This document shows, one piece after another, positions 1-64,000 of a stretch of DNA of 64,000 bases. Position numbers and translations under genes: made by a program. The notes below the pieces were generated by a model, which was not told the origin of the DNA, did no database searches, and saw nothing but the letters and a program-made list of their open reading frames with translations. The stretch covers positions 279,397-343,396 of the forward strand of contig CAKUMB010000001.1 of assembly GCA_934667475.1 (NCBI GenBank). The letters are read 5' to 3'. How positions within the stretch are numbered: the first letter of the stretch is position 1; each line of letters opens with the position of its first letter. This DNA comes from an uncultured Muribaculaceae bacterium (GTDB lineage: Bacteria > Bacteroidota > Bacteroidia > Bacteroidales > Muribaculaceae).

Positions 1-854
1 CACATTTGGTAGCCGTAGCCCTGGTTGAGGTCGCTCGGTTCGTTGCCCGGATGCCACTCGATTTGCGCCTTCTGCATTTCGGCCACCCATTGTGCAGGCA
101 CAATTTGGCGGCCTTCCCACTTGCCGCCGTCGAGCATCAGTTGCCCCACTTTGGCCATCGACTCCACCGTGAGCCTCATGCCCCAGCCGCCCACACACAC
201 GCCGCTGGGACTTTGCTCCCAGTCGGCCTCGGTGATGCCGAGCGGTTGCAGCAGCCGCGGCCGCAGGTAGTTGAGCACGGTTTGCCCGGTGACGCGCTGC
301 ACTATGGCCGATAGCATGTAGGTGCAGAAGCTGTCGTAGCGGAATCGGTGGTCGGTGCCCAGCTTGGGGTTGGCAAGGAATGCGCGCTCCCAGTTGCTGG
401 CTTGCATCGGCAAATTGGCTGGAGTGTAGGCTCCAGCGTCCATGGTGAGCAGGTGGCGCACAGTGAGGCCGGCAAGGCCGTCGCCTATGGTGTCGGGCAG
501 GGCGTCGGGAAAGAAACTGGCCACGCGGTCGGTGAGCCTGAGCCTGTTTTCGCCTATGGCAATGCCCACGGCAAGCGACGTCATGGTTTTGCTGCAGGAA
601 AACAGCGTGTGCTTGTCGGTGCGCTCAAAGGGAGCAGTGTGGCCTTCGGCCACGATGTGGCCGTTGCGCACTATCATCAGGTGGTGGATTTCGGTGGCGG
701 GCAGGGCCTGCAGCGAGTCGACAAGTGTTATCACCGCCTTGGGGTCGATGCCCTGCGAGGCGGGAGTGGCATGGGGCAGCGATGTTGAGGCCGCCGCCGT
801 GAGCACGCCAATGGTGGTCATGGCCGCAGCCATGATGGTGTGAAGTTTATTCAT
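1..854 (-). CDS. beta-lactamase-family serine hydrolase (partial; C-terminus lies beyond the window start)
   Basis: Translated by hand from the minus strand. ATG at 854 gives MNKLHTIMAAAMTT... (signal-like), and the frame stays open to position 1. An SxxK active-site-like motif (FSCSKTMTS) sits about 80 aa in. It is absent from the ORF track because it is truncated at the window edge. Confidence 0.6.
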   Translation of the reverse strand, partial: MNKLHTIMAAAMTTIGVLTAAASTSLPHATPASQGIDPKAVITLVDSLQALPATEIHHLMIVRNGHIVAEGHTAPFERTDKHTLFSCSKTMTSLAVGIAIGENRLRLTDRVASFFPDALPDTIGDGLAGLTVRHLLTMDAGAYTPANLPMQASNWERAFLANPKLGTDHRFRYDSFCTYMLSAIVQRVTGQTVLNYLRPRLLQPLGITEADWEQSPSGVCVGGWGMRLTVESMAKVGQLMLDGGKWEGRQIVPAQWVAEMQKAQIEWHPGNEPSDLNQGYGYQM

Positions 855-875
855 ATTAATAGGTGTTGCTTTTGC

Positions 876-1691
876 TCAAGTTAGCGGAATGGTGGTCCAG
901 TCGCGCGGAATAAGGTCGGGCTTGGGGTCGGTTTTGCACCAGCCTTCGGGCACTATCACTATGCGGTCGGGGTCGGGGTTGAGCCACGCGCCCCACCAGC
1001 CGTTGAGCGACGGCCCAGTGATGCAGTGGCTGGCGCGCATCAGGTAGGCCATCACGGTGGCCTCGTTGGCAACCGGGTAGGCCGCAGTGTGCGCCTCGGC
1101 CCCCTGGAAGTTGATGTTGGCCTGCACCCAGTCGGGGTCGGTGGTGAACACCATGAAGTTGGCATTGCCTATGCTCGACAGCACATTGGCCACAGCCCAG
1201 TTGTAGAAGTCGGGCGTGGCGCCTCCCGCTTGAGGCTCGCTCACGAGCATGGCCGTGCATCCGGGCTTGGCAAGGCTGCGCAGCAGGCCGCGCGACTGTG
1301 CCGGCAGCATGCGGTCGGTCACGGCAAACGCCTTGCGCACATTATCTTCGATGCCGGCAAAGTAGCGCGGCGACAGCCATTGCCCCTGCAGGTAGCAGCC
1401 GTCGAGCCTGAGCACATTTGGGTCGAAACCGCCGTCGGCGGGGTCGGTGACAATGCGCCCCTTGGGCCGCACTATGTGCGCAGCCAGCCTGCCCAGGCGG
1501 CTGTGCATGCCATAGGGCTTAAGCTGCTCGGCTGTGGCCTGAATGTAGCGCAGTTGGCCGAAGCGCGACTTTATCCAGTTGGGCCCCACGGGGTTGAGCA
1601 GCGAGTGCGGCTCGCGCTTGAGCAGAGCCATATAGAGTGCGTACTGGAACATTTGGCAGGCTGTGCTGCCCGAAATCTCCACTATGTTCAT
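876..1691 (-). CDS. glycosyltransferase family 11 (alpha-1,2-fucosyltransferase-like)
   Basis: 271-aa ORF. The N-terminus MNIVEISGSTACQMFQYALYMAL resembles the GT11 GGLGNQMFQYA motif. Confidence 0.7.
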   Translation of the reverse strand: MNIVEISGSTACQMFQYALYMALLKREPHSLLNPVGPNWIKSRFGQLRYIQATAEQLKPYGMHSRLGRLAAHIVRPKGRIVTDPADGGFDPNVLRLDGCYLQGQWLSPRYFAGIEDNVRKAFAVTDRMLPAQSRGLLRSLAKPGCTAMLVSEPQAGGATPDFYNWAVANVLSSIGNANFMVFTTDPDWVQANINFQGAEAHTAAYPVANEATVMAYLMRASHCITGPSLNGWWGAWLNPDPDRIVIVPEGWCKTDPKPDLIPRDWTTIPLT

Positions 1692-1802
1692 CGTTTTTTT
1701 TGTTTAGGCTTTTAATGCATTACAATGGTGGGGCGCAAACGCCCCCGCAACTGCAAAATAACTAAAAATAGAACTCTGCTCCAACATTTTTTACGTAAAA
1801 GA

Positions 1803-1835
1803 TTGGTAGTGTAAACGACAAAATAACTACATTTG
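1803..1835 (+). promoter_or_regulatory. candidate Bacteroidota sigma-A promoter for PBP1A gene (-7 TAcaTTTG, upstream TTG)
   Basis: TACATTTG at 1828-1835, about 20 bp upstream of ATG 1854. TTG at 1803-1805 sits at the appropriate -33 spacing. Confidence 0.3.
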
Positions 1836-1853
1836 CAACCATAAATTATTTTA

Positions 1854-4433
1854 TTGGCCAATATGGGTAAAAGCGATTTTTTAGGGAAACTGGACCTGCT
1901 GTGGTCTGGAACTAAACAAAACTGGAACCGGTTTAAACAATGGTATAAAGCCCTTTACAGGGGCAAGCCTTGGTATATAAAGACCCTTGTGGGAATAGCC
2001 ACATTCATTGTGTGCTTCTTCATCTATCTCGTGGCAGTTGACATCAACTTCCTGTGGCTGTTTGGCAAGTCGCCTTCAATCACCGAGATAATGAATCCCA
2101 AAACCAACAACGCGTCATACATCTACAGCGCCGACGGAAAAATGATAGGCAAGTTCTATAACGAGAACCGCACGCCTGTGAAGTTTGGCGAGGTGAGCCC
2201 CACATTTTTCACGGCCCTCATCGACACCGAAGACGAGCGCTTCTACGACCACCTGGGCATTGACGTGCAGGGCCTCTTTGCCGCGGCAAAGGACATGCTG
2301 GTGCATGGCAAATCGCGCGGCGCGAGCACCATTACCCAGCAGTTGGTGAAAAACATGTTCCGTGTGCGCACGCAGTATTCCACAGGTCTGCTGGGCTACA
2401 TTCCGGGCGTGAAGATGCTGATTATGAAGACCAAGGAGTGGATTCTTGCCACCGAAATCGAGCTCGTGTACCACGACAAGCAGCGCATACTTGAAATGTA
2501 TGCCAACACGGTGGACTTTGGCAACAACGCCTTCGGCATCAACACCGCCGCGCGCACCTATTTCAACAAGAAGCCCTCGCAGCTCACTGTGGAGGAGAGT
2601 GCGGTGCTGGTGGGCCTGCTCAAGGCCACATCGAGCTACAATCCCCGCCGCAACTACGACCGCAGCCTCAAGCGCCGCAACGTGGTGATCAACAATATGC
2701 ACACCCACGGCCACCTAACCAAGGCCGAGTGCGACTCGCTGTGCCAGCTGCCCATTAGGCTGCAGTTCCACCCCGAGGACGAGTTCACGGGCGTGGGCCC
2801 ATACTTCCGCCACGCCGTGCTTGAAGAGCTTAAAGGCTGGTGCGAGGAAAACGGATACGACCTCTACACCGACGGCCTTGAAATCCACACCACTCTCGAC
2901 ACCCGCATGCAAAAGTATGCCGAGGAGGCTGTGAGAGAGCAGATGAAGGTGGTGCAGCGCAACTTCCAGGCCCACTGGGGCGACGGTGACTGCTGGGTGG
3001 ACGAAAACCAGCAGGTGATTCCCGGCTTTGTGGAGCAGAAGGCGCAGCAGAGCGACTACTACAAAATGCTTCAGGACCGCTATGGCGGCAATCTTGACTC
3101 CATAAACTACTATATGAACAAGCCGCGCATGATGCACCTGTTTGACTACGATGGCGGCAAGGACGTGGAGATAACCCCCATGGACTCGGTGCGCCGCATG
3201 CTGCACTTCATGCACTGCGGCTTCATTGCCATGGAGCCGGGCACCTGCGAGGTGAAGGCTTGGGTTGGCGATGTTGATTACAAGACGTGGAAATACGACA
3301 AGGCAAGTGCAATGCACCAGCCCGGCTCCACGTTCAAGCTGTTTGTGTATGCGGCTGCCATGGAGCGCGGCCTCACGCCGTGCGACCGCCGTCAGGATGC
3401 CTACATCGACACCATGGTGCTCAACAAGCGCACCCACCAACTGGAGCGCTGGACTCCGCACAACGCCAACGGCCGCTTCAGCGGCGCCAACATGACGCTG
3501 CGCTCGGCATTCGCGCAGAGCATCAACAGTGTGGCTGTGCGCGTGGGCAATGAGGTGGGCCTGCCCAATGTGGCGCAGACTGCCCGCGACATGGGCATCA
3601 AGTCGCCGCTCGACCCGACACCTGCCCTGAGCCTTGGCTCGAGCGACGTGAACCTGCTTGAACTGGTGAACGCCTACTGCACCGTGGCCAGCGACGGCAT
3701 GGCCCACGACCCAGTGCTGGTGACCCAGGTGCTGAAGGTGGACGAAGACGGAGTGAAGACGGTGGTGTATTCAAGCGACAAGGAGAAAGCCGCCGCTCGC
3801 CGCGCCATATCGCACCGCTCGGCCTACTTCATGCAAAAAATGCTTGAGGCCAGCCGCACCGATGGTGGCGGCACCTCGATGCCCATCAACGCCTATATCC
3901 CTTATGGCGACTGCGACTGGGGCGGCAAGACGGGAACCAGCAACAGCCACGCCGATGCATGGTTTGTGGGCGTGTCGCCCAAACTGGTGTGCGGTGCCTG
4001 GGTGGGCGGAGAATACCGCCAAATCCACTTCCGCACTGGCCGTTTGGGCCAAGGCAGCCGCACGGCTCTGCCCATTGTGGGCCTCTTCTTGCGCAAGCTT
4101 TATGCCGACGGAGCCTTCAGCAAATACCGGGCCCGCTATGCCAGCGACCCCGACCTCAACAGTCTGGCCGTGGGTTGCGCCAACGAGTATCAGCAAGACC
4201 AGGGCGATTCCATCAGCTATGCCGGCAGCGACTCGATTGACATAGTGAACGAGGCTGAGCGCGACATCAATGGTGATGTGGGCGGCGGTGCAAGCGAAGA
4301 GCCCGAAGCCACCGAGCCGGCCAGTCCGGCAGCCACCAACTCAGAGGACCAGTCGGTGGAACGGGTGAAAAAGGCCTTCGAGAAGCCCAACAAAAAGAAG
4401 CGCAAGACGGCCGACCCCGATCCGGCCGTGTGA
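1854..4433 (+). CDS. mrcA: penicillin-binding protein 1A (bifunctional transglycosylase/transpeptidase)
   Basis: 859 aa with an N-terminal TM segment. GT51 motifs are present (QQLVKN, EDERFYDHLGID), followed by the transpeptidase SxxK (GSTFK), SxN and KTG(T) motifs. The alternative start is ATG 1863. Confidence 0.9.
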   Translation: MANMGKSDFLGKLDLLWSGTKQNWNRFKQWYKALYRGKPWYIKTLVGIATFIVCFFIYLVAVDINFLWLFGKSPSITEIMNPKTNNASYIYSADGKMIGKFYNENRTPVKFGEVSPTFFTALIDTEDERFYDHLGIDVQGLFAAAKDMLVHGKSRGASTITQQLVKNMFRVRTQYSTGLLGYIPGVKMLIMKTKEWILATEIELVYHDKQRILEMYANTVDFGNNAFGINTAARTYFNKKPSQLTVEESAVLVGLLKATSSYNPRRNYDRSLKRRNVVINNMHTHGHLTKAECDSLCQLPIRLQFHPEDEFTGVGPYFRHAVLEELKGWCEENGYDLYTDGLEIHTTLDTRMQKYAEEAVREQMKVVQRNFQAHWGDGDCWVDENQQVIPGFVEQKAQQSDYYKMLQDRYGGNLDSINYYMNKPRMMHLFDYDGGKDVEITPMDSVRRMLHFMHCGFIAMEPGTCEVKAWVGDVDYKTWKYDKASAMHQPGSTFKLFVYAAAMERGLTPCDRRQDAYIDTMVLNKRTHQLERWTPHNANGRFSGANMTLRSAFAQSINSVAVRVGNEVGLPNVAQTARDMGIKSPLDPTPALSLGSSDVNLLELVNAYCTVASDGMAHDPVLVTQVLKVDEDGVKTVVYSSDKEKAAARRAISHRSAYFMQKMLEASRTDGGGTSMPINAYIPYGDCDWGGKTGTSNSHADAWFVGVSPKLVCGAWVGGEYRQIHFRTGRLGQGSRTALPIVGLFLRKLYADGAFSKYRARYASDPDLNSLAVGCANEYQQDQGDSISYAGSDSIDIVNEAERDINGDVGGGASEEPEATEPASPAATNSEDQSVERVKKAFEKPNKKKRKTADPDPAV

Positions 4434-4508
4434 TGCGCTAAACCACACATAGAGCAGAATCGACATAATCAATGATTATAACACATACAGTAAATAGCAA
4501 TAAATCAA

Positions 4509-6101
4509 ATGGTACGCAAATATGACTATCTGATAATTGGCTCTGGCGTGGCCGGCATGAGTTTCGCACTCAAGGTGGCCAAGACCGGAACAGTGGCGCT
4601 GATTTGCAAAACAACGCTCGATGAGGCCAACACCGACCTGGCGCAAGGCGGTGTGGCGTCGGTGACCAACATGCTCGTCGACGACTTCGACAAGCACATA
4701 CACGACACCATGGTGGCTGGCGACTGGCTCAGCGACCCCGCTGCCGTGCGCAAGGTGGTGACAGAGGCTCCAGGCCAAATCAAGCAGCTGGTGGAGTGGG
4801 GCGTTGAGTTTGACAAGAAGGCCGACGGCACCTACGACCTGCACCGCGAGGGCGGGCACTCGGAGTTCCGCATTCTGCACCATGCCGACAACACCGGCCA
4901 CGAAATTCAGCAGTCGCTGGTGAAGGCGGTTAAGGATAACCCCAACATCGACGTGTATGAAAACCACTTTGCCATCGAGATAATCACCCAGCACCATTTG
5001 GGCAAGATAGTGACCCGCCGCACCAGCGACATTGAGTGCTATGGCGCCTATGTGCTCGACCAGGCCACAGGCAAGGTCGACACCTTCCTGTCGCGCGTCA
5101 CCCTTATGGCCACTGGCGGCATAGGCTCGGTGTACCGCACCACCACCAATCCGCTCATCGCCACTGGCGACGGCATAGCCATGGTCTATCGCGCCAAGGG
5201 CACGGTGAAAGACATGGAGTTCGTGCAGTTTCACCCCACAGCCCTCTATCATCCCGGCGACCGTCCCGCATTCCTCATCACCGAGGCCATGCGCGGATAC
5301 GGTGCCGTGCTGCGCAACTTGGGCGGCGAGGAATTTATGCAGAAGTATGATCCGCGCCTGTCGCTTGCACCGCGCGATGTGGTGGCCCGCGCCATCGACA
5401 GCGAGATGAAGCAGCGCGGCGACGACCACGTGTATCTCGACGTAACCCACAAAGACCCCGAGGAGACCAAGCACCACTTCCCCAACATCTACAAGCACTG
5501 CCTGGGCATAGGCATCGACATCACCAAGGACTACATACCCGTGGTGCCGGCGGCCCACTACCTGTGCGGCGGCATCAAGGTGGGCCTCAACGCATGCTCG
5601 TCGATCAAGCGCCTGTATGCCGTGGGCGAGTGCTCGTGCACCGGCCTGCACGGTGGCAACCGCCTTGCGTCTAACTCGCTCATCGAGGCTGTGGTCTATG
5701 CCGACGCGGCAGCCAAGCACGCCATTGAGCACCACAACGACTACAGCTGGCGTGAAGACGTGCCCGAGTGGAACGACGAGGGCACTCAGCACCCCGAAGA
5801 AATGGTGCTGATAAGCCAAAGCGAGAAGGAAGTGGGCGAGATAATGAGCACCTATGTGGGCATCGTGCGCAGCAATCTGCGCCTCGACCGCGCCTGGAAC
5901 CGCCTCGACATCCTGTATGAGGAGACCGAGAAACTGTTTAAGGAAAGCAAGGTGTCGCGCCGCATATGCGAGCTGCGCAACATCATCAACGTGGGCTACC
6001 TGATTATGCGCCAGGCCAAGGAGCGCAAAGAGTCGCGCGGCCTGCACTACACCATCGACTATCCGCCAAAGCCCAAGAATGCCGACGACCTGAAGTTTTA
6101 G
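4509..6101 (+). CDS. nadB: L-aspartate oxidase
   Basis: 530 aa. FAD-binding N-terminus DYLIIGSGVAGMSFA, plus succinate dehydrogenase/fumarate reductase flavoprotein-family motifs. A strong hairpin terminator follows. Confidence 0.92.
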   Translation: MVRKYDYLIIGSGVAGMSFALKVAKTGTVALICKTTLDEANTDLAQGGVASVTNMLVDDFDKHIHDTMVAGDWLSDPAAVRKVVTEAPGQIKQLVEWGVEFDKKADGTYDLHREGGHSEFRILHHADNTGHEIQQSLVKAVKDNPNIDVYENHFAIEIITQHHLGKIVTRRTSDIECYGAYVLDQATGKVDTFLSRVTLMATGGIGSVYRTTTNPLIATGDGIAMVYRAKGTVKDMEFVQFHPTALYHPGDRPAFLITEAMRGYGAVLRNLGGEEFMQKYDPRLSLAPRDVVARAIDSEMKQRGDDHVYLDVTHKDPEETKHHFPNIYKHCLGIGIDITKDYIPVVPAAHYLCGGIKVGLNACSSIKRLYAVGECSCTGLHGGNRLASNSLIEAVVYADAAAKHAIEHHNDYSWREDVPEWNDEGTQHPEEMVLISQSEKEVGEIMSTYVGIVRSNLRLDRAWNRLDILYEETEKLFKESKVSRRICELRNIINVGYLIMRQAKERKESRGLHYTIDYPPKPKNADDLKF

Positions 6102-6137
6102 GCCATCGGGCCGGCATTAGGCTGATAACAACCATAG

Positions 6138-6198
6138 GCGCAACCGCGGTGCCACTCCTGCAAGCGGGCAGGAAGGCACATGCGGTTGCGCTTTTTTG
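6138..6198 (+). terminator. rho-independent terminator after nadB (long imperfect hairpin + T-run)
   Basis: GCGCAACCGC (6138-6147) pairs with GCGGTTGCGC (6182-6191). Nested inner pairs GTGCC/GGCAC and CCTGC/GCAGG are present, and CTTTTTTG follows. Confidence 0.6.
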
Positions 6199-6296
6199 TG
6201 GGCCTGCGGCTTTGACGTTTGCCACTCATGCGTTTCTTTTGCAAAAGCAAGGCTGGCCGCGCAGGCCTGCCGGCAACGATACTTCTATACAAAAGC

Positions 6297-7673
6297 ATGT
6301 CCGCTATGAACCAAGAAACCCTGTATGCCCTTGTGAGGCAAATCAACACCGACTATCTCGGCCCTGTGCTGGTGTTCGCACTGCTGGGCGCGGGCATGTA
6401 TTTCACCATCCGTCTGCGCTTTGTGCCCAAATACTATTGGCGTGCCATTAAAGCCATGTTTGCCGCTTCGCACGACAAAAGCCGCGCCACCGACTTGGGT
6501 GGCATGAGCCCCATTCAGGCGCTGTCCACCGCCATCGCTTCGCAGGTGGGCACGGGCAACATTGTGGGTGTGGCCATGGCGGTGATGATGGGCGGCCCGG
6601 GCGCGCTGTTCTGGCTGTGGATGGGCGCGCTGCTGGGCATGAGCACCAATTTTGCCGAGGCTGTGCTGGGCATAGCCTACAAGCGTCACACCGCCGACGG
6701 CCACCTGGTGGGCGGCCCCGCATTCTACATTCGCTACGGTCTGGGCAGCCACGTGCTGGCGGCCGTGTTTGCAGTGTGCTTCATTCTGGCTGTGGTGATA
6801 GGCATCATGGTGCAGGCCAACTCCATTAGCACCGCCGTCACCACCCTGTTTCCCGACAGCCTCAATCCAATTTGGATGGGCGTAGCCCTGGCCGTGCTGC
6901 TGGCCTTTGTGCTGGTGGGCGGCATAGGCCGCATAGCCTCGTTTGCCGAGCGTGTGGTGCCGCTCATGGCAGGCCTGTTTCTGGTGGGCAGCCTCATTTT
7001 CATTGCCATGCATCTGCCGCGCCTCATTCCGGCCCTGACGAGCATTGTGAGCTGTGCGTTCACTCCCAAGGCCGGTGTGGGCGGAGCGGCCGGCATTGCC
7101 GTGATGACTGCCGTGCGCTATGGCGTGAGCCGCGGCCTCTTCAGCAACGAGGCCGGCCTGGGCACCACGCCCCACGCCCATGCCATAGCCAAGGTGAAGC
7201 ACCCCTATGAGCAGGGCATGATGGCAATTATCAGCATAGGCGTCGACGTGCTGGTGTGCACCTTCACCGGGCTGGTGCTGCTGCTGTCGGGCGTGCTCGA
7301 CGCCCCCAATGGGCGCGTGGGCATCCAGCTGGTGCAGTCGGCATTCGACTCCTCGTTTGGCGCGGCGGGCACGTGGCTCATAGCCGTGTCGCTGTTTTTC
7401 TTCGCCCTCACCACCATAGTGGGCTGGTACTTTTTTGCGGCGCAAAACGTGCGCTACCTGTGGGGCGAGAAGCCCATACGCGCCTACCGTCTGGTGGTTC
7501 TCGCGCTTGTGGTGGTGGCCTCGGTGGTCGAGGTTCCACTCATTTGGGAACTGTGCGACACCTTCAACTTCTTTGTGGTGGTCCCCAACATCATTGCCCT
7601 TGTGTGGCTATCGCCCAAAGTGGCCGACGAGGTGGAACGCATGCGCGACGCCTTGGGCAAACACAAGCAGTGA
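6297..7673 (+). CDS. alanine/glycine:cation (sodium) symporter, AGCS family
   Basis: About 458 aa and polytopic. Conserved AGCS segments are present (GGMSPIQALSTAIASQVGTGNIVGVA, GGPGALFWLWMGALLGM). Start chosen at MSAMNQETLY; the ORF track begins earlier, at 6219. Confidence 0.85.
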   Translation: MSAMNQETLYALVRQINTDYLGPVLVFALLGAGMYFTIRLRFVPKYYWRAIKAMFAASHDKSRATDLGGMSPIQALSTAIASQVGTGNIVGVAMAVMMGGPGALFWLWMGALLGMSTNFAEAVLGIAYKRHTADGHLVGGPAFYIRYGLGSHVLAAVFAVCFILAVVIGIMVQANSISTAVTTLFPDSLNPIWMGVALAVLLAFVLVGGIGRIASFAERVVPLMAGLFLVGSLIFIAMHLPRLIPALTSIVSCAFTPKAGVGGAAGIAVMTAVRYGVSRGLFSNEAGLGTTPHAHAIAKVKHPYEQGMMAIISIGVDVLVCTFTGLVLLLSGVLDAPNGRVGIQLVQSAFDSSFGAAGTWLIAVSLFFFALTTIVGWYFFAAQNVRYLWGEKPIRAYRLVVLALVVVASVVEVPLIWELCDTFNFFVVVPNIIALVWLSPKVADEVERMRDALGKHKQ

Positions 7674-7872
7674 ACGGCGCGCAGTGTAGGCAGATTTTTT
7701 GCGATTTTACCTGATAGTTATTGCTTTATTGGATTTTATTAACTACTTTTGAATCCTTTTGCACACATCGTGGTGCAGAGGGCGGCCGCACTTGTGCCTG
7801 AATGGGGCATAGATGCGGCTAAACCAGAGCAATAAAACCGAATACACTATTATTAACACTTGACATAAGTTT

Positions 7873-10629
7873 ATGAAATTAAAACTGTTTTTGCTACTTA
7901 CGCTACTGGTGAGCCTGCCCGCAATCGCGCAGCAGGCTGCGCTGCGTGGCGTGGTAATCGACTCCAAAAGCAGCCAGCCCGTGGCAGGACTCACTGTGAT
8001 GCTCAACGGGCAGGGAGCATCGGCCGTGACCGGCCCCGACGGAGACTTCCTGATTACCGATGTGAAGCCCGGCAGCGACCAGCTGCTGGTGCTGGGCTAT
8101 GGCTACAAAGACCTTGTGCACGATGTGCAGCTGCCATCGAGTGGCGTGACCGACCTGGGCACGCTAAAAATCACCCCCGACAACTTCAGCGCGGGCGACG
8201 ACTACAGCAATGCCTCGCGCGAAATGACGCTCAGCGAGTCGCAGCTTGAAGACGAAGAGGGCAACTCGCAGGCCGTGGGCATGCTCACCGGCGCCACCGA
8301 CAACCCCTTCTATCAGGCAGCCAGCTACAACTTCTCGGCCATGCGCTTCCGCATGCGCGGCTACAACAGCGAGTACACCGCCACCTACATCAATGGCATC
8401 GGCTTCAACGACGCCGCGCGCGGCCGCTTCAACTACTCGATGCTGGGCGGCCTTAACCAGGCGTTCAAAAACAAGTCGATAGGCACCGGCCTTGAGTCGA
8501 CCAGTTTCGCCTTTGGCGATGTGGGCGGAGCCAACAACATCACCACCTACGCCAAGGACTACGCTCCCGGCTTCCGCGGCAGCGTGGCCTACACCAACGC
8601 CAACTACCGCTGGCGCGGCATGGCCACCTACAGCACCGGCCTCACCGAGAGCGGCTGGGCACTGACGCTGTCGGCCGTGGGCCGCTATGCCGACGAAGGC
8701 GTGATTCCCGGCTCGTTCTACAACAGCTGGGGCTACTTCCTGGCCGTGCAAAAGCAGCTCGGGGCCAACCACTCGCTGGCCCTCACCACATTTGGCGCGC
8801 CCACCAGCCGCGCCAGCAACTCGGCCACATTCCAGGAGACCTACGACCTTGTGGGCAGCAACCTCTACAACAGCAACTGGGGATGGCAGTGCGGCAAAAA
8901 GCGCAATGCCAAGGTGGTTGACTCTTACGACCCCACCGTGCTGCTCAACTGGCTGTGGGACATCAAGCCCGGCACCAAGCTCAACACTGGCGTGGGCTTC
9001 CACAAGTCGTTCTACGCCTCGTCGGCCCTCAACTGGTATAACGCGCGCGACCCGCGCCCCGACTACTACCGCTACCTGCCCAGCTACTATGCCAGCGACC
9101 CCGATGTGCAGGCCATCTACACCGACAAGTGGCTCAACGACCCCACCTTCAGCCAAATCAACTGGGACGAGCTGTATCAGACCAACCACCTGAACAACTA
9201 TCTGGCCGATGAGACTGGCGTGGAAAAGGGCGCCACCTACATTCTGGAGAAGCGCCACAGCAACCAGGCCAGCTGGATGCTCAATACCAACCTCAACTCG
9301 CGCCTCAGCGAGGTGCTCACTTTGCAGGGCGGCGCCAGTGTGAACTACACTGTGTCGTCGTACTACAAGACCATAAAGGACCTGCTGGGCGGACGCTACT
9401 GGACCGATATCGACCAGTTTGCCGAGCGCGACTTCCCGAGCAACGCCGACCTGCCGCAGAACGACCTCAACAACCCCAACCGCCGCGTGCGTGTGGGCGA
9501 CCGCTTCGGCTATGACTACAACATCAACTCGCTCAATGCAGGACTGTGGCTGCAAAACACCGTGAACCTGGCCCGCTGGGACTTTAACTATGGCGCCAAC
9601 GTGGGCTACACCAGCTATCAGCGCGATGGCAAGATGCGTAACGGCCGCGCACCCGAAAACTCGTTTGGCAAGGGCGCGAAGCACGACTTTGTTACTTGGG
9701 GCGTGAAGGGCGGCGCCGTGTATAAGCTCGACGGCCGCAACAGTTTCCACGCACACGCCTACTATGGCACCCATGCGCCGCTGCCCGGCAATGCCTATGT
9801 GTCGCCGCGCATCAAGGACGACGTGATCACCGACCTCAAAAACGAGCGCATACTATCGGGCGACCTGAGCTATGTGTGGAACTACCGCCGCTTCATGGGT
9901 TCGGTCACCGGCTACTGGACCGAGTTCTGGGACCAGACGGAGCGTACCTCGTTCTACGACGACCTCAACAGCACATTCATGAACTACGCCCTCACCGGCG
10001 TGCGCAAGGAGCACAAGGGCGTGGAAGTGGGACTGGCCTACAAGGTGACACCCTCGGTGACCGTGAGCGCTGCCGCCAACCTGGCCCGCTACCAGTATAA
10101 GAACCGCCCCACGGGCACCCGCAGCTATGAAAACGGCTCGCAGCCCGATGTGACGCAGACGGTGTATCTGAAAAACTTCTACGTGGGCGGCACCCCGCAA
10201 GAGGCCTACTCGCTCAGCTTCAACTGGGCCGCGCCCAACATGTGGTTCTTTGAGGTGAACGGCACCTGGATGAACCGCGCCTACATCGACCTCTCGCCCA
10301 TACGCCACGAGAAGATGGACAACCTGTGGACCACGGTCGACACCAAGCAGGAACTTGAAGCCAAGTTGCGCGAAATCACCACACAGGAGAAACTCAACGA
10401 GGCCCTCATCATCAACATGAGCATCGGCAAGGTGATATACCTGAGCCGCACGGCCTCGCTCAACGTGAACCTGAACCTCAACAACCTGCTCGACAACCGC
10501 AACATTCAGACGGGCGGCTACCAGCAGGGACGTTTCGACTACACCAACTTCACCACCACTAAGTATCCCAACAAGATTTACTACGGCCAGGGCTTCAAAA
10601 TGTATCTGAACCTGGGCGTGCGCTTCTGA
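7873..10629 (+). CDS. TonB-dependent outer-membrane receptor with N-terminal carboxypeptidase-regulatory-like domain
   Basis: 918 aa. Signal peptide, CarbopepD_reg-like segment (GVVIDSKSSQPVAGLTVML), plug/barrel region and terminal F. There is no SusD-like gene downstream. Confidence 0.85.
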   Translation: MKLKLFLLLTLLVSLPAIAQQAALRGVVIDSKSSQPVAGLTVMLNGQGASAVTGPDGDFLITDVKPGSDQLLVLGYGYKDLVHDVQLPSSGVTDLGTLKITPDNFSAGDDYSNASREMTLSESQLEDEEGNSQAVGMLTGATDNPFYQAASYNFSAMRFRMRGYNSEYTATYINGIGFNDAARGRFNYSMLGGLNQAFKNKSIGTGLESTSFAFGDVGGANNITTYAKDYAPGFRGSVAYTNANYRWRGMATYSTGLTESGWALTLSAVGRYADEGVIPGSFYNSWGYFLAVQKQLGANHSLALTTFGAPTSRASNSATFQETYDLVGSNLYNSNWGWQCGKKRNAKVVDSYDPTVLLNWLWDIKPGTKLNTGVGFHKSFYASSALNWYNARDPRPDYYRYLPSYYASDPDVQAIYTDKWLNDPTFSQINWDELYQTNHLNNYLADETGVEKGATYILEKRHSNQASWMLNTNLNSRLSEVLTLQGGASVNYTVSSYYKTIKDLLGGRYWTDIDQFAERDFPSNADLPQNDLNNPNRRVRVGDRFGYDYNINSLNAGLWLQNTVNLARWDFNYGANVGYTSYQRDGKMRNGRAPENSFGKGAKHDFVTWGVKGGAVYKLDGRNSFHAHAYYGTHAPLPGNAYVSPRIKDDVITDLKNERILSGDLSYVWNYRRFMGSVTGYWTEFWDQTERTSFYDDLNSTFMNYALTGVRKEHKGVEVGLAYKVTPSVTVSAAANLARYQYKNRPTGTRSYENGSQPDVTQTVYLKNFYVGGTPQEAYSLSFNWAAPNMWFFEVNGTWMNRAYIDLSPIRHEKMDNLWTTVDTKQELEAKLREITTQEKLNEALIINMSIGKVIYLSRTASLNVNLNLNNLLDNRNIQTGGYQQGRFDYTNFTTTKYPNKIYYGQGFKMYLNLGVRF

Positions 10630-10692
10630 TGGCAAGGTGCAACATCTAAAAAAAGTACACTCAAAAGGAAAATAAAAAACTTCACTTACGAT

Positions 10693-13005
10693 ATGAAAAA
10701 ATTAAAGACGATTTTAAGCGTGATGCTGCTCGGCCTTGCCGCCGTGAGCTGCAACGACAATTTCGACACTCCGCCCATGGTGGCCCCTGTGGCGCAAGAC
10801 AAGCCCAACACCACCATTGCCGAGTTTAAGGCAAAATATTGGCAGGACGCCCCAAACTACATCGACACCGTTAAGGAAGATCTCGTGATTCACGGCCGTG
10901 TGGTGAGCAGCGACGCCTCGGGCAACATCTACAAGAGCCTCTACATTCAGGACGAGACCGGCGCGCTCACCATAAGCATCAACGCCAACAGCCTCTACAA
11001 CACCTACCGCGTGGGTCAGGAAATTGTGATTCCGCTCAAGGATATGTATGTGGGCAAATACAACGGCCAGCAGCAGCTTGGCTATCCCGCCTACTATGAG
11101 TCGGGCAATGTGTGGGAGGCCACATTCATGTCGCTCGAACTCTTCAAGGCTCATGCCCAGCTCAACGGCATGCCCGACCCCTCCGACATCGACACTGTGG
11201 CATGCAGCATCGCCGACCTTAAGCACGACGCCGAGAGCCTGCGCAAGTGGCAGGGCCGCCTGGTACGCTTCGACGGCGTGAAGTTTCAGGACGCTGACGG
11301 TGACAAAACCTTTGCCGAAGATGGCTCTACCACCAACCGCAACATTGTGGACGAAAACGGCAACTCGCTGGTGCTGCGCAACAGCAACTACGCCACCTTC
11401 CGCACCTCGATTCTGCCAACGGGGCAGGGCAGCGTGGTGGGTGTGCTCAGCTACTACAACACCCGCGCCGGCAGCAATGGCACTTGGCAGCTCTACATTC
11501 GCGACACCAAAGACTGCATAGGCTTCTCAACCAACACCAAGGGCACTTCCAAAAACCCCTACACCATCGATGAGGTGGTGGCCAACCAGGGCACCGCCAA
11601 CGGCTGGCTCACCGGCTATGTGGTGGGCGCCGTGGCTCCCGAGGTGACCAAGGTGCGCAGCAACGCCGACATCCAGTGGACAGCTCCCACCACACTCGAC
11701 AACACGCTCATCATAGGCCCCAGCGCCGATTGCCGCGACTACACCAAGTGCGTGGCTGTGTCGCTGCCGCAGAACACTCCCTTCCGCACGCAGGCCAACC
11801 TCAAGGACAACGCCGAGGTGCTGGGCACCCAGATTTGGCTTAACGGCAAGTTTGCCAACTACATGGGCATGGCCGGTGTGACCGGCAATAGCGGCTCGGC
11901 CGATGAGTTCCGCCTCTCGATAGCCACCGGCGGTGTCACCAGCCTCAACGAGACGTTTGAGGGCGGCGCCATCCCCGCAGGCTGGCAAAATGTGAAGGTG
12001 AAGGGCAACAAGGAATTCTTCATTGCCTCCTACGGCGGCAACTCGTATGCCAAGGTGAGCGGCTACAACGGCGCAGCGCCGTTCGACACCTGGCTCATCA
12101 GCCCTGCCATCAACATCAAGAAGGCTGCAAAGCGCATGCTCTCGTTCCGCACCGAGGTCAACAGCTATGGCTCAACCGAAACCACATTTGAGGTGTATGT
12201 GATGTCGACTGCCGACCCCAACACCGCCAAGATGCAGAAGCTGAGCCCAGCACTGGCCACCGCGCCCGCATCGGGCTTCAGCGACTGGGTGGAGAGCGGC
12301 AACCTTGACCTCAGCGCATGGGCCGACGGCACCTACTACATAGGCTTCCGCTACGCTTCGCCCAAGGCCGACAACTATGCCACTTGGCAACTCGACGACG
12401 TGAAGTTTGGCGACGGCTCGGGCTCGGTGACACCGCCCACCCCCGCCAGCGGCACGCGCGCCGACCTTGAGACCATGAACAGCGGCGAGCCCACAGGCTT
12501 CTACAACACCTACACATCAAAGGCCGGCTGGAAGGTGTCCAACGGCAACCTGCTGAAAGGCGGCGACGTGGACAGCAACCCCGTGTTCAAGTTCATCGGC
12601 TACATGACCGGCTCCACCAATGACTATGCCTTCGCCCCCTGCCTCAACGGCAAGACGAGCTCTGTAGGCACACTCACATCGCCTGAACTCACCAGCGGCA
12701 TCTCCACACTCTCGTTCAACTACGGCATGCCCTACACCGACAAGGCCCTGAAGTTCCGCGTCGACGTGCTGCAGGCCGGAGCCGTTGTGAAGTCGTTCAC
12801 CGTCGAGCAGGCCAGCCCGGTTAAGTACACCGTCTACACCTTCAGTGAGGCCATCGACGTGGCCGGCAACTACAGCATTGAGTTCACCAACCTCTCGCCG
12901 TCGAACACCAATGAGGCCAACCGCGACCGCGTGGCCATTTGGAACATCACGTGGACTCAGCCCTCGACCAAAGTGGTGCGTGACCCGCGCTCGCGCGTGC
13001 GCTGA
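10693..13005 (+). CDS. surface lipoprotein, likely partner of the adjacent TonB-dependent receptor (choice-of-anchor-J-like region)
   Basis: 770 aa with a lipoprotein signal (LLGLAAVSC). It is co-oriented with the receptor and 63 bp downstream of it. A terminator hairpin follows. Confidence 0.7.
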   Translation: MKKLKTILSVMLLGLAAVSCNDNFDTPPMVAPVAQDKPNTTIAEFKAKYWQDAPNYIDTVKEDLVIHGRVVSSDASGNIYKSLYIQDETGALTISINANSLYNTYRVGQEIVIPLKDMYVGKYNGQQQLGYPAYYESGNVWEATFMSLELFKAHAQLNGMPDPSDIDTVACSIADLKHDAESLRKWQGRLVRFDGVKFQDADGDKTFAEDGSTTNRNIVDENGNSLVLRNSNYATFRTSILPTGQGSVVGVLSYYNTRAGSNGTWQLYIRDTKDCIGFSTNTKGTSKNPYTIDEVVANQGTANGWLTGYVVGAVAPEVTKVRSNADIQWTAPTTLDNTLIIGPSADCRDYTKCVAVSLPQNTPFRTQANLKDNAEVLGTQIWLNGKFANYMGMAGVTGNSGSADEFRLSIATGGVTSLNETFEGGAIPAGWQNVKVKGNKEFFIASYGGNSYAKVSGYNGAAPFDTWLISPAINIKKAAKRMLSFRTEVNSYGSTETTFEVYVMSTADPNTAKMQKLSPALATAPASGFSDWVESGNLDLSAWADGTYYIGFRYASPKADNYATWQLDDVKFGDGSGSVTPPTPASGTRADLETMNSGEPTGFYNTYTSKAGWKVSNGNLLKGGDVDSNPVFKFIGYMTGSTNDYAFAPCLNGKTSSVGTLTSPELTSGISTLSFNYGMPYTDKALKFRVDVLQAGAVVKSFTVEQASPVKYTVYTFSEAIDVAGNYSIEFTNLSPSNTNEANRDRVAIWNITWTQPSTKVVRDPRSRVR

Positions 13006-13046
13006 TCCGCCCGTAGCATAGAACATACACAAGAAAAATAGTCACC

Positions 13047-13092
13047 TGTGGGGTGGCGGGCCATCAAAGGTCTGCCACCCCACATTATTTTA
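13047..13092 (+). terminator. rho-independent terminator after the 770-aa lipoprotein gene
   Basis: An 11-bp perfect stem, TGTGGGGTGGC (13047-13057) / GCCACCCCACA (13074-13084), is followed by TTATTTTA. Confidence 0.55.
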
Positions 13093-13181
13093 GGCATGAA
13101 TATTTTGGCAGTGTTTGCAATAAAAGCAAATAATGTATTAACTTTGCGTGTTAATAGCAACACGATAATCACAGAATAGTA

Positions 13182-13871
13182 ATGAAAGTCAAAATACATC
13201 GCGAAGGCCAGAACATAATATTTGTCCTCCTGTTCATATTGCTGGCCATTAATGTGCCGGCATATATGTTCATCGACTACCGCCCGATTTCCATTGCCAT
13301 GATAGTGGTGTCGGTGGTGATGTTTTTGCTCGTGGTAAACTTCTTCCGTCTGCCCAAGCGCCACTTCAAGCACTGCGACGACCCCCTGGCCGTGGTGGCA
13401 TCGGTTGATGGCACTGTGGTGGCCCTCGAAGAGGTGTATGAGGACGAGTATCTGCACCGCAACATGATTCAGCTGTCGATATTCATGTCGGTGTTCAACG
13501 TGCATGCCAACTGGACCCCCGTGGCCGGCCTCGTGAAATATGTGAAGCACCACGCGGGTCGCTTCATGGCCGCCTATCTGCCCAAATCGAGCACCGAAAA
13601 CGAGCGTTCGGCCATAGTCATTGAGGCCGCCAACGGCAAGGATATTCTGGTGCGCCAAATCGCCGGTGCCGTGGCGCGCCGCATAGTCACCTACGTGGAG
13701 CCGGGCGAGCGTGTAGACTTCGACGACCACATCGGCTTCATAAAATTCGGCTCGAGGGTGGACGTGTATTTACCCCTCGACACTGAAATCTTCGTTAAAC
13801 TCGGCGACAAGACGTGGGGCGGCGAAACCCTTGTGGCCCGACTCAAACCCGCCGGCGAGCGTGAAGCATAA
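13182..13871 (+). CDS. psd: phosphatidylserine decarboxylase proenzyme
   Basis: 229 aa, the short Bacteroidota-type Psd. The conserved C-terminal GFIKFGSRVDVYLP (G-S-R cleavage region) is present. It is paired with pssA. Confidence 0.88.
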   Translation: MKVKIHREGQNIIFVLLFILLAINVPAYMFIDYRPISIAMIVVSVVMFLLVVNFFRLPKRHFKHCDDPLAVVASVDGTVVALEEVYEDEYLHRNMIQLSIFMSVFNVHANWTPVAGLVKYVKHHAGRFMAAYLPKSSTENERSAIVIEAANGKDILVRQIAGAVARRIVTYVEPGERVDFDDHIGFIKFGSRVDVYLPLDTEIFVKLGDKTWGGETLVARLKPAGEREA

Positions 13872-13901
13872 ATCCAAAACGCAGAAAAATAGAGCAATAA
13901 T

Positions 13902-14645
13902 ATGAGCAACATAGCAACAGCGATTAAAAACAGCATTCCCAACGCCATAACCAGCCTCAACCTGCTGTGCGGCGCACTGGCCTGCGTGGCCGCCTTCAGC
14001 GCACTCGACCCTGTGCTCACCATTGGCGGCAGCCACGTGCTGGTGGGCTACGAAGTGGCCTTCATGCTGATAGCGCTGGCCGCCGTGGCCGACTTCCTCG
14101 ACGGCTTTGTGGCGCGCCTCATAGGAGCCGTGAGCGGCATAGGCAAGGAGCTTGACTCGCTCAGCGACCTCGTGAGCTTCGGCCTTGCCCCGGCTATGGT
14201 GCTCTACAACCTGATGCGCGCGGCCAACCCCGACAGCCTGTTGTGCTTCGCTGCCATGATTATCCCCGTGTTTGGCGCGCTGCGCCTGGCCAAGTTCAAC
14301 GTCGACACCACCCAGAGCACCACATTCCGTGGCTTGCCCATCCCCTCCAATGCAATATTCTGGATAGGCTTCACTTCGTGGTATGCCACCCACCACAGTG
14401 TGAGCCAGTGGGTGGTGGTGGCACTTGTGGTGGTGCTGTCGCTGCTTATGGTGTGCAATCTGCGCATGTTCTCGCTCAAGCTGCACAGCCTGCGCCTTAA
14501 AGACAGCTACCGCCAGTGGCTGCTTGCAGTGGCCTTTGTGGCCTTTGTGGCCATCGACGGCCTCTCGGGCCTTGCATGGGCCATAGCCTTCTATGTGCTG
14601 CTCTCGGCCGTGGCCGGCACAGGCGCCGAAAATCCCAAGCACTAA
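13902..14645 (+). CDS. pssA: CDP-diacylglycerol--serine O-phosphatidyltransferase (CDP-alcohol phosphatidyltransferase family)
   Basis: 247 aa and polytopic. CDP-OH transferase motif DFLDGFVARL...GKELDSLSDLVSFG. Immediately downstream of psd. Confidence 0.88.
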   Translation: MSNIATAIKNSIPNAITSLNLLCGALACVAAFSALDPVLTIGGSHVLVGYEVAFMLIALAAVADFLDGFVARLIGAVSGIGKELDSLSDLVSFGLAPAMVLYNLMRAANPDSLLCFAAMIIPVFGALRLAKFNVDTTQSTTFRGLPIPSNAIFWIGFTSWYATHHSVSQWVVVALVVVLSLLMVCNLRMFSLKLHSLRLKDSYRQWLLAVAFVAFVAIDGLSGLAWAIAFYVLLSAVAGTGAENPKH

Positions 14646-14740
14646 CCCACCGCCAGTCAGCGCCTTAATGCCCTGCTCGCCCCCCCAAAAAAAAATCATA
14701 TAATTGCCATAAATCGTTTGTGCAACTAATTGAATTAAAC

Positions 14741-14748
14741 TATATTTG
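14741..14748 (+). promoter_or_regulatory. candidate -7 promoter motif TAtaTTTG upstream of T9SS-CTD small gene / RHS locus
   Basis: TATATTTG at 14741-14748, 26 bp upstream of ATG 14774. Confidence 0.3.
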
Positions 14749-14773
14749 CAGAAACGATACAACATAACCACCA

Positions 14774-15172
14774 ATGAAACCAACAGCCATAAGCCTCACA
14801 GCACTCACCGCACTTGTGCTATGCCCCGCAGTTTCTTCTTCGCGGCAAGTACGTTACACCTATGATGATTCAGGTAATCGTGTTGCTCGGTATGAGCCGG
14901 AAGAACGCTTGATGAGTGATACGGCAGTCTCAATAGGCGACATAAAAGTTTATCCGTCGGTCACCCACGATTGCGTGAATGTGACCACTAATAGTGATTT
15001 GAGTAATTCGTTTCTTACATTTAGCATAAGTGACATTGATGGAACTCATTTGAGTAGTGGCAAAATTACCGAGCCGGCGACGACCCTACCAGTTGATGGT
15101 ACTGGTGGATGGTATTTGATAAATATTTCATCGAAGAAAGAGACGGCTTCGTTTAAAATTCTAAAACAATAA
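14774..15172 (+). CDS. small secreted protein with T9SS C-terminal sorting-like domain and a YD-like motif
   Basis: 132 aa with a signal peptide. RYTYDDSGNRVARY resembles one YD repeat. The C-terminal ~80 aa (VYPSVTH...GWYLINISSKKETASFKILKQ) resembles a Por/T9SS CTD. A TAtaTTTG -7 motif lies 26 bp upstream. AT-rich. Confidence 0.55.
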   Translation: MKPTAISLTALTALVLCPAVSSSRQVRYTYDDSGNRVARYEPEERLMSDTAVSIGDIKVYPSVTHDCVNVTTNSDLSNSFLTFSISDIDGTHLSSGKITEPATTLPVDGTGGWYLINISSKKETASFKILKQ

Positions 15173-15175
15173 CAG

Positions 15176-16264
15176 ATGCCAATGAAACCAAATAAAAAAC
15201 GCTTGTTGGCAGTGTTGATTGCCGCAGTTTCTTTCACAGCAGTCAGTGCGCAGCGTTTAATCACTGATTATCTAAACATTGCCGATTCAATAGCGAGCGG
15301 TCTAATAGAATTGTCCGACGGAAACCTATCAACTATGCCATCCAGAACTGTGATGAAAATTACAGGCGAACAGCCTAAACCAAGCGTGAATAAACAACTT
15401 GCGCCTGGTACTGTGAAATACGAAACAAGTGTAGGCGCTGACGGGCAACTTAATGTTGAGATCCCGATTGAAAGTTTCGCAGCAAAATTTGAGGCGGATC
15501 CGGGCATTGCGCTCAATTACAATGGCATGAGTTCTGCGTCGTTTATGGGTGATGGTTGGAGCATAACAGGGTTGCACGCGATTACCCCAACGGAACGCAC
15601 CATATTTACGGATGGTCGTTGTTCTGGTATAGATGGTGATGCCGTTATGCATAGACAAGGACTTGGCTTTTGTGGGTTCAGTAGCATTCGCAGTATTGAT
15701 GATATCACAGGAGACACTACTTTGGTAGTTTGTGATCCGTTGAATTTCGGAGCGCCAAAATTTAACTCTAACCGCTTGGAAGAGAATATATTTGAATATG
15801 AATCTATCATTGGGTCGAATAAAATTATAGACATCCGACTCGTGCAAAAGACCTCATTTGACAAAGCTATAGGAAAACGAAGCGTCACGGATTACAATTA
15901 TGATGACTTCAGGAATGTGATATGTGAGTCCTCTGATTATGGCTCTGGATACAAGCAAATTAAAAGAAGTAATTACCTTAATGAGGTGTCGCCACAGATC
16001 AATATTATTGGTCTTCCTATGCTTGAAACCACTACGACTGAAACAGGTGGGCAGTTTTCAATGACGGGACAGCGCACCACATATAATGCGCGTCATTTAC
16101 CAGAAACAGTGGTCGAATTTTATGGAGAAGAGAACTCCGTGGTTAAGATCAGTCGTTACACTTACGATGAATTATGCAATTTAACTAAGGAGGAAGTGAA
16201 AAATTATGATTCCAATGAGTTGATAGAAAAAAATATGGATACACTGACGATAGTGGCTATTTAG
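15176..16264 (+). CDS. RHS/YD-repeat polymorphic toxin, N-terminal fragment (signal peptide + N-terminal domain); frameshifted relative to downstream ORF
   Basis: 362 aa with a signal peptide (MPMKPNKKRLLAVLIAAVSFTAVSAQ). It ends at TAG 16262-16264. The +1 frame continues as KYGYTDDSGYLGKTL..., in frame with the ORF at 16387. Confidence 0.7.
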   Translation: MPMKPNKKRLLAVLIAAVSFTAVSAQRLITDYLNIADSIASGLIELSDGNLSTMPSRTVMKITGEQPKPSVNKQLAPGTVKYETSVGADGQLNVEIPIESFAAKFEADPGIALNYNGMSSASFMGDGWSITGLHAITPTERTIFTDGRCSGIDGDAVMHRQGLGFCGFSSIRSIDDITGDTTLVVCDPLNFGAPKFNSNRLEENIFEYESIIGSNKIIDIRLVQKTSFDKAIGKRSVTDYNYDDFRNVICESSDYGSGYKQIKRSNYLNEVSPQINIIGLPMLETTTTETGGQFSMTGQRTTYNARHLPETVVEFYGEENSVVKISRYTYDELCNLTKEEVKNYDSNELIEKNMDTLTIVAI

Positions 16265-16386
16265 GAAAAACACTTGTCTCGTCAACTGACGACAAGGGCC
16301 TCACCACAAAATATAAGTATTGTGGATTCGGAGTAATTATTAGCATCACATTAAAACCATGGTTCTTTGAGGGGGGTGATACCGCT

Positions 16387-19110
16387 GTGGCCGCTCATGG
16401 CTTGGTAACAGGCGGCCCCATCGATATAGGAGACCAACCTATGTTAACGAATGGACTTGGAACTTACACTCGGTATGATGCATTTGGCCGAATTGATTCA
16501 GTGGGCAATGAAATAGGAAATTCAAAAGTGACTCACTTATCATGGGCTGGCGTTACAGAAGCAGGTTGTTACGTGTCTCTTGTTACCGAAACGGGAAAGC
16601 CCGACAGACGAAATGTGTTTGACGGCTTTAACCGCGAGGTGCAGACGGCAGTGATGCGTCCCGATGGCCGGTGGCTGAAAACAGATAAACTCTATGATTG
16701 TCGTGGCAATATTATGTCGGAGTCGTTGCCTTACACATCCGAACAGCCACAGTTGGTGACAACGGGATATGATCACTATGGCCGTGTTATACGGAAGTTG
16801 TGGCCCAGTGGCCGCAGCGAGAGCTATTCTTATCACGGACTTTCCTCTGCATCGACAGTAGAGGGAATAACATCAACGAGTTGTGTTGATCCGTTGGGTC
16901 GTATAGTGGAAGTGGAACGGCCCGATGGAACCGTGAAATACACCTTGCGCCCTGATGGTCAGCCCGAAGCCATTCTTGTAAATGGCTCTATAAGCACCAC
17001 ATTTGAGTATGATAGTTTCGGTCGAAAAACGGTCATTAATGATCCCAGTGCTGGCCGCAGGGAATATGCATACGATGCTGCAGGCAATGTTGCAAGTGAG
17101 ACAGATGCGCGAGGCAGAAAAGTTATGCACAAGTACGACAAACTTGGGCGTGTGATACTTAATGAGCATGACGGCATTACTCAAAGTTTCAAGTATGATT
17201 ATGATGGTAATGTTGAGAGTGTGACTCAATCTGATGGGCAATGGATGCACTATGGCTACGATATAGCCTGCCGTGTCGTTCAGGTCGATGACAATGGTTA
17301 TATCCGCAAATACGGGTATGTGGATGGTAATGTGGCAGAAATCAGGCATGTCTTACCTCGAAAACTACATTTAGACGACATAGTGGAGCGTTATGTCTAC
17401 TCAAAAGGTACGCTCACAGAACTTAGCATCGACAATGTGGGGGTGGTGTGGCGGCTTAACGCCGAAAGTGATATGGGCATTCCTTCCGCCACATCGGGCA
17501 TGGCAATAAGCACTGAATTCTCATACGACAGCGATATGCGGTTGTCACGGCAGGTGGCTAAGAGCAAGGGTGGTGCGGTGCTGCACAATATGGAATATAA
17601 TTATGACCCTGAGACTGGAAATCTGATGTCGCGTACAGACAATCTTGGCTATGGAGAGGAACAGTTTGAGTACGATGAACTTAACAGACTGGTGTCGTAT
17701 GGCAACGACCAAGAAGTTGAGTATGACGAAAAGGGCAACATACTTGCCCTTGATGCTGCTGAAGAATATAAGTACGGTAGCGCACGGCCATATGCAGTTA
17801 ATTCTGTGGAAACAGAAGAAGATGCCGAAGGCCAACGCATTGTATTTAATGCGCTGCAAAAGCCCGACAGCATTATGCAGGGAGGCGTTACTGCTGCGTT
17901 TACCTATGGCTGTGACGGACAGCGCTCTTTGATGCGCATTTTTGACGGCAGAGGCAATGGTACTGACACTCGATATTATGGAAGTCAGCAGTTCACGCTG
18001 CTTTCACATAAAAATGGAAATGACGTGAAGAATGTTGCGATTCTGTATTTGGGTGGAACGCTATATAGGGCCCCTGTCGCACTTGTTAATAACATATATG
18101 ATTGTAATGGGTGGCAGGTATATGATATTGTGCGCGATCACTTGGGTAGTATTTCAGAAATTGTTGATACTGCTGGCTGTGTCGTGCAGTCGCTGCGGTA
18201 TGATGCATGGGGCAACTTGTGTGATGCTTATACACAGGAGGCTTACACAGCAGCTAATATGCCACAGCTTGTGCTTGGACGGGGATATTGTGGTCATGAG
18301 CATCTTTTGGATTTTGGACTAATCAACATGAATGCGAGGCTCTACGATCCAGCTGTGGGTAGGTTCCTTAGCCCAGATCCGCAGGTGCAGCTTCCTGACA
18401 ATGTGCAGAGTTACAACCGCTACAGCTATTGCCTGAATAATCCGCTGCGCTACCGTGATGAGGACGGGGAGTTCTTCCTCGGATTGGTGATTGGCTTTTT
18501 CCGCGGCATATTCACTTGGCAAAATCCATTTAAAACGGCTTGGCACACAGCCGTCAACGAGACTAAAATTCGGATAGGGCTGCTTAAGGCTGATTGGAGC
18601 CAAGGCTTTTTCAAGGGTATGAAGCAACTTGTGTCGCGCTTCACTTGGGAATCGTTGCAGACGGTGGTTGGCATATCTTATTCGTTGGTAAGAAACTGGA
18701 TAGTCGACACGGAAGTCAGATATAATGGAGGAGCAACGTTTGTCATAAAATTCAATGGAAAGGGTAATGGCATTACAATAGGAAATTATATAAATATAAA
18801 TGATAAACTCAGCTATGAGAAAGCCAACGTGTTTGCTGGAGGATCCTTTAATCCTGCAAACGATGAATTATATGTGCATGAATATGGACATTACATTCAA
18901 AGTCAAAATAATGGGCCGCTTTATTTGCCAGTGTTTGGCATTCCCAGTTTGATTGATTGCAAATTTAATGACAACCATTCTGACACGTGGACCGAAAAAG
19001 ATGCCACAACCCGAGGTATGGCTTATTTTGGAAAAACAGAGAATATAAAGTATCCTTATTACCACAAAATGCTGGCACGGCACTTGAAATTGGTGTCGTT
19101 TGATAATTAA
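16387..19110 (+). CDS. RHS/YD-repeat polymorphic toxin, main body with RHS core and C-terminal HExxH toxin domain
   Basis: 907 aa from a GTG start; the same frame is open from about 16219. It has many YD repeats (YxYDxxGN). The RHS core hallmark is LYDPAVGRFLSPDP...NNPLRYRDEDGEF. The C-terminal ~210 aa carry HEYGHYIQS (an HExxH zinc-peptidase-like motif). Confidence 0.8.
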   Translation: MAAHGLVTGGPIDIGDQPMLTNGLGTYTRYDAFGRIDSVGNEIGNSKVTHLSWAGVTEAGCYVSLVTETGKPDRRNVFDGFNREVQTAVMRPDGRWLKTDKLYDCRGNIMSESLPYTSEQPQLVTTGYDHYGRVIRKLWPSGRSESYSYHGLSSASTVEGITSTSCVDPLGRIVEVERPDGTVKYTLRPDGQPEAILVNGSISTTFEYDSFGRKTVINDPSAGRREYAYDAAGNVASETDARGRKVMHKYDKLGRVILNEHDGITQSFKYDYDGNVESVTQSDGQWMHYGYDIACRVVQVDDNGYIRKYGYVDGNVAEIRHVLPRKLHLDDIVERYVYSKGTLTELSIDNVGVVWRLNAESDMGIPSATSGMAISTEFSYDSDMRLSRQVAKSKGGAVLHNMEYNYDPETGNLMSRTDNLGYGEEQFEYDELNRLVSYGNDQEVEYDEKGNILALDAAEEYKYGSARPYAVNSVETEEDAEGQRIVFNALQKPDSIMQGGVTAAFTYGCDGQRSLMRIFDGRGNGTDTRYYGSQQFTLLSHKNGNDVKNVAILYLGGTLYRAPVALVNNIYDCNGWQVYDIVRDHLGSISEIVDTAGCVVQSLRYDAWGNLCDAYTQEAYTAANMPQLVLGRGYCGHEHLLDFGLINMNARLYDPAVGRFLSPDPQVQLPDNVQSYNRYSYCLNNPLRYRDEDGEFFLGLVIGFFRGIFTWQNPFKTAWHTAVNETKIRIGLLKADWSQGFFKGMKQLVSRFTWESLQTVVGISYSLVRNWIVDTEVRYNGGATFVIKFNGKGNGITIGNYININDKLSYEKANVFAGGSFNPANDELYVHEYGHYIQSQNNGPLYLPVFGIPSLIDCKFNDNHSDTWTEKDATTRGMAYFGKTENIKYPYYHKMLARHLKLVSFDN

Positions 19111-19129
19111 TACAAGAAAGGAACTTATT

Positions 19130-19591
19130 ATGAGAAAAAGAACGTGTGTTTTAGTTGTTATGCTGGCAGCGGTTGCTGCCATGACGTTGGTGTCGTGCGA
19201 ATATTTTTGGGACATCACCATAAAGAATAATAGTGATGATGATGTGCTCTGCACTGAGTGCGAGTCGTTGGGCGATACCACTATTGATGCTGACCGCATG
19301 CTGCTGGCAGAGGCAGGGAAAGAGACAAGGTTTGGCTATATAGGCACTGTGTTCCATAAATCATATTCCAAAAACGAATATTATGTGTATATGATAGTGA
19401 GTGCCGACAGTGTGCTTAAATATGGTGCGAAGAAAGTGGCTAAAGACAGAAACTTCATTTGCCGCTATGAGGCTATTGGGAGGGCTTTTAGCGTGCTTGG
19501 AAAATTGGAGTTGTCCTATCCGCCTACACAGGAGATGGTAGATGCCGGCGTGCGTGTGATTTATCCTGATGGGCGTGTGTGGCAGAAGTGA
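19130..19591 (+). CDS. putative RHS-toxin immunity lipoprotein
   Basis: About 153 aa with a lipoprotein signal (LVSCEY). It lies immediately downstream of the RHS toxin gene. Its C-terminal motif YPPTQEMVDAGVRVIYPDGRVW is shared with the next ORF. Confidence 0.6.
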   Translation: MRKRTCVLVVMLAAVAAMTLVSCEYFWDITIKNNSDDDVLCTECESLGDTTIDADRMLLAEAGKETRFGYIGTVFHKSYSKNEYYVYMIVSADSVLKYGAKKVAKDRNFICRYEAIGRAFSVLGKLELSYPPTQEMVDAGVRVIYPDGRVWQK

Positions 19592-19619
19592 AATTGCGTA
19601 ACTGGGAAAAAACTTAATT

Positions 19620-20102
19620 ATGAAATTAAACAGAATTATTCCATTGGTTGTTGCAGGGGTGCTGCTGATCTTGGCGCAGTCGTGCAAAGACAAGGTAGCA
19701 TATTATAATAAAATCTACAAATCGTACAGGAATTATGCCGATTATCCAATCAGGATTTATGAGACAGAATACCCCGACACCTTAATATCCCGGCATCCGC
19801 TTGAGTCGTATGTAATAAAGCCTGGCTATGCTCTGGATGGGCGCGTTGGGCATTTCTCAGGGCTTTATGTGGATGTGGTGAGCTTGATAATAATGAATTC
19901 CGACACGGTAGACCGCTATGGGCTGAAAACGATATCGCTGCAAAACAGGTACATCTGCAGGTATGACATAGACAATGAGGCTTATAAGAAACTGCCGAAT
20001 TCTTCGGCCAATACCAAGGTGGTGCGTTACCCGCCAACGCAGGAGATGGTTGATGCGGGAGTCCGCGTAATTTACCCTGACGGGCGCGTGTGGCTGAAGT
20101 GA
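19620..20102 (+). CDS. paralogous putative immunity lipoprotein (orphan/second immunity)
   Basis: 160 aa with a lipoprotein signal (LAQSCKD). The C-terminal 22 aa are nearly identical in protein to the preceding ORF, but the DNA has diverged at synonymous sites. Confidence 0.6.
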   Translation: MKLNRIIPLVVAGVLLILAQSCKDKVAYYNKIYKSYRNYADYPIRIYETEYPDTLISRHPLESYVIKPGYALDGRVGHFSGLYVDVVSLIIMNSDTVDRYGLKTISLQNRYICRYDIDNEAYKKLPNSSANTKVVRYPPTQEMVDAGVRVIYPDGRVWLK

Positions 20103-20217
20103 TGCAATTTTTGGTGGGGGCGGCTCGTTAGTAATGTGGTGGCACGATGTTTGCATTTGCTATGGTTGTATGCAATCATCACGCTATGTTTAATTCATAA
20201 AAAAAGAGACAGGCCGT

Positions 20218-20559
20218 ATGCTCACAATATTGTTTTTTGCCTTTGTGGCGATAATCCTCTATCCGCTGGTGCGCGTCATGTTTAGGCTGCACCGCATTAA
20301 GCGCGACTTCAGCCGCGCCTTTGAATCGGGGCGTCAGGCCGGGGGCGGCTATGAAACCAGCCAGGCTGGCGAGCGCGACCCATACACGGGCCGCCGCAAG
20401 GTGTATGGCAGCGATGAGGGCGAGTATGTCGACTTTGAGGAGGTGACAGCTGCCGAGGCCACTACAGCCGAGGCCACAGCTGCCAGAGGCAAGACCGCAG
20501 CGGCCGGCGACTACCGCGAGAGCCAGGTGGTGGATGCCGAGTTTGAGGAAATCGGTTAG
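20218..20559 (+). CDS. small membrane protein with acidic C-terminus (DUF4834-like)
   Basis: 113 aa with an N-terminal TM ([17 protein letters not shown]) and an acidic, Ala-rich C-terminal tail ([10 protein letters not shown]...). It sits upstream of mutS, which is common synteny in Bacteroidales (from memory). Confidence 0.5.
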
Positions 20560-20675
20560 CGCCACAGCGGCTGCGGGTAGCAGCCCGGGCGGTGAATTGG
20601 GTGCGGCCTTTTTTGCCAGTGCTCTTAAATTGCCGTATCTTTGCCACAGAAAACAATCAAGACACATACACTATA

Positions 20676-23291
20676 ATGGCAAAGGATATAGTTCAAACCC
20701 CGATGATGAAGCAGTTTTTGGCCATGAAGGCCAAGCACCCCGATGCGGTGCTGCTGTTCAGGGTGGGAGACTTCTATGAAACGTATTCCGAAGATGCCAT
20801 AACAGCATCGGAGATTCTGGGCATCACTCTCACGCGGCGCGCCAACGGCGCCGCCAAGAGCATCGAGATGGCCGGGTTTCCGCATCACGCCCTCGACACC
20901 TATCTGCCAAAGCTGGTGCGCGCTGGCAAGCGCGTGGCCATCTGCGACCAGCTTGAAGACCCTAAGCTCACCAAAAAGCTGGTGAAGCGCGGCATCACCG
21001 AGCTTGTGACGCCCGGCGTGGTGGTGGGCGGCAACATTCTTGACCGCAAGGAAAACAACTGGCTGGCCGCCGTGCACTTTGGCAAAAAGGAGTGCGGCGT
21101 GTCGTTTCTTGATATAAGCACGGGCGAATTCCTCACCTCGGAGGGCGATGTGGCCTATGTTGACAAGTTGCTGGCCAACTTTGCGCCCAAGGAGGTGCTG
21201 GTTGAGCGCGGCCTGCGGCGCAAGTTCGACGACACCTTCAGCGCGCGCTACCTTACCTTTGAACTCGACGACTGGGTGTTCAGCGAGGAGTCGGCCACCG
21301 AGCGGCTGCTGAAGCACTTCGAGACCAAAACACTGAAAGGCTTCGGCGTGGCGGGCATGACCAGCGCCATAATTGCGTCGGGCGCCGTGCTGCACTATCT
21401 CGACGCCACCCAGCACACCCACATCAAGCACATCACCACGCTGGCACGTATCGAGGCCGAGCGTTTTGTGCGCCTCGACAAGTTCACCGTGCGCAACCTC
21501 GAGCTGGTGGCGCCGATGGCCGACGAGGGCAAGAGCCTGCTGAGCGTGCTCGACCGCACGCTCTCGCCCATGGGGGCGCGCATGATGCACCGCTGGCTGC
21601 TGTTCCCGCTGAAGGATGTGAAGCAAATCAACCGCCGCCTCGATGTGGTGGAGCACTTCTTCAAGCACCCCGACGACCGCGAACTGCTGAAAGAGCAACT
21701 CGAGCTGATAGGCGACATCGAACGCCTGATATCGAAGGTGGCCGTCAACCGCATCACTCCGCGCGAGCTGGTGCAGCTCAAGTCGGCCCTGCAGGCCATC
21801 GAGCCCATAAAGCAGATGTGCGTGCAAAGCGGCAATGAGGTGCTGCGCAACCTGGGCGCGCAGTTGAATCCGTGCCCCATAATCCGCGACCGCATCGATA
21901 GCGAAATCAATCCCGACGCGCCCAACCAGGTGAACCGCGGCAACGTGATTAACCGCGGCGTGGACTCGCAGCTCGATGACCTGCGCGACATATCGGTGTC
22001 GAGCAAGGACTACCTGATGCAGCTGCAGCGGCGCGAGAGCGAGGCCACTGGCATCCCAAGCCTGAAGATTGCCTACAACAATGTGTTTGGATACTACATA
22101 GAGGTGCGCAACACCCACAAGGACAAGGTGCCCGAGGGCTGGATTCGCAAGCAGACGCTTGTCAACGCCGAGCGCTATGTGACGCAGGAGTTGAAGGAGT
22201 ATGAGGAAAAAATACTCGGCGCCGAAGAGAAGATACTCATCATTGAGCAGCGGCTGTTCACCGAGCTGGTGGCCGCTGTGGCCGACTACATACCCGCCAT
22301 TCAGCTCGACAGCAGCCTCATTGCGCGGCTCGACTGCCTGTGTGCCTTCACGCGGGTGTCGCTCGACAACCGGTATAACCGCCCCGAAATCAACGAGGGA
22401 CTTGACATCGACATCACCGAGGGCCGGCATCCTGTGATAGAGCGGCAGCTGCCGCCGGGCGAGGTGTATGTGCTCAACAGCATCCACCTGGGCAACGACG
22501 GCCAGCAGATAATGATAATCACCGGCCCCAACATGGCCGGCAAGTCGGCCCTGCTGAGGCAGACCGCCCTCATCGTGCTCATGGCGCAGGTGGGCTGCTT
22601 CGTGCCCGCCGAGGCTGCCAAAATAGGCATCGTCGACAAAATCTTCACACGCGTGGGAGCCAGCGACAACATCTCGCTTGGCGAGTCCACATTCATGGTC
22701 GAGATGACCGAGGCCGCCTCCATCCTCAACAACCTGAGCCAGCGCAGCCTGGTGCTGTTCGACGAGCTGGGCCGCGGCACCAGCACCTACGACGGCATAT
22801 CCATAGCCTGGTCGATAGTGGAATACATCCATGAGTCGCCCACAAGGGCCAAGACCCTCTTTGCCACCCACTACCACGAGCTCAATGAAATGGAGAAGTC
22901 GTTTAAGCGCATACGCAACTACAATGTGAGCGTGAAGGAGATTGACGGCAAAGTGGTGTTTGTGCGCAAACTGGTGAAGGGTGGCAGCGAGCACAGCTTC
23001 GGCATTCACGTGGCCCGCATAGCAGGCATGCCCAAGGCCATAACTAGCCGCGCCGACCAAGTGCTGAAACAGCTGGAGGCCAACAACCGCAACGACGGCG
23101 TCGCGGCGGCAGGCAATGGCCTGGCTTCGGCAGGCAGCGGCGTGCAGCTGTCGTTCTTCCAGCTCGATGACCCTGTGCTGTGCCAGATTCGCGACGAGAT
23201 ACTGCACACCGACATCAACAACCTCACCCCCATGGAGGCCCTTAACAAGCTCAACGACATCAAGGGCATCATCACGGGCAAAAAGGATTGA
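20676..23291 (+). CDS. mutS: DNA mismatch repair protein MutS
   Basis: About 872 aa. The N-terminal mismatch-binding segment is [28 protein letters not shown]. Walker A is GPNMAGKS, and the C-terminus is MutS-family. Start taken at MAKDIV; the ORF track begins at 20592. Confidence 0.95.
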
Positions 23292-23322
23292 TAAAATCAA
23301 TACACACATCACATCATCATCT

Positions 23323-24564
23323 ATGGAAAGAAAAGACTTTGAGATAATGGCCCCTGTGGGCTCGTGGGAGTCGCTCACCGCAGCGTGGCAGGGCGGCGCC
23401 GACGCCATATATTTCGGCATCGAGGGCCTTAACATGCGCTCGCGCTCGAGTGTTAACTTCTCGCTCGACGACTTGCGCACCATAGCCGCCTGGTGCCACG
23501 AGCGGGGGCTGAAAAGCTACCTCACCGTCAACACCATCATCTATGAGGAAGACATCGACTATATGCACCAAATAGTGGGCGCGGCCCGCGACGCTGGCAT
23601 CAGCGCCATCATTGCCAGCGACATGGCCACCATACTCTATGCACGCAGCATAGGCGTGGAGGTGCACATCTCCACCCAGGTGAACGTGAGCAACAGCGAG
23701 GCCATGCGCCACTATGCCCAGTGGGCCGACGTGATGGTGCTGGCACGCGAGCTCAACATGAGCCAGGTGGCCGCCATCCACAAGGTGATAGAGCGCGACG
23801 GCGTGTGCGGCCCCCACGGCCGGCCCGTGCGCATCGAAATGTTTTGCCACGGTGCACTGTGCATGGCCGTGAGCGGCAAGTGCTACCTGAGCCTGCACGA
23901 AACCGGCGCCAGCGCCAACCGCGGCGCGTGCCGGCAGATATGCCGCCGCAGCTATCTGGTCACCGACCGCGACACAGGCGACGAACTGGCCATCGACAAC
24001 AAATACATAATGTCGCCCAAAGACCTCAAGACCATCCATTTCATGAACAAGATGATTGATGCAGGTGTGCGTGTGTTCAAAATCGAAGGCCGCGCCCGCG
24101 GCCCCGAATATGTGCGCACCGTGGTCAGCTGCTATAACGAGGCCATCAACAGCATCATCGACGGCACCTACAGCGACGAGAAGATAGCTGACTGGAACAC
24201 ACGGCTGGCCTCGGTGTTCAACCGCGGCTTCTGGAACGGATACTATCTGGGGCAGCGCTTGGGCGAATGGACGTCGAAATACGGCTCCAGCGCCACCCAT
24301 ACCAAAGTGTATGCCGCCAAAGGCGTGCGCTATTTCACCAAGCTTGGCGTGGCCGAATTTCTGATGGAGGCTGGCGAGCTGCACGTGGGCGACGACATCT
24401 ACATCACAGGCCCCACCACCGGCGCCGTGCCCATGAAGGTAGAAGAGATACGCGTCGACCTCAAACCAGTGGACAAAGCCGTGAAGGGCGACCACTTCTC
24501 GATAAAGACCGACGTGAAAATCCGCCCCAGCGACCGCCTCTTCATCTGGCAGCCCAAGCCCTAA
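23323..24564 (+). CDS. peptidase U32 family protein (collagenase-like / tRNA-modification U32 homolog)
   Basis: About 413 aa. MERKDFEIMAPVGSWESL is a typical U32 N-terminus. E-x-F-x-H-G-A-x-C-x-x-x-S-G-x-C, the U32 signature (EMFCHGALCMAVSGKC), is present. Confidence 0.85.
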   Translation: MERKDFEIMAPVGSWESLTAAWQGGADAIYFGIEGLNMRSRSSVNFSLDDLRTIAAWCHERGLKSYLTVNTIIYEEDIDYMHQIVGAARDAGISAIIASDMATILYARSIGVEVHISTQVNVSNSEAMRHYAQWADVMVLARELNMSQVAAIHKVIERDGVCGPHGRPVRIEMFCHGALCMAVSGKCYLSLHETGASANRGACRQICRRSYLVTDRDTGDELAIDNKYIMSPKDLKTIHFMNKMIDAGVRVFKIEGRARGPEYVRTVVSCYNEAINSIIDGTYSDEKIADWNTRLASVFNRGFWNGYYLGQRLGEWTSKYGSSATHTKVYAAKGVRYFTKLGVAEFLMEAGELHVGDDIYITGPTTGAVPMKVEEIRVDLKPVDKAVKGDHFSIKTDVKIRPSDRLFIWQPKP

Positions 24565-24583
24565 TCCCCAATGCATAAAATCA

Positions 24584-24640
24584 CGCGCGGCGCGGATGGC
24601 ACTCTGGAAGTGCTGCCCGCGCCGCGCGACTTTATGGTTG
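24584..24640. terminator. hairpin between convergent U32-peptidase and recA genes (probable recA terminator, possibly bidirectional)
   Basis: A 12-bp perfect stem, CGCGCGGCGCGG (24584-24595) / CCGCGCCGCGCG (24617-24628). On the minus strand it is followed by TGATTTTATG. The plus-side T-run is weak. Confidence 0.45.
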
Positions 24641-24654
24641 GGTTATGAATGAGT

Positions 24655-25743
24655 CTATGCCTGCTCGCCTTCGGGGGTCTCGCCCTTCATGGCGGCCATT
24701 ATCTTGCTCTCAAGCTCTTCGGCCAGTTCTGGGTTGTCGGCCACTATCTGCTTGGCGGCATCGCGTCCCTGGCCGAGTTTGGTGCCTTCGTAGCTGAACC
24801 ACGATCCGCTCTTCTTGACTATGCCAAACTGCACACCCAGGTCGATGATTTCGCCCACTTTGCTTATGCCCTTGCCAAACAGTATTTCGAATTCTGCTTT
24901 GCGGAATGGGGGAGCCACTTTGTTTTTCACCACCTTCACGCGCGTCAGGTTGCCAATCACGTTCTCGCCGTCTTTGAGCTGGCCCAGGCGGCGAATGTCG
25001 ATGCGCACCGATGCGTAGAACTTTAGGGCGTTGCCACCGGTGGTGGTCTCGGGGTTGCCAAACATCACGCCCAGCTTTTCACGCAGCTGGTTGATGAATA
25101 TGCAGGTGGTGTTGGTCTTGCTGATGGTGGCGGTGAGCTTGCGCAGCGCCTGCGACATGAGTCGGGCCTGCAGACCCATTTTGCTCTCGCCCATCTCGCC
25201 TTCGATTTCGGCCTTGGGGGTGAGTGCTGCCACCGAGTCGATCACTATGATGTCGATGGCGCTTGAGCGTATCAGCTGGTCGGCTATCTCAAGGGCCTGC
25301 TCGCCGTTGTCGGGCTGCGAAATCCACAGGTTGTTCACGTCCACGCCCAGGCTCTCGGCATAGAAGCGGTCGAAGGCGTGCTCGGCGTCGATGATGGCGG
25401 CTATTCCGCCCATTTTCTGCGCCTCGGCAATGGCGTGGATGGCCAGAGTGGTCTTACCCGACGACTCGGGGCCGTAGATTTCCACGATGCGGCCGCGGGG
25501 GTATCCGCCCACGCCCAGGGCATAGTTGAGGCCGATTGAGCCGGTGGGTATCACCTCGATGTTTTCGATGTGGTCATCGCCAAGCTTCATAATCGAGCCG
25601 CGGCCGTAGGTCTTGTCGATTTTGTCCATGGCCACTTGTAGGGCTTTGAGCTTTTCGGGCGATACGGCCTTGCGCGCGGGCTGGGTCTCGGCGTCGGCTG
25701 GCTGTGCGTCGAAATCCAGTTCGTTGGTGTCTTTTTCTTTCAT
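24655..25743 (-). CDS. recA: recombinase RecA
   Basis: Walker [11 protein letters not shown], and classic RecA loops. Start chosen at MKEKDTNE; the ORF continues in frame up to 25818. Confidence 0.95.
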
Positions 25744-26067
25744 AATTCTATCTTTTTTATTATTGTTCAGTTTTTGTTGTTGTGGTTGGGTGTTGCGCAC
25801 ACTTTGCAACCATTGCAAAAATAGTCAAAATAGTGCGTTATCTCAACTTTTATGCTGCAAAATTATCGGTGTGCTGGGCATGAGTGTTGCCCACTGCGCT
25901 AAAATGCGGTTAAAACTCATTGTTGCTGCACCGTTGGTCGTTGAAATGGCGCGGTTTGTCGAGTTTGGCTTGCTACAAGTGTCCGGTATAGCGCTTTTTT
26001 TGTAATTTTGCCGCGCGAATAAAAACGAGTTGCGACAATAGTAGAACATAATTATAGCATAACACGA

Positions 26068-26736
26068 ATGATGAAGAAATCATTAATTGTAATGGCTGCG
26101 GCTGTGGCTGTGGCCACAAGCAGCTGCGGCTCGCTGGCCGGTGCGTCGGCCGGCAGCGGCACATCAACGTCAACTTCAACCGGGTCGAGCGTGCTGGGTG
26201 GCATCTTGGGCAGCATTGCCAACAAGAACACTGCCGGCGAGCTGCTTAACATGGTGATTGGCGGAGTGAAAGTGGAGAAGAGCCAGCTGGTGGGCACTTG
26301 GCACTACAGTGCGCCCGGCTGCGCATTCACCAGCGAGAAGCTGCTGGCCAAGGCTGGTGGCGCTGTGGCCGCCGCCAAGGTCAAGGAGCAGCTCGAGACG
26401 TATTACAACCGCGCCGGCATCAGCAGTTCGAACACCTATTTCACTTTTACCGACGACAACAAGTTTAGCGCAAAGGTCAACAACATTCCGCTCAGCGGCA
26501 CCTACACCTACGATGCGTCGACGAGCGAGATTAAGCTTAAAACCCTGCTGCTTAGCTCTACGGGCCATGTGACCCGCACCACCAGCGGCATCGGCCTTAT
26601 GTTTGAGTCGAAGAAGCTGCTCACGCTGCTGCAGACGGCCACCAAGCTATCGGGCAATTCCAAGATTGAGGCCGTGGGCGACATCGCATCTAACTACGAC
26701 GGCATACGCTTGGGCCTTGAAATGAAGAAACAGTAA
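26068..26736 (+). CDS. hypothetical lipoprotein (lipocalin-like DUF, Bacteroidota)
   Basis: 222 aa with a lipoprotein signal (VATSSCGS). A canonical rho-independent terminator lies at 26769-26818. Confidence 0.6.
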   Translation: MMKKSLIVMAAAVAVATSSCGSLAGASAGSGTSTSTSTGSSVLGGILGSIANKNTAGELLNMVIGGVKVEKSQLVGTWHYSAPGCAFTSEKLLAKAGGAVAAAKVKEQLETYYNRAGISSSNTYFTFTDDNKFSAKVNNIPLSGTYTYDASTSEIKLKTLLLSSTGHVTRTTSGIGLMFESKKLLTLLQTATKLSGNSKIEAVGDIASNYDGIRLGLEMKKQ

Positions 26737-26768
26737 TCCACCGCTTAAATAGTAGCCAAATATTAATA

Positions 26769-26818
26769 ATCGGCAAAGGGGAAAACGCATTTTGATTCCC
26801 GCCTTTGCCGATTTTTTT
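26769..26818 (+). terminator. rho-independent terminator after lipoprotein gene 26068-26736
   Basis: An 11-bp perfect stem, ATCGGCAAAGG (26769-26779) / CCTTTGCCGAT (26802-26812), followed by TTTTTTT. Confidence 0.6.
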
Positions 26819-26853
26819 CGTTTGACCTCTATTGCTCTTACAATAGGTGGTGG

Positions 26854-27507
26854 CTATTCCTTTTCGCCATACAGCAGGTCGCCGGCATCGCCGAGGCCGG
26901 GAATAATGTAGCTGTGCTCGTTCAGCTCGTGGTCGATGTCGCACGTCCACAGTGTGATGCGGTCGCCGGGCAGACGCTTTTTGATGTATTCAATGGCCTG
27001 GTCGGTGGCTATGATGCTGGCCAGGTGCACGTGGCGCGGGTGCCCCTTGGTCATCAGCGCCTGGAAGGCGAGCTCCATCGACGAGCCGGTGGCGAGCATC
27101 GGGTCGACTATGAGCAGCGTCTTGTCGTCGATGCGCGGGCAGGCAATGTACTCGATGTGCACGTTGAATTCGTTTTTGCCCGAATATTTGCGGTAGGCGC
27201 TCACAAATCCGTTTTCGGCTTGGTCGAAGAAGCTGAGGAAGCCTTCGTGAAACGGCAGCCCGGCGCGCAGAATGGTCGACAACACCAGCTTGTCGGCAAT
27301 CACGTTGGTCTTGGCAATGCCCAGCGGGGTTTCGGTGTCGATGGTCTGGTAGTTGAGGCGCTTAGAAATTTCGTAGGCCATGATTTGGCCCAGACGCTGC
27401 ACATTGGCACGGAAGCGCAGCCGCTCTTGTTGCAGGTTTTTGTCGCGCAGTTCGCTCATGAACTGCCCCACAAGCGAGTTTTGGTCGCATAGGTTTATTA
27501 TTTCCAT
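26854..27507 (-). CDS. upp: uracil phosphoribosyltransferase
   Basis: 217 aa with a PRPP-binding motif (LIVDPMLATGSS). The whole sequence is UPRTase-like. Confidence 0.92.
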   Translation of the reverse strand: MEIINLCDQNSLVGQFMSELRDKNLQQERLRFRANVQRLGQIMAYEISKRLNYQTIDTETPLGIAKTNVIADKLVLSTILRAGLPFHEGFLSFFDQAENGFVSAYRKYSGKNEFNVHIEYIACPRIDDKTLLIVDPMLATGSSMELAFQALMTKGHPRHVHLASIIATDQAIEYIKKRLPGDRITLWTCDIDHELNEHSYIIPGLGDAGDLLYGEKE

Positions 27508-27516
27508 AGCAGTGTT

Positions 27517-28476
27517 TTATAGTGAGTTTTGTGAATTGTTGTCATCGTTGTTGTTCAGCAGCTGGCGCGAGGTGTCGCGGTCGGTGGCCAGCTGGCGCTT
27601 AAGTTCGTCGATAGACCCGAGTTTGAATTCCAGCCGCAGGAATCGCACAAATTCCACCTCAATCGGCTCGCCATATATGTCGGCGTCGAAGTCGAATATG
27701 TTGGCCTCAACGCTCAGCTGCGGCCCATTGGACAGGGTGGGGCGCACGCCCACGTTCACCATGCCCTGCCACAGCCTGCCCAGCACCCTAACGCGCACCG
27801 CATAGGCACCATTGTGGGGCAGAATCACCTCGGGGTCGATGTTGCCAAGGTTGGCGGTGGGGAAGCCTATTTTATGGCCGTTGCGGAAGCCGTGCACCAC
27901 GGTGCCGCTCACAGTGTAGGGGTGGCCCAGGCAGCGGCCGGCGTCGTCGACCTTGCCGCTGGCAATGAGGCGGCGGATTATCGACGAGCTCACAGGCGCG
28001 TATTCGCCGAGATATTCAGGGGCTTTAATCACCTGCACGCCCACGCGGCGGCCGTTGGCCGTGTAGTCGGCAAACGTCTCGCTGCGGTTGTGTCCGAAGT
28101 GGTGGTTGTAGCCCACCATCAGCTGCTTCACCCCGAAGGAGTCGCGCAGCAGTTGCATAAACTCAGTAGAGTCGTGGAGCGACAGCTGCACCGTGAAGTC
28201 GAGCAAAATCACGTAGTCGATGCCGAAACGTCCGATTTCATCGATTCTTTTCCGTAGCGGCATTATCAGTTTCAGCGGCTCACCACTTTTGCCCAACACA
28301 TTTTGCGGATGCTCGCGAAAAGTGACTACGGCTGTTTTCAGCCCCGCATTTTGCGCTTCGGTCTTGAGTGCTTGCAGCAGCGTGGCATGGCCTCGGTGCA
28401 CGCCGTCGAACATGCCTATGGTGGCTGCCAGCCCCACACCGTGCAGTGTGGTCCCCTGCTTAATGACCTGCGTCAT
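27517..28476 (-). CDS. ribF: bifunctional riboflavin kinase / FMN adenylyltransferase
   Basis: 319 aa. The N-terminal FAD synthetase region carries GMFDGVHRGH, and the C-terminal half is a riboflavin kinase. Confidence 0.92.
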   Translation of the reverse strand: MTQVIKQGTTLHGVGLAATIGMFDGVHRGHATLLQALKTEAQNAGLKTAVVTFREHPQNVLGKSGEPLKLIMPLRKRIDEIGRFGIDYVILLDFTVQLSLHDSTEFMQLLRDSFGVKQLMVGYNHHFGHNRSETFADYTANGRRVGVQVIKAPEYLGEYAPVSSSIIRRLIASGKVDDAGRCLGHPYTVSGTVVHGFRNGHKIGFPTANLGNIDPEVILPHNGAYAVRVRVLGRLWQGMVNVGVRPTLSNGPQLSVEANIFDFDADIYGEPIEVEFVRFLRLEFKLGSIDELKRQLATDRDTSRQLLNNNDDNNSQNSL

Positions 28477-29102
28477 AGTCCCAATCGGTTAATGGTTTGC
28501 ATAAACTCGGTGCCTGCTTCCACCAGTTCGGCATTGAAGCCGAGGGCGCGGGCAGCGTCCACATTGGCCTGCCCGTCGTCGAAAAACATGGTTTCCTCGG
28601 GCCTGATGCCCATTGTGGCCACGGCGTAATCGAATATTTTCTTGTCGGGCTTGCAGGCCTTGGCTTCAAACGAAGTGGTGATTCCATCGAAGTAATCGGC
28701 CATTTCCAGCCCCTCGGCGCGAAACAGCTGTGCTATGCGGTTGTGAAACATTATGGGGTTGGTGTTCGACAGCACATACACCCCATAGCGCTTGCGCAGC
28801 TGACGCAGGGCTTGCAGCCGCTGCACCGGCAGGCCTGTGATGAAGGCGTTGAGGGCGCCGTCGATTTCCTCATTGGTCACGTGGCGGCTGAAGTGGCGGC
28901 GCATTTCGTCGTGGAATTCGTCGGCGCTTATGGCGCCACTTTCGAGGCTGCCAAACGCACTCGTCTGTGCATAGAGGCCAATCATGTCGTCGGCGTCGCG
29001 CATGCCCAGCTGCTTGAGCCGCGACACGCACTGCTCGCGCTCGATGCTTATCACCACGCCGCCCAGGTCGAACAGCAGGTTTTTAATCTTGCCAGTCATC
29101 AT
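28473..29102 (-). CDS. HAD-superfamily hydrolase
   Basis: HAD motif I (DxD-type) NLLFDLGGVV is at the N-terminus. The stop overlaps the ribF start, and the start abuts or overlaps the SDR stop. Confidence 0.8.
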   Translation of the reverse strand: MMTGKIKNLLFDLGGVVISIEREQCVSRLKQLGMRDADDMIGLYAQTSAFGSLESGAISADEFHDEMRRHFSRHVTNEEIDGALNAFITGLPVQRLQALRQLRKRYGVYVLSNTNPIMFHNRIAQLFRAEGLEMADYFDGITTSFEAKACKPDKKIFDYAVATMGIRPEETMFFDDGQANVDAARALGFNAELVEAGTEFMQTINRLGL

Positions 29103-29971
29103 TTGGCCATTTCTTTTTTCATCAGGCGCATGGTGTCGTTGCACAACTTAATGAACACCTCGCGGCTCTTGAGCGTGGTCGATGCTTTCACCTGATTTTC
29201 AACGCCCTTGAATATAAAGCCAGTGTCCTTCGACTCCAATGCGCGCATGGTGGATATGGCGCCGTTCTCGGGGTTGTGGATGAGTGTGGCCATGTGTTCG
29301 GCCATGCGGTTGAATAGGCGGTTCATTGTGAGCATTCCGGTGTTCACCAGTCCGGGGTCGGCCATGTTCACCATGATGCGCTTGGTGCGCATGGTGGTCG
29401 ACAGGTAGATTGAAAACAGCGTCAGGGCCAGCTTGCTTTGCGCATACACCGCCAGCGGCATGAAGCGGCTGATGGCGCTCACTGCCGGGAACTCAAACGG
29501 CAGCGTCACGAAGTTGCGCATGTGCGAGGTGCTGAGCACTATGTGGCCGTCCTGCACAATCAGCGGCTCAACCATGAGAGCCAGCAGCGCTGCGCTCAAA
29601 AAGTTGACTTGCACGGTGCGCTCATAGCCGTCGGCGCTCGTCTCGCGGGTGCGGGTGAGCACAGCGGCATTGTTGATGAGTGCTGCCACTGGGCGGTTGA
29701 GCGCCTTAAGGCCACCCACAAATTCGCGCACGCCGCCAAACGAGCCCATGTCGAGGTGCATGCAGGTGATGTCGGCATTGCCGGTGGCGCTTTTCAGCTC
29801 TTCGGCCAGCGCCTTGCCGCGCTCGGCGCGGCGGCATGCCAGCACCAGCGGTTTGCCCTGCTCGGCCAGCTGGCGTGAAATCACGCTGCCCATAGCTCCG
29901 GTGGCCCCGGTCACTATATACACGGGTCGCAGCTGCTGCGCCCCGTCCTTGTCCTGATTGTTGTTAGCCAT
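29099..29971 (-). CDS. short-chain dehydrogenase/reductase (SDR)
   Basis: 290 aa with the Rossmann motif TGATGAMGS. The catalytic YxxxK region is YAQSK. Confidence 0.85.
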   Translation of the reverse strand: MANNNQDKDGAQQLRPVYIVTGATGAMGSVISRQLAEQGKPLVLACRRAERGKALAEELKSATGNADITCMHLDMGSFGGVREFVGGLKALNRPVAALINNAAVLTRTRETSADGYERTVQVNFLSAALLALMVEPLIVQDGHIVLSTSHMRNFVTLPFEFPAVSAISRFMPLAVYAQSKLALTLFSIYLSTTMRTKRIMVNMADPGLVNTGMLTMNRLFNRMAEHMATLIHNPENGAISTMRALESKDTGFIFKGVENQVKASTTLKSREVFIKLCNDTMRLMKKEMAK

Positions 29972-30089
29972 AGCTTTAATCTCTATTTTGCGTTATAACG
30001 TAAGTGTCTTGGTTATTGTTGCAAAAGTACTGAAATTTGAGCGATTGGCACCAATGCCATGAATTAATAAAAGTGAACACGCCATGGCG

Positions 30090-30125
30090 CAAAAAACGGC
30101 CCCGCTCCATCTCGGGGCGGGGCCG
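30090..30125 (-). terminator. rho-independent terminator after prolyl oligopeptidase gene (minus strand)
   Basis: A 9-bp stem, CGGCCCCGC (30097-30105) / GCGGGGCCG (30117-30125), preceded on the plus strand by AAAAAA (a T-run on the minus strand after the hairpin). Confidence 0.5.
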
Positions 30126-30176
30126 TGATCCGTTTTGTGCGGTGAAATGGCGCGTTTTTGGCCTATTCTGTTGCCG

Positions 30177-32294
30177 CTACTTGCTGTAGTGGTATTTCAC
30201 ACCAAGGTTTTGCATGATGAACGACTGCACATCGGTGTATTCCTCAATCACCTTGGCCACTGGCTTGCCGTGCCCGTGTCCGGCCTTGCTGTCGATGCGT
30301 ATCAGCTTGGGGGCCGAACCGGTGTTGGCCGCCTGAAGCGTGGCCGCATACTTAAACGAGTGCGCGGGCACCACGCGGTCGTCGTGGTCGCTGGTGGTGA
30401 CCATGATGGCGGGATAGCGCGTGCCGTCGTTCTTTATGTTGTGCAGGGGCGAGTAGCGCAGCAGGTATTGGGCCATTTCGCTGCTGTCGTCGCTGCGGCC
30501 GTAGTCGTGTGCCCAGTTCCAGCCTATGGTGAACAGGTGGTAGCGCATCATGTCCATCACACCCACCTGGGGCACTGCGGCGGCATAGAGGTCGGGCCTC
30601 TGGTTGACCACCGCGCCCACCAGCAGACCGCCGTTGCTGCCGCCGTTGCAGGCCAGCTTGGCTGGGCAGGTGAAGCCCTCCTTGATGAGATATTCGGCGG
30701 CGGCAATGAAGTCGTCAAACACATTCTGCTTTTTCAGCTTGGTGCCGGACTCGTGCCACTGCTCGCCATATTCGCCGCCGCCGCGCAGGTTGGCCACGGC
30801 ATACACGCCGCCCATGTCGAGCATGGCAAAGGGCACGCGGTAGTAGCTGAAGGCCGGGTTCATGCTAATGTTGAAGCCCCCGTAGCCATACACCAGCGTG
30901 GGGCGCTGGCCGTCGCGCTTGATGCCTTTTTTGTAGATGAGAAACATGGGAATCTTTGTGCCGTCGTTGCTGGTGTAGAACACTTGCTCGGTGACGTAGC
31001 GCGACGGGTCGAGCGGCACTTTGGGGGCGAACACCAGCCGCGACTCGCCGCTGGCCATGTCGTAGTTGTAGACGCGCGCCGGAGCGGTGTAGGACGTGAA
31101 GGTGTAGAACACCTCGCTGTCGGTGTTTTTGCAGCTAAAGTTCACCGAGCCGAATGTGGGCAGCTTGATTTCGCGCAGCTCCTTGCCCTCGGCCGAATAC
31201 AGGTAGGGGTGGTTTGACGCGTCTTTGTCGTAGGTGGCTATGAATTTATGATCGGCCATGTCGACGCCCGACAGCACCCACTGCTTTTCTGCGATGAAAT
31301 CGGCCACATTGGCCTCGCCAAGATGGTTGGCATCGAAGGCCACCACCTTCCAGCATGGAGCTCCGGCATTGGTGTGAACATAGATTTTGCCGTTGTCAAC
31401 GCCAATGGGCGTGCAGGTGTGTTTTATGTCGCCGGCCAGGCGCACGTAGTGCGGGTTGCGGTCGTTGAGGTCTTTAGCATACAGGCGGTTGCCGTCGCCG
31501 TCGCTCTCAAGGATGAACACAAACCGCTCGTCGTCGCTCACCGATGCCTGGTAGAACAGTAGCGGGTTGGTGTGGCTGCGGTATTCCACATAGTCATCGC
31601 TTTGCGGAGTGCCCAGTTTGTGATACATTACCTTGTGGTATTCGTTTTTCGACGACTTCGCATCCTCGGGGGCGTCGTAGGCGCTGTAGAAGAATCCGTC
31701 GCCCAGCCACTGTGCGTCGGTGAACTTGGCCCACCGTATGTGGTCGGGCAGCTGCTGTCCTGTGGCCAGGTCGAGCACGTATATCTCGTTCCAGTCGCTG
31801 CCGTTGCGGGTGATTACGTAGGCCAGATAGCGGCCGTCGTGCGAGAAGTTGAGCTGCTGCAGGGCTACAGTGCCGTCGTCGCTCAGTTTGTTGGGGTCGA
31901 GCACCACGCGCGGCGTGCCGTTGAGCGCGTCTTTCACATAAAGCACGCTTTGGTTTTGCAGCCCGTTGTTGTCGAAGTAGTAGTATTTGCCCTTCACCTT
32001 CATGGGCGCGCCCATTTTCTCGTAGTTGGCCAGCTCGGTGATGCGCTTCTTCACCGCGTTGCGGAATGGGATTTTGTTCAGATAGTCGCGGGTCACCTTG
32101 TTTTCGGCGCTGACCCACTGGGCCGTTTCGGCGCTGGTGTCGTTTTCGAGCCAGCGGTAGGGGTCGGCCACCTTGGTGCCAAAGTAGTCGTCGGTGACGT
32201 CGACCCGTTTAGCTGCCGGATATTTCAGAGCCGCATGGCTGCTGCCGGCAATCAGTAGAGTGCTGCACATGAGCGCAATTCGTTTGATAGTCAT
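30177..32294 (-). CDS. prolyl oligopeptidase (S9A family)
   Basis: 705 aa with a signal peptide. N-terminal POP propeller motifs are DDYFGTKVADPYRWLE. The C-terminal S9 catalytic domain has GGSNGGLL (the Ser nucleophile), then the D and H residues. Confidence 0.9.
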   Translation of the reverse strand: MTIKRIALMCSTLLIAGSSHAALKYPAAKRVDVTDDYFGTKVADPYRWLENDTSAETAQWVSAENKVTRDYLNKIPFRNAVKKRITELANYEKMGAPMKVKGKYYYFDNNGLQNQSVLYVKDALNGTPRVVLDPNKLSDDGTVALQQLNFSHDGRYLAYVITRNGSDWNEIYVLDLATGQQLPDHIRWAKFTDAQWLGDGFFYSAYDAPEDAKSSKNEYHKVMYHKLGTPQSDDYVEYRSHTNPLLFYQASVSDDERFVFILESDGDGNRLYAKDLNDRNPHYVRLAGDIKHTCTPIGVDNGKIYVHTNAGAPCWKVVAFDANHLGEANVADFIAEKQWVLSGVDMADHKFIATYDKDASNHPYLYSAEGKELREIKLPTFGSVNFSCKNTDSEVFYTFTSYTAPARVYNYDMASGESRLVFAPKVPLDPSRYVTEQVFYTSNDGTKIPMFLIYKKGIKRDGQRPTLVYGYGGFNISMNPAFSYYRVPFAMLDMGGVYAVANLRGGGEYGEQWHESGTKLKKQNVFDDFIAAAEYLIKEGFTCPAKLACNGGSNGGLLVGAVVNQRPDLYAAAVPQVGVMDMMRYHLFTIGWNWAHDYGRSDDSSEMAQYLLRYSPLHNIKNDGTRYPAIMVTTSDHDDRVVPAHSFKYAATLQAANTGSAPKLIRIDSKAGHGHGKPVAKVIEEYTDVQSFIMQNLGVKYHYSK

Positions 32295-32326
32295 AAATGT
32301 GGATTATGCAAAAAAGTTTTGTTGTC

Positions 32327-33304
32327 TTAGTAGCTGTAGATGACGGCGGTGAGCGTTTGGCCCACGGCGTGCAGTGTGCCGGCGTCGAGGCGGTCGAAGG
32401 TGTCGTGGGTGGTGTGCCAGCCGTCGTAGAAGCCCGTGGGCGAGTCGGTGCGCATGTCAATTATGTCGAGGCACGGGATTCCGGCCACTTTGTTTACTGC
32501 AATGTGGTCGTCGGTCACACCGCCGCCGTTGCCGTCGGTGAAGTAGGCGCCAAATCCGGCTTCGGCCGCGGCGCTCCACACCATTTCCACAAAGTTCTGG
32601 GCATACTGCATCGAGAAGTATTCGCGGGCAAACTTTGCGCCCGACGCTCCCACCATGTCGACCACTATGCCAAACATGGGCTTGCTGGCGTCGTCATAGT
32701 GCGGATGGGCGGCCCAGTACTGCGTGCCCAGTGCCCAACTGTCTTCGTCGTCGCTGCTGCCCCAGTCCTCAGCGTCGACTAGCACAATGTCGACACCCAC
32801 ATTGGGGCGCTTGGCCTTCATTTGCCGCGCCAGTTCAAGCAGCACGGCCACACCGCTCGCCCCGTCGTTTGCCCCCATCACGGGCTTGCGGTGGTTGGCT
32901 GGGTCGGGGTCGTTGTCGGCCCATGGGCGGCAGTCCCAGTGTGCCATGAGCAGAATGCGCTGCTCGGCATCGGGGTTTACTACGCCTATTATGTTGCTCA
33001 GCTGCAGGTGCTTGCCATCGAATGTGGTGGCTTCGCCATGCTGAATCCAGGCACTGTCGCACAGACGCTGCATGGTGGCCGTGAGCCACTGGGCACACTG
33101 CTTGTGGGCTTCGGTGGCAGGCACGCGAGGCCCGAAGTCGCATTGGGTCTTGGCAAATGCGAGTGCGCTGTCGCCGCTGAATTGCGGCACTGCCGCTGCG
33201 GCCATGTCGGCCGTGTCAGGCTGGGTCGCGTTGCTGTTGCTGTGGCAGCTGCCGCTGCCCAAAATCATGGCTAATGCTATTGCCATAAAGCCAATAAGTT
33301 TCAT
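32327..33304 (-). CDS. M28-family zinc peptidase (aminopeptidase/glutaminyl-cyclase-like)
   Basis: 325 aa with a lipoprotein signal. M28 metal-binding residues are present (HWDS, DDGASG, ...E...H). Confidence 0.78.
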   Translation of the reverse strand: MKLIGFMAIALAMILGSGSCHSNSNATQPDTADMAAAAVPQFSGDSALAFAKTQCDFGPRVPATEAHKQCAQWLTATMQRLCDSAWIQHGEATTFDGKHLQLSNIIGVVNPDAEQRILLMAHWDCRPWADNDPDPANHRKPVMGANDGASGVAVLLELARQMKAKRPNVGVDIVLVDAEDWGSSDDEDSWALGTQYWAAHPHYDDASKPMFGIVVDMVGASGAKFAREYFSMQYAQNFVEMVWSAAAEAGFGAYFTDGNGGGVTDDHIAVNKVAGIPCLDIIDMRTDSPTGFYDGWHTTHDTFDRLDAGTLHAVGQTLTAVIYSY

Positions 33305-33377
33305 ATCGTCAGTACAAAGTTATGTTTTGGTGGTGCAAAGATAGTGCAAATCGCTGATAAATGCACGCATTAGCCGG

Positions 33378-35111
33378 CTAACGCCCCCGGTGTGCGGCAA
33401 TCCAGGCAGGCGGCGCCAACAGCGTGAAGTAGCGGTCGGAGTAGATGGGCCGATAGTCGTTTTCTGCGATGAAATGGTTGATTATGTCCAGCTTTTTGTC
33501 GTTCATGTAGGCGTTGTGCATGTCGTAGCTGCGCAGACGTGCCTCGCTTGGCGCACCCCACACCTCGCCAATGGTGCTGAACTTTTGGCGCAGAATCAGC
33601 GGTCGGGCAGGGCTGGCGTTTAGTTTGTCGCTAAGCATCGACGGGCTCAGCAACTCGGGCCATGAGCAACCAATGTGCGGGCAGGTGCGGGTCAGGTAGT
33701 TGACCATGGGAATGCTGCCGAATGCCATCAGTGTGTCGCCAGGCGCTAAATAATTGGCCGTGCCTTTGAGCATGGCATTGATGGCTGCGGCGCGCTCGGG
33801 CGAGGTGTGCAGCAGCCTTGTCCGGTCGCTGCCTATGGTGGCCGTCTTCTGCCACACGGGGCCGCGCTCGAAGTACAGGTCGCCGCCTATCATCCGCGCT
33901 GCGCAGCACACCACCAGCACCGCCACAAATGGAGCCAGCGGGCGCCTGCCCCACAGGTTCATAGCCACCGGTGCCGCCGTCATGGCAATTAGTGAGCCGT
34001 TGTTTATGGCGCCGTTGTCGCTGCCCAGTGGGAAGGCCAGCAGCATAAACAGTCCCAGCCAGGCGGCCGTCTTCAGATTGGTGCTGCTGTGTGTGGCTAT
34101 TGTCCATGCGCAGCCCGATACGCACATTCCCCACACAGGCATCACTTCGGGCATGCGCGCCATAATCCATACGGCCGCGCCAAGGCACACCGTCAGCACG
34201 GCGGCCTGTGGCAGCGGCTGCCTAATGCGTCGCCGTGCCAGGCTCCACACGGCGGCCACGCTGCCAAATTTTGCCAAGGCCCACAGGGCTTTGGCGTAGA
34301 ACTTGAGCTGCACAGCAATCATCGATGCCATATTGTGCGACGAGTCGTCGTCGGCCGATATGCTTTGCAAGTCGCGCAGGTTGCTGCAAAACAAATCAAA
34401 GTGCCCCAGCGCAAGCATAAGCAGCACCATCAGCCCCATGCCGGCGAGCATCGCGCCTGCAAATGCTGCCGCCATCATGGTGGCCCGCTTGGCGCCGCCA
34501 TTGCCGTGGAGTGCGCTTAGTGCGGGGACAATGGCGAGTGCCACCGCCACCACATTGGGCGTGCGCACAAACACGTTGATGCCGGCTGCCAGACCCGAGG
34601 CGGCCACCAGCGCCGCACTGCCCGAGTGCAGGCCGCGCATCATCAGCCCAATTGATGTGGTGTAGAGCAATATAGATATTATGTCGTGGTTGAGCGCTAG
34701 CACGGCCGGCGCATAGCATATTATGGCCACGGCCAGCCCGGCGAGTGTGGCCTTTGTGCCCACCGAGCGGCGCAGCGCGCCAAATGCGGCGGCCGCTGCC
34801 GCCAGCACCAGCAGCATTCCTGCCACACGCATCCCCACAATGCCTATGCCGGGAAGTGCCATGCGCACCAGTCCGCCCACCAGTCCGCTGGCGTAATACA
34901 TAAAGTTGTATTCCACCGTGCCAGGACGGGTGAAGATGTTGTCGAAAAACGTGAGGTAGAATCCCGTGTCGCACATGTCGAGCCCGCACACCATGGCCGG
35001 AATCTGGTAGATGAACAAGATTGCCGCCAGTGCACCGAAGGCTGCCCATGGGTGACGGTCGGCAAAGGCCGACGTCCGGGCCCACAGTGAACTTGTACGT
35101 TTAAAAATCAT
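33378..35111 (-). CDS. polytopic membrane glycosyltransferase-like protein (ArnT/PMT-like, GT39/GT83-type; inferred)
   Basis: 577 aa with more than 10 predicted TM segments. The N-terminal loop resembles an ArnT/PMT-type fold. No catalytic motif was identified with certainty. Confidence 0.55.
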   Translation of the reverse strand: MIFKRTSSLWARTSAFADRHPWAAFGALAAILFIYQIPAMVCGLDMCDTGFYLTFFDNIFTRPGTVEYNFMYYASGLVGGLVRMALPGIGIVGMRVAGMLLVLAAAAAAFGALRRSVGTKATLAGLAVAIICYAPAVLALNHDIISILLYTTSIGLMMRGLHSGSAALVAASGLAAGINVFVRTPNVVAVALAIVPALSALHGNGGAKRATMMAAAFAGAMLAGMGLMVLLMLALGHFDLFCSNLRDLQSISADDDSSHNMASMIAVQLKFYAKALWALAKFGSVAAVWSLARRRIRQPLPQAAVLTVCLGAAVWIMARMPEVMPVWGMCVSGCAWTIATHSSTNLKTAAWLGLFMLLAFPLGSDNGAINNGSLIAMTAAPVAMNLWGRRPLAPFVAVLVVCCAARMIGGDLYFERGPVWQKTATIGSDRTRLLHTSPERAAAINAMLKGTANYLAPGDTLMAFGSIPMVNYLTRTCPHIGCSWPELLSPSMLSDKLNASPARPLILRQKFSTIGEVWGAPSEARLRSYDMHNAYMNDKKLDIINHFIAENDYRPIYSDRYFTLLAPPAWIAAHRGR

Positions 35112-35319
35112 TGCGTTCAGTATAGCTGCTTAATGGTTCAAAATTAGTCACATTTTGCCACACAGCCAACTCTTTGTGCGCATTTGACGTAAAAATATGC
35201 GTGGTTTTTCTTGGCTTTGACAGATAAAAAGGCTACATTTGCCCGATGTTGAAGAGTTTGCAACACAACTAACTAAATAAATATAATCAATTTAATCAAT
35301 TAAACATTTCACTAAATTT

Positions 35320-35850
35320 TTGGCAGCCATTGCTTTGGTCGCTGCCGCATGCGTGGGCTTTGCCTCATGTGGCAATGATAAAAAAGGTGATGAACCGAAA
35401 CCATCGTCGAAACTGACCCTAATCAACACATTCAAATTTTCAGCTTCGGCCGATTTGGTGGCGCTTGCCGACATCACTGTGGATTACACCGACTTTGCCG
35501 GGGTTAAGCACACCAAGGCTATAACTGCCGGTGAAAACGAGATTAAGTTCAGCTCCACTACGTTCCCCGTAAGTTCATCGTTTGTAGTCACGATGACGCC
35601 TAAAACCGCCGAACTGGCAAAGAACAAATATGACATAAAATATAGTGAGGGACTTGACGTCGATGTGCAGCAGGCCGACGGAAAGATTGCGGCTATAGGC
35701 GAATTCGGTAAATATTCCCAAAGCCTCACTGGACTTAAGAAAGAGGGCGTATCGGTAATGCTTCCAAAAATCAAGAAAACGATTGAAACCTATAATGCTG
35801 ACTACAGCCACCAGTACTTCAACAACAACGGCTCTATCACATTCAAGTAA
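35320..35850 (+). CDS. hypothetical lipoprotein
   Basis: 176 aa with a lipoprotein signal (AACVGFASCGND). AT-rich local region. Confidence 0.5.
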   Translation: MAAIALVAAACVGFASCGNDKKGDEPKPSSKLTLINTFKFSASADLVALADITVDYTDFAGVKHTKAITAGENEIKFSSTTFPVSSSFVVTMTPKTAELAKNKYDIKYSEGLDVDVQQADGKIAAIGEFGKYSQSLTGLKKEGVSVMLPKIKKTIETYNADYSHQYFNNNGSITFK

Positions 35851-36015
35851 TCAGCCCTCAGGCATAGAATAAAAGTGGCAGCATTCAGCCAAATAATGGG
35901 TGTTGCCATTTCTTTTGCCTGTTATGTGGTAAAAATACCATATAAAGTTTGCATTATGCCAATCTATGCACTATCTTTGCATCCACAAAAATGTAATGAC
36001 AAAATCTAAGCTATC

Positions 36016-36483
36016 ATGAATTCAAAAAAAGAAATGCGCCTGAAGCGCGACAGCGAACTGCTCAACTTGTTTCAGGAGGCCCTGATGGCCTTCATCGGGC
36101 ACAACACCAAAGATCCCCGGAAAAAAGCCCTTGAGTTTGCCCTGGCCAACGGCCATCCACACTACTACGTGAGCCACAGCCGCGCCTATCCCGTGGTGTG
36201 CAGCATAATCAGGCGCGGAGTTAACCCCGTGAAGATGCCCGACCAGTCGCAGATGTGGGACGAGATTGCCGCCAAGGTGCGCCAGGCCATGGACTCTGGC
36301 GTGCCAAGCATCAACAAAGCCCTGGAGTTTGTGCTGCAAAACTGCCGCGCCTCACGCTTTTTCATATCCTACCCCTATGCGCGGCGCCACACCTATGTGG
36401 CCTGCAAAGAGCGGAGCCGGGCCGTGAAGCGCACATTCAAGGTGCGCAATCCTGTGGCCGACAGTGCCTTTGGGGCTGTGTGA
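36016..36483 (+). CDS. hypothetical protein
   Basis: 155 aa with no recognisable motifs. Its coding potential is consistent with its neighbours. Confidence 0.45.
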   Translation: MNSKKEMRLKRDSELLNLFQEALMAFIGHNTKDPRKKALEFALANGHPHYYVSHSRAYPVVCSIIRRGVNPVKMPDQSQMWDEIAAKVRQAMDSGVPSINKALEFVLQNCRASRFFISYPYARRHTYVACKERSRAVKRTFKVRNPVADSAFGAV

Positions 36484-36540
36484 GCTGCCGCCCAAAGCAC
36501 AACCAATCATCACTAACCAATTAAAACAGAATCAACCGCC

Positions 36541-36990
36541 ATGAATGAAACACAGCAGACGGCCACAGTAGATGTGGCCGTAGACCTCGATGAGATTTTC
36601 AACCTGATTTATGCCGAAAGCGACTGGATATCGGCCCACAACGGCAGCTACTACCGCCTCAGTCCCGACAATGCGCCCATGCTGCGCCTTAGGGTGGGCG
36701 AGGGCTATGCCCAGTTGCAGCCGCGCCTGCAGCCCTACTTGCTATGGGCTAACTACAACCCCAATATTGAGCAGCGCAACCTCACCCTCACGCTGCAGTT
36801 CGAGCACCCGCAGCCGTCAAGCCTCACCTCCACCATCCACCAGCTGGTGGTGCAGCTGCTGGCCTACTATGCGCTGATGCGCTTCTACGATGGCCGCACC
36901 GACCTCTATGCCACTGCGTGGCGGCGGTGCAACGCACAGCTGATGCTGATGTTTGCCCGCGATGCCAACCGCGGCTGCGCATTGCCATAG
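36541..36990 (+). CDS. hypothetical protein
   Basis: 149 aa with no recognisable motifs. Confidence 0.45.
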   Translation: MNETQQTATVDVAVDLDEIFNLIYAESDWISAHNGSYYRLSPDNAPMLRLRVGEGYAQLQPRLQPYLLWANYNPNIEQRNLTLTLQFEHPQPSSLTSTIHQLVVQLLAYYALMRFYDGRTDLYATAWRRCNAQLMLMFARDANRGCALP

Positions 36991-37086
36991 CAAATGGCCC
37001 ATTTCATCGAACAAATCAGGCGCCCACGGCAGCATTTCTGCTTTGCCGTGGGCGCCTGTATGTCTGTTGGCTGGGGCGTTTGTGCG

Positions 37087-37998
37087 TTAGTTGCCAGCCG
37101 CATCGCCTATTTTGTCCACCTGCTTCTTCAGCCAGTCGGTGGCCGCCTTGGTCACCTTCTTTTTAATGTGGTGGCCCACGGAGTCAATCAGCTTGTTGGC
37201 TGCAGAGTCAACCTCGTTGGGCACATCCGCCTCCATCTTTTCAACCACGGTGTCGGCTTTGTCGGGCGCAGCCACCTCATCGGCCCTGTCGGCCTCGTCG
37301 GTGTCGCCCACATTGGCGCCCATGGCCTTCTCGAGCGCGAGGGCCAAATCCTCTTTGCTGAACGTGAACACATGGCCCAGAATGCCAAACGACAGCGTCT
37401 TGCTCTTACCCATCAGCTCGATGCGGCCCACCGAGCAAACGAAGTAGTTGTCGACGTGGAAACTCGTCTCCATAAATGTGTCGAGAGCCTTGCCTGTGAG
37501 GTATTTCTGCCCCAGCGACAATATTGAGCCCAGTAAACTGTTTTCAGAGTCGTTCACTTGGTCGATGCTTTCGTTAACAAATGCGCGCGCCTCGCTCTTC
37601 ACCGCCTCCTCATGCTTTTCGCTGTTGGGGCACGTGATGGCAAACACCGCGAAAATCACGGCCACCACTGCGGCAATAATCCAGCCTCGGGCGCCATTGC
37701 CCTTGCGCTCGTCAAGAGGCTGCTGTTCATCGGCAGGCTGCTGCCACTGCTGTTGTGGCTGTTGGGCGGCATTCCATTGCGGAGGCTGCTGCCCGTTGTA
37801 TTCACACTGCTGCCACTGTGAGCCGTCGGGTTCGCCAGCTATAATAGCCTGTTCCAGTGCCGGCACCTCGCTGGCCTTGGCCCAGTCCTTCATGCCCTCG
37901 GCCCACACGGGAGTGTCGGGTTTGAGGCCGCGCACCTTCAGTTCCTCGATGCTGAACGGCCCCATTTGCTTGTTGTCAAGAATAATAAAGAATTCCAT
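37087..37998 (-). CDS. GYF-like (DUF4339) domain membrane protein
   Basis: The N-terminus MEFFIILDNKQMGPFSIEELKVRGLKPDTPVW matches a DUF4339/GYF-like module. It is followed by a Q/P-rich linker, one TM segment and a C-terminal domain. The ORF track extends to 38109. Confidence 0.6.
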   Translation of the reverse strand: MEFFIILDNKQMGPFSIEELKVRGLKPDTPVWAEGMKDWAKASEVPALEQAIIAGEPDGSQWQQCEYNGQQPPQWNAAQQPQQQWQQPADEQQPLDERKGNGARGWIIAAVVAVIFAVFAITCPNSEKHEEAVKSEARAFVNESIDQVNDSENSLLGSILSLGQKYLTGKALDTFMETSFHVDNYFVCSVGRIELMGKSKTLSFGILGHVFTFSKEDLALALEKAMGANVGDTDEADRADEVAAPDKADTVVEKMEADVPNEVDSAANKLIDSVGHHIKKKVTKAATDWLKKQVDKIGDAAGN

Positions 37999-38130
37999 AC
38001 ACTTAGAAATTTTCGGCAAAGTTATATCAAATTTCATTATTCCCCATCCCGATTCGCGGTAATCAACGCTTTTTGGGGGAGTTTTGGGGAATTTTTGGGG
38101 AATTTCCAAAAACTGTGTTGGCGTGGTGGA

Positions 38131-38856
38131 TTAGGATCGGCCCAGAAAGTCGTTGAAGGCCTGCTTGTAGCTGTCGCCTATGGGGATGTAGACGTTGCCG
38201 AAGATGATGCGGTTGCGCTCAATTTCGCGTATCTTGCTCTTTTGCACTATGAATGAGCGGTGCACCCTTATGAAGCGCGAGGCGGGTAGCATCTGCTCTA
38301 TCGACTTCATGTTCATGAGCGACAGTATGGGGTGGGGCGACTCTTCGGTGTAGATTTTCACGTAGTCCTTGAGGCCTTCGATGTATTTAATGCTGTTGAG
38401 GTCGATTTGCAGCAGCTTGTATTCGCTTTTCACAAATATGCTCTTGGCTTCGCCGCCGCCACTGGGTGCGGCCTGCTGCTTTTGCCGTGTGAGCGTGAAC
38501 CACTGCAGTGCGCGGTTGCTGGCCTCCAGAAAGTTGACGTAGCTTATGGGCTTCATCAGGTAGTCGAGCGCATTGATGCGGTAGCCGTCGAGGGCATACT
38601 GCTCAAACGCCGTGGTAAACACCACCCGGGTGCCCTCGGGCAGCATGCGCGACAGTTCAAGCCCGTTGAGCTCGGGCATTTGAATGTCGAGGAATGCCAG
38701 GTCCACTGGATTGTCGGTGAGGCCCTTCATGGCATCTACCGCGTTGGAATACTGTCCGCACAGTTCCATAAACGGAATGCGCTTCACATAGCTCACCAGC
38801 AGCTCCACCGCCAGCGGCTCGTCGTCAACTATGGCACACTTCAGAGTCATTTTCAA
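38131..38856 (-). CDS. LytTR-family two-component response regulator
   Basis: 241 aa. The receiver domain is CAIVDDEPLA...DIQMPELNGLE, and the C-terminal half is a LytTR DNA-binding domain. Confidence 0.9.
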   Translation of the reverse strand: MKMTLKCAIVDDEPLAVELLVSYVKRIPFMELCGQYSNAVDAMKGLTDNPVDLAFLDIQMPELNGLELSRMLPEGTRVVFTTAFEQYALDGYRINALDYLMKPISYVNFLEASNRALQWFTLTRQKQQAAPSGGGEAKSIFVKSEYKLLQIDLNSIKYIEGLKDYVKIYTEESPHPILSLMNMKSIEQMLPASRFIRVHRSFIVQKSKIREIERNRIIFGNVYIPIGDSYKQAFNDFLGRS

Positions 38857-39940
38857 TCACTATTTTTGAGTAATATTCCTTGCCGTCGGGAGTGACACCC
38901 TTTTCCCAGGTGTGGCGTCCGGGATACATGATTTCGAGCCGGCGGGCCACTTGCTCGAGCCCTATGCCCGAGCCGCTCTTGTCGTTTCGCTGCTTGGGGT
39001 GGTTGCTGTTGCGAATCTCGCACACCACGTTGTCGCCATCCTTGGCCAGACGCACGCTTATGTAGCCCGTGCCGGCCTGCGACACGCCATGCTTGAAGGC
39101 GTTTTCAATCAGCGAGATGAATATGAGCGGAGCTATGGGCTGCGCGTCGTCGGGCGCGATGCTGATGTCGGTGTCGATTTTCACGCTGCTCGTCACCCTT
39201 ATGCGCATCAGCGCAATGTAGTTTTGCATAAACGCCACCTCCTTGTACAGCGGCACGTAGTTCTGCTGGTTGTCATACAGCACGTGCCGCAGCAGCTTGC
39301 TCAGCTCCTCCACGGCGTGCTGCGCCTTGTCGGCGTCGAATGCTATGAGGGCGTAGATGTTGTTGAGCGTGTTGAGCAGGAAGTGCGGGTTCAGCTGGTT
39401 GCGCAGGTTGCGAAGTTCGCTTTCGGTGCGTATCTTTTCGGCCTCTTTGCGCGCCTCCTCCAAGTGCTGCCACCGCTGTCCCAGCTTAATGGCCACACTC
39501 AGCGCCACTATCAGCATCAGCATTATCACAGTCTGGAAATACATGGGCCACTTGGGCGGCCCGAAGATGCCGCGGGGACGGTGGTGGCGCATTTCGGCAA
39601 TGGGGAAAGAGTCGGCCGTAAGGTGCCACCAGCCCATGGCGAGCCACATGGCGGCGATAATGAGCACCACGTTGGCCGCCACAAACGCGTTGACGCGCTT
39701 GCGGAACAGCAGCCTCGGCACCAGCACCAGCAGGTTGGCGTAGAACACCATCATGTAGCTCATGGGGCTGCCCAGCGAGCGCATGAAGCGGCTCAGCGTC
39801 ACGCTCCACGAGTCGGTGGGGTTGTAGAAGAACAGTGGGAAGAACACCACTATTCCCCAGCACAGCACCTGCACCAGCAGGCTGCGCCGCGTGTATCCGT
39901 CGGGTTGATTGGTGGCTAACATAGTGGGCAAATATAGCAA
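38825..39940 (-). CDS. sensor histidine kinase (LytS/His_kinase-type, pairs with LytTR regulator)
   Basis: N-terminal TM helices. The His_kinase motif is NPHFLLNTLNNIYAL, and the C-terminal half is an HATPase_c domain. It overlaps the response-regulator gene by 32 bp. Confidence 0.85.
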   Translation of the reverse strand: MLYLPTMLATNQPDGYTRRSLLVQVLCWGIVVFFPLFFYNPTDSWSVTLSRFMRSLGSPMSYMMVFYANLLVLVPRLLFRKRVNAFVAANVVLIIAAMWLAMGWWHLTADSFPIAEMRHHRPRGIFGPPKWPMYFQTVIMLMLIVALSVAIKLGQRWQHLEEARKEAEKIRTESELRNLRNQLNPHFLLNTLNNIYALIAFDADKAQHAVEELSKLLRHVLYDNQQNYVPLYKEVAFMQNYIALMRIRVTSSVKIDTDISIAPDDAQPIAPLIFISLIENAFKHGVSQAGTGYISVRLAKDGDNVVCEIRNSNHPKQRNDKSGSGIGLEQVARRLEIMYPGRHTWEKGVTPDGKEYYSKIVIENDSEVCHS

Positions 39941-39962
39941 AAACTTTTGTTACTGCGGCGCG

Positions 39963-41186
39963 TTACTCATATCTAATTGCCTCTATCGGGTCGAGGTTGG
40001 CCGCCTTCTTGGCCGGATACCAGCCGAAGAACACGCCCGTGATGGTGCACACCACAAACGACAGCACCACAGTCCACGCCTCGATGCTGATGGGCCAGTG
40101 GGCGAATGCCTTGACGGCAAATGAGGCCCCCACGCCCATGATCACGCCTATCACGCCGCCGGTGATGCTGATGAGTATCGACTCGATGAGAAACTGGCTG
40201 AGAATGTCGATGCCGCGTGCGCCCACGCTCATGCGCAGACCTATCTCGCGGGTGCGTTCGGTGACCGACACATACATGATGTTCATGATGCCAATGCCGC
40301 CCACTATCAGCGATATGCCGGCTATGCAGGCCAGCAGTGTGGTCATCATGCCGGTGGTGGAGTTCATCATCGAGCTCAGCTCCTCTTGCGAGCGAATCGA
40401 AAAGTCGTCTTCGTCGCTGGCCTTGAGCTTGTGGTCGGCACGCAATATCGAGGTGAGGTCGCTTATGGCAAGGTCGGTGATGTCTTCGGTCAGGGCCGAG
40501 GCGTATATGCCCTGCAGGAAGGTCTGTGCCAGCATTCGCTTCATCACGGTGGTGTAGGGCGCTAGCACGATGTCGTCCTGGTCCATGCCCATCGAGTTGT
40601 ATCCCTTGCTTTTCAGCACGCCCACCACGCGCAGCGGAATCTTGTTGAAGCGTATCACCTGGCCTATCGGGTCGCCGCCGTTGGGAAACAGGTTGTCAAC
40701 TATGGTCTTGCCTATGACGCACACCTTGGCTGCCGACTTGATGTCGGCCTGTGTGAACATCTCGCCCGACTCCACCGACAGCTGCCTGATGGTGAGGTAG
40801 TCGCCGCTCACACCGCTCACGCTGCTCTGGTAGTTGTTGTTGCCCGCAATCAGCTGTCCCGAACTCGACACGCTGGGGCTGACCGCCGCCAGATATTTGT
40901 TTTGGTCCACAATATTCTGGTAGTCGGTGAGGGTGAGCGTCTCCATGTCGTCGGCGCTTTGGCGCGCTCCGCCGGGGCCCTTGTCGGCTCCCGGGTGAAT
41001 CATTATCATGTTAGAGCCCATTTCGGCTATCTGCTTCTGTATGCTCTGCTTCGAGCCTTGGCCTATGGCCAGCATGGCAATCACCGAGGCCACGCCAATG
41101 ATGATGCCCAGCATTGTGAGGAAACTGCGCGTCTTGTTGTTGGCGATGGCCTTGAGGGCTATTTTAAAAAGATTTGTTCCGTTCAT
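39963..41186 (-). CDS. ABC transporter permease (MacB/FtsX-like)
   Basis: 407 aa with an N-terminal TM, a large periplasmic MacB_PCD-like domain and a C-terminal FtsX 3-TM bundle. Confidence 0.9.
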   Translation of the reverse strand: MNGTNLFKIALKAIANNKTRSFLTMLGIIIGVASVIAMLAIGQGSKQSIQKQIAEMGSNMIMIHPGADKGPGGARQSADDMETLTLTDYQNIVDQNKYLAAVSPSVSSSGQLIAGNNNYQSSVSGVSGDYLTIRQLSVESGEMFTQADIKSAAKVCVIGKTIVDNLFPNGGDPIGQVIRFNKIPLRVVGVLKSKGYNSMGMDQDDIVLAPYTTVMKRMLAQTFLQGIYASALTEDITDLAISDLTSILRADHKLKASDEDDFSIRSQEELSSMMNSTTGMMTTLLACIAGISLIVGGIGIMNIMYVSVTERTREIGLRMSVGARGIDILSQFLIESILISITGGVIGVIMGVGASFAVKAFAHWPISIEAWTVVLSFVVCTITGVFFGWYPAKKAANLDPIEAIRYE

Positions 41187-41222
41187 AAAAATAAAGACTC
41201 TGAATGTGTTGTCGGCGCTGTG

Positions 41223-41975
41223 TTAGTCGTCTTGCTGCACGGGCAGGCTGGCCAGCTTTTCGGCGGCGTCCATTATGTGGGGGTTCAGTTCGTCGCTGCG
41301 GATTTTGCCGTCGCGCAGCATGATGTTGCGGCTTGAATACTGGGCAATCTCGGGGTTGTGGGTGACGAAAATGAGCGTGCGCCCCTCGTGATACAGTTCC
41401 TGAAACAGCACCAGAATTTCAAACGAAGTGCGGGTGTCGAGGTTGCCCGTGGCTTCATCGGCGAGTATCACGGCCGGGTCGTTGACCAGGGCGCGGGCTA
41501 TGGCCACGCGCTGCATTTGTCCTCCCGACATCTGATTGCTCTTGTGGTTAAGGCGCGAGCCTAGGCCCACGCGCTCAAGTGCGGCTATGGCACGGCGGCG
41601 GCGTTCCGAGGCGCTCACCGAGGGGTTGTACATAAGCGGCAGCTCCACATTCTCCACAGCCGTGGTCTTGGCCAGCAGGTTGTAGTTCTGAAACACAAAG
41701 CCTATCTTGCGGTTGCGCAATATGGCGCGTTGAGCCTTGCTCATTGAGCGCACCGGCGTGCCGTCGAGGCGGTACTCGCCGCTGGTGGGCGAGTCGAGGC
41801 AGCCCAGAATGTTGAGCAGGGTCGATTTGCCCGAGCCTGATGTGCCCATAATGGTCACAAACTCGCCTTCCCTTATGGTGAACGACACACCGCGCAGCGC
41901 ATGCACCACCTCGTCGCCCACCACAAAGTTGCGTCTTATGTTTTCGAGCTCGATGATTGGTTTCTTGTTGTCCAT
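41223..41975 (-). CDS. ABC transporter ATP-binding protein (MacB/LolD-type)
   Basis: About 250 aa. Walker A is GTSGSGKST, the signature is [15 protein letters not shown], and Walker B is [11 protein letters not shown]. Start taken at [12 protein letters not shown]. Confidence 0.9.
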
Positions 41976-41998
41976 AAAGCAAAATCGTGGTTTGATGG

Positions 41999-43216
41999 TT
42001 ACTTTTGTCCGTTGCCGCCCTTCTTTTTGTTGCTGCCCGGGCCTTTGGGGGCGAATGGCGACTGCTCGGTGTCGCTGCTCTCGCTGTCGTTGTCGGCCTG
42101 GTCGTCGGCAGCCTGCAGCGACTGTGCCGACACGTCGAGCACCACCTGGGTGTTGAGGTCCACACCGCTCAGAATTTCGGTGCGGGTGCCGTCGGTGATG
42201 CCCACTTCCACCTTGTGGGCCACAAAGGTGTTGCCCTCCAGCGTCCACAGTTTGTGCTCGGCCTTCACGTCTTTAATTTTGTAGCCCTTGCCTATTATGG
42301 CGGGCTCGGGTGTGAAGCGCAGCGCCTTGCTGGGCACGCTGGTCACACCGCTGCGCTCCAGGGTGTAGATGGTGACGTTGGCTGTGAGGCCCGGTTTCAG
42401 CTTCAGGTCTTGGTTGGGGGCGGTGATCACCACCTCATAGGTCACCACATTGTTGGTGGTGGTGGCGTTTTGGCGCACCTGCTTCACCGTGCCGGTGAAT
42501 GTGTCGTCGGGGAAGGCGTCGACGGTGAACGTCACTCGCTGGCCCTCGCGCACCTCGCCTATGTCGGCCTCGTCAACGTCGGCCACCACTTGCATGTCCT
42601 TCAAGTCTTTGGCAATGGTGAACAGGGTGGGGGTGTTGAACGACGATGCCACCGTCTGGCCCACTTCCACCTCTTTCGAAATCACCACGCCGTCGATGGG
42701 CGAGGTGATGGTGGCGTAGCCCAGATTGGTGCACGCCTTGGCCACGCCCTCGGCGGCCACTTTCACCTGCTCTTGGGCTTTGCGGTAGCTTTCAAGGGCC
42801 ACGTCATATTCCGACGCGCTCACCAGCTGCTTGCGGTAGAGCTCGGCATAGCGCGCGTAGTTCTTCTTTTGGTAGTCGAGCTCGCTTTGCGCGCTGCGCA
42901 TGCTGGCCTGCTGAGAGGCCACTTCGCTCTCCAGATTGGTGCGGTCGAGCTCGGCTATCACCTGGCCCTTCTTCACGGTGCTGTTGTAGTCCACATACAG
43001 CTTGCTCACTATGCCCGACACCTGTGTGCCCACGTCCACGGTGGTCACGGCCTCCACGGTGCCGGTGGCGGTGACGCTGGTCTTGATGTCGGCCTGCTCC
43101 ACTCGCGTCTGCTCAAACTGCACTTTGCCTTTCTCTTTGCCGCCCCGCAGCAGCAGGCAGGCGGCTCCTGCAATGGCCACTATGGCCACCACGGCTATAA
43201 TTAGTTTCTTTTTCAT
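41999..43216 (-). CDS. efflux periplasmic adaptor (HlyD/MacA membrane-fusion protein)
   Basis: 405 aa with an N-terminal TM, coiled-coil/lipoyl/beta-barrel MFP regions, and a C-terminal acidic tail. Confidence 0.88.
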   Translation of the reverse strand: MKKKLIIAVVAIVAIAGAACLLLRGGKEKGKVQFEQTRVEQADIKTSVTATGTVEAVTTVDVGTQVSGIVSKLYVDYNSTVKKGQVIAELDRTNLESEVASQQASMRSAQSELDYQKKNYARYAELYRKQLVSASEYDVALESYRKAQEQVKVAAEGVAKACTNLGYATITSPIDGVVISKEVEVGQTVASSFNTPTLFTIAKDLKDMQVVADVDEADIGEVREGQRVTFTVDAFPDDTFTGTVKQVRQNATTTNNVVTYEVVITAPNQDLKLKPGLTANVTIYTLERSGVTSVPSKALRFTPEPAIIGKGYKIKDVKAEHKLWTLEGNTFVAHKVEVGITDGTRTEILSGVDLNTQVVLDVSAQSLQAADDQADNDSESSDTEQSPFAPKGPGSNKKKGGNGQK

Positions 43217-43259
43217 ATCACATTGTTGTTTTTTTGAACGATTGTTGCTGAAAAAACTG

Positions 43260-44636
43260 CTACAGAGCCATCTGTCCGCCCTGGTAGTAGCTGAGCATGG
43301 CGGCGTTGAGCACGGCCATGTATTTTGCCTGAATCATTTGTTGTGCGGCCTTCGAGAGGTTTGTCTTGTCGGTGAGCAGCTGCACAATGTTTTTCAGGCC
43401 CAGGCGGAACTGCTCGCTGGTGAGCTCATAGCTGGTGCGTGCATACTGCACCTGCTCTTTGGCTGCGGCATAGCGCTGCTGGGCGCTGGTGGCCTGCTGC
43501 CAGTAGCCCTCAATCGACTTCCACAGCGTCTTTTGCGAGTCGAGCAGGTCGAGATAGCTGCTCTCCTTTTCCAGGCGCGCCTTGGCAATGGCGTTTTTTG
43601 TCTTGCCGCGGTCGTAGATGGGCACGCTCAGCGTCACGCCCAGCGTGTTGCTCCACTGGCGCTTCAGCTGGTCGAAAAAGCCGCCGTTGCCGGTTATGGT
43701 GTTGGTGCTCATGCCTGCGTTAAGCGATATTGACGGCAGCGAGCCGGCCTTGGCTATCTTCTCGTCGAGTTCGCTGCGGTTCATGGCCAGCTTGCCGGCC
43801 TGTATTTCGGGGCGCAGAGCAAGGGCGGCGGCATAAACGTCGGCCTTGGCTGGCAGTGGGGTGAGCGCATCGGCATCGGTGCCGCTCGTTGCCAACTCAA
43901 GGTCTTGGTCGCCGTCGAGCTCAAGCAGCTGCTTCAGTTGCAGCTTGTAGTCGGCCAGTGTCGACTCGTCGGCCACCAGCTGGTAGCGGTCGGTGGCGTT
44001 TTGCGACTCCAGTTGTGCCACGTCGGCCTTGTTGAGCAGTCCGCTCTTAAACAGTCCGCGTCCGCGGTCCAGCTGCTTTTGCGACAGTTCTATCTGCTCC
44101 TTGTCCTGCTTCACCGTTTCTTGCGCATAGAGGATTTGCACATACAGTTTGGTCACACTCTCTTCCAGATTAAGTTCTTGCGCGCTCACGTTGAGGTCGG
44201 CAATCTGGCTGTTGAGTTGCTGCAGCTTCACGTTGTTGGCCGTTTGGCCGCCGTCATACAGTGGCATCGATGCGCTCAGCCCATAGTCGCCCGTGTAGCT
44301 GTTTTTGTGGTTGGTGCTCACCACCTGCGAGCCGTTGACCATGGCCGAATTGCTTTGAAACGGACGGTTGCTGAAGCCCTGGCTCGTTTGGAACGACACC
44401 TGCGGCAGTCGGGCGCTTTTTGCGTCTTTCACATCGATTTGCGCCGACTGTGCGCTCACGCGCAAGCGGCGCACTGCCACGTTTTGCGTCTTGGCCCGGT
44501 CGATGCACTGCTGCAGCGTCCACTGCTGCGGCAGTGCCGTGGCGGTGGAGTCTTGCGCGGCCATGCCGCTGTGCAGCAGCCATGCGGCCGCGGCTGTTAA
44601 AATCAATATTTTTACCTTCATAACACCTGTTTTCAA
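43260..44636 (-). CDS. TolC-family outer-membrane efflux protein
   Basis: 458 aa with a signal peptide and two TolC-like repeat halves. It lies upstream of the MFP/ABC genes in the same operon. Confidence 0.85.
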   Translation of the reverse strand: MKTGVMKVKILILTAAAAWLLHSGMAAQDSTATALPQQWTLQQCIDRAKTQNVAVRRLRVSAQSAQIDVKDAKSARLPQVSFQTSQGFSNRPFQSNSAMVNGSQVVSTNHKNSYTGDYGLSASMPLYDGGQTANNVKLQQLNSQIADLNVSAQELNLEESVTKLYVQILYAQETVKQDKEQIELSQKQLDRGRGLFKSGLLNKADVAQLESQNATDRYQLVADESTLADYKLQLKQLLELDGDQDLELATSGTDADALTPLPAKADVYAAALALRPEIQAGKLAMNRSELDEKIAKAGSLPSISLNAGMSTNTITGNGGFFDQLKRQWSNTLGVTLSVPIYDRGKTKNAIAKARLEKESSYLDLLDSQKTLWKSIEGYWQQATSAQQRYAAAKEQVQYARTSYELTSEQFRLGLKNIVQLLTDKTNLSKAAQQMIQAKYMAVLNAAMLSYYQGGQMAL

Positions 44637-44865
44637 TAGAATGTGTGGGTTAAAAAATGAGTCTGTTTTTTATGGTGCAAAATTATTCCTGGCTGGGCAA
44701 GGACGCAAATAAGATATACTAAAGGCATTCATTTCATCGACAAATTAGGGCGTAGGGCCGACAAAGCGAGTGTTGACGCTTGGTACATAAAAAAACATGG
44801 CCCGAAGTTTGCTCCGAGCCATGCTATGCTTGCTATCCCTTTGAGAGATATGTGATTACGAATGC

Positions 44866-45573
44866 TTATTTAACCACCTTGAGGGCTTCCTTGGTGCCAT
44901 CGGTGTAGGTGACAACCTTCACGTTGACGCCATCAAACGGAGTTGCGCTCTCAACACCTGTGAGGTTGTAATACTTAACGTTGGCAACCTCTTTGCTGGT
45001 CTCAACTGCGTCAACGCCAGTGGCCTCGAAGAACACCTCAAGCGATTTCAGGTTGAGGCGGGCTTTCTTGGTGTTGCCAGTGGTTACCACAATCTTCGAT
45101 AGTTCGCTGCCGTCGAGCTGGAACTCATATTTGGGGAACACATATTTGCCGTCAACTGTGTCGGCCTTCTCGATGGTGGTTGCGCTCTCTACACCGTTGA
45201 TGATGAACTTGTTGAGGCGGCCTGCCTTGTAGTCGGTTACATAAGCGCTGGCCTCGGCCACAATCTTGTTGGCCTTAACCTTGCCGTTGTTAGAGAGGTT
45301 GATGGTGAGTGAGCCAATTACCTTTGCGGTGTTGAATTTGATGCCCATGGTGCGCTCAGCGCGATAAATCTTCGATGCATTTACCGAGTCGATGTATTCT
45401 GCACCGGCTTCCATTACGCCTGCCTTGGTGAGGAACTCTTCACTTGCAATTGCGGGGCCGTCGACTGCGATCGAGTCATTGCCGTGGAACACGATTTTGT
45501 AGCTTGCTGAAGAAGCGAACGACATTGCTGCTGTAGCCACGAGTGCTACGATAAGGGTAAAAATTTTTTTCAT
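44866..45573 (-). CDS. hypothetical secreted protein
   Basis: 235 aa with a signal peptide. GC content is lower than in the surrounding genes. Confidence 0.55.
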   Translation of the reverse strand: MKKIFTLIVALVATAAMSFASSASYKIVFHGNDSIAVDGPAIASEEFLTKAGVMEAGAEYIDSVNASKIYRAERTMGIKFNTAKVIGSLTINLSNNGKVKANKIVAEASAYVTDYKAGRLNKFIINGVESATTIEKADTVDGKYVFPKYEFQLDGSELSKIVVTTGNTKKARLNLKSLEVFFEATGVDAVETSKEVANVKYYNLTGVESATPFDGVNVKVVTYTDGTKEALKVVK

Positions 45574-45779
45574 AAACGTGTTGTTTTAAAATTATTGTTA
45601 GTGTTAATGTGTTAATCGTGCCGCAAATATACAAAAAAAGATTAAAAGCGCCCAACCAATAGGGCTTAAATTGTTCCCGCGCGATCACGTATGCGTGCGC
45701 GCACGAAAAAAACGCTGATGCTATTCCGGTGTAACGGAGTGTGCATCAGCGCTATAAGAGATATAAAGCAGTTTCTCTA

Positions 45780-46826
45780 TTATTGTTCTTTTATAAGGAA
45801 TATTTCGGTGGGGAAGTGGTCGCTGTAGCCGTTGAGAAACACTCCGCCCGAGTAGGTGCGCAGCGGGTAGCCCTTGCGGTCGCCCTCCTGTGTCTTAAGG
45901 AAGTCGCGGTTGAGCACGTCAGCTCGCATGAATGTGAGCCGTGGCTTGTCGTTGCCCTTGTAGTGCTGCATGAAATATTGCGAAATCACTATTTGGTCAA
46001 ACAGGTTCCACTGTCCCTTGTAGGCCAGTGTGCCTATGCCCTTGTCAAGCTTGTCCCACCAGGGGTTGTAAAGGTCGCCGGGCTGCTTCACATCGGCCGC
46101 GTTGCGCTTGCCGCCAAGGGCCTCTGCCACGCTCTTGTCCATGGGGTCGTCGTTGAGGTCGCCCATGAATATTATGCCCTGGTTGGGGTCATCGCGCAGC
46201 AGCGAGTCGATGGTGCGCCGTGCCATGGCAGCTGCTGCCTCGCGCAAATAGCTCGAGCGCTCCTGTCCGCCCAGGCGCGACGGCCAGTGGTTCACTATCA
46301 CACTCACCTTTTCGCCGGCCAGCATGCCCGTCACGCACATCTGGTCGCGGGTGCGGAAGCTGTCATAGCCCGGAATGTGCAGCGTGGTGTTCACCACATT
46401 CAGCACGCGAAACAGGCGCGGGTTGTAGAGCAGCGCCACGTCGATGCCGCGGCGGTCGGGGCTGTCGTGGTGCACTATCTGCATGTGCCAGTCCTTGATT
46501 TCGGGCTGTCTCACGAGGTCTTGCAGCACGCTCTTGTTTTCCACCTCGCTCACGCCCACTATGGCGGGGCCCATTGGGGTGTGCTTGGTCTTCATCTGGC
46601 TAATGGCGTAGGCCATGTTGTGCTGCTTCGACCAGTATTTCTGGCCGTTCCATTTGCGTGCACCGTCGGGGGTGAACTCACTGTCATACTTGCCGTTGTT
46701 GTTGATGGTGTCGAACATGTTCTCCAAGTTGTAGAACATCACCCCATACACTCCATATCGCTTCTCGGCGCTTATGGCAGCGGTGGCCAGCAGTGCGGCC
46801 ACTATCACCAGCATTATCTTCTTCAT
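45780..46826 (-). CDS. endonuclease/exonuclease/phosphatase (EEP) family protein
   Basis: 348 aa with a signal peptide. EEP motifs are present (N-terminal YNLENMFD, C-terminal SDHFP). Confidence 0.8.
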   Translation of the reverse strand: MKKIMLVIVAALLATAAISAEKRYGVYGVMFYNLENMFDTINNNGKYDSEFTPDGARKWNGQKYWSKQHNMAYAISQMKTKHTPMGPAIVGVSEVENKSVLQDLVRQPEIKDWHMQIVHHDSPDRRGIDVALLYNPRLFRVLNVVNTTLHIPGYDSFRTRDQMCVTGMLAGEKVSVIVNHWPSRLGGQERSSYLREAAAAMARRTIDSLLRDDPNQGIIFMGDLNDDPMDKSVAEALGGKRNAADVKQPGDLYNPWWDKLDKGIGTLAYKGQWNLFDQIVISQYFMQHYKGNDKPRLTFMRADVLNRDFLKTQEGDRKGYPLRTYSGGVFLNGYSDHFPTEIFLIKEQ

Positions 46827-47042
46827 ATTTGCGTGGACTCTGTGTTAGTGTTTATGCGTTGTTGTAATTTATGTCGATAACTTGTGTGGTTTGCAAAAAT
46901 AGCACGATTTTTTTGTAACACAAAGCAGGGCAATTAAAAAAACGCCGCAGTGTGATTTTTTGCTATGGTGTGCCTGGGCGGTGCGGTGCTAATTTTGCGG
47001 CGTAACTAATCGCTAACACAAAATAAATCACACTACACCACC

Positions 47043-47408
47043 ATGCACAACACCAATTCCACCCAATCCACGCCCGAGGCAGCACAGCAGCCGCGGCCCA
47101 CCGCCCAAAAGGCGGAAATCATCGATGAAACCGTGCAAAAGCTCCACCTCGACGAGGCCACAGCGGCTGCTGTAAGGCAAATCTTGGAGCCTGTGGAGCA
47201 CGGCGTGAGCGGCAGCCTTGTGACCCTTGTGGCCAAGGCCCTGAAGCACGACGATGACGTGAAAAACGCCGATGCGGCCGGCTATTTGCGTGGCCGCAAC
47301 GAGAAAATCGAGGTCCTCACCACGCCCGACAGCGCCGGGGCCGAGACCACCCCCGTCAACTTTCCGCGCTATGCCAAGCGCAGCTTTTGGGACGATGTGG
47401 ACTCGTAG
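47043..47408 (+). CDS. hypothetical protein
   Basis: 121 aa and acidic. A TAatTTTG -7-like motif lies at 46990-46997 upstream. Confidence 0.45.
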   Translation: MHNTNSTQSTPEAAQQPRPTAQKAEIIDETVQKLHLDEATAAAVRQILEPVEHGVSGSLVTLVAKALKHDDDVKNADAAGYLRGRNEKIEVLTTPDSAGAETTPVNFPRYAKRSFWDDVDS

Positions 47409-47466
47409 CCAATAAAAAGCAACAACTAACTTTTTTATCCACCAATCAACACACACACTAACCATT

Positions 47467-47964
47467 ATGTTTCAACAAATCATTACCCTCAAGTGCAGAG
47501 TGAAAAACACCATCGGCTGGATTAAGCGCAACCGCGCCCTGCTCATTCTGCTCGTAATCATCCTCATCATGCTGGTGCTGGCCGCCTGCAGCCACGGCGA
47601 CACCATGCTGGCCGCAACCATGGTGGCCGGAGTGGCCGGCGGCAAGCATGTGGTGGGCGGCCCGCTCACCACCGACCTCGCCTCCAAGGGCAGCCCCGAC
47701 CTGCTGCTCAACGAAATCGACCGCCAGATAGTGAAAATCCGCCCCATGGCCACGCCCATCGACCAGCTTTCGCGCTGCGCCGGGGCCAAGCACTCGGGCA
47801 GCATGGTGGTGGACTACTACAATGTCGACACCAAGCCCACCCGCACCCGCACCGCGGCGGCCTACACCGCTCCCACCACCCAGGCTGCCAGCGCAAGCAC
47901 CAAGGTGGCAATATCGACTGACAACGACGAAATCTTCGATGCTTCCGACACTATTCTGGTGTAG
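47467..47964 (+). CDS. hypothetical membrane-anchored protein (upstream segment of an ORF interrupted by in-frame TAG)
   Basis: 165 aa with an N-terminal TM (ALLILLVIILIMLVLAAC). It ends at TAG 47962-47964. The same frame continues immediately into the 47968 ORF. Confidence 0.5.
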   Translation: MFQQIITLKCRVKNTIGWIKRNRALLILLVIILIMLVLAACSHGDTMLAATMVAGVAGGKHVVGGPLTTDLASKGSPDLLLNEIDRQIVKIRPMATPIDQLSRCAGAKHSGSMVVDYYNVDTKPTRTRTAAAYTAPTTQAASASTKVAISTDNDEIFDASDTILV

Positions 47965-47967
47965 GGT

Positions 47968-48879
47968 GTGCACGGCTATGAGCCCGACGGCGTCACGCCC
48001 AGCGACAAAGAGCTTATGCTGTATGTGGTGTCGCGCGACGAAACTGGCGGACTGGTGGTGCAGGCCGTGAATGGCAAAAACATCGACAAGGGTGTGAACT
48101 GCGTGCCCTCGATAGCCAAGGGGAGCACCCTGATTAGGATGGGGCGCGCGGCCAGCGAGCTCGATGTGATGTCGCCGCAGTTCGAGGCACTGCCCACCAA
48201 GGCGCAGAACTATTGCCAAATATTCAAAATGCAAATTGAACAGAGCACCCTCATGCGCATGGCCAACAAAGAGGTGCAGTGGAACATGAGCGACCAGGAG
48301 GAGGCCGCCATCTACGACATGCGACTGGGCATGGAAAAGAGCTTCCTTTTTGGCGTGAAGCGCTCGCTGTGGGACAATGTGCGCAAGCAGACGCTGCTGT
48401 TCACGGGCGGCATCTGGTACCAGGCCGGCAAGACGTGGAACTACGATGACTCGTCGCTGACGCAAGACAGCATCATCGACATGATGCGCGAGGCTTTCAC
48501 AGGCAACGCGGGCAGCAAGCGCAAAATCCTGATTGGCGGCTCGGGTCTCATTGGCCGGCTCAACAAGCTCGACTACAGCAAGGTGATAACCTCGCGCGAC
48601 ACCGTGAGCAAGTGGGGCATCGACTTCAATGAGCTGCGCTCGAAGTTTGGCACGCTTTATGTGATGCTGAGCGAGGTGTTCGACGAGTGCGGCATGGCCG
48701 ACAACGGCATAGTCATCGACCCCGAATATATGCAGAAGTACAGCCACGTGCCTTTCAGCACCGAGGCTCTCAACCTAAAGGCCAGCGGTGTGCGCAATGT
48801 CGACGCCCTAGTGCTCACCGAGGCCAGTTGCCTGGTGCTGCGCTACCCTAAGGCCCACATGCGCATCATCATGCAGTAG
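47968..48879 (+). CDS. hypothetical protein (downstream segment; GTG start directly after the amber codon, or readthrough/pseudogene)
   Basis: 303 aa in the same frame as 47467-47964. There is no ATG until about 48016. A hairpin terminator follows at 48931-48975. Confidence 0.55.
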   Translation: MHGYEPDGVTPSDKELMLYVVSRDETGGLVVQAVNGKNIDKGVNCVPSIAKGSTLIRMGRAASELDVMSPQFEALPTKAQNYCQIFKMQIEQSTLMRMANKEVQWNMSDQEEAAIYDMRLGMEKSFLFGVKRSLWDNVRKQTLLFTGGIWYQAGKTWNYDDSSLTQDSIIDMMREAFTGNAGSKRKILIGGSGLIGRLNKLDYSKVITSRDTVSKWGIDFNELRSKFGTLYVMLSEVFDECGMADNGIVIDPEYMQKYSHVPFSTEALNLKASGVRNVDALVLTEASCLVLRYPKAHMRIIMQ

Positions 48880-48930
48880 CCGGTCACCAGCGGCAGTCTA
48901 ATCCCGTAACCGAAAAAACTAAGCCAGCTT

Positions 48931-48975
48931 CAAAGCCCTCTCATCAATCGGGCTTTGAGGCTGGCCTCTTTCTTG
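48931..48975. terminator. hairpin between convergent genes 47968-48879(+) and 48993-50069(-)
   Basis: An 8-bp stem, CAAAGCCC (48931-48938) / GGGCTTTG (48950-48957), then a short second stem GAGGC..GCCTC and TTTCTT. Confidence 0.3.
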
Positions 48976-48992
48976 TCAGACAGGTGTGCGCG

Positions 48993-50069
48993 TCACTCCA
49001 TGTTCTGCTCAATCCACTGTTCGGGTTGCGGGTTGAAGCGTATTTTGCCGGGATCAATGGCCAGGCGATAGATTTCGCCGCGCTTGCCGGCTATCGCATA
49101 CGGGTTTTCGCCATTGGCTTCGGGCCACTTCACCGTGCGCGCCACAATGCGGTTGATTTTGCTCAGTGCCTGGTTGCGCAGTTCGGTGCTGCACATATAT
49201 TGCTCCACCTTTCGCATGGCTTCGGCCCGCGGGCAGTCTTTCAGACAACTGTAGATGGCGGCCAGCTCTCTGGAGTGGTCCACAAGGTCTTTGAGTCGCA
49301 CGCCCTCGGGGTGGCGCATGAAAAACATATACAGCATTTTCTGTATGCACGACATTTTCAGCTCCACCTCATCGTAGTCGGGCAGAATTATCTTGAAGTC
49401 GTTGTTCACCACAATGGGGCTTTCCATCGTGGGAGAGATTACTATTTTTCCTATAAGGGCTTTGCGAAGCTTTTCGGTGGGGTCGCTGTGGGTGCGCAAA
49501 ATGTATTCGGTAATCAGGCTGCGCAGCTGGTCTTCGAGCTTTTCATACTCCTCATCGATTTCATGCTCTTGAGCCATCTCTTGGTAGTCGCCATGTGGCG
49601 GCGCGGCGCAAAAGCTGAATCCCTTCTTCGAGCGGATTGGCGCATGGCTGTAGTCATAGTCGTCTATAAAAACAGCAAGCCTTCGTCGTAAATCGCTGTA
49701 GTCGACGATGTCATCGCATTGGTCCAGCCTGTCCACATACACCTCTTTGTCGCCGACCTGGGTGTCGAAAATGTCGGTGGATTGGGTCAGCAATTCTTCC
49801 GACAAACAATCAACCGCCGTCCCCATGGAGCCATGCAAGTGTCGCACGCGTATGCTCAGTTTGGCGTCGTGCCCTATGTTCACAACGTTGAAGCGCTTCG
49901 TCTCAACGCTTATGTCATAGTCTCTGGGCCGCTTGTCGACCACAATCTGTGGCTTGGCCTGCCCTAGCAGGGAGTCGCTGTGCAGGTGGCTGCGCAGCTC
50001 GTTGGCTATTCGCTCGCTGCTTACGCGTATGGTCACCGTTGGGTTTAGTGATTCGTTTGTCGTTGTCAT
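48993..50069 (-). CDS. hypothetical protein (partner of upstream vWA gene)
   Basis: 358 aa with no recognisable motifs. It is co-oriented with the vWA gene and 45 bp downstream of it. Confidence 0.55.
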   Translation of the reverse strand: MTTTNESLNPTVTIRVSSERIANELRSHLHSDSLLGQAKPQIVVDKRPRDYDISVETKRFNVVNIGHDAKLSIRVRHLHGSMGTAVDCLSEELLTQSTDIFDTQVGDKEVYVDRLDQCDDIVDYSDLRRRLAVFIDDYDYSHAPIRSKKGFSFCAAPPHGDYQEMAQEHEIDEEYEKLEDQLRSLITEYILRTHSDPTEKLRKALIGKIVISPTMESPIVVNNDFKIILPDYDEVELKMSCIQKMLYMFFMRHPEGVRLKDLVDHSRELAAIYSCLKDCPRAEAMRKVEQYMCSTELRNQALSKINRIVARTVKWPEANGENPYAIAGKRGEIYRLAIDPGKIRFNPQPEQWIEQNME

Positions 50070-50114
50070 AAAAGAAGCTGTAGTGTTATGCTTTGTTTGT
50101 GTTATATGCGGTTT

Positions 50115-50834
50115 TCAGCGCTTAAAGAATCGTTTGTTGCGTGAGCGCTTCTGCATTATCCTTTCTTCGTCGCTCATCGACTCGTCGAGCATGAAAGCAA
50201 CCTGGTCGTTGGTCCAATCTTTGCTGCAATAGCATAAGCGAACGGCCATGTCTTTTACACCCGATTCCGACTTTTCGAATTCAATCGCGTTGTCGATCGA
50301 GAGGCCGTAGGCCACGCTTTCCACATCGTGGTCGGCGCCCATGTAGGCAAACATCCATCCCTCATTTTTATACGCCTCGACAAGGGCTTTTATTGCCTTG
50401 CGTGAGAATTCTTTCGACGCATTCTCATATCCGTCGGTGATGATGGTCACCTGCACCAAGGCGTTTTTGTTGTCGCCCACTATTTCGTGAAGTCGTGTGA
50501 TGCTGTTGCCCATGGCGTCGTAGAGTGGCGTCATGCAGCATGGACGGTAGTCCTTCATCGCCAGTGGCTTGGCCTCTTCTACTGGTGTGTTGTCGTAAAT
50601 CGTCTGCAGTGAGCACCCGCAGAATGCCACAAGCGTCACCATCGATTTCTCGTTGGCCTTGTGGGTCTGCTGGCGTGCGCGAATGCTGCCAATGGTTTCA
50701 TTCACTGCATCCACGGCATATTTGCGAATGCTGCCCATCGACCCGCTGCGGTCAAGAATGATGAGGTTGTAGTTGGTGATCACTTTTTCCTCTGCGGCTT
50801 TGCTGCCTGCTGCTGTGTTGTTGTTCTCGTTCAT
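50115..50834 (-). CDS. von Willebrand factor type A (vWA) domain protein, TerY-like size
   Basis: 239 aa. It has a canonical MIDAS (LIILDRSGSMGS), with the downstream T and D residues conserved (ITDGYEN). Confidence 0.8.
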   Translation of the reverse strand: MNENNNTAAGSKAAEEKVITNYNLIILDRSGSMGSIRKYAVDAVNETIGSIRARQQTHKANEKSMVTLVAFCGCSLQTIYDNTPVEEAKPLAMKDYRPCCMTPLYDAMGNSITRLHEIVGDNKNALVQVTIITDGYENASKEFSRKAIKALVEAYKNEGWMFAYMGADHDVESVAYGLSIDNAIEFEKSESGVKDMAVRLCYCSKDWTNDQVAFMLDESMSDEERIMQKRSRNKRFFKR

Positions 50835-51041
50835 TTCAGTCGTGTTTTAATTAGAGTTAAAGTTAACTAAGACTGGTCGTCAATAGTTTTGTGAAGTTCA
50901 CGTTGCAAAGTTACGCTGCCCATCACCTGGCGTGCATTTTTTGCAACCTTGCAAAGGCCTGTGTTTTGGTTTCTGTGCAAATAACGTGCCAGAATGGCAT
51001 GATGTTGTATGAGACTATGATAAAATGTGAAAAATATGTGC

Positions 51042-51049
51042 TAACTTTG
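51042..51049 (+). promoter_or_regulatory. candidate -7 promoter motif TAacTTTG upstream of GH20 gene
   Basis: TAACTTTG at 51042-51049, about 39 bp upstream of ATG 51088, in an AT-rich intergenic region. Confidence 0.3.
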
Positions 51050-51087
51050 CTATATTCATTAATAAAAACTAATATGCATATTAACTA

Positions 51088-52740
51088 ATGAATAAGTTTC
51101 TGCGCTTAACTGCTGTTGCGGTGATGGCCGCCATGGGCATGTGTGCAGCCATGGCCACCGACTACTACGCCCGCCGAATCACCGAAATCATTCCGCAGCC
51201 CGTGGCCTGCGACATCGACACCGCCGCACCGCCATTCGAGCTGTCGCGCTCCACCTTGGTCTACTGTGCCGGCCGTGGGGCTGAGACCAGTGCCCGCTAT
51301 TTGGCCGACTACACGTCGCGCTATTTGGGTCTGCCCATAGGCATTGTGCAAAAATCGCCGATGAAACCGTGCATTTCGCTCATCAACCGCAATAATCACG
51401 GCACCCCTGGCGGCTATTCGCTCACCATCGACCCCGACATGGGCGTGGTGGTTGACGGCAACGACGAGCAAGGCGTGTTCTATGGTGTGCAGACGCTGAT
51501 TCAGCTGCTGCCGACGCGTGCTGGGGTGGTGCCTGCACTGCCGGCGGCGCGCATATCCGACTATCCTCGCTTTGCCTACCGGGGAATGCACCTCGATGTG
51601 GTGCGCCACTTCTTTCCCGTGGAGTTTGTGAAGCGCTACATTGACTGGCTTGCACTGCACAAGATGAACTACTTCCACTGGCACCTCACCGACGACCAGG
51701 GCTGGCGCATCGAGCTTAAGAGCCACCCCGAACTCACCGCCAGCGCTTCGCAGCGCGCGGGCGAAATCGAGGGCGTGTTTCCCGGCCGCTACAGGCCGCT
51801 GCCCTATGGCGGATACTACACCCAGCAGCAAATAAAGGAGGTGGTCGACTATGCGGCCAGCCGCTATGTGACCGTGGTGCCCGAAATCGACGTGCCCGGC
51901 CACTGCATGGCTGTGCTTGCCGCGCATCCCGAGTTCAGCACCACTCCGCAACTTCCAAAGGCCACAGCGCAAACGTGGGGGATCTACAACCGCCAGAACA
52001 ATGTGCTTGCGCCCACTCCCGAAGTATTTAAGTTCCTCTCCGATGTGTTCAACGAGGTGTGCAGCCTGTTTCCCGGCCAATACATACACGCTGGTGGCGA
52101 CGAGTGCGCTCCGCGGTGGTGGAAGGAGAGCGAACTCACGCAGCAGTTTATAAAAGACCACGGATTAATCGACGAAAACGGCCTTCAGCGCTATTTCATG
52201 GACTACGTGAAGCGCATAGTCAACTCACACGGCAAGACCATGATAGGGTGGAACGGAGGCATTGAGCAGTGCGACAGTGCCGGAGCGGTGGTGATGAACT
52301 GGCATCACCGCTCGGGTGTGAGCGCTAAAAAGCTCACACCCGGCCACCGCACCATCGTGGCCCCCGGCCGCTGGTTTTACTTCGATTACATCGAAGATTC
52401 CACGCAGCAAATGGTGATGTCGGGCCGCCAGCAACTGCTCACGGTGAAAATGGTGTATGACTTCAACATAGTGCCCGACTCGGCCACGGCCAGCCAGGCC
52501 CAGCTCATAATTGGCGCCGAGGGCTGCATGTGGACCGAGTATGCCCCGGCACCGTGGAAGGTGGAGACGCTGGTGTTTCCCCGCCTGGCCGCACTGTGCG
52601 AGAATGTGTGGAGCCAGCGCCGCGACTGGGACGACTTCAAGCGCCGCCTGGTGCGTCAGAGCGAGCGCTACGACCTGTGGGGCATACGCTACAATCCGGC
52701 CGTGTTTCATGCCGAGCCAGCCGACCCGCGCTATCGCTGA
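51088..52740 (+). CDS. beta-N-acetylhexosaminidase (GH20)
   Basis: 550 aa with a signal peptide. The GH20 catalytic region is HLDVVRHFF...HWHLTDDQGWRIE, and the catalytic D-E pair is in GGDE. A TAacTTTG -7 motif lies upstream. Confidence 0.9.
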   Translation: MNKFLRLTAVAVMAAMGMCAAMATDYYARRITEIIPQPVACDIDTAAPPFELSRSTLVYCAGRGAETSARYLADYTSRYLGLPIGIVQKSPMKPCISLINRNNHGTPGGYSLTIDPDMGVVVDGNDEQGVFYGVQTLIQLLPTRAGVVPALPAARISDYPRFAYRGMHLDVVRHFFPVEFVKRYIDWLALHKMNYFHWHLTDDQGWRIELKSHPELTASASQRAGEIEGVFPGRYRPLPYGGYYTQQQIKEVVDYAASRYVTVVPEIDVPGHCMAVLAAHPEFSTTPQLPKATAQTWGIYNRQNNVLAPTPEVFKFLSDVFNEVCSLFPGQYIHAGGDECAPRWWKESELTQQFIKDHGLIDENGLQRYFMDYVKRIVNSHGKTMIGWNGGIEQCDSAGAVVMNWHHRSGVSAKKLTPGHRTIVAPGRWFYFDYIEDSTQQMVMSGRQQLLTVKMVYDFNIVPDSATASQAQLIIGAEGCMWTEYAPAPWKVETLVFPRLAALCENVWSQRRDWDDFKRRLVRQSERYDLWGIRYNPAVFHAEPADPRYR

Positions 52741-52899
52741 GAGGCACGGGTGCAACTGTTTTGTGCCGGTGCAGCGTCGAATAATTAAGTGTCTGGTGGT
52801 CGCGTTTGCTTTTTTTAACGCCAAATCAAATCCCGCACCGCACTTTATCGATAAATTTGCTATTTAATATATAGTATGCAACACAATTCGGCAATCAAG

Positions 52900-54363
52900 A
52901 TGAAATCAACATTGCGACTTTTGACTATTGCGGCCGTGGCTCTGATGGCTCTGCTGGGCGCCACTGCGTGCGGCGGACGCGGCGGCGCACTCGACAAGGC
53001 CATCCGTTCGGCCATGATTAGCGGCGACACCACCCGCAAGGCCTACGATGGCATTTGCCAGCTGATAAAGGACAACCCCGACAAGTATGCCGCCTATCTC
53101 ACCGACGGTGGGCAAATCAACGTTGAAGAGCTGGCCAAGAAAGTGACTGAGGTGGGCCACAGCCTGCGTCCGCCTGTCGACTGGGACATAACCCGCTATG
53201 GCGCAGCCAGCCTCACACTCACGGTGTATTTCGAGCGCAGCGGCTCAATGGTGCCCTACGATAGCCGCTCGGGAGGCGGCCAGCTGAAGGCGGCCGTCAA
53301 CGACCTGATTAACGCCTTCCCGTCGCACTCGGCTGTGAAAATCAACATAGTGAACGATAACATATATCCCTACAGCGGCACCGTCGATTCGTTTCTGCAA
53401 GACCGCGACATCTATGCCAGCACCGCCGGCACGGGCGATGCCAGCCACACCGACTTCAAGCTGATTTTCGACAAAATCATCAGTGCCCAGCCGGCCAACA
53501 ATGTGAGCATCCTGGTGACCGACATGATTTATTCGCCTGCCGACACCCACGATGTGAGCGTGGAGAAAATATTTCACGAGGAAAATGGCGTGGCCGCATC
53601 TATATTCCGCAACCACAATGGCAAGTCGGTGATAGTGAGCCAGCTGATGGGTGACTACGACGGCAAGTATTACCCTTACAACGGCCAGCCGTTTGACTAC
53701 CACGGCAAGCGTCCCTTCTACCTTATTGTGATAGCCGACGCCAAGACCATCGACCAGATGGCTGCCGACCCGGCGTATGCTGCCGTGGTGCATCCTGCCG
53801 CTGCTGTCAACACCTATCGCTTCAACCAAGGCGAGGCCCAGGTGGCCTTCAAGGTGATACCCGACTGGAAGGACAATGCCGGCCGCTTCCGCGTGTCGCA
53901 CGACGATCCGCACTTGCTCACCGGCTGCACCCCTGACCGCACCACGGGCAAGCTGCGCTTCAGCCTGGCCGCCAACCTTGGTGCGCTGCAAAAGGATGCT
54001 GCGTTTTTTGCCAACGGGTCGCACTTCGCAGTGCGCTCGCTCAATGGCTTCGACGTTGCAGTCAGGCCCATCGGACAGTCCGACCTCAGTGCCAACAACA
54101 AAGCCTACCTCGACGGCATGACACACATAATCACCCTCACGGGAAAGATGACCTCGCCGCAAGACGATGTGACTATTTCCATCGACAACGACTTTCCGCA
54201 GTGGATAACGGCCTCTACGGCCACCGACGACACCAATCCCTCGGCGTCTGGCTTCGCCACCACCACGTTTGGCCTCGACAGCTTTATGCGCGGTATCTAC
54301 AGCGCGTTTGCTGGTGGCAACACCCGCTACTACACCAAAATTGAACTGAAACTGAAAAATTAA
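52900..54363 (+). CDS. vWA-like domain lipoprotein (divergent MIDAS ExSGS)
   Basis: About 487 aa with a lipoprotein signal (LLGATAC). LTLTVYFERSGSMVPY resembles the vWA beta1-MIDAS segment, with E in place of D. It is the first gene of the tight seven-gene operon. The ORF track starts at 52876. Confidence 0.65.
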   Translation: MKSTLRLLTIAAVALMALLGATACGGRGGALDKAIRSAMISGDTTRKAYDGICQLIKDNPDKYAAYLTDGGQINVEELAKKVTEVGHSLRPPVDWDITRYGAASLTLTVYFERSGSMVPYDSRSGGGQLKAAVNDLINAFPSHSAVKINIVNDNIYPYSGTVDSFLQDRDIYASTAGTGDASHTDFKLIFDKIISAQPANNVSILVTDMIYSPADTHDVSVEKIFHEENGVAASIFRNHNGKSVIVSQLMGDYDGKYYPYNGQPFDYHGKRPFYLIVIADAKTIDQMAADPAYAAVVHPAAAVNTYRFNQGEAQVAFKVIPDWKDNAGRFRVSHDDPHLLTGCTPDRTTGKLRFSLAANLGALQKDAAFFANGSHFAVRSLNGFDVAVRPIGQSDLSANNKAYLDGMTHIITLTGKMTSPQDDVTISIDNDFPQWITASTATDDTNPSASGFATTTFGLDSFMRGIYSAFAGGNTRYYTKIELKLKN

Positions 54364-54375
54364 CATCAAACGAAT

Positions 54376-54825
54376 ATGCAAAAAGACACAATCTATCTCA
54401 CAGCCGGCATTGTGGTCACAGTGCTGTTCTGGCTGCTGCGCGTGCAGCTGATTGAACTGGTGTACACTGCCCCTGGCTATAGCGACAACATGTATAACCT
54501 GGGCATCTACGACACCGTGGCCATGGTAATCACCGCCGTGGCGTGGGTGGGCGCAGGCATTTACTATTATGTGATTAATTCAGTCCGCTTTGACCGCTGG
54601 TGGCATTGGCTGGCTGTGCTGGCCGTGGTGGCCGTGCTCACTCCAGTGGTGTGCTACAGTGTCAACACCAGCGTGTTCAGCGACAACGGCGGCATCAGCT
54701 ATCCCGCCGAGACGGCCGCGTTCCAAACGGCCACGGTGCTCTACTCGGTGCTGATGTTTGTGGTGGCGTCATTCTCCATTCGCTGGTGGAGCAGCAACTG
54801 CCGCCACACCCCAATACCGCAATAA
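54376..54825 (+). CDS. small polytopic membrane protein (4 predicted TM)
   Basis: 149 aa with four hydrophobic segments. Separated by 12 bp from the previous gene. Confidence 0.6.
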   Translation: MQKDTIYLTAGIVVTVLFWLLRVQLIELVYTAPGYSDNMYNLGIYDTVAMVITAVAWVGAGIYYYVINSVRFDRWWHWLAVLAVVAVLTPVVCYSVNTSVFSDNGGISYPAETAAFQTATVLYSVLMFVVASFSIRWWSSNCRHTPIPQ

Positions 54826-54864
54826 CCCCGTTAATAAGAAAATCCTCACAATAGAGAGAAAGCA

Positions 54865-56397
54865 ATGAGACTATTCATATTTGCAATAGGCGGCACCGGC
54901 TCAAGGGTGCTGAAGTCGCTGCTGATGCTGTCGGCCGCTGGTGTGCGCCCGGTTGGCCCCGACGGCAAACCGGTGCCCAATCTCGAACTGGTGCCCATCA
55001 TCATCGACCCCCACAAGAGCAACGCCGACCTCAAGCGCACCGAAACGCTGCTGAGCGCCTACCGCATGCTGCGCCGCCAAATTCATGGCGACGAGGTGAA
55101 CGCCAGCGGCTTTTTCGCCGCCAAGATATCCACTTTGCGCGACATCATGCAGGGCTCGCCCGTGCCGCTCGACGACTCGTTTATATTCAACATGGCCGCC
55201 GTGGGCAGCAAGAAGTTCCGCGACTTCATTTCCTACGACACCATGAATGAGCCCAACCAGGCGCTCACCTCGCTGCTCTTCGCCGACTATCAGCTTGAGA
55301 ACAAAATGAGCATCGGCTTCGTGGGCTCGCCCAACATAGGCAGTGTGGCGCTCAACGGCATAAAGGACAGCAACGAGTTTAAGGCGTTTACCAGCGTCTT
55401 TGCCGACGGCGACCGCATATTCTTCATAAGCTCGATATTCGGTGGCACTGGCGCAGCCGGTTTCCCCATATTGGTGAAAAACATACGCCAGGCTGCTGGC
55501 GCCGACATCAAAAACCGCGCCTTCCTGCAGACGGCCCCCATAGGCGGCCTCACTATGCTGCCCTATTTCAGCCTGATGCAGAGCGACGACAGCAGCGACC
55601 GCCGCATTGCCAGCAGCGACTTCATAGTGAAAACCCAGTCGGCGCTGGAATACTACAACCAAACCATCACGGGCGACAGCGGCAGTCAGGTGAACGCCAT
55701 CTACTACCTCGGCGACCACGGCCACGACGCCCCCTACAAATATGATCCGGGCGACAAGCAGGACCAGCACGACCCGGCCCACCTGGTGGAGTTGGTGGGC
55801 GCACTGGCCCCGCTCAACTTTGCCGGCCTGCCCGCCGACCAGCTTGTTGACCCCGTCACACGCGCGCCGCTACCCACCAAGGCCTTTGAGTATGGCCTCG
55901 ACGACGACACCGACGACGTGTGCTTTGCCTCGTTGGGCAAGCAGACGCGCGACCTGGTGTATGAGAGCATGGTGAAGTTTCACCTGCTGTTCATATTCCT
56001 GCGCACGGGCTTCAGCGGCATGATAGGGCAGGGCTTCACCGAAGACGCACCCAAAATCACGCGCGACTTCACCGCCACGCAGTTCTACCGCACCCTCACC
56101 GACTCGTTTTTTGGCGGCTACACCGAGTGGCTGAGCGAGCTCAAGTTCAACCGCCGCCACGTGGAGCCGTTCTGCAGCGGCGTGTTCGACATGACCAGCG
56201 CCATCAAGGGCGTGCACACACGCAAGGGCTTCTTCGGTGCCAAAACGGTGAACTGCGACACCTTTAAGAGCGAGATGAACAAGCTTAGCCGCGACAATCA
56301 CGACTACGCGGGCCGCACGCTGGAGTTCAAACTCATGGATTTGTTTAACAAGGCCGCAGCCAAGATAATTGCCGAGCGCTACGACAACATCAACTAA
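54865..56397 (+). CDS. FtsZ/tubulin-superfamily GTPase-like protein (divergent; Tubulin_2/FtsZl-like)
   Basis: 510 aa. The N-terminus has a T1-like glycine loop (MRLFIFAIGGTGSRV). A T4-like signature (RIFFISSIFGGTGAAGFPILVKNI) follows about 185 aa later and is comparable to FtsZ FIAAGMGGGTGTGAAP. A long C-terminal extension is present. It is not the canonical ftsZ. Confidence 0.72.
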   Translation: MRLFIFAIGGTGSRVLKSLLMLSAAGVRPVGPDGKPVPNLELVPIIIDPHKSNADLKRTETLLSAYRMLRRQIHGDEVNASGFFAAKISTLRDIMQGSPVPLDDSFIFNMAAVGSKKFRDFISYDTMNEPNQALTSLLFADYQLENKMSIGFVGSPNIGSVALNGIKDSNEFKAFTSVFADGDRIFFISSIFGGTGAAGFPILVKNIRQAAGADIKNRAFLQTAPIGGLTMLPYFSLMQSDDSSDRRIASSDFIVKTQSALEYYNQTITGDSGSQVNAIYYLGDHGHDAPYKYDPGDKQDQHDPAHLVELVGALAPLNFAGLPADQLVDPVTRAPLPTKAFEYGLDDDTDDVCFASLGKQTRDLVYESMVKFHLLFIFLRTGFSGMIGQGFTEDAPKITRDFTATQFYRTLTDSFFGGYTEWLSELKFNRRHVEPFCSGVFDMTSAIKGVHTRKGFFGAKTVNCDTFKSEMNKLSRDNHDYAGRTLEFKLMDLFNKAAAKIIAERYDNIN

Positions 56398-56408
56398 CCA
56401 CTTCTGCA

Positions 56409-59400
56409 ATGAGTAAAATTCTGTCATATAACAATAAGACCACCAAGACGGCCGACCGCGACTGGATTCCTGTTGAGCCGTATGACGACGATGACATAAA
56501 AGCCATACGCGACCCCAACGGCGGCATGTCGGAAAATCCGCACACCGCCATTCCCAGCCCGTTTGCGCAACTCGACCTTGTGAAAAACGCCTTTGCCCAC
56601 CTTGCGGCAAGCATCAGCCTTGCCGGCACCATGATGGACAAGCGCCTTGTGTCGACCGCCCTCGATGTGGCCCAGCTGCTGTTCAACTACGAGAGCCACC
56701 GCGACTATCTGCACATAGTGCGCTGGAACCGCGATGAGCAGATAGCGCGCCTCAAGAGCGAGCCCGAGCACCGCCTGTATGGCGACACACTCGACCTGTT
56801 TCTGCTCAGCGACACCAAGTATAACTTTAATCTGCTCACCGACTGGTATATAGTTATGTGGCACAACCGCGTGATTGGCGCCACATCGCCGTCATCGTTC
56901 ACAATGGGAGTGCCGCGCGAAAGCGAGGAGCCCATAGGCGACATAATGGTGGAGCAGGGTGTTCCGCTCTTTGCCGCCGACACGCGTCACTTGTGGCAGC
57001 GCGACGCCGACTTCGTGCGCATGATGTATTTGCTGTTCAACGCCTATCCCGTGTTGCGCAAGTCGCTCACCGAGGTGTATGCCTACATGATTCGTAACCT
57101 CGACCCCATCCGCCAGCAGCGCCCCGAACTTTATGCCAGCCTTGTGGCTGCGGTCCCCAACATGGAGTCGTTCAGCCCCGAGACCGCCGACCGTGTGCTC
57201 GAACAGCTCGAAATGGACTACGACCCGTTTGCGGGCGACAACGAGATTACGCTGCTGGGCGCACGCCTTTATCACAAGCGCGCCGCCGACATAATGCGCG
57301 ATGTGGCTCAAAGCGACTTCATGCTTGCGCCCACGCTGCCGCAGCCTGCCGGCACGCGGCTGCCGCTGGTGTTGCGCACGGGCTTCAGCGGCAGCGCCGA
57401 CGCTTACAAATATGTCGACCGCCAGTGGAATAGCGCCACCGAGGTGCTTGCCGCGGGCGTTCCCATCGACCGGCGCAAGCTGCCCGACACGGCGGTGGAA
57501 TACCCGTTTGTCACCACATCCGACCTGCTCACGCCGTCGTTGGTGCGGCTTAGCGGACCGCTCGATGGCCACCACTACTTCGACGGCAACGCCAGCGGCC
57601 GTGGTGCGGAGGCCGAATATGGCTATCTGCTGCCTCTCACACCGCTGTTTTTCAAATATTTCACCGCGGCCGACCTGTGTGGCAAGGTGTGTGGGCGCAA
57701 CATGCTCGACATCGAGGAACGCACCGGCGGCGTGACGGTGACTCTGCGCATTCCTGTGCGCAAGCGCTGCATTGAGTTCACACGCAACTACCACGTTGTC
57801 ACCGACCCCGCCTGGACGTTCGACGAACGCCGCGGCAGTGGCCGCCTGGTGACCGACGCTGTGATGAGTGCAGCTGTGTTCCCGTTTGTCAAAACTGGCC
57901 AGGCCGACGGCTACACCGTGCAGCTCTTTGCCATGGGTGCGAGCTGCGGCAGCAGCCTACAGTTCTATGCCAACGGACTGGACTCCGACTCCATTGGCGT
58001 CAGCAGCCGCTTGCGGACAAATTCCACATATTCCACCGAATACTTCGACGTGAAGGGCTCTTTCGACCTTGTCGAGGCCCGTGTCAACACCGCTTCGGCC
58101 GGCACCTGCAGCGGCTTCATAGTGCCGCGCTGGCAGCCATATGCGCCGGGCTCGCGCCAACTGGTGTTTGCCGTTGACTTCGGTACCACCAACAGCCACC
58201 TCGAGTGGGCCGAGCGCGGTCATCAGAGCGAGCCGCTCGACTTTGGCTTCTGCGACGGCTCCACGCTCATTGCCCCGCTGCTCAAGCGCGGCTCGCTGCT
58301 CATTGCCGAGCAGCTGCAGCGCATCGAGTTCCTACCCAGTGCCATCGACAGCGTGTATGGCTTCCCGCTGCGCAGCGCACTGGCCAGCAATGCCGTCAAC
58401 GACGGCGGCACACGCCTGTGGAGCAACGTCAACATCCCGTTCCTCTACGAGCGCCAGTATTTCGACGGCTATGATGTGGCCACCAACCTCAAGTGGAAGG
58501 GCGACACCGCACTCAGCCGCGAGTTTCTGCGCGAGCTGGCCTTGCTCATCCGTGCCAAGGCGCTCATCGAGAATGCCGACCTTGGCAAGACCGATGTGGT
58601 GTATTTCTTCCCTGTGAGCATGGGCGGCAGCGACCGCCGCAAGCTGCAAGACACCTGGGAGGAGCTCTATCGCACCTATATCGGGCCCGACACCGACAAT
58701 CTGCACGCCTATCCCGAGTCGATAGCCCCGGCATACTACTACAAGGGTGCCGATGTGGCCGGGTCGAGTTTCGTGACCATCGACATTGGTGGCGGCACGA
58801 GCGACACGGTGATATATCAGCCCACGCCCGACCGCCTCGACAGTGTGCCTGTGGCGGTGTCGTCGTTCCGCTTTGCGGGCAACGCCATATTCGGCGACGC
58901 CTTCACCGAGCGCGATGCCGACAACAACCCACTAATTGCGCACTATGCCGAATACTTCAGCCGCCTGGTCACCAAGAATCCCGACATCACCTATCTCAAC
59001 AGCATATTGCAGTCGGTGCTCAAGCAAAAGCGGTCGGAAGACGTCAACGCTTTCCTATTCTCAGTCGAGAATGTGGAGCAGCTGCGTCAGCTGCAGGAGG
59101 TGGACCGCAACCTGTATAGCTACGACGCGCTGCTGCGCAACGACGACCAGCGCAAGCTGGTGTTTATGTATTTCTACGCTGCCATCATCTACTACACGGC
59201 GCAGTCGATGCTGGCGCGCGGCTACGAGCCGCCCAAGCAAATCTACTTCAGCGGCACCGGCTCGAAGATATTGAGCATATTGGGCACCACGCAGCAGGTG
59301 CGTGAGTTCACGCAGCGCATCATCGAGGAGGTGATGCAGAAGCGTTACACCGAACCGTTCGACATCAAGGTGGAGCGCGAGTGTCCCAAGCAGGTCACTT

Positions 59401-59846
59401 GCCGCGGCGGTGTGCGGCTTGAAAATGAGCGCCTCGACCACAAGGCCGACACCAGCGCCTATTCGGCCCGCAACATCAACCGCCTAAAGTACTGCTTCTC
59501 GATGATAGGCAGCGAAAGCCTCACCTACGGCCAGGTCAACCAGCTCGACACACGCGGCCGCATTGCCGACAGTGTGCGCGAGTTCAACCGCTTCTTCTTG
59601 TCGCTGTGCGACAATGAGACCAAGGATGAGTTTGGCATCGAGGGCAAAGTGTTCCGCCTGTTTGCCAGCGTGGTCAACAACGGCCTTGACAACTACCTCA
59701 CCGCCGGCATCAACAGTTTCTTGAAGGGCCGCTACGAGGAGGCCGATGTGGTGGAAGATGTGCCGTTCTTCTATCCTGTGATAGGTGTCATCCGCTACAA
59801 TCTGCTTAAAAACCTGTGCAACGAGGTGATCTCTAATATACAATGA
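56409..59846 (+). CDS. large protein with uncharacterised N-terminal ~580 aa and C-terminal Hsp70/actin-like (ASKHA) ATPase domain
   Basis: 1145 aa. Three ASKHA motifs appear in canonical order. Phosphate-1 is VFAVDFGTTNSHLEW (aa ~589; compare DnaK IGIDLGTTNS). Phosphate-2 is VTIDIGGGTSDTVIY (aa ~790; compare FDLGGGTFD). The adenosine/connect-2-like motif is IYFSGTGSKI (aa ~944; compare VGGSTRIP). 12 bp separate it from the FtsZ-like gene. Confidence 0.75.
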   Translation: MSKILSYNNKTTKTADRDWIPVEPYDDDDIKAIRDPNGGMSENPHTAIPSPFAQLDLVKNAFAHLAASISLAGTMMDKRLVSTALDVAQLLFNYESHRDYLHIVRWNRDEQIARLKSEPEHRLYGDTLDLFLLSDTKYNFNLLTDWYIVMWHNRVIGATSPSSFTMGVPRESEEPIGDIMVEQGVPLFAADTRHLWQRDADFVRMMYLLFNAYPVLRKSLTEVYAYMIRNLDPIRQQRPELYASLVAAVPNMESFSPETADRVLEQLEMDYDPFAGDNEITLLGARLYHKRAADIMRDVAQSDFMLAPTLPQPAGTRLPLVLRTGFSGSADAYKYVDRQWNSATEVLAAGVPIDRRKLPDTAVEYPFVTTSDLLTPSLVRLSGPLDGHHYFDGNASGRGAEAEYGYLLPLTPLFFKYFTAADLCGKVCGRNMLDIEERTGGVTVTLRIPVRKRCIEFTRNYHVVTDPAWTFDERRGSGRLVTDAVMSAAVFPFVKTGQADGYTVQLFAMGASCGSSLQFYANGLDSDSIGVSSRLRTNSTYSTEYFDVKGSFDLVEARVNTASAGTCSGFIVPRWQPYAPGSRQLVFAVDFGTTNSHLEWAERGHQSEPLDFGFCDGSTLIAPLLKRGSLLIAEQLQRIEFLPSAIDSVYGFPLRSALASNAVNDGGTRLWSNVNIPFLYERQYFDGYDVATNLKWKGDTALSREFLRELALLIRAKALIENADLGKTDVVYFFPVSMGGSDRRKLQDTWEELYRTYIGPDTDNLHAYPESIAPAYYYKGADVAGSSFVTIDIGGGTSDTVIYQPTPDRLDSVPVAVSSFRFAGNAIFGDAFTERDADNNPLIAHYAEYFSRLVTKNPDITYLNSILQSVLKQKRSEDVNAFLFSVENVEQLRQLQEVDRNLYSYDALLRNDDQRKLVFMYFYAAIIYYTAQSMLARGYEPPKQIYFSGTGSKILSILGTTQQVREFTQRIIEEVMQKRYTEPFDIKVERECPKQVTCRGGVRLENERLDHKADTSAYSARNINRLKYCFSMIGSESLTYGQVNQLDTRGRIADSVREFNRFFLSLCDNETKDEFGIEGKVFRLFASVVNNGLDNYLTAGINSFLKGRYEEADVVEDVPFFYPVIGVIRYNLLKNLCNEVISNIQ

Positions 59847-59847
59847 T

Positions 59848-60666
59848 ATGGAACTTACGAAAATCAAGAGAACGATAATTGCCGCGGTGCTTGCGCTTGC
59901 CACGGTGCTCGGCGCTGCAGCGCAGACCGACACGGTGGCAAGTGCAGAGCCTGTCAATCCTGTTGGCAGTGCCGATTCGGCCGCGGCCGTGCTGCCACCC
60001 GACACTGTGGCCGCCGTGCCGCCTGCCAAGGAGGCTCAGCCCGCCGCCGACCGCACTCGCGACTTGATGGCCGGCTGCACCCTGGCCGCCCTTGTGCTTG
60101 GCTTGGCCGGCACGGTGATGGCCATGTCGGCCCGCCGCCGCGTGCGCGAAACGCAATCGGCCATCAACACTTGTGCCGAGCGCATCAATGAGCTCGTCAA
60201 CGCCGTTACAGCCCTTAATGCCGACGTCGAGCACCTCAGCGCCGAGGTCGATGGCCTGCGCCGCCAGCCGCTGCAGCCTGCGCCGGCCCGTAAGCCTGCC
60301 GTGTGCAAACCGCCACGGGCCACAGCGGCCCCGGCCGCGCAGCACCCGCAGGTGTTGTATCTCAGTTGTCCCGATGCCGAAGGCTACTTTGGCCGTGCTA
60401 CGGCCAGTGCCGTGGCTGGCAACTCGGTGTTTGTGCTGCGCACCACCGACGGCCGCACCGGCACGTTTGGCGTGATTGACGATGCCGCCGTGCACAGCAT
60501 GGCGCTGATGATGCCCACCGCCACGCTCACTGGGGCTTGCGCCGGCACCGGCATACAGGTGTCTGGCCATGCGCGCCGCATAGTCACCGACCAGCCGGGC
60601 ACCGCCGTGCTCAAGGGTGGCAGGTGGCACGTTGAGACTAAAGCCGTAATTCACTACGAACCATAA
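59848..60666 (+). CDS. bitopic membrane protein with coiled-coil segment
   Basis: 272 aa. A signal/TM region is followed by a second TM (LMAGCTLAALVLGLAGTVMAM), a coiled-coil (INELVNAVTALNADVEHLSAEVDGLRRQ), a P/A-rich linker and a C-terminal domain. The start is 2 bp after the previous stop. Confidence 0.55.
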   Translation: MELTKIKRTIIAAVLALATVLGAAAQTDTVASAEPVNPVGSADSAAAVLPPDTVAAVPPAKEAQPAADRTRDLMAGCTLAALVLGLAGTVMAMSARRRVRETQSAINTCAERINELVNAVTALNADVEHLSAEVDGLRRQPLQPAPARKPAVCKPPRATAAPAAQHPQVLYLSCPDAEGYFGRATASAVAGNSVFVLRTTDGRTGTFGVIDDAAVHSMALMMPTATLTGACAGTGIQVSGHARRIVTDQPGTAVLKGGRWHVETKAVIHYEP

Positions 60667-61205
60667 TGAAGTGCTATTGTCCTAAATGCGGGCGCAAGAT
60701 AGAGGTCACCGCCCAGGAGGCTGCGCGCCTTGGCGGACACCTTGTGTGCCCGCAGTGCCTGGCGCGCGTTGATGTGGCTGTGCCAAAGCCCACGGCTGCG
60801 GCAGTTGCCGAGCCGCCTGCCACCCCCAAGCCGCGCCAGCAGGCTCAGGCTCCTGCGGCAGGAGGCCGCTTCTGCCCCAAGTGCGGGGCCAAGGTGCGTG
60901 CCACCGATGCCTTCTGCAAGTCGTGCGGGGCGAGTCTGGGCGCAACGCGGCGCAAGTCGGATGTGGGCACGCCGCCGCCATACCGCAGTCAGCGCCGTGC
61001 AGCCGCACCGGCTCCTGCCTACCGCGCACCGCGCACCGTCGCGCGCCCGTCAGTGCCGCGCCAGGCCTTTGCGCGTCGCCCGTCCAGTAGAAGTGAAGCC
61101 AAAGCTTCCACTTCCGTTGGCGGACTGGGCTGCATGTGGCGCACCGCCGTGGGCGTGGCCGTTGCCTTTGCGCTCTATGCGATGCTTGGCCTGGCCTTTC
61201 AGTAG
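60666..61205 (+). CDS. MJ0042-type zinc-ribbon protein with C-terminal TM anchor
   Basis: 179 aa. The N-terminal CPKCGRK...CPQC zinc ribbon is followed by a second CPKCGAK...CKSCG ribbon, a P/A-rich linker and a C-terminal TM. Its start overlaps the previous stop. Confidence 0.6.
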   Translation: MKCYCPKCGRKIEVTAQEAARLGGHLVCPQCLARVDVAVPKPTAAAVAEPPATPKPRQQAQAPAAGGRFCPKCGAKVRATDAFCKSCGASLGATRRKSDVGTPPPYRSQRRAAAPAPAYRAPRTVARPSVPRQAFARRPSSRSEAKASTSVGGLGCMWRTAVGVAVAFALYAMLGLAFQ

Positions 61206-61250
61206 AACCGATAAAGTAAGAAACACCCTAATTTTTCCCCAGTAACAACG

Positions 61251-61853
61251 ATGAAGATAACTTGCCCGAAATGCGGATATGTGACCGAGATTTCCGAGAG
61301 CGAACTCAGCGCCGTCAATCACACAATCGTGTGCCCGCAGTGCATGTCGCAGCTTAAGGTGGATGGCGACTATGCCTATATTCCCACCGACAGCCAGACG
61401 TTTGACCCGCAGCCCGAACCGCCTGCCGCCGAGGTGGAGCGCGAGCCGTGCGACGACGGCAATGGCGGCTGGGTGGCCGCCGACGGGGTCGACGACCCTC
61501 TGATGGCCGATGCCATCGAATACATTAAGATGTGCAATGCCATATCGGTGCCAATGCTGCAGCGCTATCTGCAAATCAGTGCCGACCGCGCTGCCCAGCT
61601 CATGAAGCAGCTCGAGCAGAAAGGGGTGGTGGGCCCATACACGGGCGGACCGCGCACCATTCTAATTCCGCACAGCAGCGACCCCTTCGCCCCCACGCCG
61701 CGCAACCGCGCCGAAACGCAAATGCTCAGAGAGTTGCGCCAGCGCATGGCCAGTGGCGATGCCAAGACGCGCATGTTCAACTGCTCGGGCTGCTCCATTG
61801 TGCTGTTTGGACTGCTGGTCGTCCTTCTGTTGGCGCAATTGTGTACGCATTAA
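61251..61853 (+). CDS. zinc-ribbon protein with FtsK-gamma-like winged-helix and C-terminal TM anchor
   Basis: 200 aa. The N-terminal CPKCGY...CPQC is paralogous to the previous ORF. The middle region AIEYIKMCNAISVPMLQRYLQISADRAAQLMKQLEQKGVVGP resembles the FtsK gamma wHTH (…VSxLQRRxRIGYNRAARLIEQME..GIV). The C-terminus carries CSGCS plus a TM. Confidence 0.6.
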   Translation: MKITCPKCGYVTEISESELSAVNHTIVCPQCMSQLKVDGDYAYIPTDSQTFDPQPEPPAAEVEREPCDDGNGGWVAADGVDDPLMADAIEYIKMCNAISVPMLQRYLQISADRAAQLMKQLEQKGVVGPYTGGPRTILIPHSSDPFAPTPRNRAETQMLRELRQRMASGDAKTRMFNCSGCSIVLFGLLVVLLLAQLCTH

Positions 61854-62041
61854 AAACATAAATTAAATTAAACAACCATAAAATAATATAATTTCCACGT
61901 GCTTTTCGGTGCGTTTAACCCGCAGCAAAGGGCGGATGTTTTGCATAATTAATGTGAAATGCCTACCTTTGCACATGAATTGCGACGAGGAGGCTTGACG
62001 GCTTCCTCATTTTTATTTTTTAATAATAGAATTCAACCCGA

Positions 62042-62509
62042 ATGATTGACAAGTCAGCCGTTGCCGAGGTCGTGACCAAGGCCCTCGAAGGAACGGATCT
62101 TTTTTTGGTCGATGTCACCGCAAGCCCCGACAACTGCATCGATGTGCAGCTCGACAGCATGACCGATGTTACCATCGACGACTGTGTGCGCGTCAACGAT
62201 GCCGTGCTCGGCGCCTTCGACCGCGATGTGGAAGATTATGAGCTCACCGTGGGCTCCTATGGCATTTCGGCCCCGTTCAAGGTGCAGCGCCAGTATGAGA
62301 AAAACGTGGGCGGCGAAGTGGAGGTGCTCACTGCCGACGGCAAGAAGTTGAAAGGCGTGCTCAAGGAGGCCGGCGACACAGGTTTCACCCTGAGTGTGAC
62401 CTCCAAGATGAAGCTTGAGGGCAAAAAGCGCCCCGAGATGGTGACGGTGGACCACACATTCAACTACAGCGAAATAAAATATACAAAAAACATAATACAG
62501 TTTAAGTAA
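62042..62509 (+). CDS. rimP: ribosome maturation factor RimP
   Basis: 155 aa, RimP-like throughout. It sits directly upstream of nusA, the conserved rimP-nusA-infB arrangement. Confidence 0.88.
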   Translation: MIDKSAVAEVVTKALEGTDLFLVDVTASPDNCIDVQLDSMTDVTIDDCVRVNDAVLGAFDRDVEDYELTVGSYGISAPFKVQRQYEKNVGGEVEVLTADGKKLKGVLKEAGDTGFTLSVTSKMKLEGKKRPEMVTVDHTFNYSEIKYTKNIIQFK

Positions 62510-62518
62510 ACACAAAGT

Positions 62519-63784
62519 ATGGCTAAGAAAGAAGAGACTGTCGACATGTCCGACAGATTTGCGGAGTTTAAAGAGCTGAAAAACATCGACAAGACCACTA
62601 TGATTAGTGTCTTGGAAGAGTCGTTCCGTAGTGTGCTGGCAAAAATGTTTGGCACCGACGAGAACTTTGATGTGGTCATGAACCCCGACAAGGGCGACTG
62701 CGAAATCTATCAGCGCCTTGAAGTGGTGCCCGACGGTGAGGTGGAGAACCCCAGCCGCCAGATTTCGCTCACCGATGCCCGTGGCGATGAGGAAAACCCC
62801 GACCCCGATGCCGAGGTGGGCGAGGAGCACTCGCGCAAAATCGAGTTTGCCAAATTCGGCCGCCGCGCCATTCTTAACCTGCGTCAGACTCTGGCAAGCA
62901 AGATTCTCGACCTGCAAAAGGACGCCATCTACACCAAATTCAAGGATATGGAGGGCAACCTGGTTACAGCCGAGGTCTACCAGATATGGAAGCGCGAGGT
63001 GCTGCTCATGGACGAGGACAAAAACGAACTGTTCCTGCCCAAAGACCAGCAGATACCCACCGACATCTACCGCAAGGGCGAGTCGGTGCGCGCCGTCATC
63101 TATAATGTGGACAACAAGAACAACAATCCCAAAATCACTGTGTCGCGCACATGCGACCAGTTCTTGCGCCGCCTGTTTGAGCTTGAGGTGCCCGAAATTC
63201 ACGACGGCCTCATTGTGATTCGCGCCGTTGCCCGCATCCCTGGAGAGCGCGCCAAGATAGCCGTTGAAAGCTACGACGACCGCATCGACCCCGTGGGCGC
63301 ATGTGTGGGTGTGCGCGGTGCGCGCATCCACGGCATAGTGCGCGAGCTGCGCAACGAAAACATCGATGTGATCAACTACACATCCAATCCGCAGCTCTTC
63401 ATTCAGCGCGCCCTCAGTCCCGCTAAAATATCGAGCATACGCCTCGATGAGGAAAACAAGCGTGCCGAGGTGTTCCTGCGTGCCGACGAGGTCTCGCTCG
63501 CCATTGGCAAGGGCGGCCTTAACATAAAGCTCGCCTCGATGCTCACCGGCTACACCATCGATGTTTACCGCGACCTTGAAGGCGAGGACGAGGAAGATAT
63601 CTACCTCGACGAGTTCAAGGACGAAATCGACGACTGGGTGGTTGAGGCTCTTAAAAACATTGGCTGCTCAACTGCCAAGGCTGTGCTGCGCACACCGCGC
63701 GAAGAGCTCATCGAGAAGGCCGACCTTGAAGAGGACACAGTTGACAACGTTATAAAAATTCTCAAGGCCGAATTTGAGGATTAA
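62519..63784 (+). CDS. nusA: transcription termination/antitermination factor NusA
   Basis: 421 aa with an N-terminal domain, an S1 domain and KH domains (GxxG: IGKGGLNIK). Acidic C-terminal tail. Confidence 0.93.
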   Translation: MAKKEETVDMSDRFAEFKELKNIDKTTMISVLEESFRSVLAKMFGTDENFDVVMNPDKGDCEIYQRLEVVPDGEVENPSRQISLTDARGDEENPDPDAEVGEEHSRKIEFAKFGRRAILNLRQTLASKILDLQKDAIYTKFKDMEGNLVTAEVYQIWKREVLLMDEDKNELFLPKDQQIPTDIYRKGESVRAVIYNVDNKNNNPKITVSRTCDQFLRRLFELEVPEIHDGLIVIRAVARIPGERAKIAVESYDDRIDPVGACVGVRGARIHGIVRELRNENIDVINYTSNPQLFIQRALSPAKISSIRLDEENKRAEVFLRADEVSLAIGKGGLNIKLASMLTGYTIDVYRDLEGEDEEDIYLDEFKDEIDDWVVEALKNIGCSTAKAVLRTPREELIEKADLEEDTVDNVIKILKAEFED

Positions 63785-63900
63785 TGGCATGCAGGCCGGC
63801 TGCCGCATGGCCAGGCCGGCTTGTAAGCCCACACGCGGCGCAAGGCTGCACCGCGGTCGATAACCAACACCTCTTCATTAATCACAACTCACAAGAAAAT

Positions 63901-64000
63901 ATGCGTAAAAAAATAAGTCAAGTAGCAACAGATTTGAATGTTGGAGTTCAGTCGATCAGGGATTTTCTTCAGGCGAAGAACATAGAGGTCGATTCGGGTC
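63901..64000 (+). CDS. infB: translation initiation factor IF-2, N-terminal fragment (continues beyond the window)
   Basis: ATG at 63901 gives MRKKISQVATDLNVGVQSIRDFLQAKNIEVDS, a typical IF-2 N-terminal domain. Its position after nusA fits. Confidence 0.55.
   Translation, partial: MRKKISQVATDLNVGVQSIRDFLQAKNIEVDSG

Follow-up and report, generated by a model that had tools for sequence, protein, structure and literature searches.

Seven genes at the locus and their coding status

The window, a 64,000-nucleotide stretch of DNA from an uncultured Muribaculaceae bacterium, carries seven plus-strand genes, g1 to g7, which are separated by 12, 39, 11, 1, -1 and 45 nt in this order (Table 1). Both the coordinates and the tight spacing, ranging from -1 to 45 nt, bear out the operon proposed in a first-pass annotation of this DNA. 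A terminator-like hairpin followed by a T-run separates g7 from rimP. The Bacteroides -7 promoter consensus is TAnnTTTG, and a candidate element of this type lies 41 nt upstream of the g1 start. Because about 30 chance occurrences of such a motif with six specified bases are expected per window, this element is compatible with a promoter and does not count as evidence for one.

Table 1 Features of the g1-g7 locus (positions in the window)
Feature	Position	Strand	Description
Candidate Bacteroidota -7 promoter element	52852-52859	+	TAAATTTG
g1	52900-54363	+	487 aa; public gene calls start at 52900; alternative ATG at 52876
g2	54376-54825	+	149 aa
g3	54865-56397	+	510 aa
g4	56409-59846	+	1145 aa
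g4, N-terminal half	56409-58118	+	aa 1-570; disordered conserved N-terminal peptide, helical region, beta-rich domains
g4, C-terminal half	58119-59846	+	aa 571-1145; ASKHA ATPase with helical insertions
g5	59848-60666	+	272 aa
g6	60666-61205	+	179 aa
g7	61251-61853	+	200 aa
g7, FtsK_gamma domain	61491-61667	+	aa 81-139
Terminator-like hairpin	61987-62018	+	9-bp stem, then T-run; between g7 and rimP

The region has a GC content of 58-63% and contains many long spurious antisense ORFs. The exact g1-g7 proteins (7/7) are present in public collections, and tblastn recovered g1-g5, mostly together with g6 and g7, in the same order at more than 60 loci with 25-98% identity. Since all seven are conserved as proteins across many genomes, chance ORFs are excluded and, judged by this conservation, all seven ORFs are coding. 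The g1-g7 region is thus a real, conserved operon.

Architecture of the encoded proteins

The first gene encodes a lipoprotein facing the periplasm, with a signal segment predicted from hydropathy and a lipobox (LLGATA-C) whose cysteine is invariant or nearly so. It also carries a MIDAS-like motif, E-x-S-x-S-M ... [ST]-D ... D, of which E112, S114, S116, M117 and D208 are invariant among 16 orthologues down to 17% identity. While its initial description as a vWA lipoprotein holds for the lipoprotein part, the vWA part did not stand: g1 matched neither PF00092 nor PF13519, as had been expected for this ORF, nor any other Pfam, NCBIfam or PDB profile. A vWA-like fold is suggested by resemblance of the MIDAS-like motif and is unproven. 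The small integral inner-membrane protein g2 contains about four transmembrane or hydrophobic segments according to hydropathy, in agreement with the 4-TM protein proposed earlier. Its orthologues (131-153 aa) immediately precede g3 at every Bacteroidota locus, and 4-TM proteins of 156-170 aa hold the same position on cyanobacterial plasmids.

The g3 product is a divergent cytoplasmic GTPase of the tubulin/FtsZ superfamily. It combines an N-terminal nucleotide-binding domain, which has T1, T3, T4 and T5-like loops, with a C-terminal domain that is mostly helical. The T1-like and T4-like loops noticed in the first-pass annotation are real, as 87 sequences down to 35% identity show no or almost no variation in G9-G10-T11-G12 and G193-G194-T195-G196-A197-x-G199. 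Alignment to solved structures likewise supports the proposed tubulin/FtsZ fold, with 13-18% identity to FtsZ structures and TubZ/PhuZ among the structural neighbours, and covers only ~205-227 residues, the remainder of the model being mainly helical. The anticipated matches to PF13809 (Tubulin_2; 10.4 bits, cut-off 27) or PF00091 (Tubulin; 12.4 bits, cut-off 33) both fell below the cut-off. Relatives of g3 match PF13809 weakly, and the family, which comprises 1669 clusters at 50% identity with representatives of 470-520 aa, matches PF00091 about equally. Neither a T7 loop nor a canonical C-terminal activation domain was identifiable in g3, and a long coiled coil is absent from the protein. 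Polymerisation is doubtful because of the missing T7 loop and activation domain and the partial structural alignment.

In the giant protein g4, no recognisable family was found for aa 1-570. Its C-terminal half is a cytoplasmic ATPase of the actin/Hsp70/MreB/FtsA superfamily. The three ASKHA motifs previously assigned to this half (D590-F-G-T-T-N, D792-I-G-G-G-x-x-D and S948-G-T-G-S-K) do not vary among 45 sequences, and the ASKHA fold is supported by structural neighbours, including ParM/AlfA and FtsA structures (10-14% identity to the latter). The expected PF00012 match was not obtained, as Pfam HSP70, FtsA and MreB showed no match at all; an NCBIfam search of g1-g4 also returned nothing. 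Because the nucleotide-binding residues of g3 and g4 are invariant, both proteins probably bind and hydrolyse nucleotide.

These folds are the same as those of FtsZ and of FtsA/DnaK, and a GC-rich region with abundant long antisense ORFs is one in which artefacts might be suspected. Nevertheless, the notion that the locus holds the housekeeping ftsZ, ftsA or dnaK genes, or mere ORF artefacts of GC-rich sequence, is extremely improbable and was rejected on profile scores, identities, architecture, neighbours and protein-level conservation. The Pfam Tubulin and HSP70 thresholds are not reached, and identity to solved relatives is 9-18%, in line with the earlier view that these are not the housekeeping proteins. 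Moreover, g3 lacks an FtsZ C-terminal domain, g4 lacks an Hsp70 substrate-binding domain and has an additional 570-aa N-terminal half, the dcw cluster is not among the neighbours, and all seven ORFs are conserved as proteins in many genomes.

The inner-membrane protein g5 consists of a signal-like segment and one transmembrane segment (hydropathy), a short helical or coiled stretch and a conserved C-terminal domain of ~105 aa, which is kept in nine lineages with P175, C231, G251, W260 and K265 invariant. In g6, two zinc ribbons (Zn_Ribbon_1, E 6.4e-11; DZR, E 5e-8; four CxxC pairs) are joined by a Pro/Arg-rich linker to a C-terminal transmembrane anchor at residues 160-178. An N-terminal zinc ribbon is also found in g7, followed by an FtsK-gamma winged helix (Pfam E 1.1e-14; 54.3 bits, cut-off 30.6), a predicted DNA-binding domain, and a C-terminal anchor at residues 180-198. 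The zinc ribbons of g6 and g7 are paralogous, with 30% identity over the N-termini. Pfam and hydropathy thereby confirmed the zinc-ribbon, membrane-anchor and FtsK-gamma features first ascribed to g5-g7.

Conserved core and peripheral genes

The conserved unit comprises five genes, g1-g5. Their order is maintained across more than 60 Muribaculaceae loci with differing flanks. Flavobacterium, Niastella, Albibacterium, Tannerellaceae and Prevotella also possess this core, and g3 and g4 are always side by side. The predicted co-location of the genes is therefore upheld across several Bacteroidota lineages; of the proposed seven-gene unit, the operon stands, whereas conservation as a unit of seven does not, since g6 and g7 are restricted to Muribaculaceae. 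Indeed, g6 was not found outside Muribaculaceae loci, and the two genes form a Muribaculaceae-specific, tail-anchored zinc-ribbon extension of the core. Cyanobacterial plasmids, namely a 47.5-kb mobilisable Gloeothece plasmid and Picosynechococcus plasmids, carry a 4TM/tubulin-like/giant-ASKHA/coiled-coil version. In one copy (L077), g4 has been lost and an IS is inserted. Of the nine distant loci, most have ordinary metabolic genes as neighbours and do not lie in defence islands. Cas9 and HSDR_N adjoin the cluster at one locus (L073), and an EcoR124_C fragment is present at another (L078).

In most other lineages, the position of g6 and g7 is occupied by a ZorA/ZorB-like, proton-driven stator, often together with a retropepsin-like protease. 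PADLOC models for ZorA (E 3.5e-11 to 1e-5) and ZorB (E 3e-13 to 4e-11) were matched in five loci, with a coiled-coil tail on the ZorA-like protein. The stator fits the PADLOC ZorA models (E 3.5e-11 to 4e-8 in this comparison) better than Pfam MotA_ExbB (E 0.001-0.01). Further additions in relatives are a protein resembling OmpA/MotB, a retropepsin-like protease of lipoprotein type and, next to the cluster, an Ivy gene, and such peripheral genes are exchanged between lineages. No ZorAB-like genes were found in the window or in any Muribaculaceae locus, and therefore the Zorya analogy reaches the Muribaculaceae copy only via homology of the core. PADLOC matched no model among the seven proteins and the Flavobacterium g1, g3 and g4 orthologues, and neither a nuclease nor any other effector could be recognised.

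The membrane-tethered FtsK-gamma domain of g7, the TubZ/PhuZ and ParM/AlfA neighbours of g3 and g4, and the plasmid location of the cyanobacterial copies would fit a DNA-handling apparatus at the membrane, serving segregation, positioning or uptake of DNA, with motors resembling TubZ (g3) and ParM (g4) and with g7 as a membrane-anchored DNA adaptor. We regard this as improbable, because g7 is confined to Muribaculaceae and a DNA-binding domain is missing from the conserved core, copies are mostly chromosomal, known partition systems need neither a periplasmic lipoprotein nor a proton-driven stator, and known partition loci are far smaller than this operon of ~9-10 kb.

Known systems and possible function

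Our literature search found no paper describing the g1-g5 system. One lead was the resemblance, suggested in the first-pass annotation, to FtsZl1 operons with vWA proteins. FtsZl1 is indeed listed together with vWA, with a 1626-aa DnaK-like gene added in one genome (Makarova & Koonin 2010, PMC2875224); such a giant gene is found in operon amb2958-2961 of Magnetospirillum magneticum (PMC2875224). Like g3, FtsZl1 has a very divergent tubulin/FtsZ GTPase domain with no identifiable T7 loop or canonical C-terminal domain, and is encoded with membrane and extracytoplasmic partners (vWA-type, putatively so for g1) and, in relatives, OmpA/MotB-like ones; it is additional to the normal division genes, as g3 probably is. 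However, FtsZl1 proteins have ~900-1200 aa, including an extended coiled coil and a C-terminal domain of helical type, the obligatory partner of g3 is a giant ASKHA protein instead of a recognisable vWA protein or P-loop GTPase, and the Bacteroides caccae FtsZl1 locus differs in composition (PMC2875224). While the lead was fair, g3 as a canonical FtsZl1 was rejected on its length, lack of a long coiled coil and low PF13809 score.

Another published prediction assigns tubulin homologues that occur with HSP70 and extracytoplasmic vWA proteins to conflict systems (Kaur et al. 2020, PMC7159879), and DO-GTPase/GAP1 systems are predicted to form regulated NTP-dependent assemblies near the membrane (PMC7159879). 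The g1-g7 operon shares with the latter tubulin-fold and HSP70-fold NTPases, an extracytoplasmic protein of vWA type (putatively so for g1), transmembrane components and zinc ribbons. In contrast, tubulin-containing DO-GTPase/GAP1 versions are reported in Firmicutes and Actinobacteria (PMC7159879), the g3-g4 family in Bacteroidota and Cyanobacteria. This assignment was rejected since the defining TRAFAC DO-GTPases and GAP1 are absent; no Walker A motif and no DO-GTPase/GAP1 match in Pfam or NCBIfam was found in the seven proteins. Zorya anti-phage systems combine a ZorA/ZorB stator with ZorC/D, ZorE or ZorF/G. The likeness to them is a ZorA-like MotA/ExbB protein (coiled-coil tail) and a ZorB-like MotB/OmpA protein, which come after the core at five loci, Flavobacterium and Niastella among them. 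Apart from the lack of both in Muribaculaceae, the system has no counterpart of ZorC, D, E, F or G, and tubulin-like, giant ASKHA and lipoprotein partners are unknown in described Zorya types. Finally, the adjacent tubulin-fold GTPase and ASKHA-fold ATPase genes and the implied membrane tethering recall FtsZ/FtsA, but the gene order is reversed, g4 is three times larger with an unrelated N-terminal half, overall identities are low (see above), and periplasmic and membrane partners replace the dcw context.

Taken together, the operon encodes an apparatus spanning the cell envelope, probably an accessory machine; it is considered accessory because of its patchy distribution, its plasmid location in cyanobacteria and the IS-interrupted copy. 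Both the ZorAB-like stators and the cyanobacterial plasmid copies make an accessory or conflict role more likely and, with accessory nature and peripheral gene turnover added to the Zorya-type stator, a role in envelope surveillance or against invaders is favoured. We tentatively propose an accessory nucleotide-driven assembly across the envelope for surveillance or defence. By analogy with FtsZ/FtsA, g3 and g4 would form a membrane-tethered pair whose assembly depends on GTP and ATP; g2, together with the coiled coil and C-terminal domain that g5 exposes to the cytoplasm, would anchor this assembly at the inner membrane. The lipoprotein g1, whose MIDAS-like site may bind a ligand, would couple this assembly to the state of the envelope, whereas elsewhere the coupling would come from the ZorAB-like stator. 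A local nucleotide-driven assembly might form at the membrane and, in Muribaculaceae, contact DNA through g7.

The main rival, which we consider rather unlikely, is an accessory cytoskeletal machine that remodels the membrane or envelope, acting on outer-membrane vesicles, local peptidoglycan or envelope structure, or cell shape and surface structures. Working from the cytoplasm, much as FtsZ/FtsA and MreB do, the tubulin-like g3 and the actin-like g4 would then arrange their partners in the periplasm. The combination of both NTPase folds with a lipoprotein and membrane proteins, the periplasmic or peptidoglycan-linked partners of relatives (OmpA/MotB-like, retropepsin-like lipoprotein, Ivy), phylum-wide conservation amid mostly metabolic or housekeeping neighbours and the recurrence near rimP-nusA in Muribaculaceae are in line with this, as is the remodelling function predicted, by computation only, for FtsZl1/vWA/OmpA operons (PMC2875224). 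Against it, the system seems dispensable and mobile (cyanobacterial plasmids; the IS copy without g4), its peripheral genes are swapped between lineages, the stator is closer to PADLOC ZorA than to Pfam MotA_ExbB, and the core contains no peptidoglycan or lipid enzyme. For the favoured surveillance or defence reading, the lack of a PADLOC match and of an effector, and the metabolic neighbours at most distant loci, weigh against defence; Cas9, HSDR_N and EcoR124_C near some copies weigh for it. Phylum-wide conservation and the repeated proximity of Muribaculaceae loci to rimP-nusA would fit a cell-biological role as well.

A packed operon with a five-gene core

The first-pass annotation had described seven packed plus-strand ORFs, and all of them (g1 to g7) were recovered at the coordinates in the table below, with intergenic gaps of 12, 39, 11, 1, -1, and 45 nt. 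As the operon DNA has a GC content of 58-63% and is crowded with long antisense ORFs, ORF length alone proves nothing. The exact sequences of all seven proteins are present in public collections (Sodaliphilus and Bacteroidales MAGs), where each is named 'hypothetical protein' except g6 ('zinc ribbon domain-containing'), and tblastn recovered the same gene order in dozens of genomes. The exact matches together with the recovered order show that the seven ORFs are real proteins. Judged against the Bacteroidota -7 promoter consensus, the TAAATTTG element upstream of g1 is a fitting candidate.

Features of the operon in the window and of related loci (L-numbers denote loci in other genomes or plasmids that carry relatives of the operon, with coordinates within the locus)
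Feature	Location	Strand	Remarks
g1	52900-54363	+	ORF, 487 aa; upstream ATG at 52876, but public gene calls start at 52900
g2	54376-54825	+	ORF
g3	54865-56397	+	ORF
g4	56409-59846	+	ORF
g5	59848-60666	+	ORF
g6	60666-61205	+	ORF
g7	61251-61853	+	ORF
9-bp hairpin and T-run	61987-62018		3' of g7, ahead of rimP and nusA
TAAATTTG element	52852-52859		fits Bacteroidota -7 promoter consensus; weak evidence
ZorA-like and ZorB-like gene pair	L073:15903-17803; L074:16383-18458; L078:17646-21482; L079:16173-20171; L080:16032-17926		
Retropepsin-like protease gene	L074:18455-18982; L079:20168-20698; L080:17923-18441; L026:8043-8582; L046:15836-16318; L053:16113-16667		
Array in Gloeothece verrucosa PCC 7822	L082:8505-16788		plasmid NC_014503.1
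Array in Picosynechococcus	L083:7207-16211		plasmid NZ_CP014003.1

Across 72 loci in Muribaculaceae-type genomes, the identity of g3 to the window copy is 58-98%, except for two loci at 50% and 34%, and the genes retain the order g1-g2-g3-g4-g5(-g6-g7) wherever the contig is long enough. Their flanks vary: a GH20 gene and rimP-nusA flank the cluster in the closest relatives only, and in the other loci rimP-nusA is either missing or situated on the opposite side. Distant copies were found in Flavobacterium akiainvivens, Niastella caeni, Albibacterium profundi, a Tannerellaceae MAG, two more Bacteroidota genomes, and one JGI metagenome contig, with identities of about 35% for g3, 28-29% for g4, 20-24% for g1, and 26-36% for g2, and with g5 recognised by its C-terminal domain. 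The copy in Prevotella sp. oral taxon 299 F0039 (g3, 47% identity) lies on a secondary replicon. A single-protein contig scan yielded the close Muribaculaceae relatives and one distant locus; the other distant contexts came from homologue-encoding contigs and a plasmid collection. Because distant lineages carry g1-g5 while g6 and g7 were found in the Muribaculaceae branch only, the core is g1-g5, and the conserved unit comprises five of the seven genes described initially.

A similar array is carried by plasmids of Gloeothece verrucosa PCC 7822 (47.5 kb, MOBP) and several Picosynechococcus strains, where it encodes a 4-TM protein of 156-170 aa, a tubulin-like protein of 509-511 aa ('tubulin-like domain-containing protein' in RefSeq for Gloeothece), a giant protein of about 1100 aa homologous to g4, and signal/TM/coiled-coil proteins. 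The cyanobacterial tubulin-like protein matches the Bacteroidota proteins with a phmmer E of 1e-35. The expectation of a conserved gene neighbourhood was thus borne out, with the core co-located across Bacteroidota and a similar array on cyanobacterial plasmids.

The g3 family gave 2637 matches in a word-indexed search and, among 1.84 billion cluster representatives, 1669 (clusters at 50% identity) at E<=1e-3 and 407 at E<=1e-30. Nearly all representatives are 470-520 aa long (276-528 aa among 150 listed), and single 90% clusters from gut Muribaculaceae hold up to 3125 member sequences. Cultivable carriers of the family include Prevotella sp. oral taxon 299 F0039, Flavobacterium akiainvivens, Niastella caeni, and Gloeothece PCC 7822. 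The family is large and, in gut Muribaculaceae, abundant.

One 6.8-Mb Bacteroidota genome (L077) carries g1, g2, an IS DDE transposase (8971-9945), and g3, followed by no g4. This decayed copy, with its IS insertion and absent g4, shows that the system is dispensable. In a Muribaculaceae MAG (L057), a locus of more than 9 kb (11527-20306) encoding an SpvB-like protein, an RHS/YD-repeat polymorphic toxin, and small immunity-like ORFs follows straight after g3, at the expected place of g4; it is either an insertion or a misassembly.

The tubulin-like GTPase g3 and its giant ASKHA partner g4

The first-pass annotation had assigned g3 to the tubulin/FtsZ fold and the C-terminal half of g4 to the ASKHA (actin/Hsp70/MreB/FtsA) superfamily. 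Both assignments proved right, although none of the Pfam matches expected for the two window proteins cleared its gathering score. For g3 alone, PF00091 (Tubulin; 12.4 bits versus a cut-off of 33, E 0.19) and PF13809 (Tubulin_2; 10.4 bits versus 27, E 0.37) both stayed below the gathering score over residues 177-237, and searches of NCBIfam, PADLOC, and PDB sequences gave no match. Its relatives are more readily recognised: 63 of 76 diverse members match PF13809 at E<=0.01 (best 8.5e-8), 61 of the 76 match PF00091 at the same threshold (best 1.8e-7), and some carry a precomputed PF13809 match. The family profile matches CetZ (3zid, E 0.037), followed by a series of FtsZ chains, each time at the T4 loop. 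Across 87 sequences, the T1 loop (G9-G10-T11-G12), a T3-like loop (G151-F-x-G154-x-P156-N-I-G159), and the T4 loop (G193-G194-T195-G196-A197-x-G199, reading GGTGAAG, a variant of GGGTG[ST]G) are invariant or nearly so, and a T5-like P233-Y-F is among the invariant nucleotide-loop residues. The invariant loops and the family profile matches therefore support a tubulin/FtsZ fold with a competent GTP site, and the nucleotide-binding domain of g3 indeed resembles this superfamily in the structural comparison. The alignment to solved structures covers only about 205-227 of the 510 residues; residues ~330-510, outside the structural matches, are mostly helical in the predicted model, which contains no long coiled coil. 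In this superfamily, polymerisation-coupled GTPase activity depends on the catalytic T7 loop and a canonical C-terminal (activation) domain, and no T7 loop was located in g3.

The C-terminal half of g4 has the two-lobed RNase-H-like ATPase fold of ASKHA proteins. Its phosphate-1 (D590-F-G-T-T-N, 590-595), connect-1 (P769-E-S-x-A-P, 769-774), phosphate-2 (D792-I-G-G-G-x-x-D, 792-799), and adenosine (S948-G-T-G-S-K, 948-953) motifs follow one another in the canonical ASKHA order and are invariant in 45 sequences. No Pfam or NCBIfam model, HSP70 included, matched g4, so that PF00012, anticipated for this half, is missing, and the family profile retrieved no ASKHA protein and no Hsp70 from PDB sequences. 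A cyanobacterial homologue matches Pfam FtsA (E 4.8e-5). Against solved structures, actin-like and Hsp70 folds score equally. Beyond the ATPase domain, the predicted model consists of helices only, and a strict Hsp70 was ruled out, given neither an HSP70 profile match nor a substrate-binding domain. Housekeeping FtsZ, FtsA, and DnaK were likewise rejected, with g3 below the Pfam Tubulin cut-off and g4 lacking these two Hsp70 features.

No relative was detected for the N-terminal 570 residues of g4. Their best-conserved part is the first 150 residues (66-69% mean identity), and the N-terminal peptide of aa 1-60 (window 56409-56590) is among the best-conserved parts of the whole protein, with W19, Y25, I30, I33, D35-P36, and P44-x-T46-x-I48-P49-S50-P51 invariant. 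Residues 1-49 are predicted to be disordered (pLDDT <50 at 1-25 and 35-49). Since it is conserved yet predicted disordered, the extreme N-terminus may be a partner-binding peptide.

Two cytoskeletal folds are hence combined in one operon. To our knowledge, the pairing of tubulin-fold and actin-fold NTPases outside cell division is reported mainly by computational surveys, none of these pairs having been experimentally tested.

Membrane-associated and periplasmic components

The designation of g1 as a vWA lipoprotein held for the lipoprotein part: its signal peptide terminates in a lipobox with an invariant or nearly invariant Cys. In Bacteroidota, the residues after this Cys bear on periplasmic versus surface placement of lipoproteins. 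In g1 they are not acidic, which by these sorting rules suggests a periplasm-facing protein and not a surface-exposed one. The vWA label was not borne out by profile searches, as neither Pfam nor NCBIfam matched g1, a Pfam scan of 17 orthologues was also blank, and two family profiles retrieved no vWA protein from the PDB. What g1 does show is a MIDAS-like motif pattern. A hydrophobic strand is followed by E112-x-S114-x-S116-M, invariant in 16 orthologues down to 17% identity, a G-x-x-[ST]-D occurs about 70 residues later, and the invariant D208 ends a second hydrophobic strand. These elements follow the MIDAS order (DxSxS ... T ... D), except that Glu replaces the first Asp, and we take the spacing to resemble that of integrin I-domains. 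A 239-aa protein encoded nearby on the minus strand (window 50115-50834) carries a classical vWA/MIDAS-like 'IILDRSGSM' motif without a Pfam match; hhalign of g1 against it gave a probability of 6.7%. Downstream of it on that strand lies a 358-aa ORF (48993-50069) without a detectable family.

The remaining proteins are all membrane-associated by prediction. Four hydrophobic segments were found in g2. Besides a signal-like segment and a single TM, g5 has a short helical stretch and a conserved C-terminal domain (~105 aa), five residues of which (P175, C231, G251, W260, and K265) are invariant across nine lineages. In agreement with their initial description as membrane-anchored zinc-ribbon proteins, g6 carries a pair of zinc ribbons (Pfam E 6e-11) together with a C-terminal anchor, and g7 combines a zinc ribbon paralogous to those of g6 with a C-terminal anchor and an FtsK-gamma winged helix (PF09397, residues 81-139; 54.3 bits versus a cut-off of 30.6, E 1.1e-14), which scores above the gathering threshold.

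Stator partners, related systems, and possible function

In five non-Muribaculaceae loci (Flavobacterium, Niastella, and three other Bacteroidota), g5 is followed by two extra genes. The first encodes a protein of 425-530 aa, whose membrane domain is of the MotA/ExbB type and whose tail is a coiled coil, matching the Zorya stator protein ZorA in PADLOC (E 3.5e-11 to 1e-5), and the second a MotB/OmpA-type protein of about 200 aa matching its partner ZorB (E 3e-13 to 4e-11). No ZorA or ZorB homologue was detected in the window or in any of the 72 Muribaculaceae-type loci. The ZorB-like gene is often followed by a gene for an aspartic protease that is retropepsin-like (Pfam Asp_protease_2 / gag-asp_proteas) and bears a lipoprotein-type signal. 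This gene also occurs between g5 and g6 in three Muribaculaceae loci; the window copy is without it. The likeness to Zorya is confined to the stator and to relatives of this operon. A complete Zorya system was ruled out, as the locus has no ZorA/ZorB and PADLOC gave no match at all, be it ZorC/D, ZorE, or ZorF/G, for g1-g7 or for Flavobacterium g1, g3, and g4.

[quoted passage not shown] The link to FtsZl1/vWA operons drawn in the first-pass annotation has a precedent there. In common with FtsZl1/Tubulin_2 proteins, g3 has an extremely divergent GTPase domain without a recognisable T7 loop or canonical C-terminal domain, and membrane and extracytoplasmic partners are shared with FtsZl1 operons, including OmpA-type partners in relatives of this operon. 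In contrast, g3 has 510 aa instead of ~1000 aa with a coiled coil, and its obligatory partner is a giant ASKHA protein. Architecture, the PF13809 cut-off, and this partner rule out a canonical FtsZl1. Similarly, the theme of tubulin, HSP70, and an extracytoplasmic vWA protein (here the putative one, g1) is shared with DO-GTPase/GAP1 systems (Kaur et al. 2020, PMC7159879), but their defining GTPase/GAP1 core was not detected here: a DO-GTPase/GAP1 system was ruled out, with no P-loop/Walker A motif in g1-g7 and no matching Pfam or NCBIfam domain. Overall, the operon is most aptly regarded as a variant of the FtsZ-like/vWA-type operons, which are poorly understood. In the literature searched, whose incomplete coverage makes this absence of evidence and not proof, we found no description of this gene combination or family; the obligate giant ASKHA partner, the link to a ZorAB-like stator, and the distribution over Bacteroidota and cyanobacterial plasmids were not found reported.

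A prophage PhuZ/TubZ was also rejected. The operon is preceded, at a distance of 4 kb, by a lone SU10-type phage major capsid protein gene (window 47968-48879; PF17236, E 2e-47), which is parted from it by unrelated genes and not conserved with it. A Pfam scan of the capsid gene's neighbours (44866-46826, 48993-52740) gave no phage matches, and no phage-borne homologue of g3 was found.

As to how the system might work, g3 and g4, which lack signal and TM segments and are always adjacent, would act in the cytoplasm as a tubulin/ASKHA pair that recalls FtsZ/FtsA, a likeness that is an analogy of folds only. Likely membrane tethers would be g2 and g5, the latter through its cytoplasmic coiled stretch and C-terminal domain, and g1 would supply periplasmic input. 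In relatives, the ZorAB-like stator could couple the system to both the peptidoglycan layer and the proton gradient, and in Muribaculaceae the tail-anchored FtsK-gamma protein g7 might contact DNA at the membrane. A role in DNA segregation or uptake, which such a contact could serve, is improbable, given that only one lineage has the DNA-binding component.

Cyanobacterial plasmids, the Prevotella secondary replicon, the IS-disrupted copy, and Cas9/HSDR_N or EcoR124_C near two loci make the system look accessory. In Flavobacterium akiainvivens (L073), the cluster lies directly upstream of Cas9 (18136-21437) and downstream of an HSDR_N protein (6130-7212), and in L078 an EcoR124_C fragment (1538-1765) lies ~6 kb upstream of the cluster. 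Moreover, peripheral genes are swapped between lineages around a fixed core, a pattern that Kaur et al. (2020, PMC7159879) consider characteristic of regulated conflict systems. On account of this accessory look and peripheral exchange, we tentatively favour an envelope-surveillance or anti-invader function. If so, a cytoskeleton-type effector would be added to bacterial immunity, and ZorAB-type stators would serve partners besides ZorC-G. The main rival, membrane or envelope remodelling as proposed for FtsZl1 operons (Makarova & Koonin 2010, PMC2875224), agrees with partners that are periplasmic or peptidoglycan-linked and with genomic neighbourhoods that are mostly ordinary, most other distant loci having metabolic neighbours; we consider it somewhat less likely. 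It would make the operon a new Bacteroidota cytoskeletal system and the first there to use a non-FtsZ tubulin homologue. Either way, the family offers testable material on the long-open role of FtsZ-like (Tubulin_2-type) proteins. Returning to surveillance and immunity, a wider proposal, which we regard as somewhat doubtful, is an unrecognised cross-phylum class of machine: a non-division 'FtsZ/FtsA-like' module in which an obligate pair of a tubulin-fold and a giant ASKHA protein at the inner membrane would be wired to the periplasm via a lipoprotein and small membrane proteins, with a Zorya-type stator in most lineages and, accordingly, a new class of ZorAB partner.

Elsewhere in the window, a low-GC island (15176-19110; 43-49% versus ~58%) carries genes for a protein with weak SpvB similarity and for a 907-aa protein with RHS repeats (PF05593, E 4e-21). 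This polymorphic toxin locus was probably acquired horizontally.

Follow-up and report, generated by a model that had tools for sequence, protein, structure and literature searches.

A compact, divergent tubulin/FtsZ relative in a colinear five-gene cassette of Bacteroidota and cyanobacterial plasmids

The locus

The stretch analyzed here (the window) comprises 64,000 nucleotides of DNA from an uncultured Muribaculaceae bacterium. It carries a colinear module of five genes, called A to E here, followed by genes F and G (Table 1). Spacing between neighboring genes is tight (−1 to 45 nt). Gene C is a 510-residue open reading frame that lies exactly where the preliminary description of this DNA had placed a gene. 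Its translation starts with MRLFIFAIGGTGSRVLK. The gene caller starts gene A at position 52900, which gives a protein of 487 residues. Gene E lies 1 nt after gene D, and the start of gene F overlaps the stop of gene E. Gene G is separated by a 188-nt gap from rimP, and the cassette adjoins rimP-nusA-infB. Neither the Rfam nor the tRNA scan of the window gave a match.

Table 1. Genes and conserved motifs of the cassette (positions in the window; residue numbers of the respective protein)
Feature	Residues	Position	Strand	Description
Gene A		52876..54363	+	495-aa lipoprotein; signal peptide and Cys32
Gene B		54376..54825	+	149-aa membrane protein; four predicted TM segments (hydropathy scan)
Gene C		54865..56397	+	510 aa, ATG start; tubulin/FtsZ-superfamily protein
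Gene C, N-terminal domain	~1–330			GTPase fold
Gene C, C-terminal domain	~359–510			helical, family-specific
T1 loop GGTGSR	9–14	54889..54906	+	T11 in 43/48 relatives; G9, G10, G12 and R14 in 48/48
T3-like loop GFVGSPNIG	151–159	55315..55341	+	P156 in 47/48; hhalign partner FtsZ GAGANPEVG
T4 signature loop GGTGAAG	193–199	55441..55461	+	G193, G194, T195, G196 and G199 invariant
T5-like motif PYF	233–235	55561..55569	+	after strand 226–231; P233 and Y234 invariant, F235 in 43/48
H7-like segment Q301-x-(N/D)303-x-A-H306-x-x-E309 ... D/N318-F319	301–319	55765..55821	+	
Gene D		56409..59846	+	1145-aa cytoplasmic protein; conserved N-terminal peptide, α/β and β-rich middle, C-terminal domain of the ASKHA (actin/Hsp70/sugar-kinase) fold (~585–1010)
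Gene D N-terminal motif P-x-T-A-I-P-S-P-F-A-Q-L-D-L-V-K-N-A-F	44–62	56538..56594	+	
Gene E		59848..60666	+	272-aa membrane protein; N-terminal hydrophobic segment, TM 73–91, short helical stretch, conserved C-terminal domain
Gene F		60666..61205	+	179-aa double zinc-ribbon protein, TM 156–174; Pfam Zn_Ribbon_1 (E=6.4e-11), DZR
Gene G		61251..61853	+	200 aa; zinc ribbon, FtsK-gamma winged helix (Pfam FtsK_gamma, E=1.1e-14), C-terminal TM 180–198

The tubulin-like protein

A sequence search retrieved 2637 homologs of gene C. With clustering at 50% identity, the profile search gave 1923 representatives; almost all of them measured 460–530 aa and matched from end to end. When 48 relatives (mean identity approximately 35%) were aligned, G9, G10, G12, R14, D48, G151, F152, G154, G159, G193–G196, G199, P201, P233, Y234, Q301 and E309 were kept in every one of them. 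The wide, end-to-end homology and these invariant residues indicate that the motifs of gene C did not arise by chance.

The two glycine-rich motifs are GGTGSR at residues 9–14 and FGGTGAAG at residues 192–199, the latter within FFISSIFGGTGAAGFPILVKNI (residues 186–207). The first had been read as a T1-like loop, and this is borne out: its glycines are invariant and it aligns to the T1 loop of the FtsZ-like 1 (FtsZl1) family. The preliminary description regarded GGTG at this place as unusual; it is instead the norm, and a hallmark, of the FtsZl1/Tubulin_2 group (supplementary alignment of PMC2875224); the FtsZl1 T1 loop reads (I/V)G(L/V)GGTG (Makarova and Koonin 2010, PMC2875224). From T1 to strand S2, gene C reads FIFAIGGTGSR ... 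VPIIIDPH, compared with LYIGLGGTGMK ... IGFLGIDTD and VVIGLGGTGYE ... IRFLSIDTT of FtsZl1 (PMC2875224 supplement). In both, T1 follows a hydrophobic strand and S2 ends in D.

The T2 equivalent is D48. The local Pfam matches to Tubulin and Tubulin_2 fall on the T4 loop, and hhalign pairs this loop with GGGTGTG of E. coli FtsZ. This reproduces an alignment that had been made by eye, and the T3 loops are paired as well. The strict PROSITE pattern [SAG]GGTG[SA]G is not matched exactly, as gene C has F at the first residue and A in place of the last G. Judged from the order of the secondary-structure elements, the PYF motif may correspond to the 'KPF' of FtsZ, and the T6 equivalent is invariant or nearly so in the 48 relatives. 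In the H7-like segment, Q301 and E309 are invariant, H306 is found in 45 of 48, and position 303 holds N in 46 cases and D in the other two, of which gene C is one; the predicted model has helices at 307–321.

A T7 synergy loop, which the preliminary description had proposed to look for, is not apparent. No conserved NxDxx(D/E) motif follows the H7-like helix in the 48 aligned relatives, and residues 322–338 are variable, with insertions and deletions. E342 (41/48) is only a candidate for the T7 acidic residue. Given the loss of the T7 loop, the canonical polymerization-coupled GTPase mechanism may not apply to gene C.

The C-terminal 150–250 residues or so are predicted to be helical. The predicted model contains no coiled coil, and its longest helix spans about 23 residues. 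This region is unrelated to FtsZ_C/Tubulin_C. It has no FtsA/ZipA-binding tail, in agreement with the preliminary description, and no FtsZ-type C-terminal peptide. The C-terminus ...IIAERYDNIN is kept within Muribaculaceae only. We also considered FHLLFIFLRTGFSG (residues 373–386) as a transmembrane helix and rejected this. It lies within and just past confidently predicted helices (359–381 and 383–386) of a soluble helical domain and was not flagged by the hydropathy scan.

The structure model of gene C has a pTM of 0.84, with low confidence for regions 122–155 and 288–301. The N-terminal part of the model is a Rossmann-like GTPase domain whose topology is that of tubulin/FtsZ; the T7 loop and the C-terminal activation domain were not recovered. 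The top Foldseek matches are TubZ, FtsZ, CetZ and tubulin, with a probability of approximately 1.0. The TM-scores are low (0.23–0.41) because only the N-domain superposes, over about 190–220 residues on targets of 303–445 residues. In the structure search, 16 tubulin/FtsZ structures rank above every other fold. The tubulin fold was obtained, and the glycine motifs fall on the loops T1 and T4 of the nucleotide-binding site, so the initial assignment stood on the two points on which it had staked itself. Gene C is a very divergent tubulin/FtsZ relative.

Direct scans of gene C against Pfam, NCBIfam and PADLOC gave nothing at E≤0.1. The sub-threshold Pfam scores were 12.4 bits for Tubulin (E 0.19) and 10.4 bits for Tubulin_2 (E=0.37). 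Distant family members match better: 39 of the 48 match Tubulin_2, the best of them with 3.3e-10 and 40 bits, and the same number match Pfam Tubulin (best 1.4e-5). The PF13809 gathering threshold is 27 bits, and the relatives score 40.2 (P0270), 27.5 (P0180), 26.9 (P0129) and, for most others, 20–26. These matches are local, covering about 60 residues around T4 (positions ~150–225 of the 356 of the model). Most members from Cytophagales and Chitinophagales carry precomputed PF13809 matches. In other Bacteroidota, relatives have received the automatic name 'tubulin-like domain-containing protein', behind which we found no NCBIfam model. Searches of gene C against the sequences of solved structures, alone or as a profile, gave no matches.

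With hhalign, the family profile aligned weakly to E. coli FtsZ and to Deinococcus deserti FtsZl1, each taken as a single sequence (E~0.05, probability ~1%), an alignment useful for motif registration only. The FtsZl1 comparison covered one listed member, the divergent Deide_2p00780. It is not significantly similar to the gene C family (profile E=3.5; hhalign E=0.049 over 36 columns around T4) and is no closer to it than E. coli FtsZ. Gene C is not FtsZ proper: it has no NCBIfam/TIGR00065 match and no Pfam FtsZ_C, and its T1 loop is GGTGSR rather than GGGGxN. A canonical FtsZ paralog was rejected on the lack of an FtsZ_C domain and a T7 loop. Compared with the structurally characterized CetZ, FtsZ, TubZ, PhuZ and BtubAB, gene C has an identity of 10–17% and no FtsA/ZipA- or TubR-binding tail, and the activation domain and T7 loop were not recovered.

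Partner genes and their linkage

Gene A carries a vWA/MIDAS-like set of motifs, ERSGSM (120–125) ... T192-D193 ... D216. Sixteen homologs, with identities down to 18%, all keep E120, S122, S124, M125 and D216. Its homolog on a Gloeothece plasmid has the canonical DGSGSM ... VTD and matches the family profile with E=1.5e-6. Gene A itself has no Pfam VWA match, neither it nor its profile matched a solved structure, and hhalign aligned it with a neighboring vWA gene over 12 columns. As Pfam gives no VWA match, the putative vWA fold is read from the motifs only.

Gene D combines a duplicated RNase-H-like ATPase fold with the phosphate-1 (DxGxTN) and phosphate-2 (DxGGGT) motifs of the ASKHA class, which read DFGTTNS (590–596) and DIGGGTSD (792–799). 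FtsA, MreB and actin are among its best structural matches. Against the sequences of solved structures, the protein and its profile gave noise plus one weak FtsA motif match. In the N-terminal motif, P44, T46, A47, I48, P49, S50, P51, F52 and A53 are invariant (28 sequences), and IPSP(F/L/W)A(R/Q) is retained in Rudanella, Chitinophaga, a mobilizable element and Picosynechococcus. The motif lies partly inside residues 1–51, for which pLDDT is below 50; it may be a docking peptide.

The size, position and TM pattern of gene B are retained in Rudanella, Chitinophaga, Gloeothece and Picosynechococcus, and the C-terminal domain of gene E is detectable in Rudanella and Chitinophaga. BLAST recovered gene F in Muribaculaceae loci only, and we therefore regard it as an accessory and not as a core part of the cassette. 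Gene G is also lineage-restricted. Among the proteins A to E, there is no Pfam match beyond weak noise; among A to G, only the zinc ribbons and FtsK-gamma are matched. None of the 12 window proteins scanned (cassette A–G and five flanking) has a Walker A motif, so a P-loop GTPase hidden in the cassette was rejected.

Gene order was screened in 83 loci, namely 80 genome loci, drawn from a genome scan with at least 599 pattern matches, and three copies of the locus of the window. The order A-B-C-D is found in every locus that extends far enough, except one (L041) in which gene D was not detected. Gene B is directly upstream of gene C in 81 of the 83, and homologs of gene E follow gene D in 73. 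The same order A-B-C-D is found in Rudanella, Chitinophaga, a Picosynechococcus plasmid and a recurrent mobilizable element, while the Gloeothece plasmid keeps the cassette with gene A on the opposite strand. The operon-specific partner suggested in the preliminary description is thus matched by several strongly conserved partners beside gene C across loci.

The cassette occurs in Bacteroidales, Cytophagales and Chitinophagales, on cyanobacterial plasmids, one of them mobilizable, and on a recurrent integrative mobilizable element in which a relaxase, NikA/MobC and a tyrosine integrase lie directly upstream of it. Among the matches listed, most copies are chromosomal, and identity within Bacteroidota tracks taxonomy: 59–71% in Muribaculaceae, 45–49% in Prevotellaceae and approximately 31% in Cytophagales/Chitinophagales. 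This agreement with taxonomy suggests a long vertical residence. The genomic neighborhood of the cassette varies between lineages.

Discussion

Gene C represents a compact branch of ~500 aa on the margin of the FtsZl1/Pfam Tubulin_2 (PF13809) group, the two names being equivalent according to PMC9871819. Besides the T1 and S2 features, it shares with FtsZl1 the GGTG core of T4, a mainly helical C-terminal region, and an operon with membrane proteins and, judging by the motifs of gene A, a putative vWA-type protein. Both have also lost recognizable T7 elements and the C-terminal domain of FtsZ/tubulin; some family members also reach the PF13809 threshold. In contrast, FtsZl1 proteins have 900–1100 residues (examples 910–1127 aa) with an extended coiled coil. 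The gene C family is missing from the list of 2010, which is without Prevotella, Chitinophaga, Dyadobacter, Spirosoma, other Cytophagales and Flavobacteria. The cassette has a giant ASKHA protein, whereas the predicted P-loop GTPase, OmpA protein and protein kinase typical of FtsZl1 operons are absent. Of the distinct tubulin-superfamily branch proposed earlier, a compact and divergent branch remains; it is not wholly new, lying as it does at the edge of a group described in 2010. In the literature searched on FtsZl1, PF13809/Tubulin_2 and the tubulin- and actin-like proteins of Bacteroidota, nothing was found on the cassette or its function.

We consider it probable, though by no means assured, that gene C is a GTP-binding, compact tubulin-superfamily subunit of the mobile five-gene module, and we propose a working model of assembly at the membrane. 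The N-terminal domain keeps the loops T1–T6, which would contact the nucleotide, and the H7-like helix, with a helical domain of its own in place of the activation domain. The fold, the conserved loops, the linkage of the genes, their phyletic spread and their mobility are observed here; GTP binding, any polymerization, the contact of C with D, the vWA fold of A, the topology and the biological role are inferences. Genes C and D would then undergo a nucleotide-controlled assembly at the cytoplasmic face of the inner membrane, and the invariant N-terminal peptide of gene D may mediate the contact between them. Gene B and the predicted bitopic protein of gene E would anchor this assembly and couple it to the exported lipoprotein A across the membrane. 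On this view, the cassette would be a smaller counterpart of the 'membrane-associated machinery' of vWA and FtsZl1 proteins that Makarova and Koonin predicted (2010; PMC2875224).

More tentatively, the cassette may be an unrecognized, mobile envelope-spanning machine that spread between Bacteroidota and Cyanobacteria. An obligate pair of a tubulin-fold GTPase and an actin/Hsp70-fold ATPase, perhaps touching via the IPSPFA peptide, would be linked through the four-TM and bitopic proteins to a periplasmic MIDAS lipoprotein. If this is true, such a module with two cytoskeletal folds would serve as a new defense/abortive-infection system or as a membrane-remodeling device.

The biological role could, with some likelihood, be in biological conflict (anti-phage or abortive-infection type), a proposal compatible with our reading of the protein itself. 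Detection of an invader would fall to the vWA protein, with the NTPases of tubulin-like and ASKHA type serving as threshold switches or building a multimeric effector assembly. Kaur, Burroughs, Iyer and Aravind (2020, PMC7159879) described thematically related conflict systems in which tubulin homologs are brought together with vWA proteins and HSP70. Their GAP1-N2/DO-GTPase systems resemble the cassette in a tubulin homolog with vWA neighbors, an HSP70 fold in sister themes, frequent membrane association and zinc ribbons, which are also attached to the cassette. The mobile copies and the lineage-dependent neighborhood fit this role as well. However, the defining DO-GTPase and GAP1 and the FNIII-repeat component are absent, in line with the lack of Walker A motifs and of Pfam matches beyond zinc ribbons and FtsK-gamma. 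The systems of Kaur et al. are reported from Firmicutes/Actinobacteria, with tubulin and HSP70 in separate themes, whereas the cassette belongs to Bacteroidota and Cyanobacteria and invariably joins the tubulin-like with the ASKHA protein. No variable effector domain is seen, the composition being constant from Bacteroidales to cyanobacteria. PADLOC gave no match, and none was found in 50,697 phage genomes either. The suggested long vertical residence also speaks against a conflict system, as does the position of the window cassette next to rimP-nusA-infB, where no mobility gene lies closer than 10 kb.

It is unlikely that gene C forms a housekeeping cytoskeletal polymer, as a second FtsZ-like filament former, for division, shape or envelope growth in Bacteroidota, with gene D as its actin-like or FtsA-like membrane partner. 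The tubulin fold, the structural matches of gene D, the membrane proteins in the operon and the wide distribution in one phylum would suit such a role, and FtsZ–FtsA is likewise a pair of a tubulin-fold protein and an ASKHA-fold membrane partner, with the gene order reversed in the cassette. Unlike FtsA, gene D has 1145 residues with a non-ASKHA N-terminal half of about 580, and the conserved short peptide is on gene D, not on the tubulin-like protein, the C–D contact being putative. The FtsZ_C/Tubulin_C-type domain and the T7 loop, on which canonical protofilament contacts and activation of the GTPase depend, are lacking, and the cassette travels on plasmids and a mobilizable element. Furthermore, FtsZ-like families typically co-occur with a conventional FtsZ (Makarova and Koonin 2010, PMC2875224); the FtsZ of Bacteroides fragilis is present in their superfamily alignment.

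The mobile copies, TubZ and PhuZ among the structural matches, and the membrane-anchored FtsK-gamma DNA-binding protein (gene G) downstream in the window point towards a TubZ/PhuZ-like motor for DNA segregation of mobile elements (type III partition). We regard this as very improbable. No TubR-like adaptor is adjacent. The invariant partners (lipoprotein, membrane proteins, 1145-residue ASKHA protein) are foreign to partition systems, most listed copies are chromosomal, the FtsK-gamma gene is lineage-restricted and phage matches are absent. That the resemblance to tubulin is generic Rossmann-like similarity and gene C an unrelated nucleotide-binding enzyme, as its local and mostly sub-threshold Pfam matches might suggest, is the least credible reading, since 16 tubulin/FtsZ structures outrank all other folds and Foldseek agrees, the superfamily-specific GGTG core of T4 and the T3 G-x-x-x-P-x-x-G are invariant and align to FtsZ, and one family member scores 40 bits against Tubulin_2, above the 27-bit cut-off.

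Gene C is strictly paired with a giant ASKHA-fold protein and a MIDAS-motif lipoprotein, and this small system lends itself to genetics and reconstitution. Such studies could reveal how a GTPase of tubulin fold works when the canonical T7 loop and the C-terminal polymerization apparatus are missing, and whether proteins of tubulin-like and actin-like fold act together directly in bacterial cells. Hundreds of 'hypothetical proteins' from gut metagenomes can now be labeled as tubulin-like or ASKHA-fold members of the cassette.

Cultured strains with the compact gene C branch include Prevotella koreensis, Hoylesella oralis, Rudanella lutea, Chitinophaga, Gloeothece PCC 7822 and Picosynechococcus. 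Bacteroidales of the human and animal gut (Muribaculaceae, Prevotella) carry this branch in abundance, and the cassette is also found in soil Bacteroidota.

Gene C and its family

Gene C opens with ATG and encodes a protein of 510 aa. A search of a 5.8-billion-protein collection identified 2637 homologs; the best 120 of these are full length (59-100% identity), and the named sources among them are Muribaculaceae entries annotated 'hypothetical protein'. When 1.84 billion cluster representatives (50% identity) were searched with a profile, 1923 relatives were found at E <= 1e-3, 551 of them at E <= 1e-30, with an end-to-end match and a length of 460-530 aa in nearly all of the 1923. For conservation, 48 representatives with a mean identity to the window protein of approximately 35% were aligned. 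Invariant residues are G9, G10, G12, R14, D48, G151, F152, G154 and G159 in the N-terminal part; D183, S190, I191, G193, G194, T195, G196, G199, P201 and R208 in the middle; and P233, Y234, K256, Y263, Y264, G296, Q301 and E309 in the later part. The ORF stands as proposed in the preliminary description, and the glycines of its motifs are invariant across the 48 sequences. Judged from sequence, C is a real gene under selection.

Fold and nucleotide pocket

No model in Pfam, NCBIfam or PADLOC matched the window protein at E <= 0.1, and no solved structure matched it in sequence. Sub-threshold local Pfam matches to Tubulin (PF00091, E=0.19) and Tubulin_2 (PF13809, E=0.37) lie around residues 177-237. 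Among 48 distant family members, 39 matched PF13809 (best 3.3e-10, 40.2 bits; cut-off 27) and 39 matched PF00091 (best 1.4e-5). Using hhalign, GFVGSPNIG was paired with the FtsZ T3 loop GAGANPEVG, and FGGTGAAGFP with the T4 loop GGGTGTGAAP, which bears out the T4 alignment previously made by eye; FFISSIFGGTGAAGFPILVKNI occupies residues 186-207. Because of the Pfam matches of family members and this motif registration, and despite the sub-threshold scores of the window protein itself, we place C in the tubulin/FtsZ superfamily, to which three independent lines, these two included, assign it. That it is not a tubulin fold at all is barely credible.

In the tubulin-fold protein, every loop of the nucleotide pocket has a conserved counterpart; these were mapped by reading conserved positions against the secondary-structure order of the model; only T3 and T4 are placed by more than this order. 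We infer that the protein binds GTP.

Cassette genes (window positions) and putative pocket elements of the C protein (residues)
Feature	Position	Strand	Assignment
A	52876-54363	+	lipoprotein; invariant ERSGSM ... T192-D193 ... D216; vWA fold putative
B	54376-54825	+	four TM segments
C	54865-56397	+	tubulin-like protein
D	56409-59846	+	1145 aa, cytoplasmic
E	59848-60666	+	membrane-anchored
F	60666-61205	+	double zinc ribbon, C-terminal TM
G	61251-61853	+	zinc ribbon, FtsK-gamma winged helix, C-terminal TM
T1	9-14 (GGTGSR)		putative, from secondary-structure order
T2	D48		putative, from secondary-structure order
T3	151-159		hhalign against FtsZ
T4	193-199		hhalign against FtsZ
T5	P233-Y234-F235		putative, from secondary-structure order
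T6	Y280-Y281-x-G283-D284		putative, from secondary-structure order
H7-like helix	Q301, N/D303, H306, E309		putative, from secondary-structure order

The C-terminal half is different. Superposition of the model on tubulin/FtsZ structures covers only ~190-220 residues, the targets having 303-445. Right after the H7-like helix, residues 322-338 form a variable, indel-rich loop. In the model a short strand comes next, and the region after it is all helical (helices 359-381, 406-427, 464-475 and 486-505), whereas FtsZ and tubulin have an alpha/beta C-terminal domain. No conserved T7 motif NxDxx(D/E) is present in the 48-sequence alignment, where the only acidic candidate is E342 (41/48 sequences). 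Since the T7 motif is not conserved and the C-terminal half is unlike that of FtsZ, canonical GTPase activation through longitudinal polymer contacts cannot be assumed. The segment FHLLFIFLRTGFSG (residues 373-386) was considered as a TM segment and rejected: a hydropathy scan did not flag it, and it lies inside and just past a confident helix (model helices 359-381, 383-386). The C-terminal tail ERY(D/E)NIN is kept only within Muribaculaceae.

Relation to the FtsZ-like 1 family

In the supplement to Makarova and Koonin (2010, PMC2875224), T1 is aligned as GVGGGGxN in FtsZ and as (I/V)G(L/V)GGTG in most FtsZ-like 1 (FtsZl1) proteins, where an S2 strand with a final D comes next, as in Bacteroides caccae FtsZl1 (LYIGLGGTGMK ... 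IGFLGIDTD). The C protein matches the FtsZl1 pattern (FIFAIGGTGSR ... VPIIIDPH). Its GGTG at T1, called unusual in the preliminary description, is therefore a family hallmark and not an anomaly, the one correction to a reading otherwise supported. These 'FtsZ-like' proteins are modelled in Pfam by Tubulin_2 (PMC9871819), and precomputed PF13809 matches exist for relatives of C in Cytophagales (Rudanella, Dyadobacter, Fibrisoma, Larkinella, Tellurirhabdus) and Chitinophagales (Chitinophaga, Ferruginibacter). Some relatives are named by NCBI 'tubulin-like domain-containing protein' or 'Tubulin/FtsZ family, GTPase domain'.

FtsZl1 proteins measure 900-1100 aa, whereas the C family measures ~500 aa and is without a coiled coil; none of its host genera is in the 2010 family list. 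Against the one divergent member compared, D. deserti FtsZl1 Deide_2p00780, the family profile gave no significant match (E=3.5), and hhalign (E 0.049) was not better than with E. coli FtsZ. On these grounds we regard the C family as a compact, atypical branch on the margin of the Tubulin_2/FtsZl1 group. The superfamily, the broad FtsZ-like group and the automatic 'tubulin-like' name on some relatives were already known. Three features are described neither in the searchable literature nor in the 2010 list: a compact architecture of ~500 aa, an obligate partnership with both a giant ASKHA-fold protein and a lipoprotein bearing a MIDAS motif, and the spread over Bacteroidota, cyanobacterial plasmids and a mobilizable element.

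Conservation and mobility of the cassette

The cassette consists of seven + strand genes with gaps of -1 to 45 nt. We screened 83 loci: 80 genome loci (Muribaculaceae, Prevotella, Hoylesella, Leyella, Sodaliphilus) among the matches listed and three copies of the window's own locus. The order A-B-C-D(-E) is kept in all that reach far enough, with the exception of one locus (L041) in which D was undetected. C is strictly linked to D, the ASKHA-fold protein, and to three envelope proteins. The order is also kept in Rudanella lutea and Chitinophaga sp. YR627 (C 31% identity, D 27% over ~1100 aa), where A retains E.S.SM and VSD. F and G are lineage-restricted.

The cassette is horizontally mobile. 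It is colinear on a plasmid of Picosynechococcus sp. PCC 73109 (CP014003.1), and B, C, D and E are colinear on the 47.5-kb mobilizable plasmid of Gloeothece verrucosa PCC 7822 (NC_014503.1, 35.9-47.5 kb), with the A-like gene upstream, divergently oriented on the opposite strand. Cassette profiles matched the Gloeothece proteins at 1.2e-54 (C), 1.3e-19 (D) and 1.5e-6 (A), and this A homolog carries a canonical MIDAS-type DGSGSM. C occurs on eleven IMG/VR contigs; A and D are both recognisable on nine of these, and on the other two D is the only further cassette gene detected. In the one contig inspected for adjoining genes (L091, IMGVR_UViG_2051223001_000039), genes for NikA/MobC, a MobA/VirD2 relaxase and a Bacteroidetes-type tyrosine integrase (312-3865) directly precede a complete A-B-C-D; because of these genes this stretch of a contig filed as 'viral' looks like an integrative mobilizable element. 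The same match to C, with 36% identity and E 2e-88, was seen again in contigs of four samples. No match was found in 50,697 phage genomes.

Several neighbors were recorded in passing. An additional 528-aa membrane protein follows E in Gloeothece. In Prevotella koreensis (L064), the cassette is followed not by F and G but by a retropepsin-like aspartyl protease (13782-14336; gag-asp_proteas, E=7e-19) and a different zinc-ribbon protein (Zn_ribbon_4), with a DDE transposase further downstream. In Rudanella lutea (L085, 734-7059), a run of four OrfX-like (PF06597) genes immediately precedes the cassette. C was also found in contigs labelled Wujia chipingensis and Agathobacter rectalis (both Firmicutes) and Flexilinea sp. 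(Chloroflexota), at 98%, 91% and 45% identity to the window protein (L004, L006, L082); these are most likely mis-binned Bacteroidales contigs, and in L004 the genes flanking C are also common to the window.

Proposed role

D carries an invariant N-terminal peptide, P-x-TAIPSPFAQLDLVKNAF (residues 44-62, window 56538-56594), whose core IPSP(F/L/W)A extends to Cytophagales and Chitinophagales as well as to the mobilizable element and the Picosynechococcus plasmid. Residues 1-51, which overlap part of it, are disordered in the AlphaFold monomer model (pLDDT < 50). The peptide resembles a partner-docking motif, possibly for C. In our working model, nucleotides would control an assembly of C and D at the inner membrane, with this peptide perhaps providing the contact; B and E would serve as its anchor and as its link to A, the exported lipoprotein with the MIDAS motif. 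On this view, the membrane-associated vWA/FtsZl1 machinery that Makarova and Koonin proposed would have a compact counterpart in the cassette. Taken jointly, this protein-level and module-level explanation is moderately probable.

A defence or conflict system is possible but doubtful. In its mobility and its parts (vWA, tubulin, HSP70-like fold, zinc ribbons) the cassette is reminiscent of the conflict systems that Kaur et al. 2020 (PMC7159879) described; however, DO-GTPase and GAP1, their defining components, are absent (no Walker A motif, no Pfam match). The composition is also invariable, PADLOC gave no match, identity within Bacteroidota tracks taxonomy among the matches listed, and in the window the cassette adjoins rimP-nusA-infB with no mobility genes nearby. 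A housekeeping cytoskeleton is improbable, and a partition system more improbable still.

Other features of the window

F and G (60666-61853, +), directly 3' of the rest of the cassette, are tail-anchored, one with a Pro/Ala-rich linker; the winged helix of G is a membrane-tethered DNA-binding domain. Upstream of the cassette, with a GH20 gene in between, two genes (48993-50834, -) encode a 239-aa cytoplasmic vWA protein (DRSGSM; VWA_2 E=0.004) and a 358-aa protein without assigned function. In a second Muribaculaceae genome (L029, ~9587 +), a gene 3' of the cassette encodes a homolog of the former with 52% identity, a hint that the small vWA protein and the cassette are loosely associated. 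Scans of the 64,000 nt found no tRNA and no Rfam family. A 303-aa ORF (47968-48879, +), preceded by two small ORFs, has a precomputed match to Pfam SU10_MCP (HK97-type phage major capsid). The surroundings in view contain no further phage genes, and the ORF could be what is left of a prophage or could encode an encapsulin-like shell protein. The stretch at ~14000-20000 has a GC content of 0.43-0.49, against ~0.58 elsewhere, and may be a foreign island.
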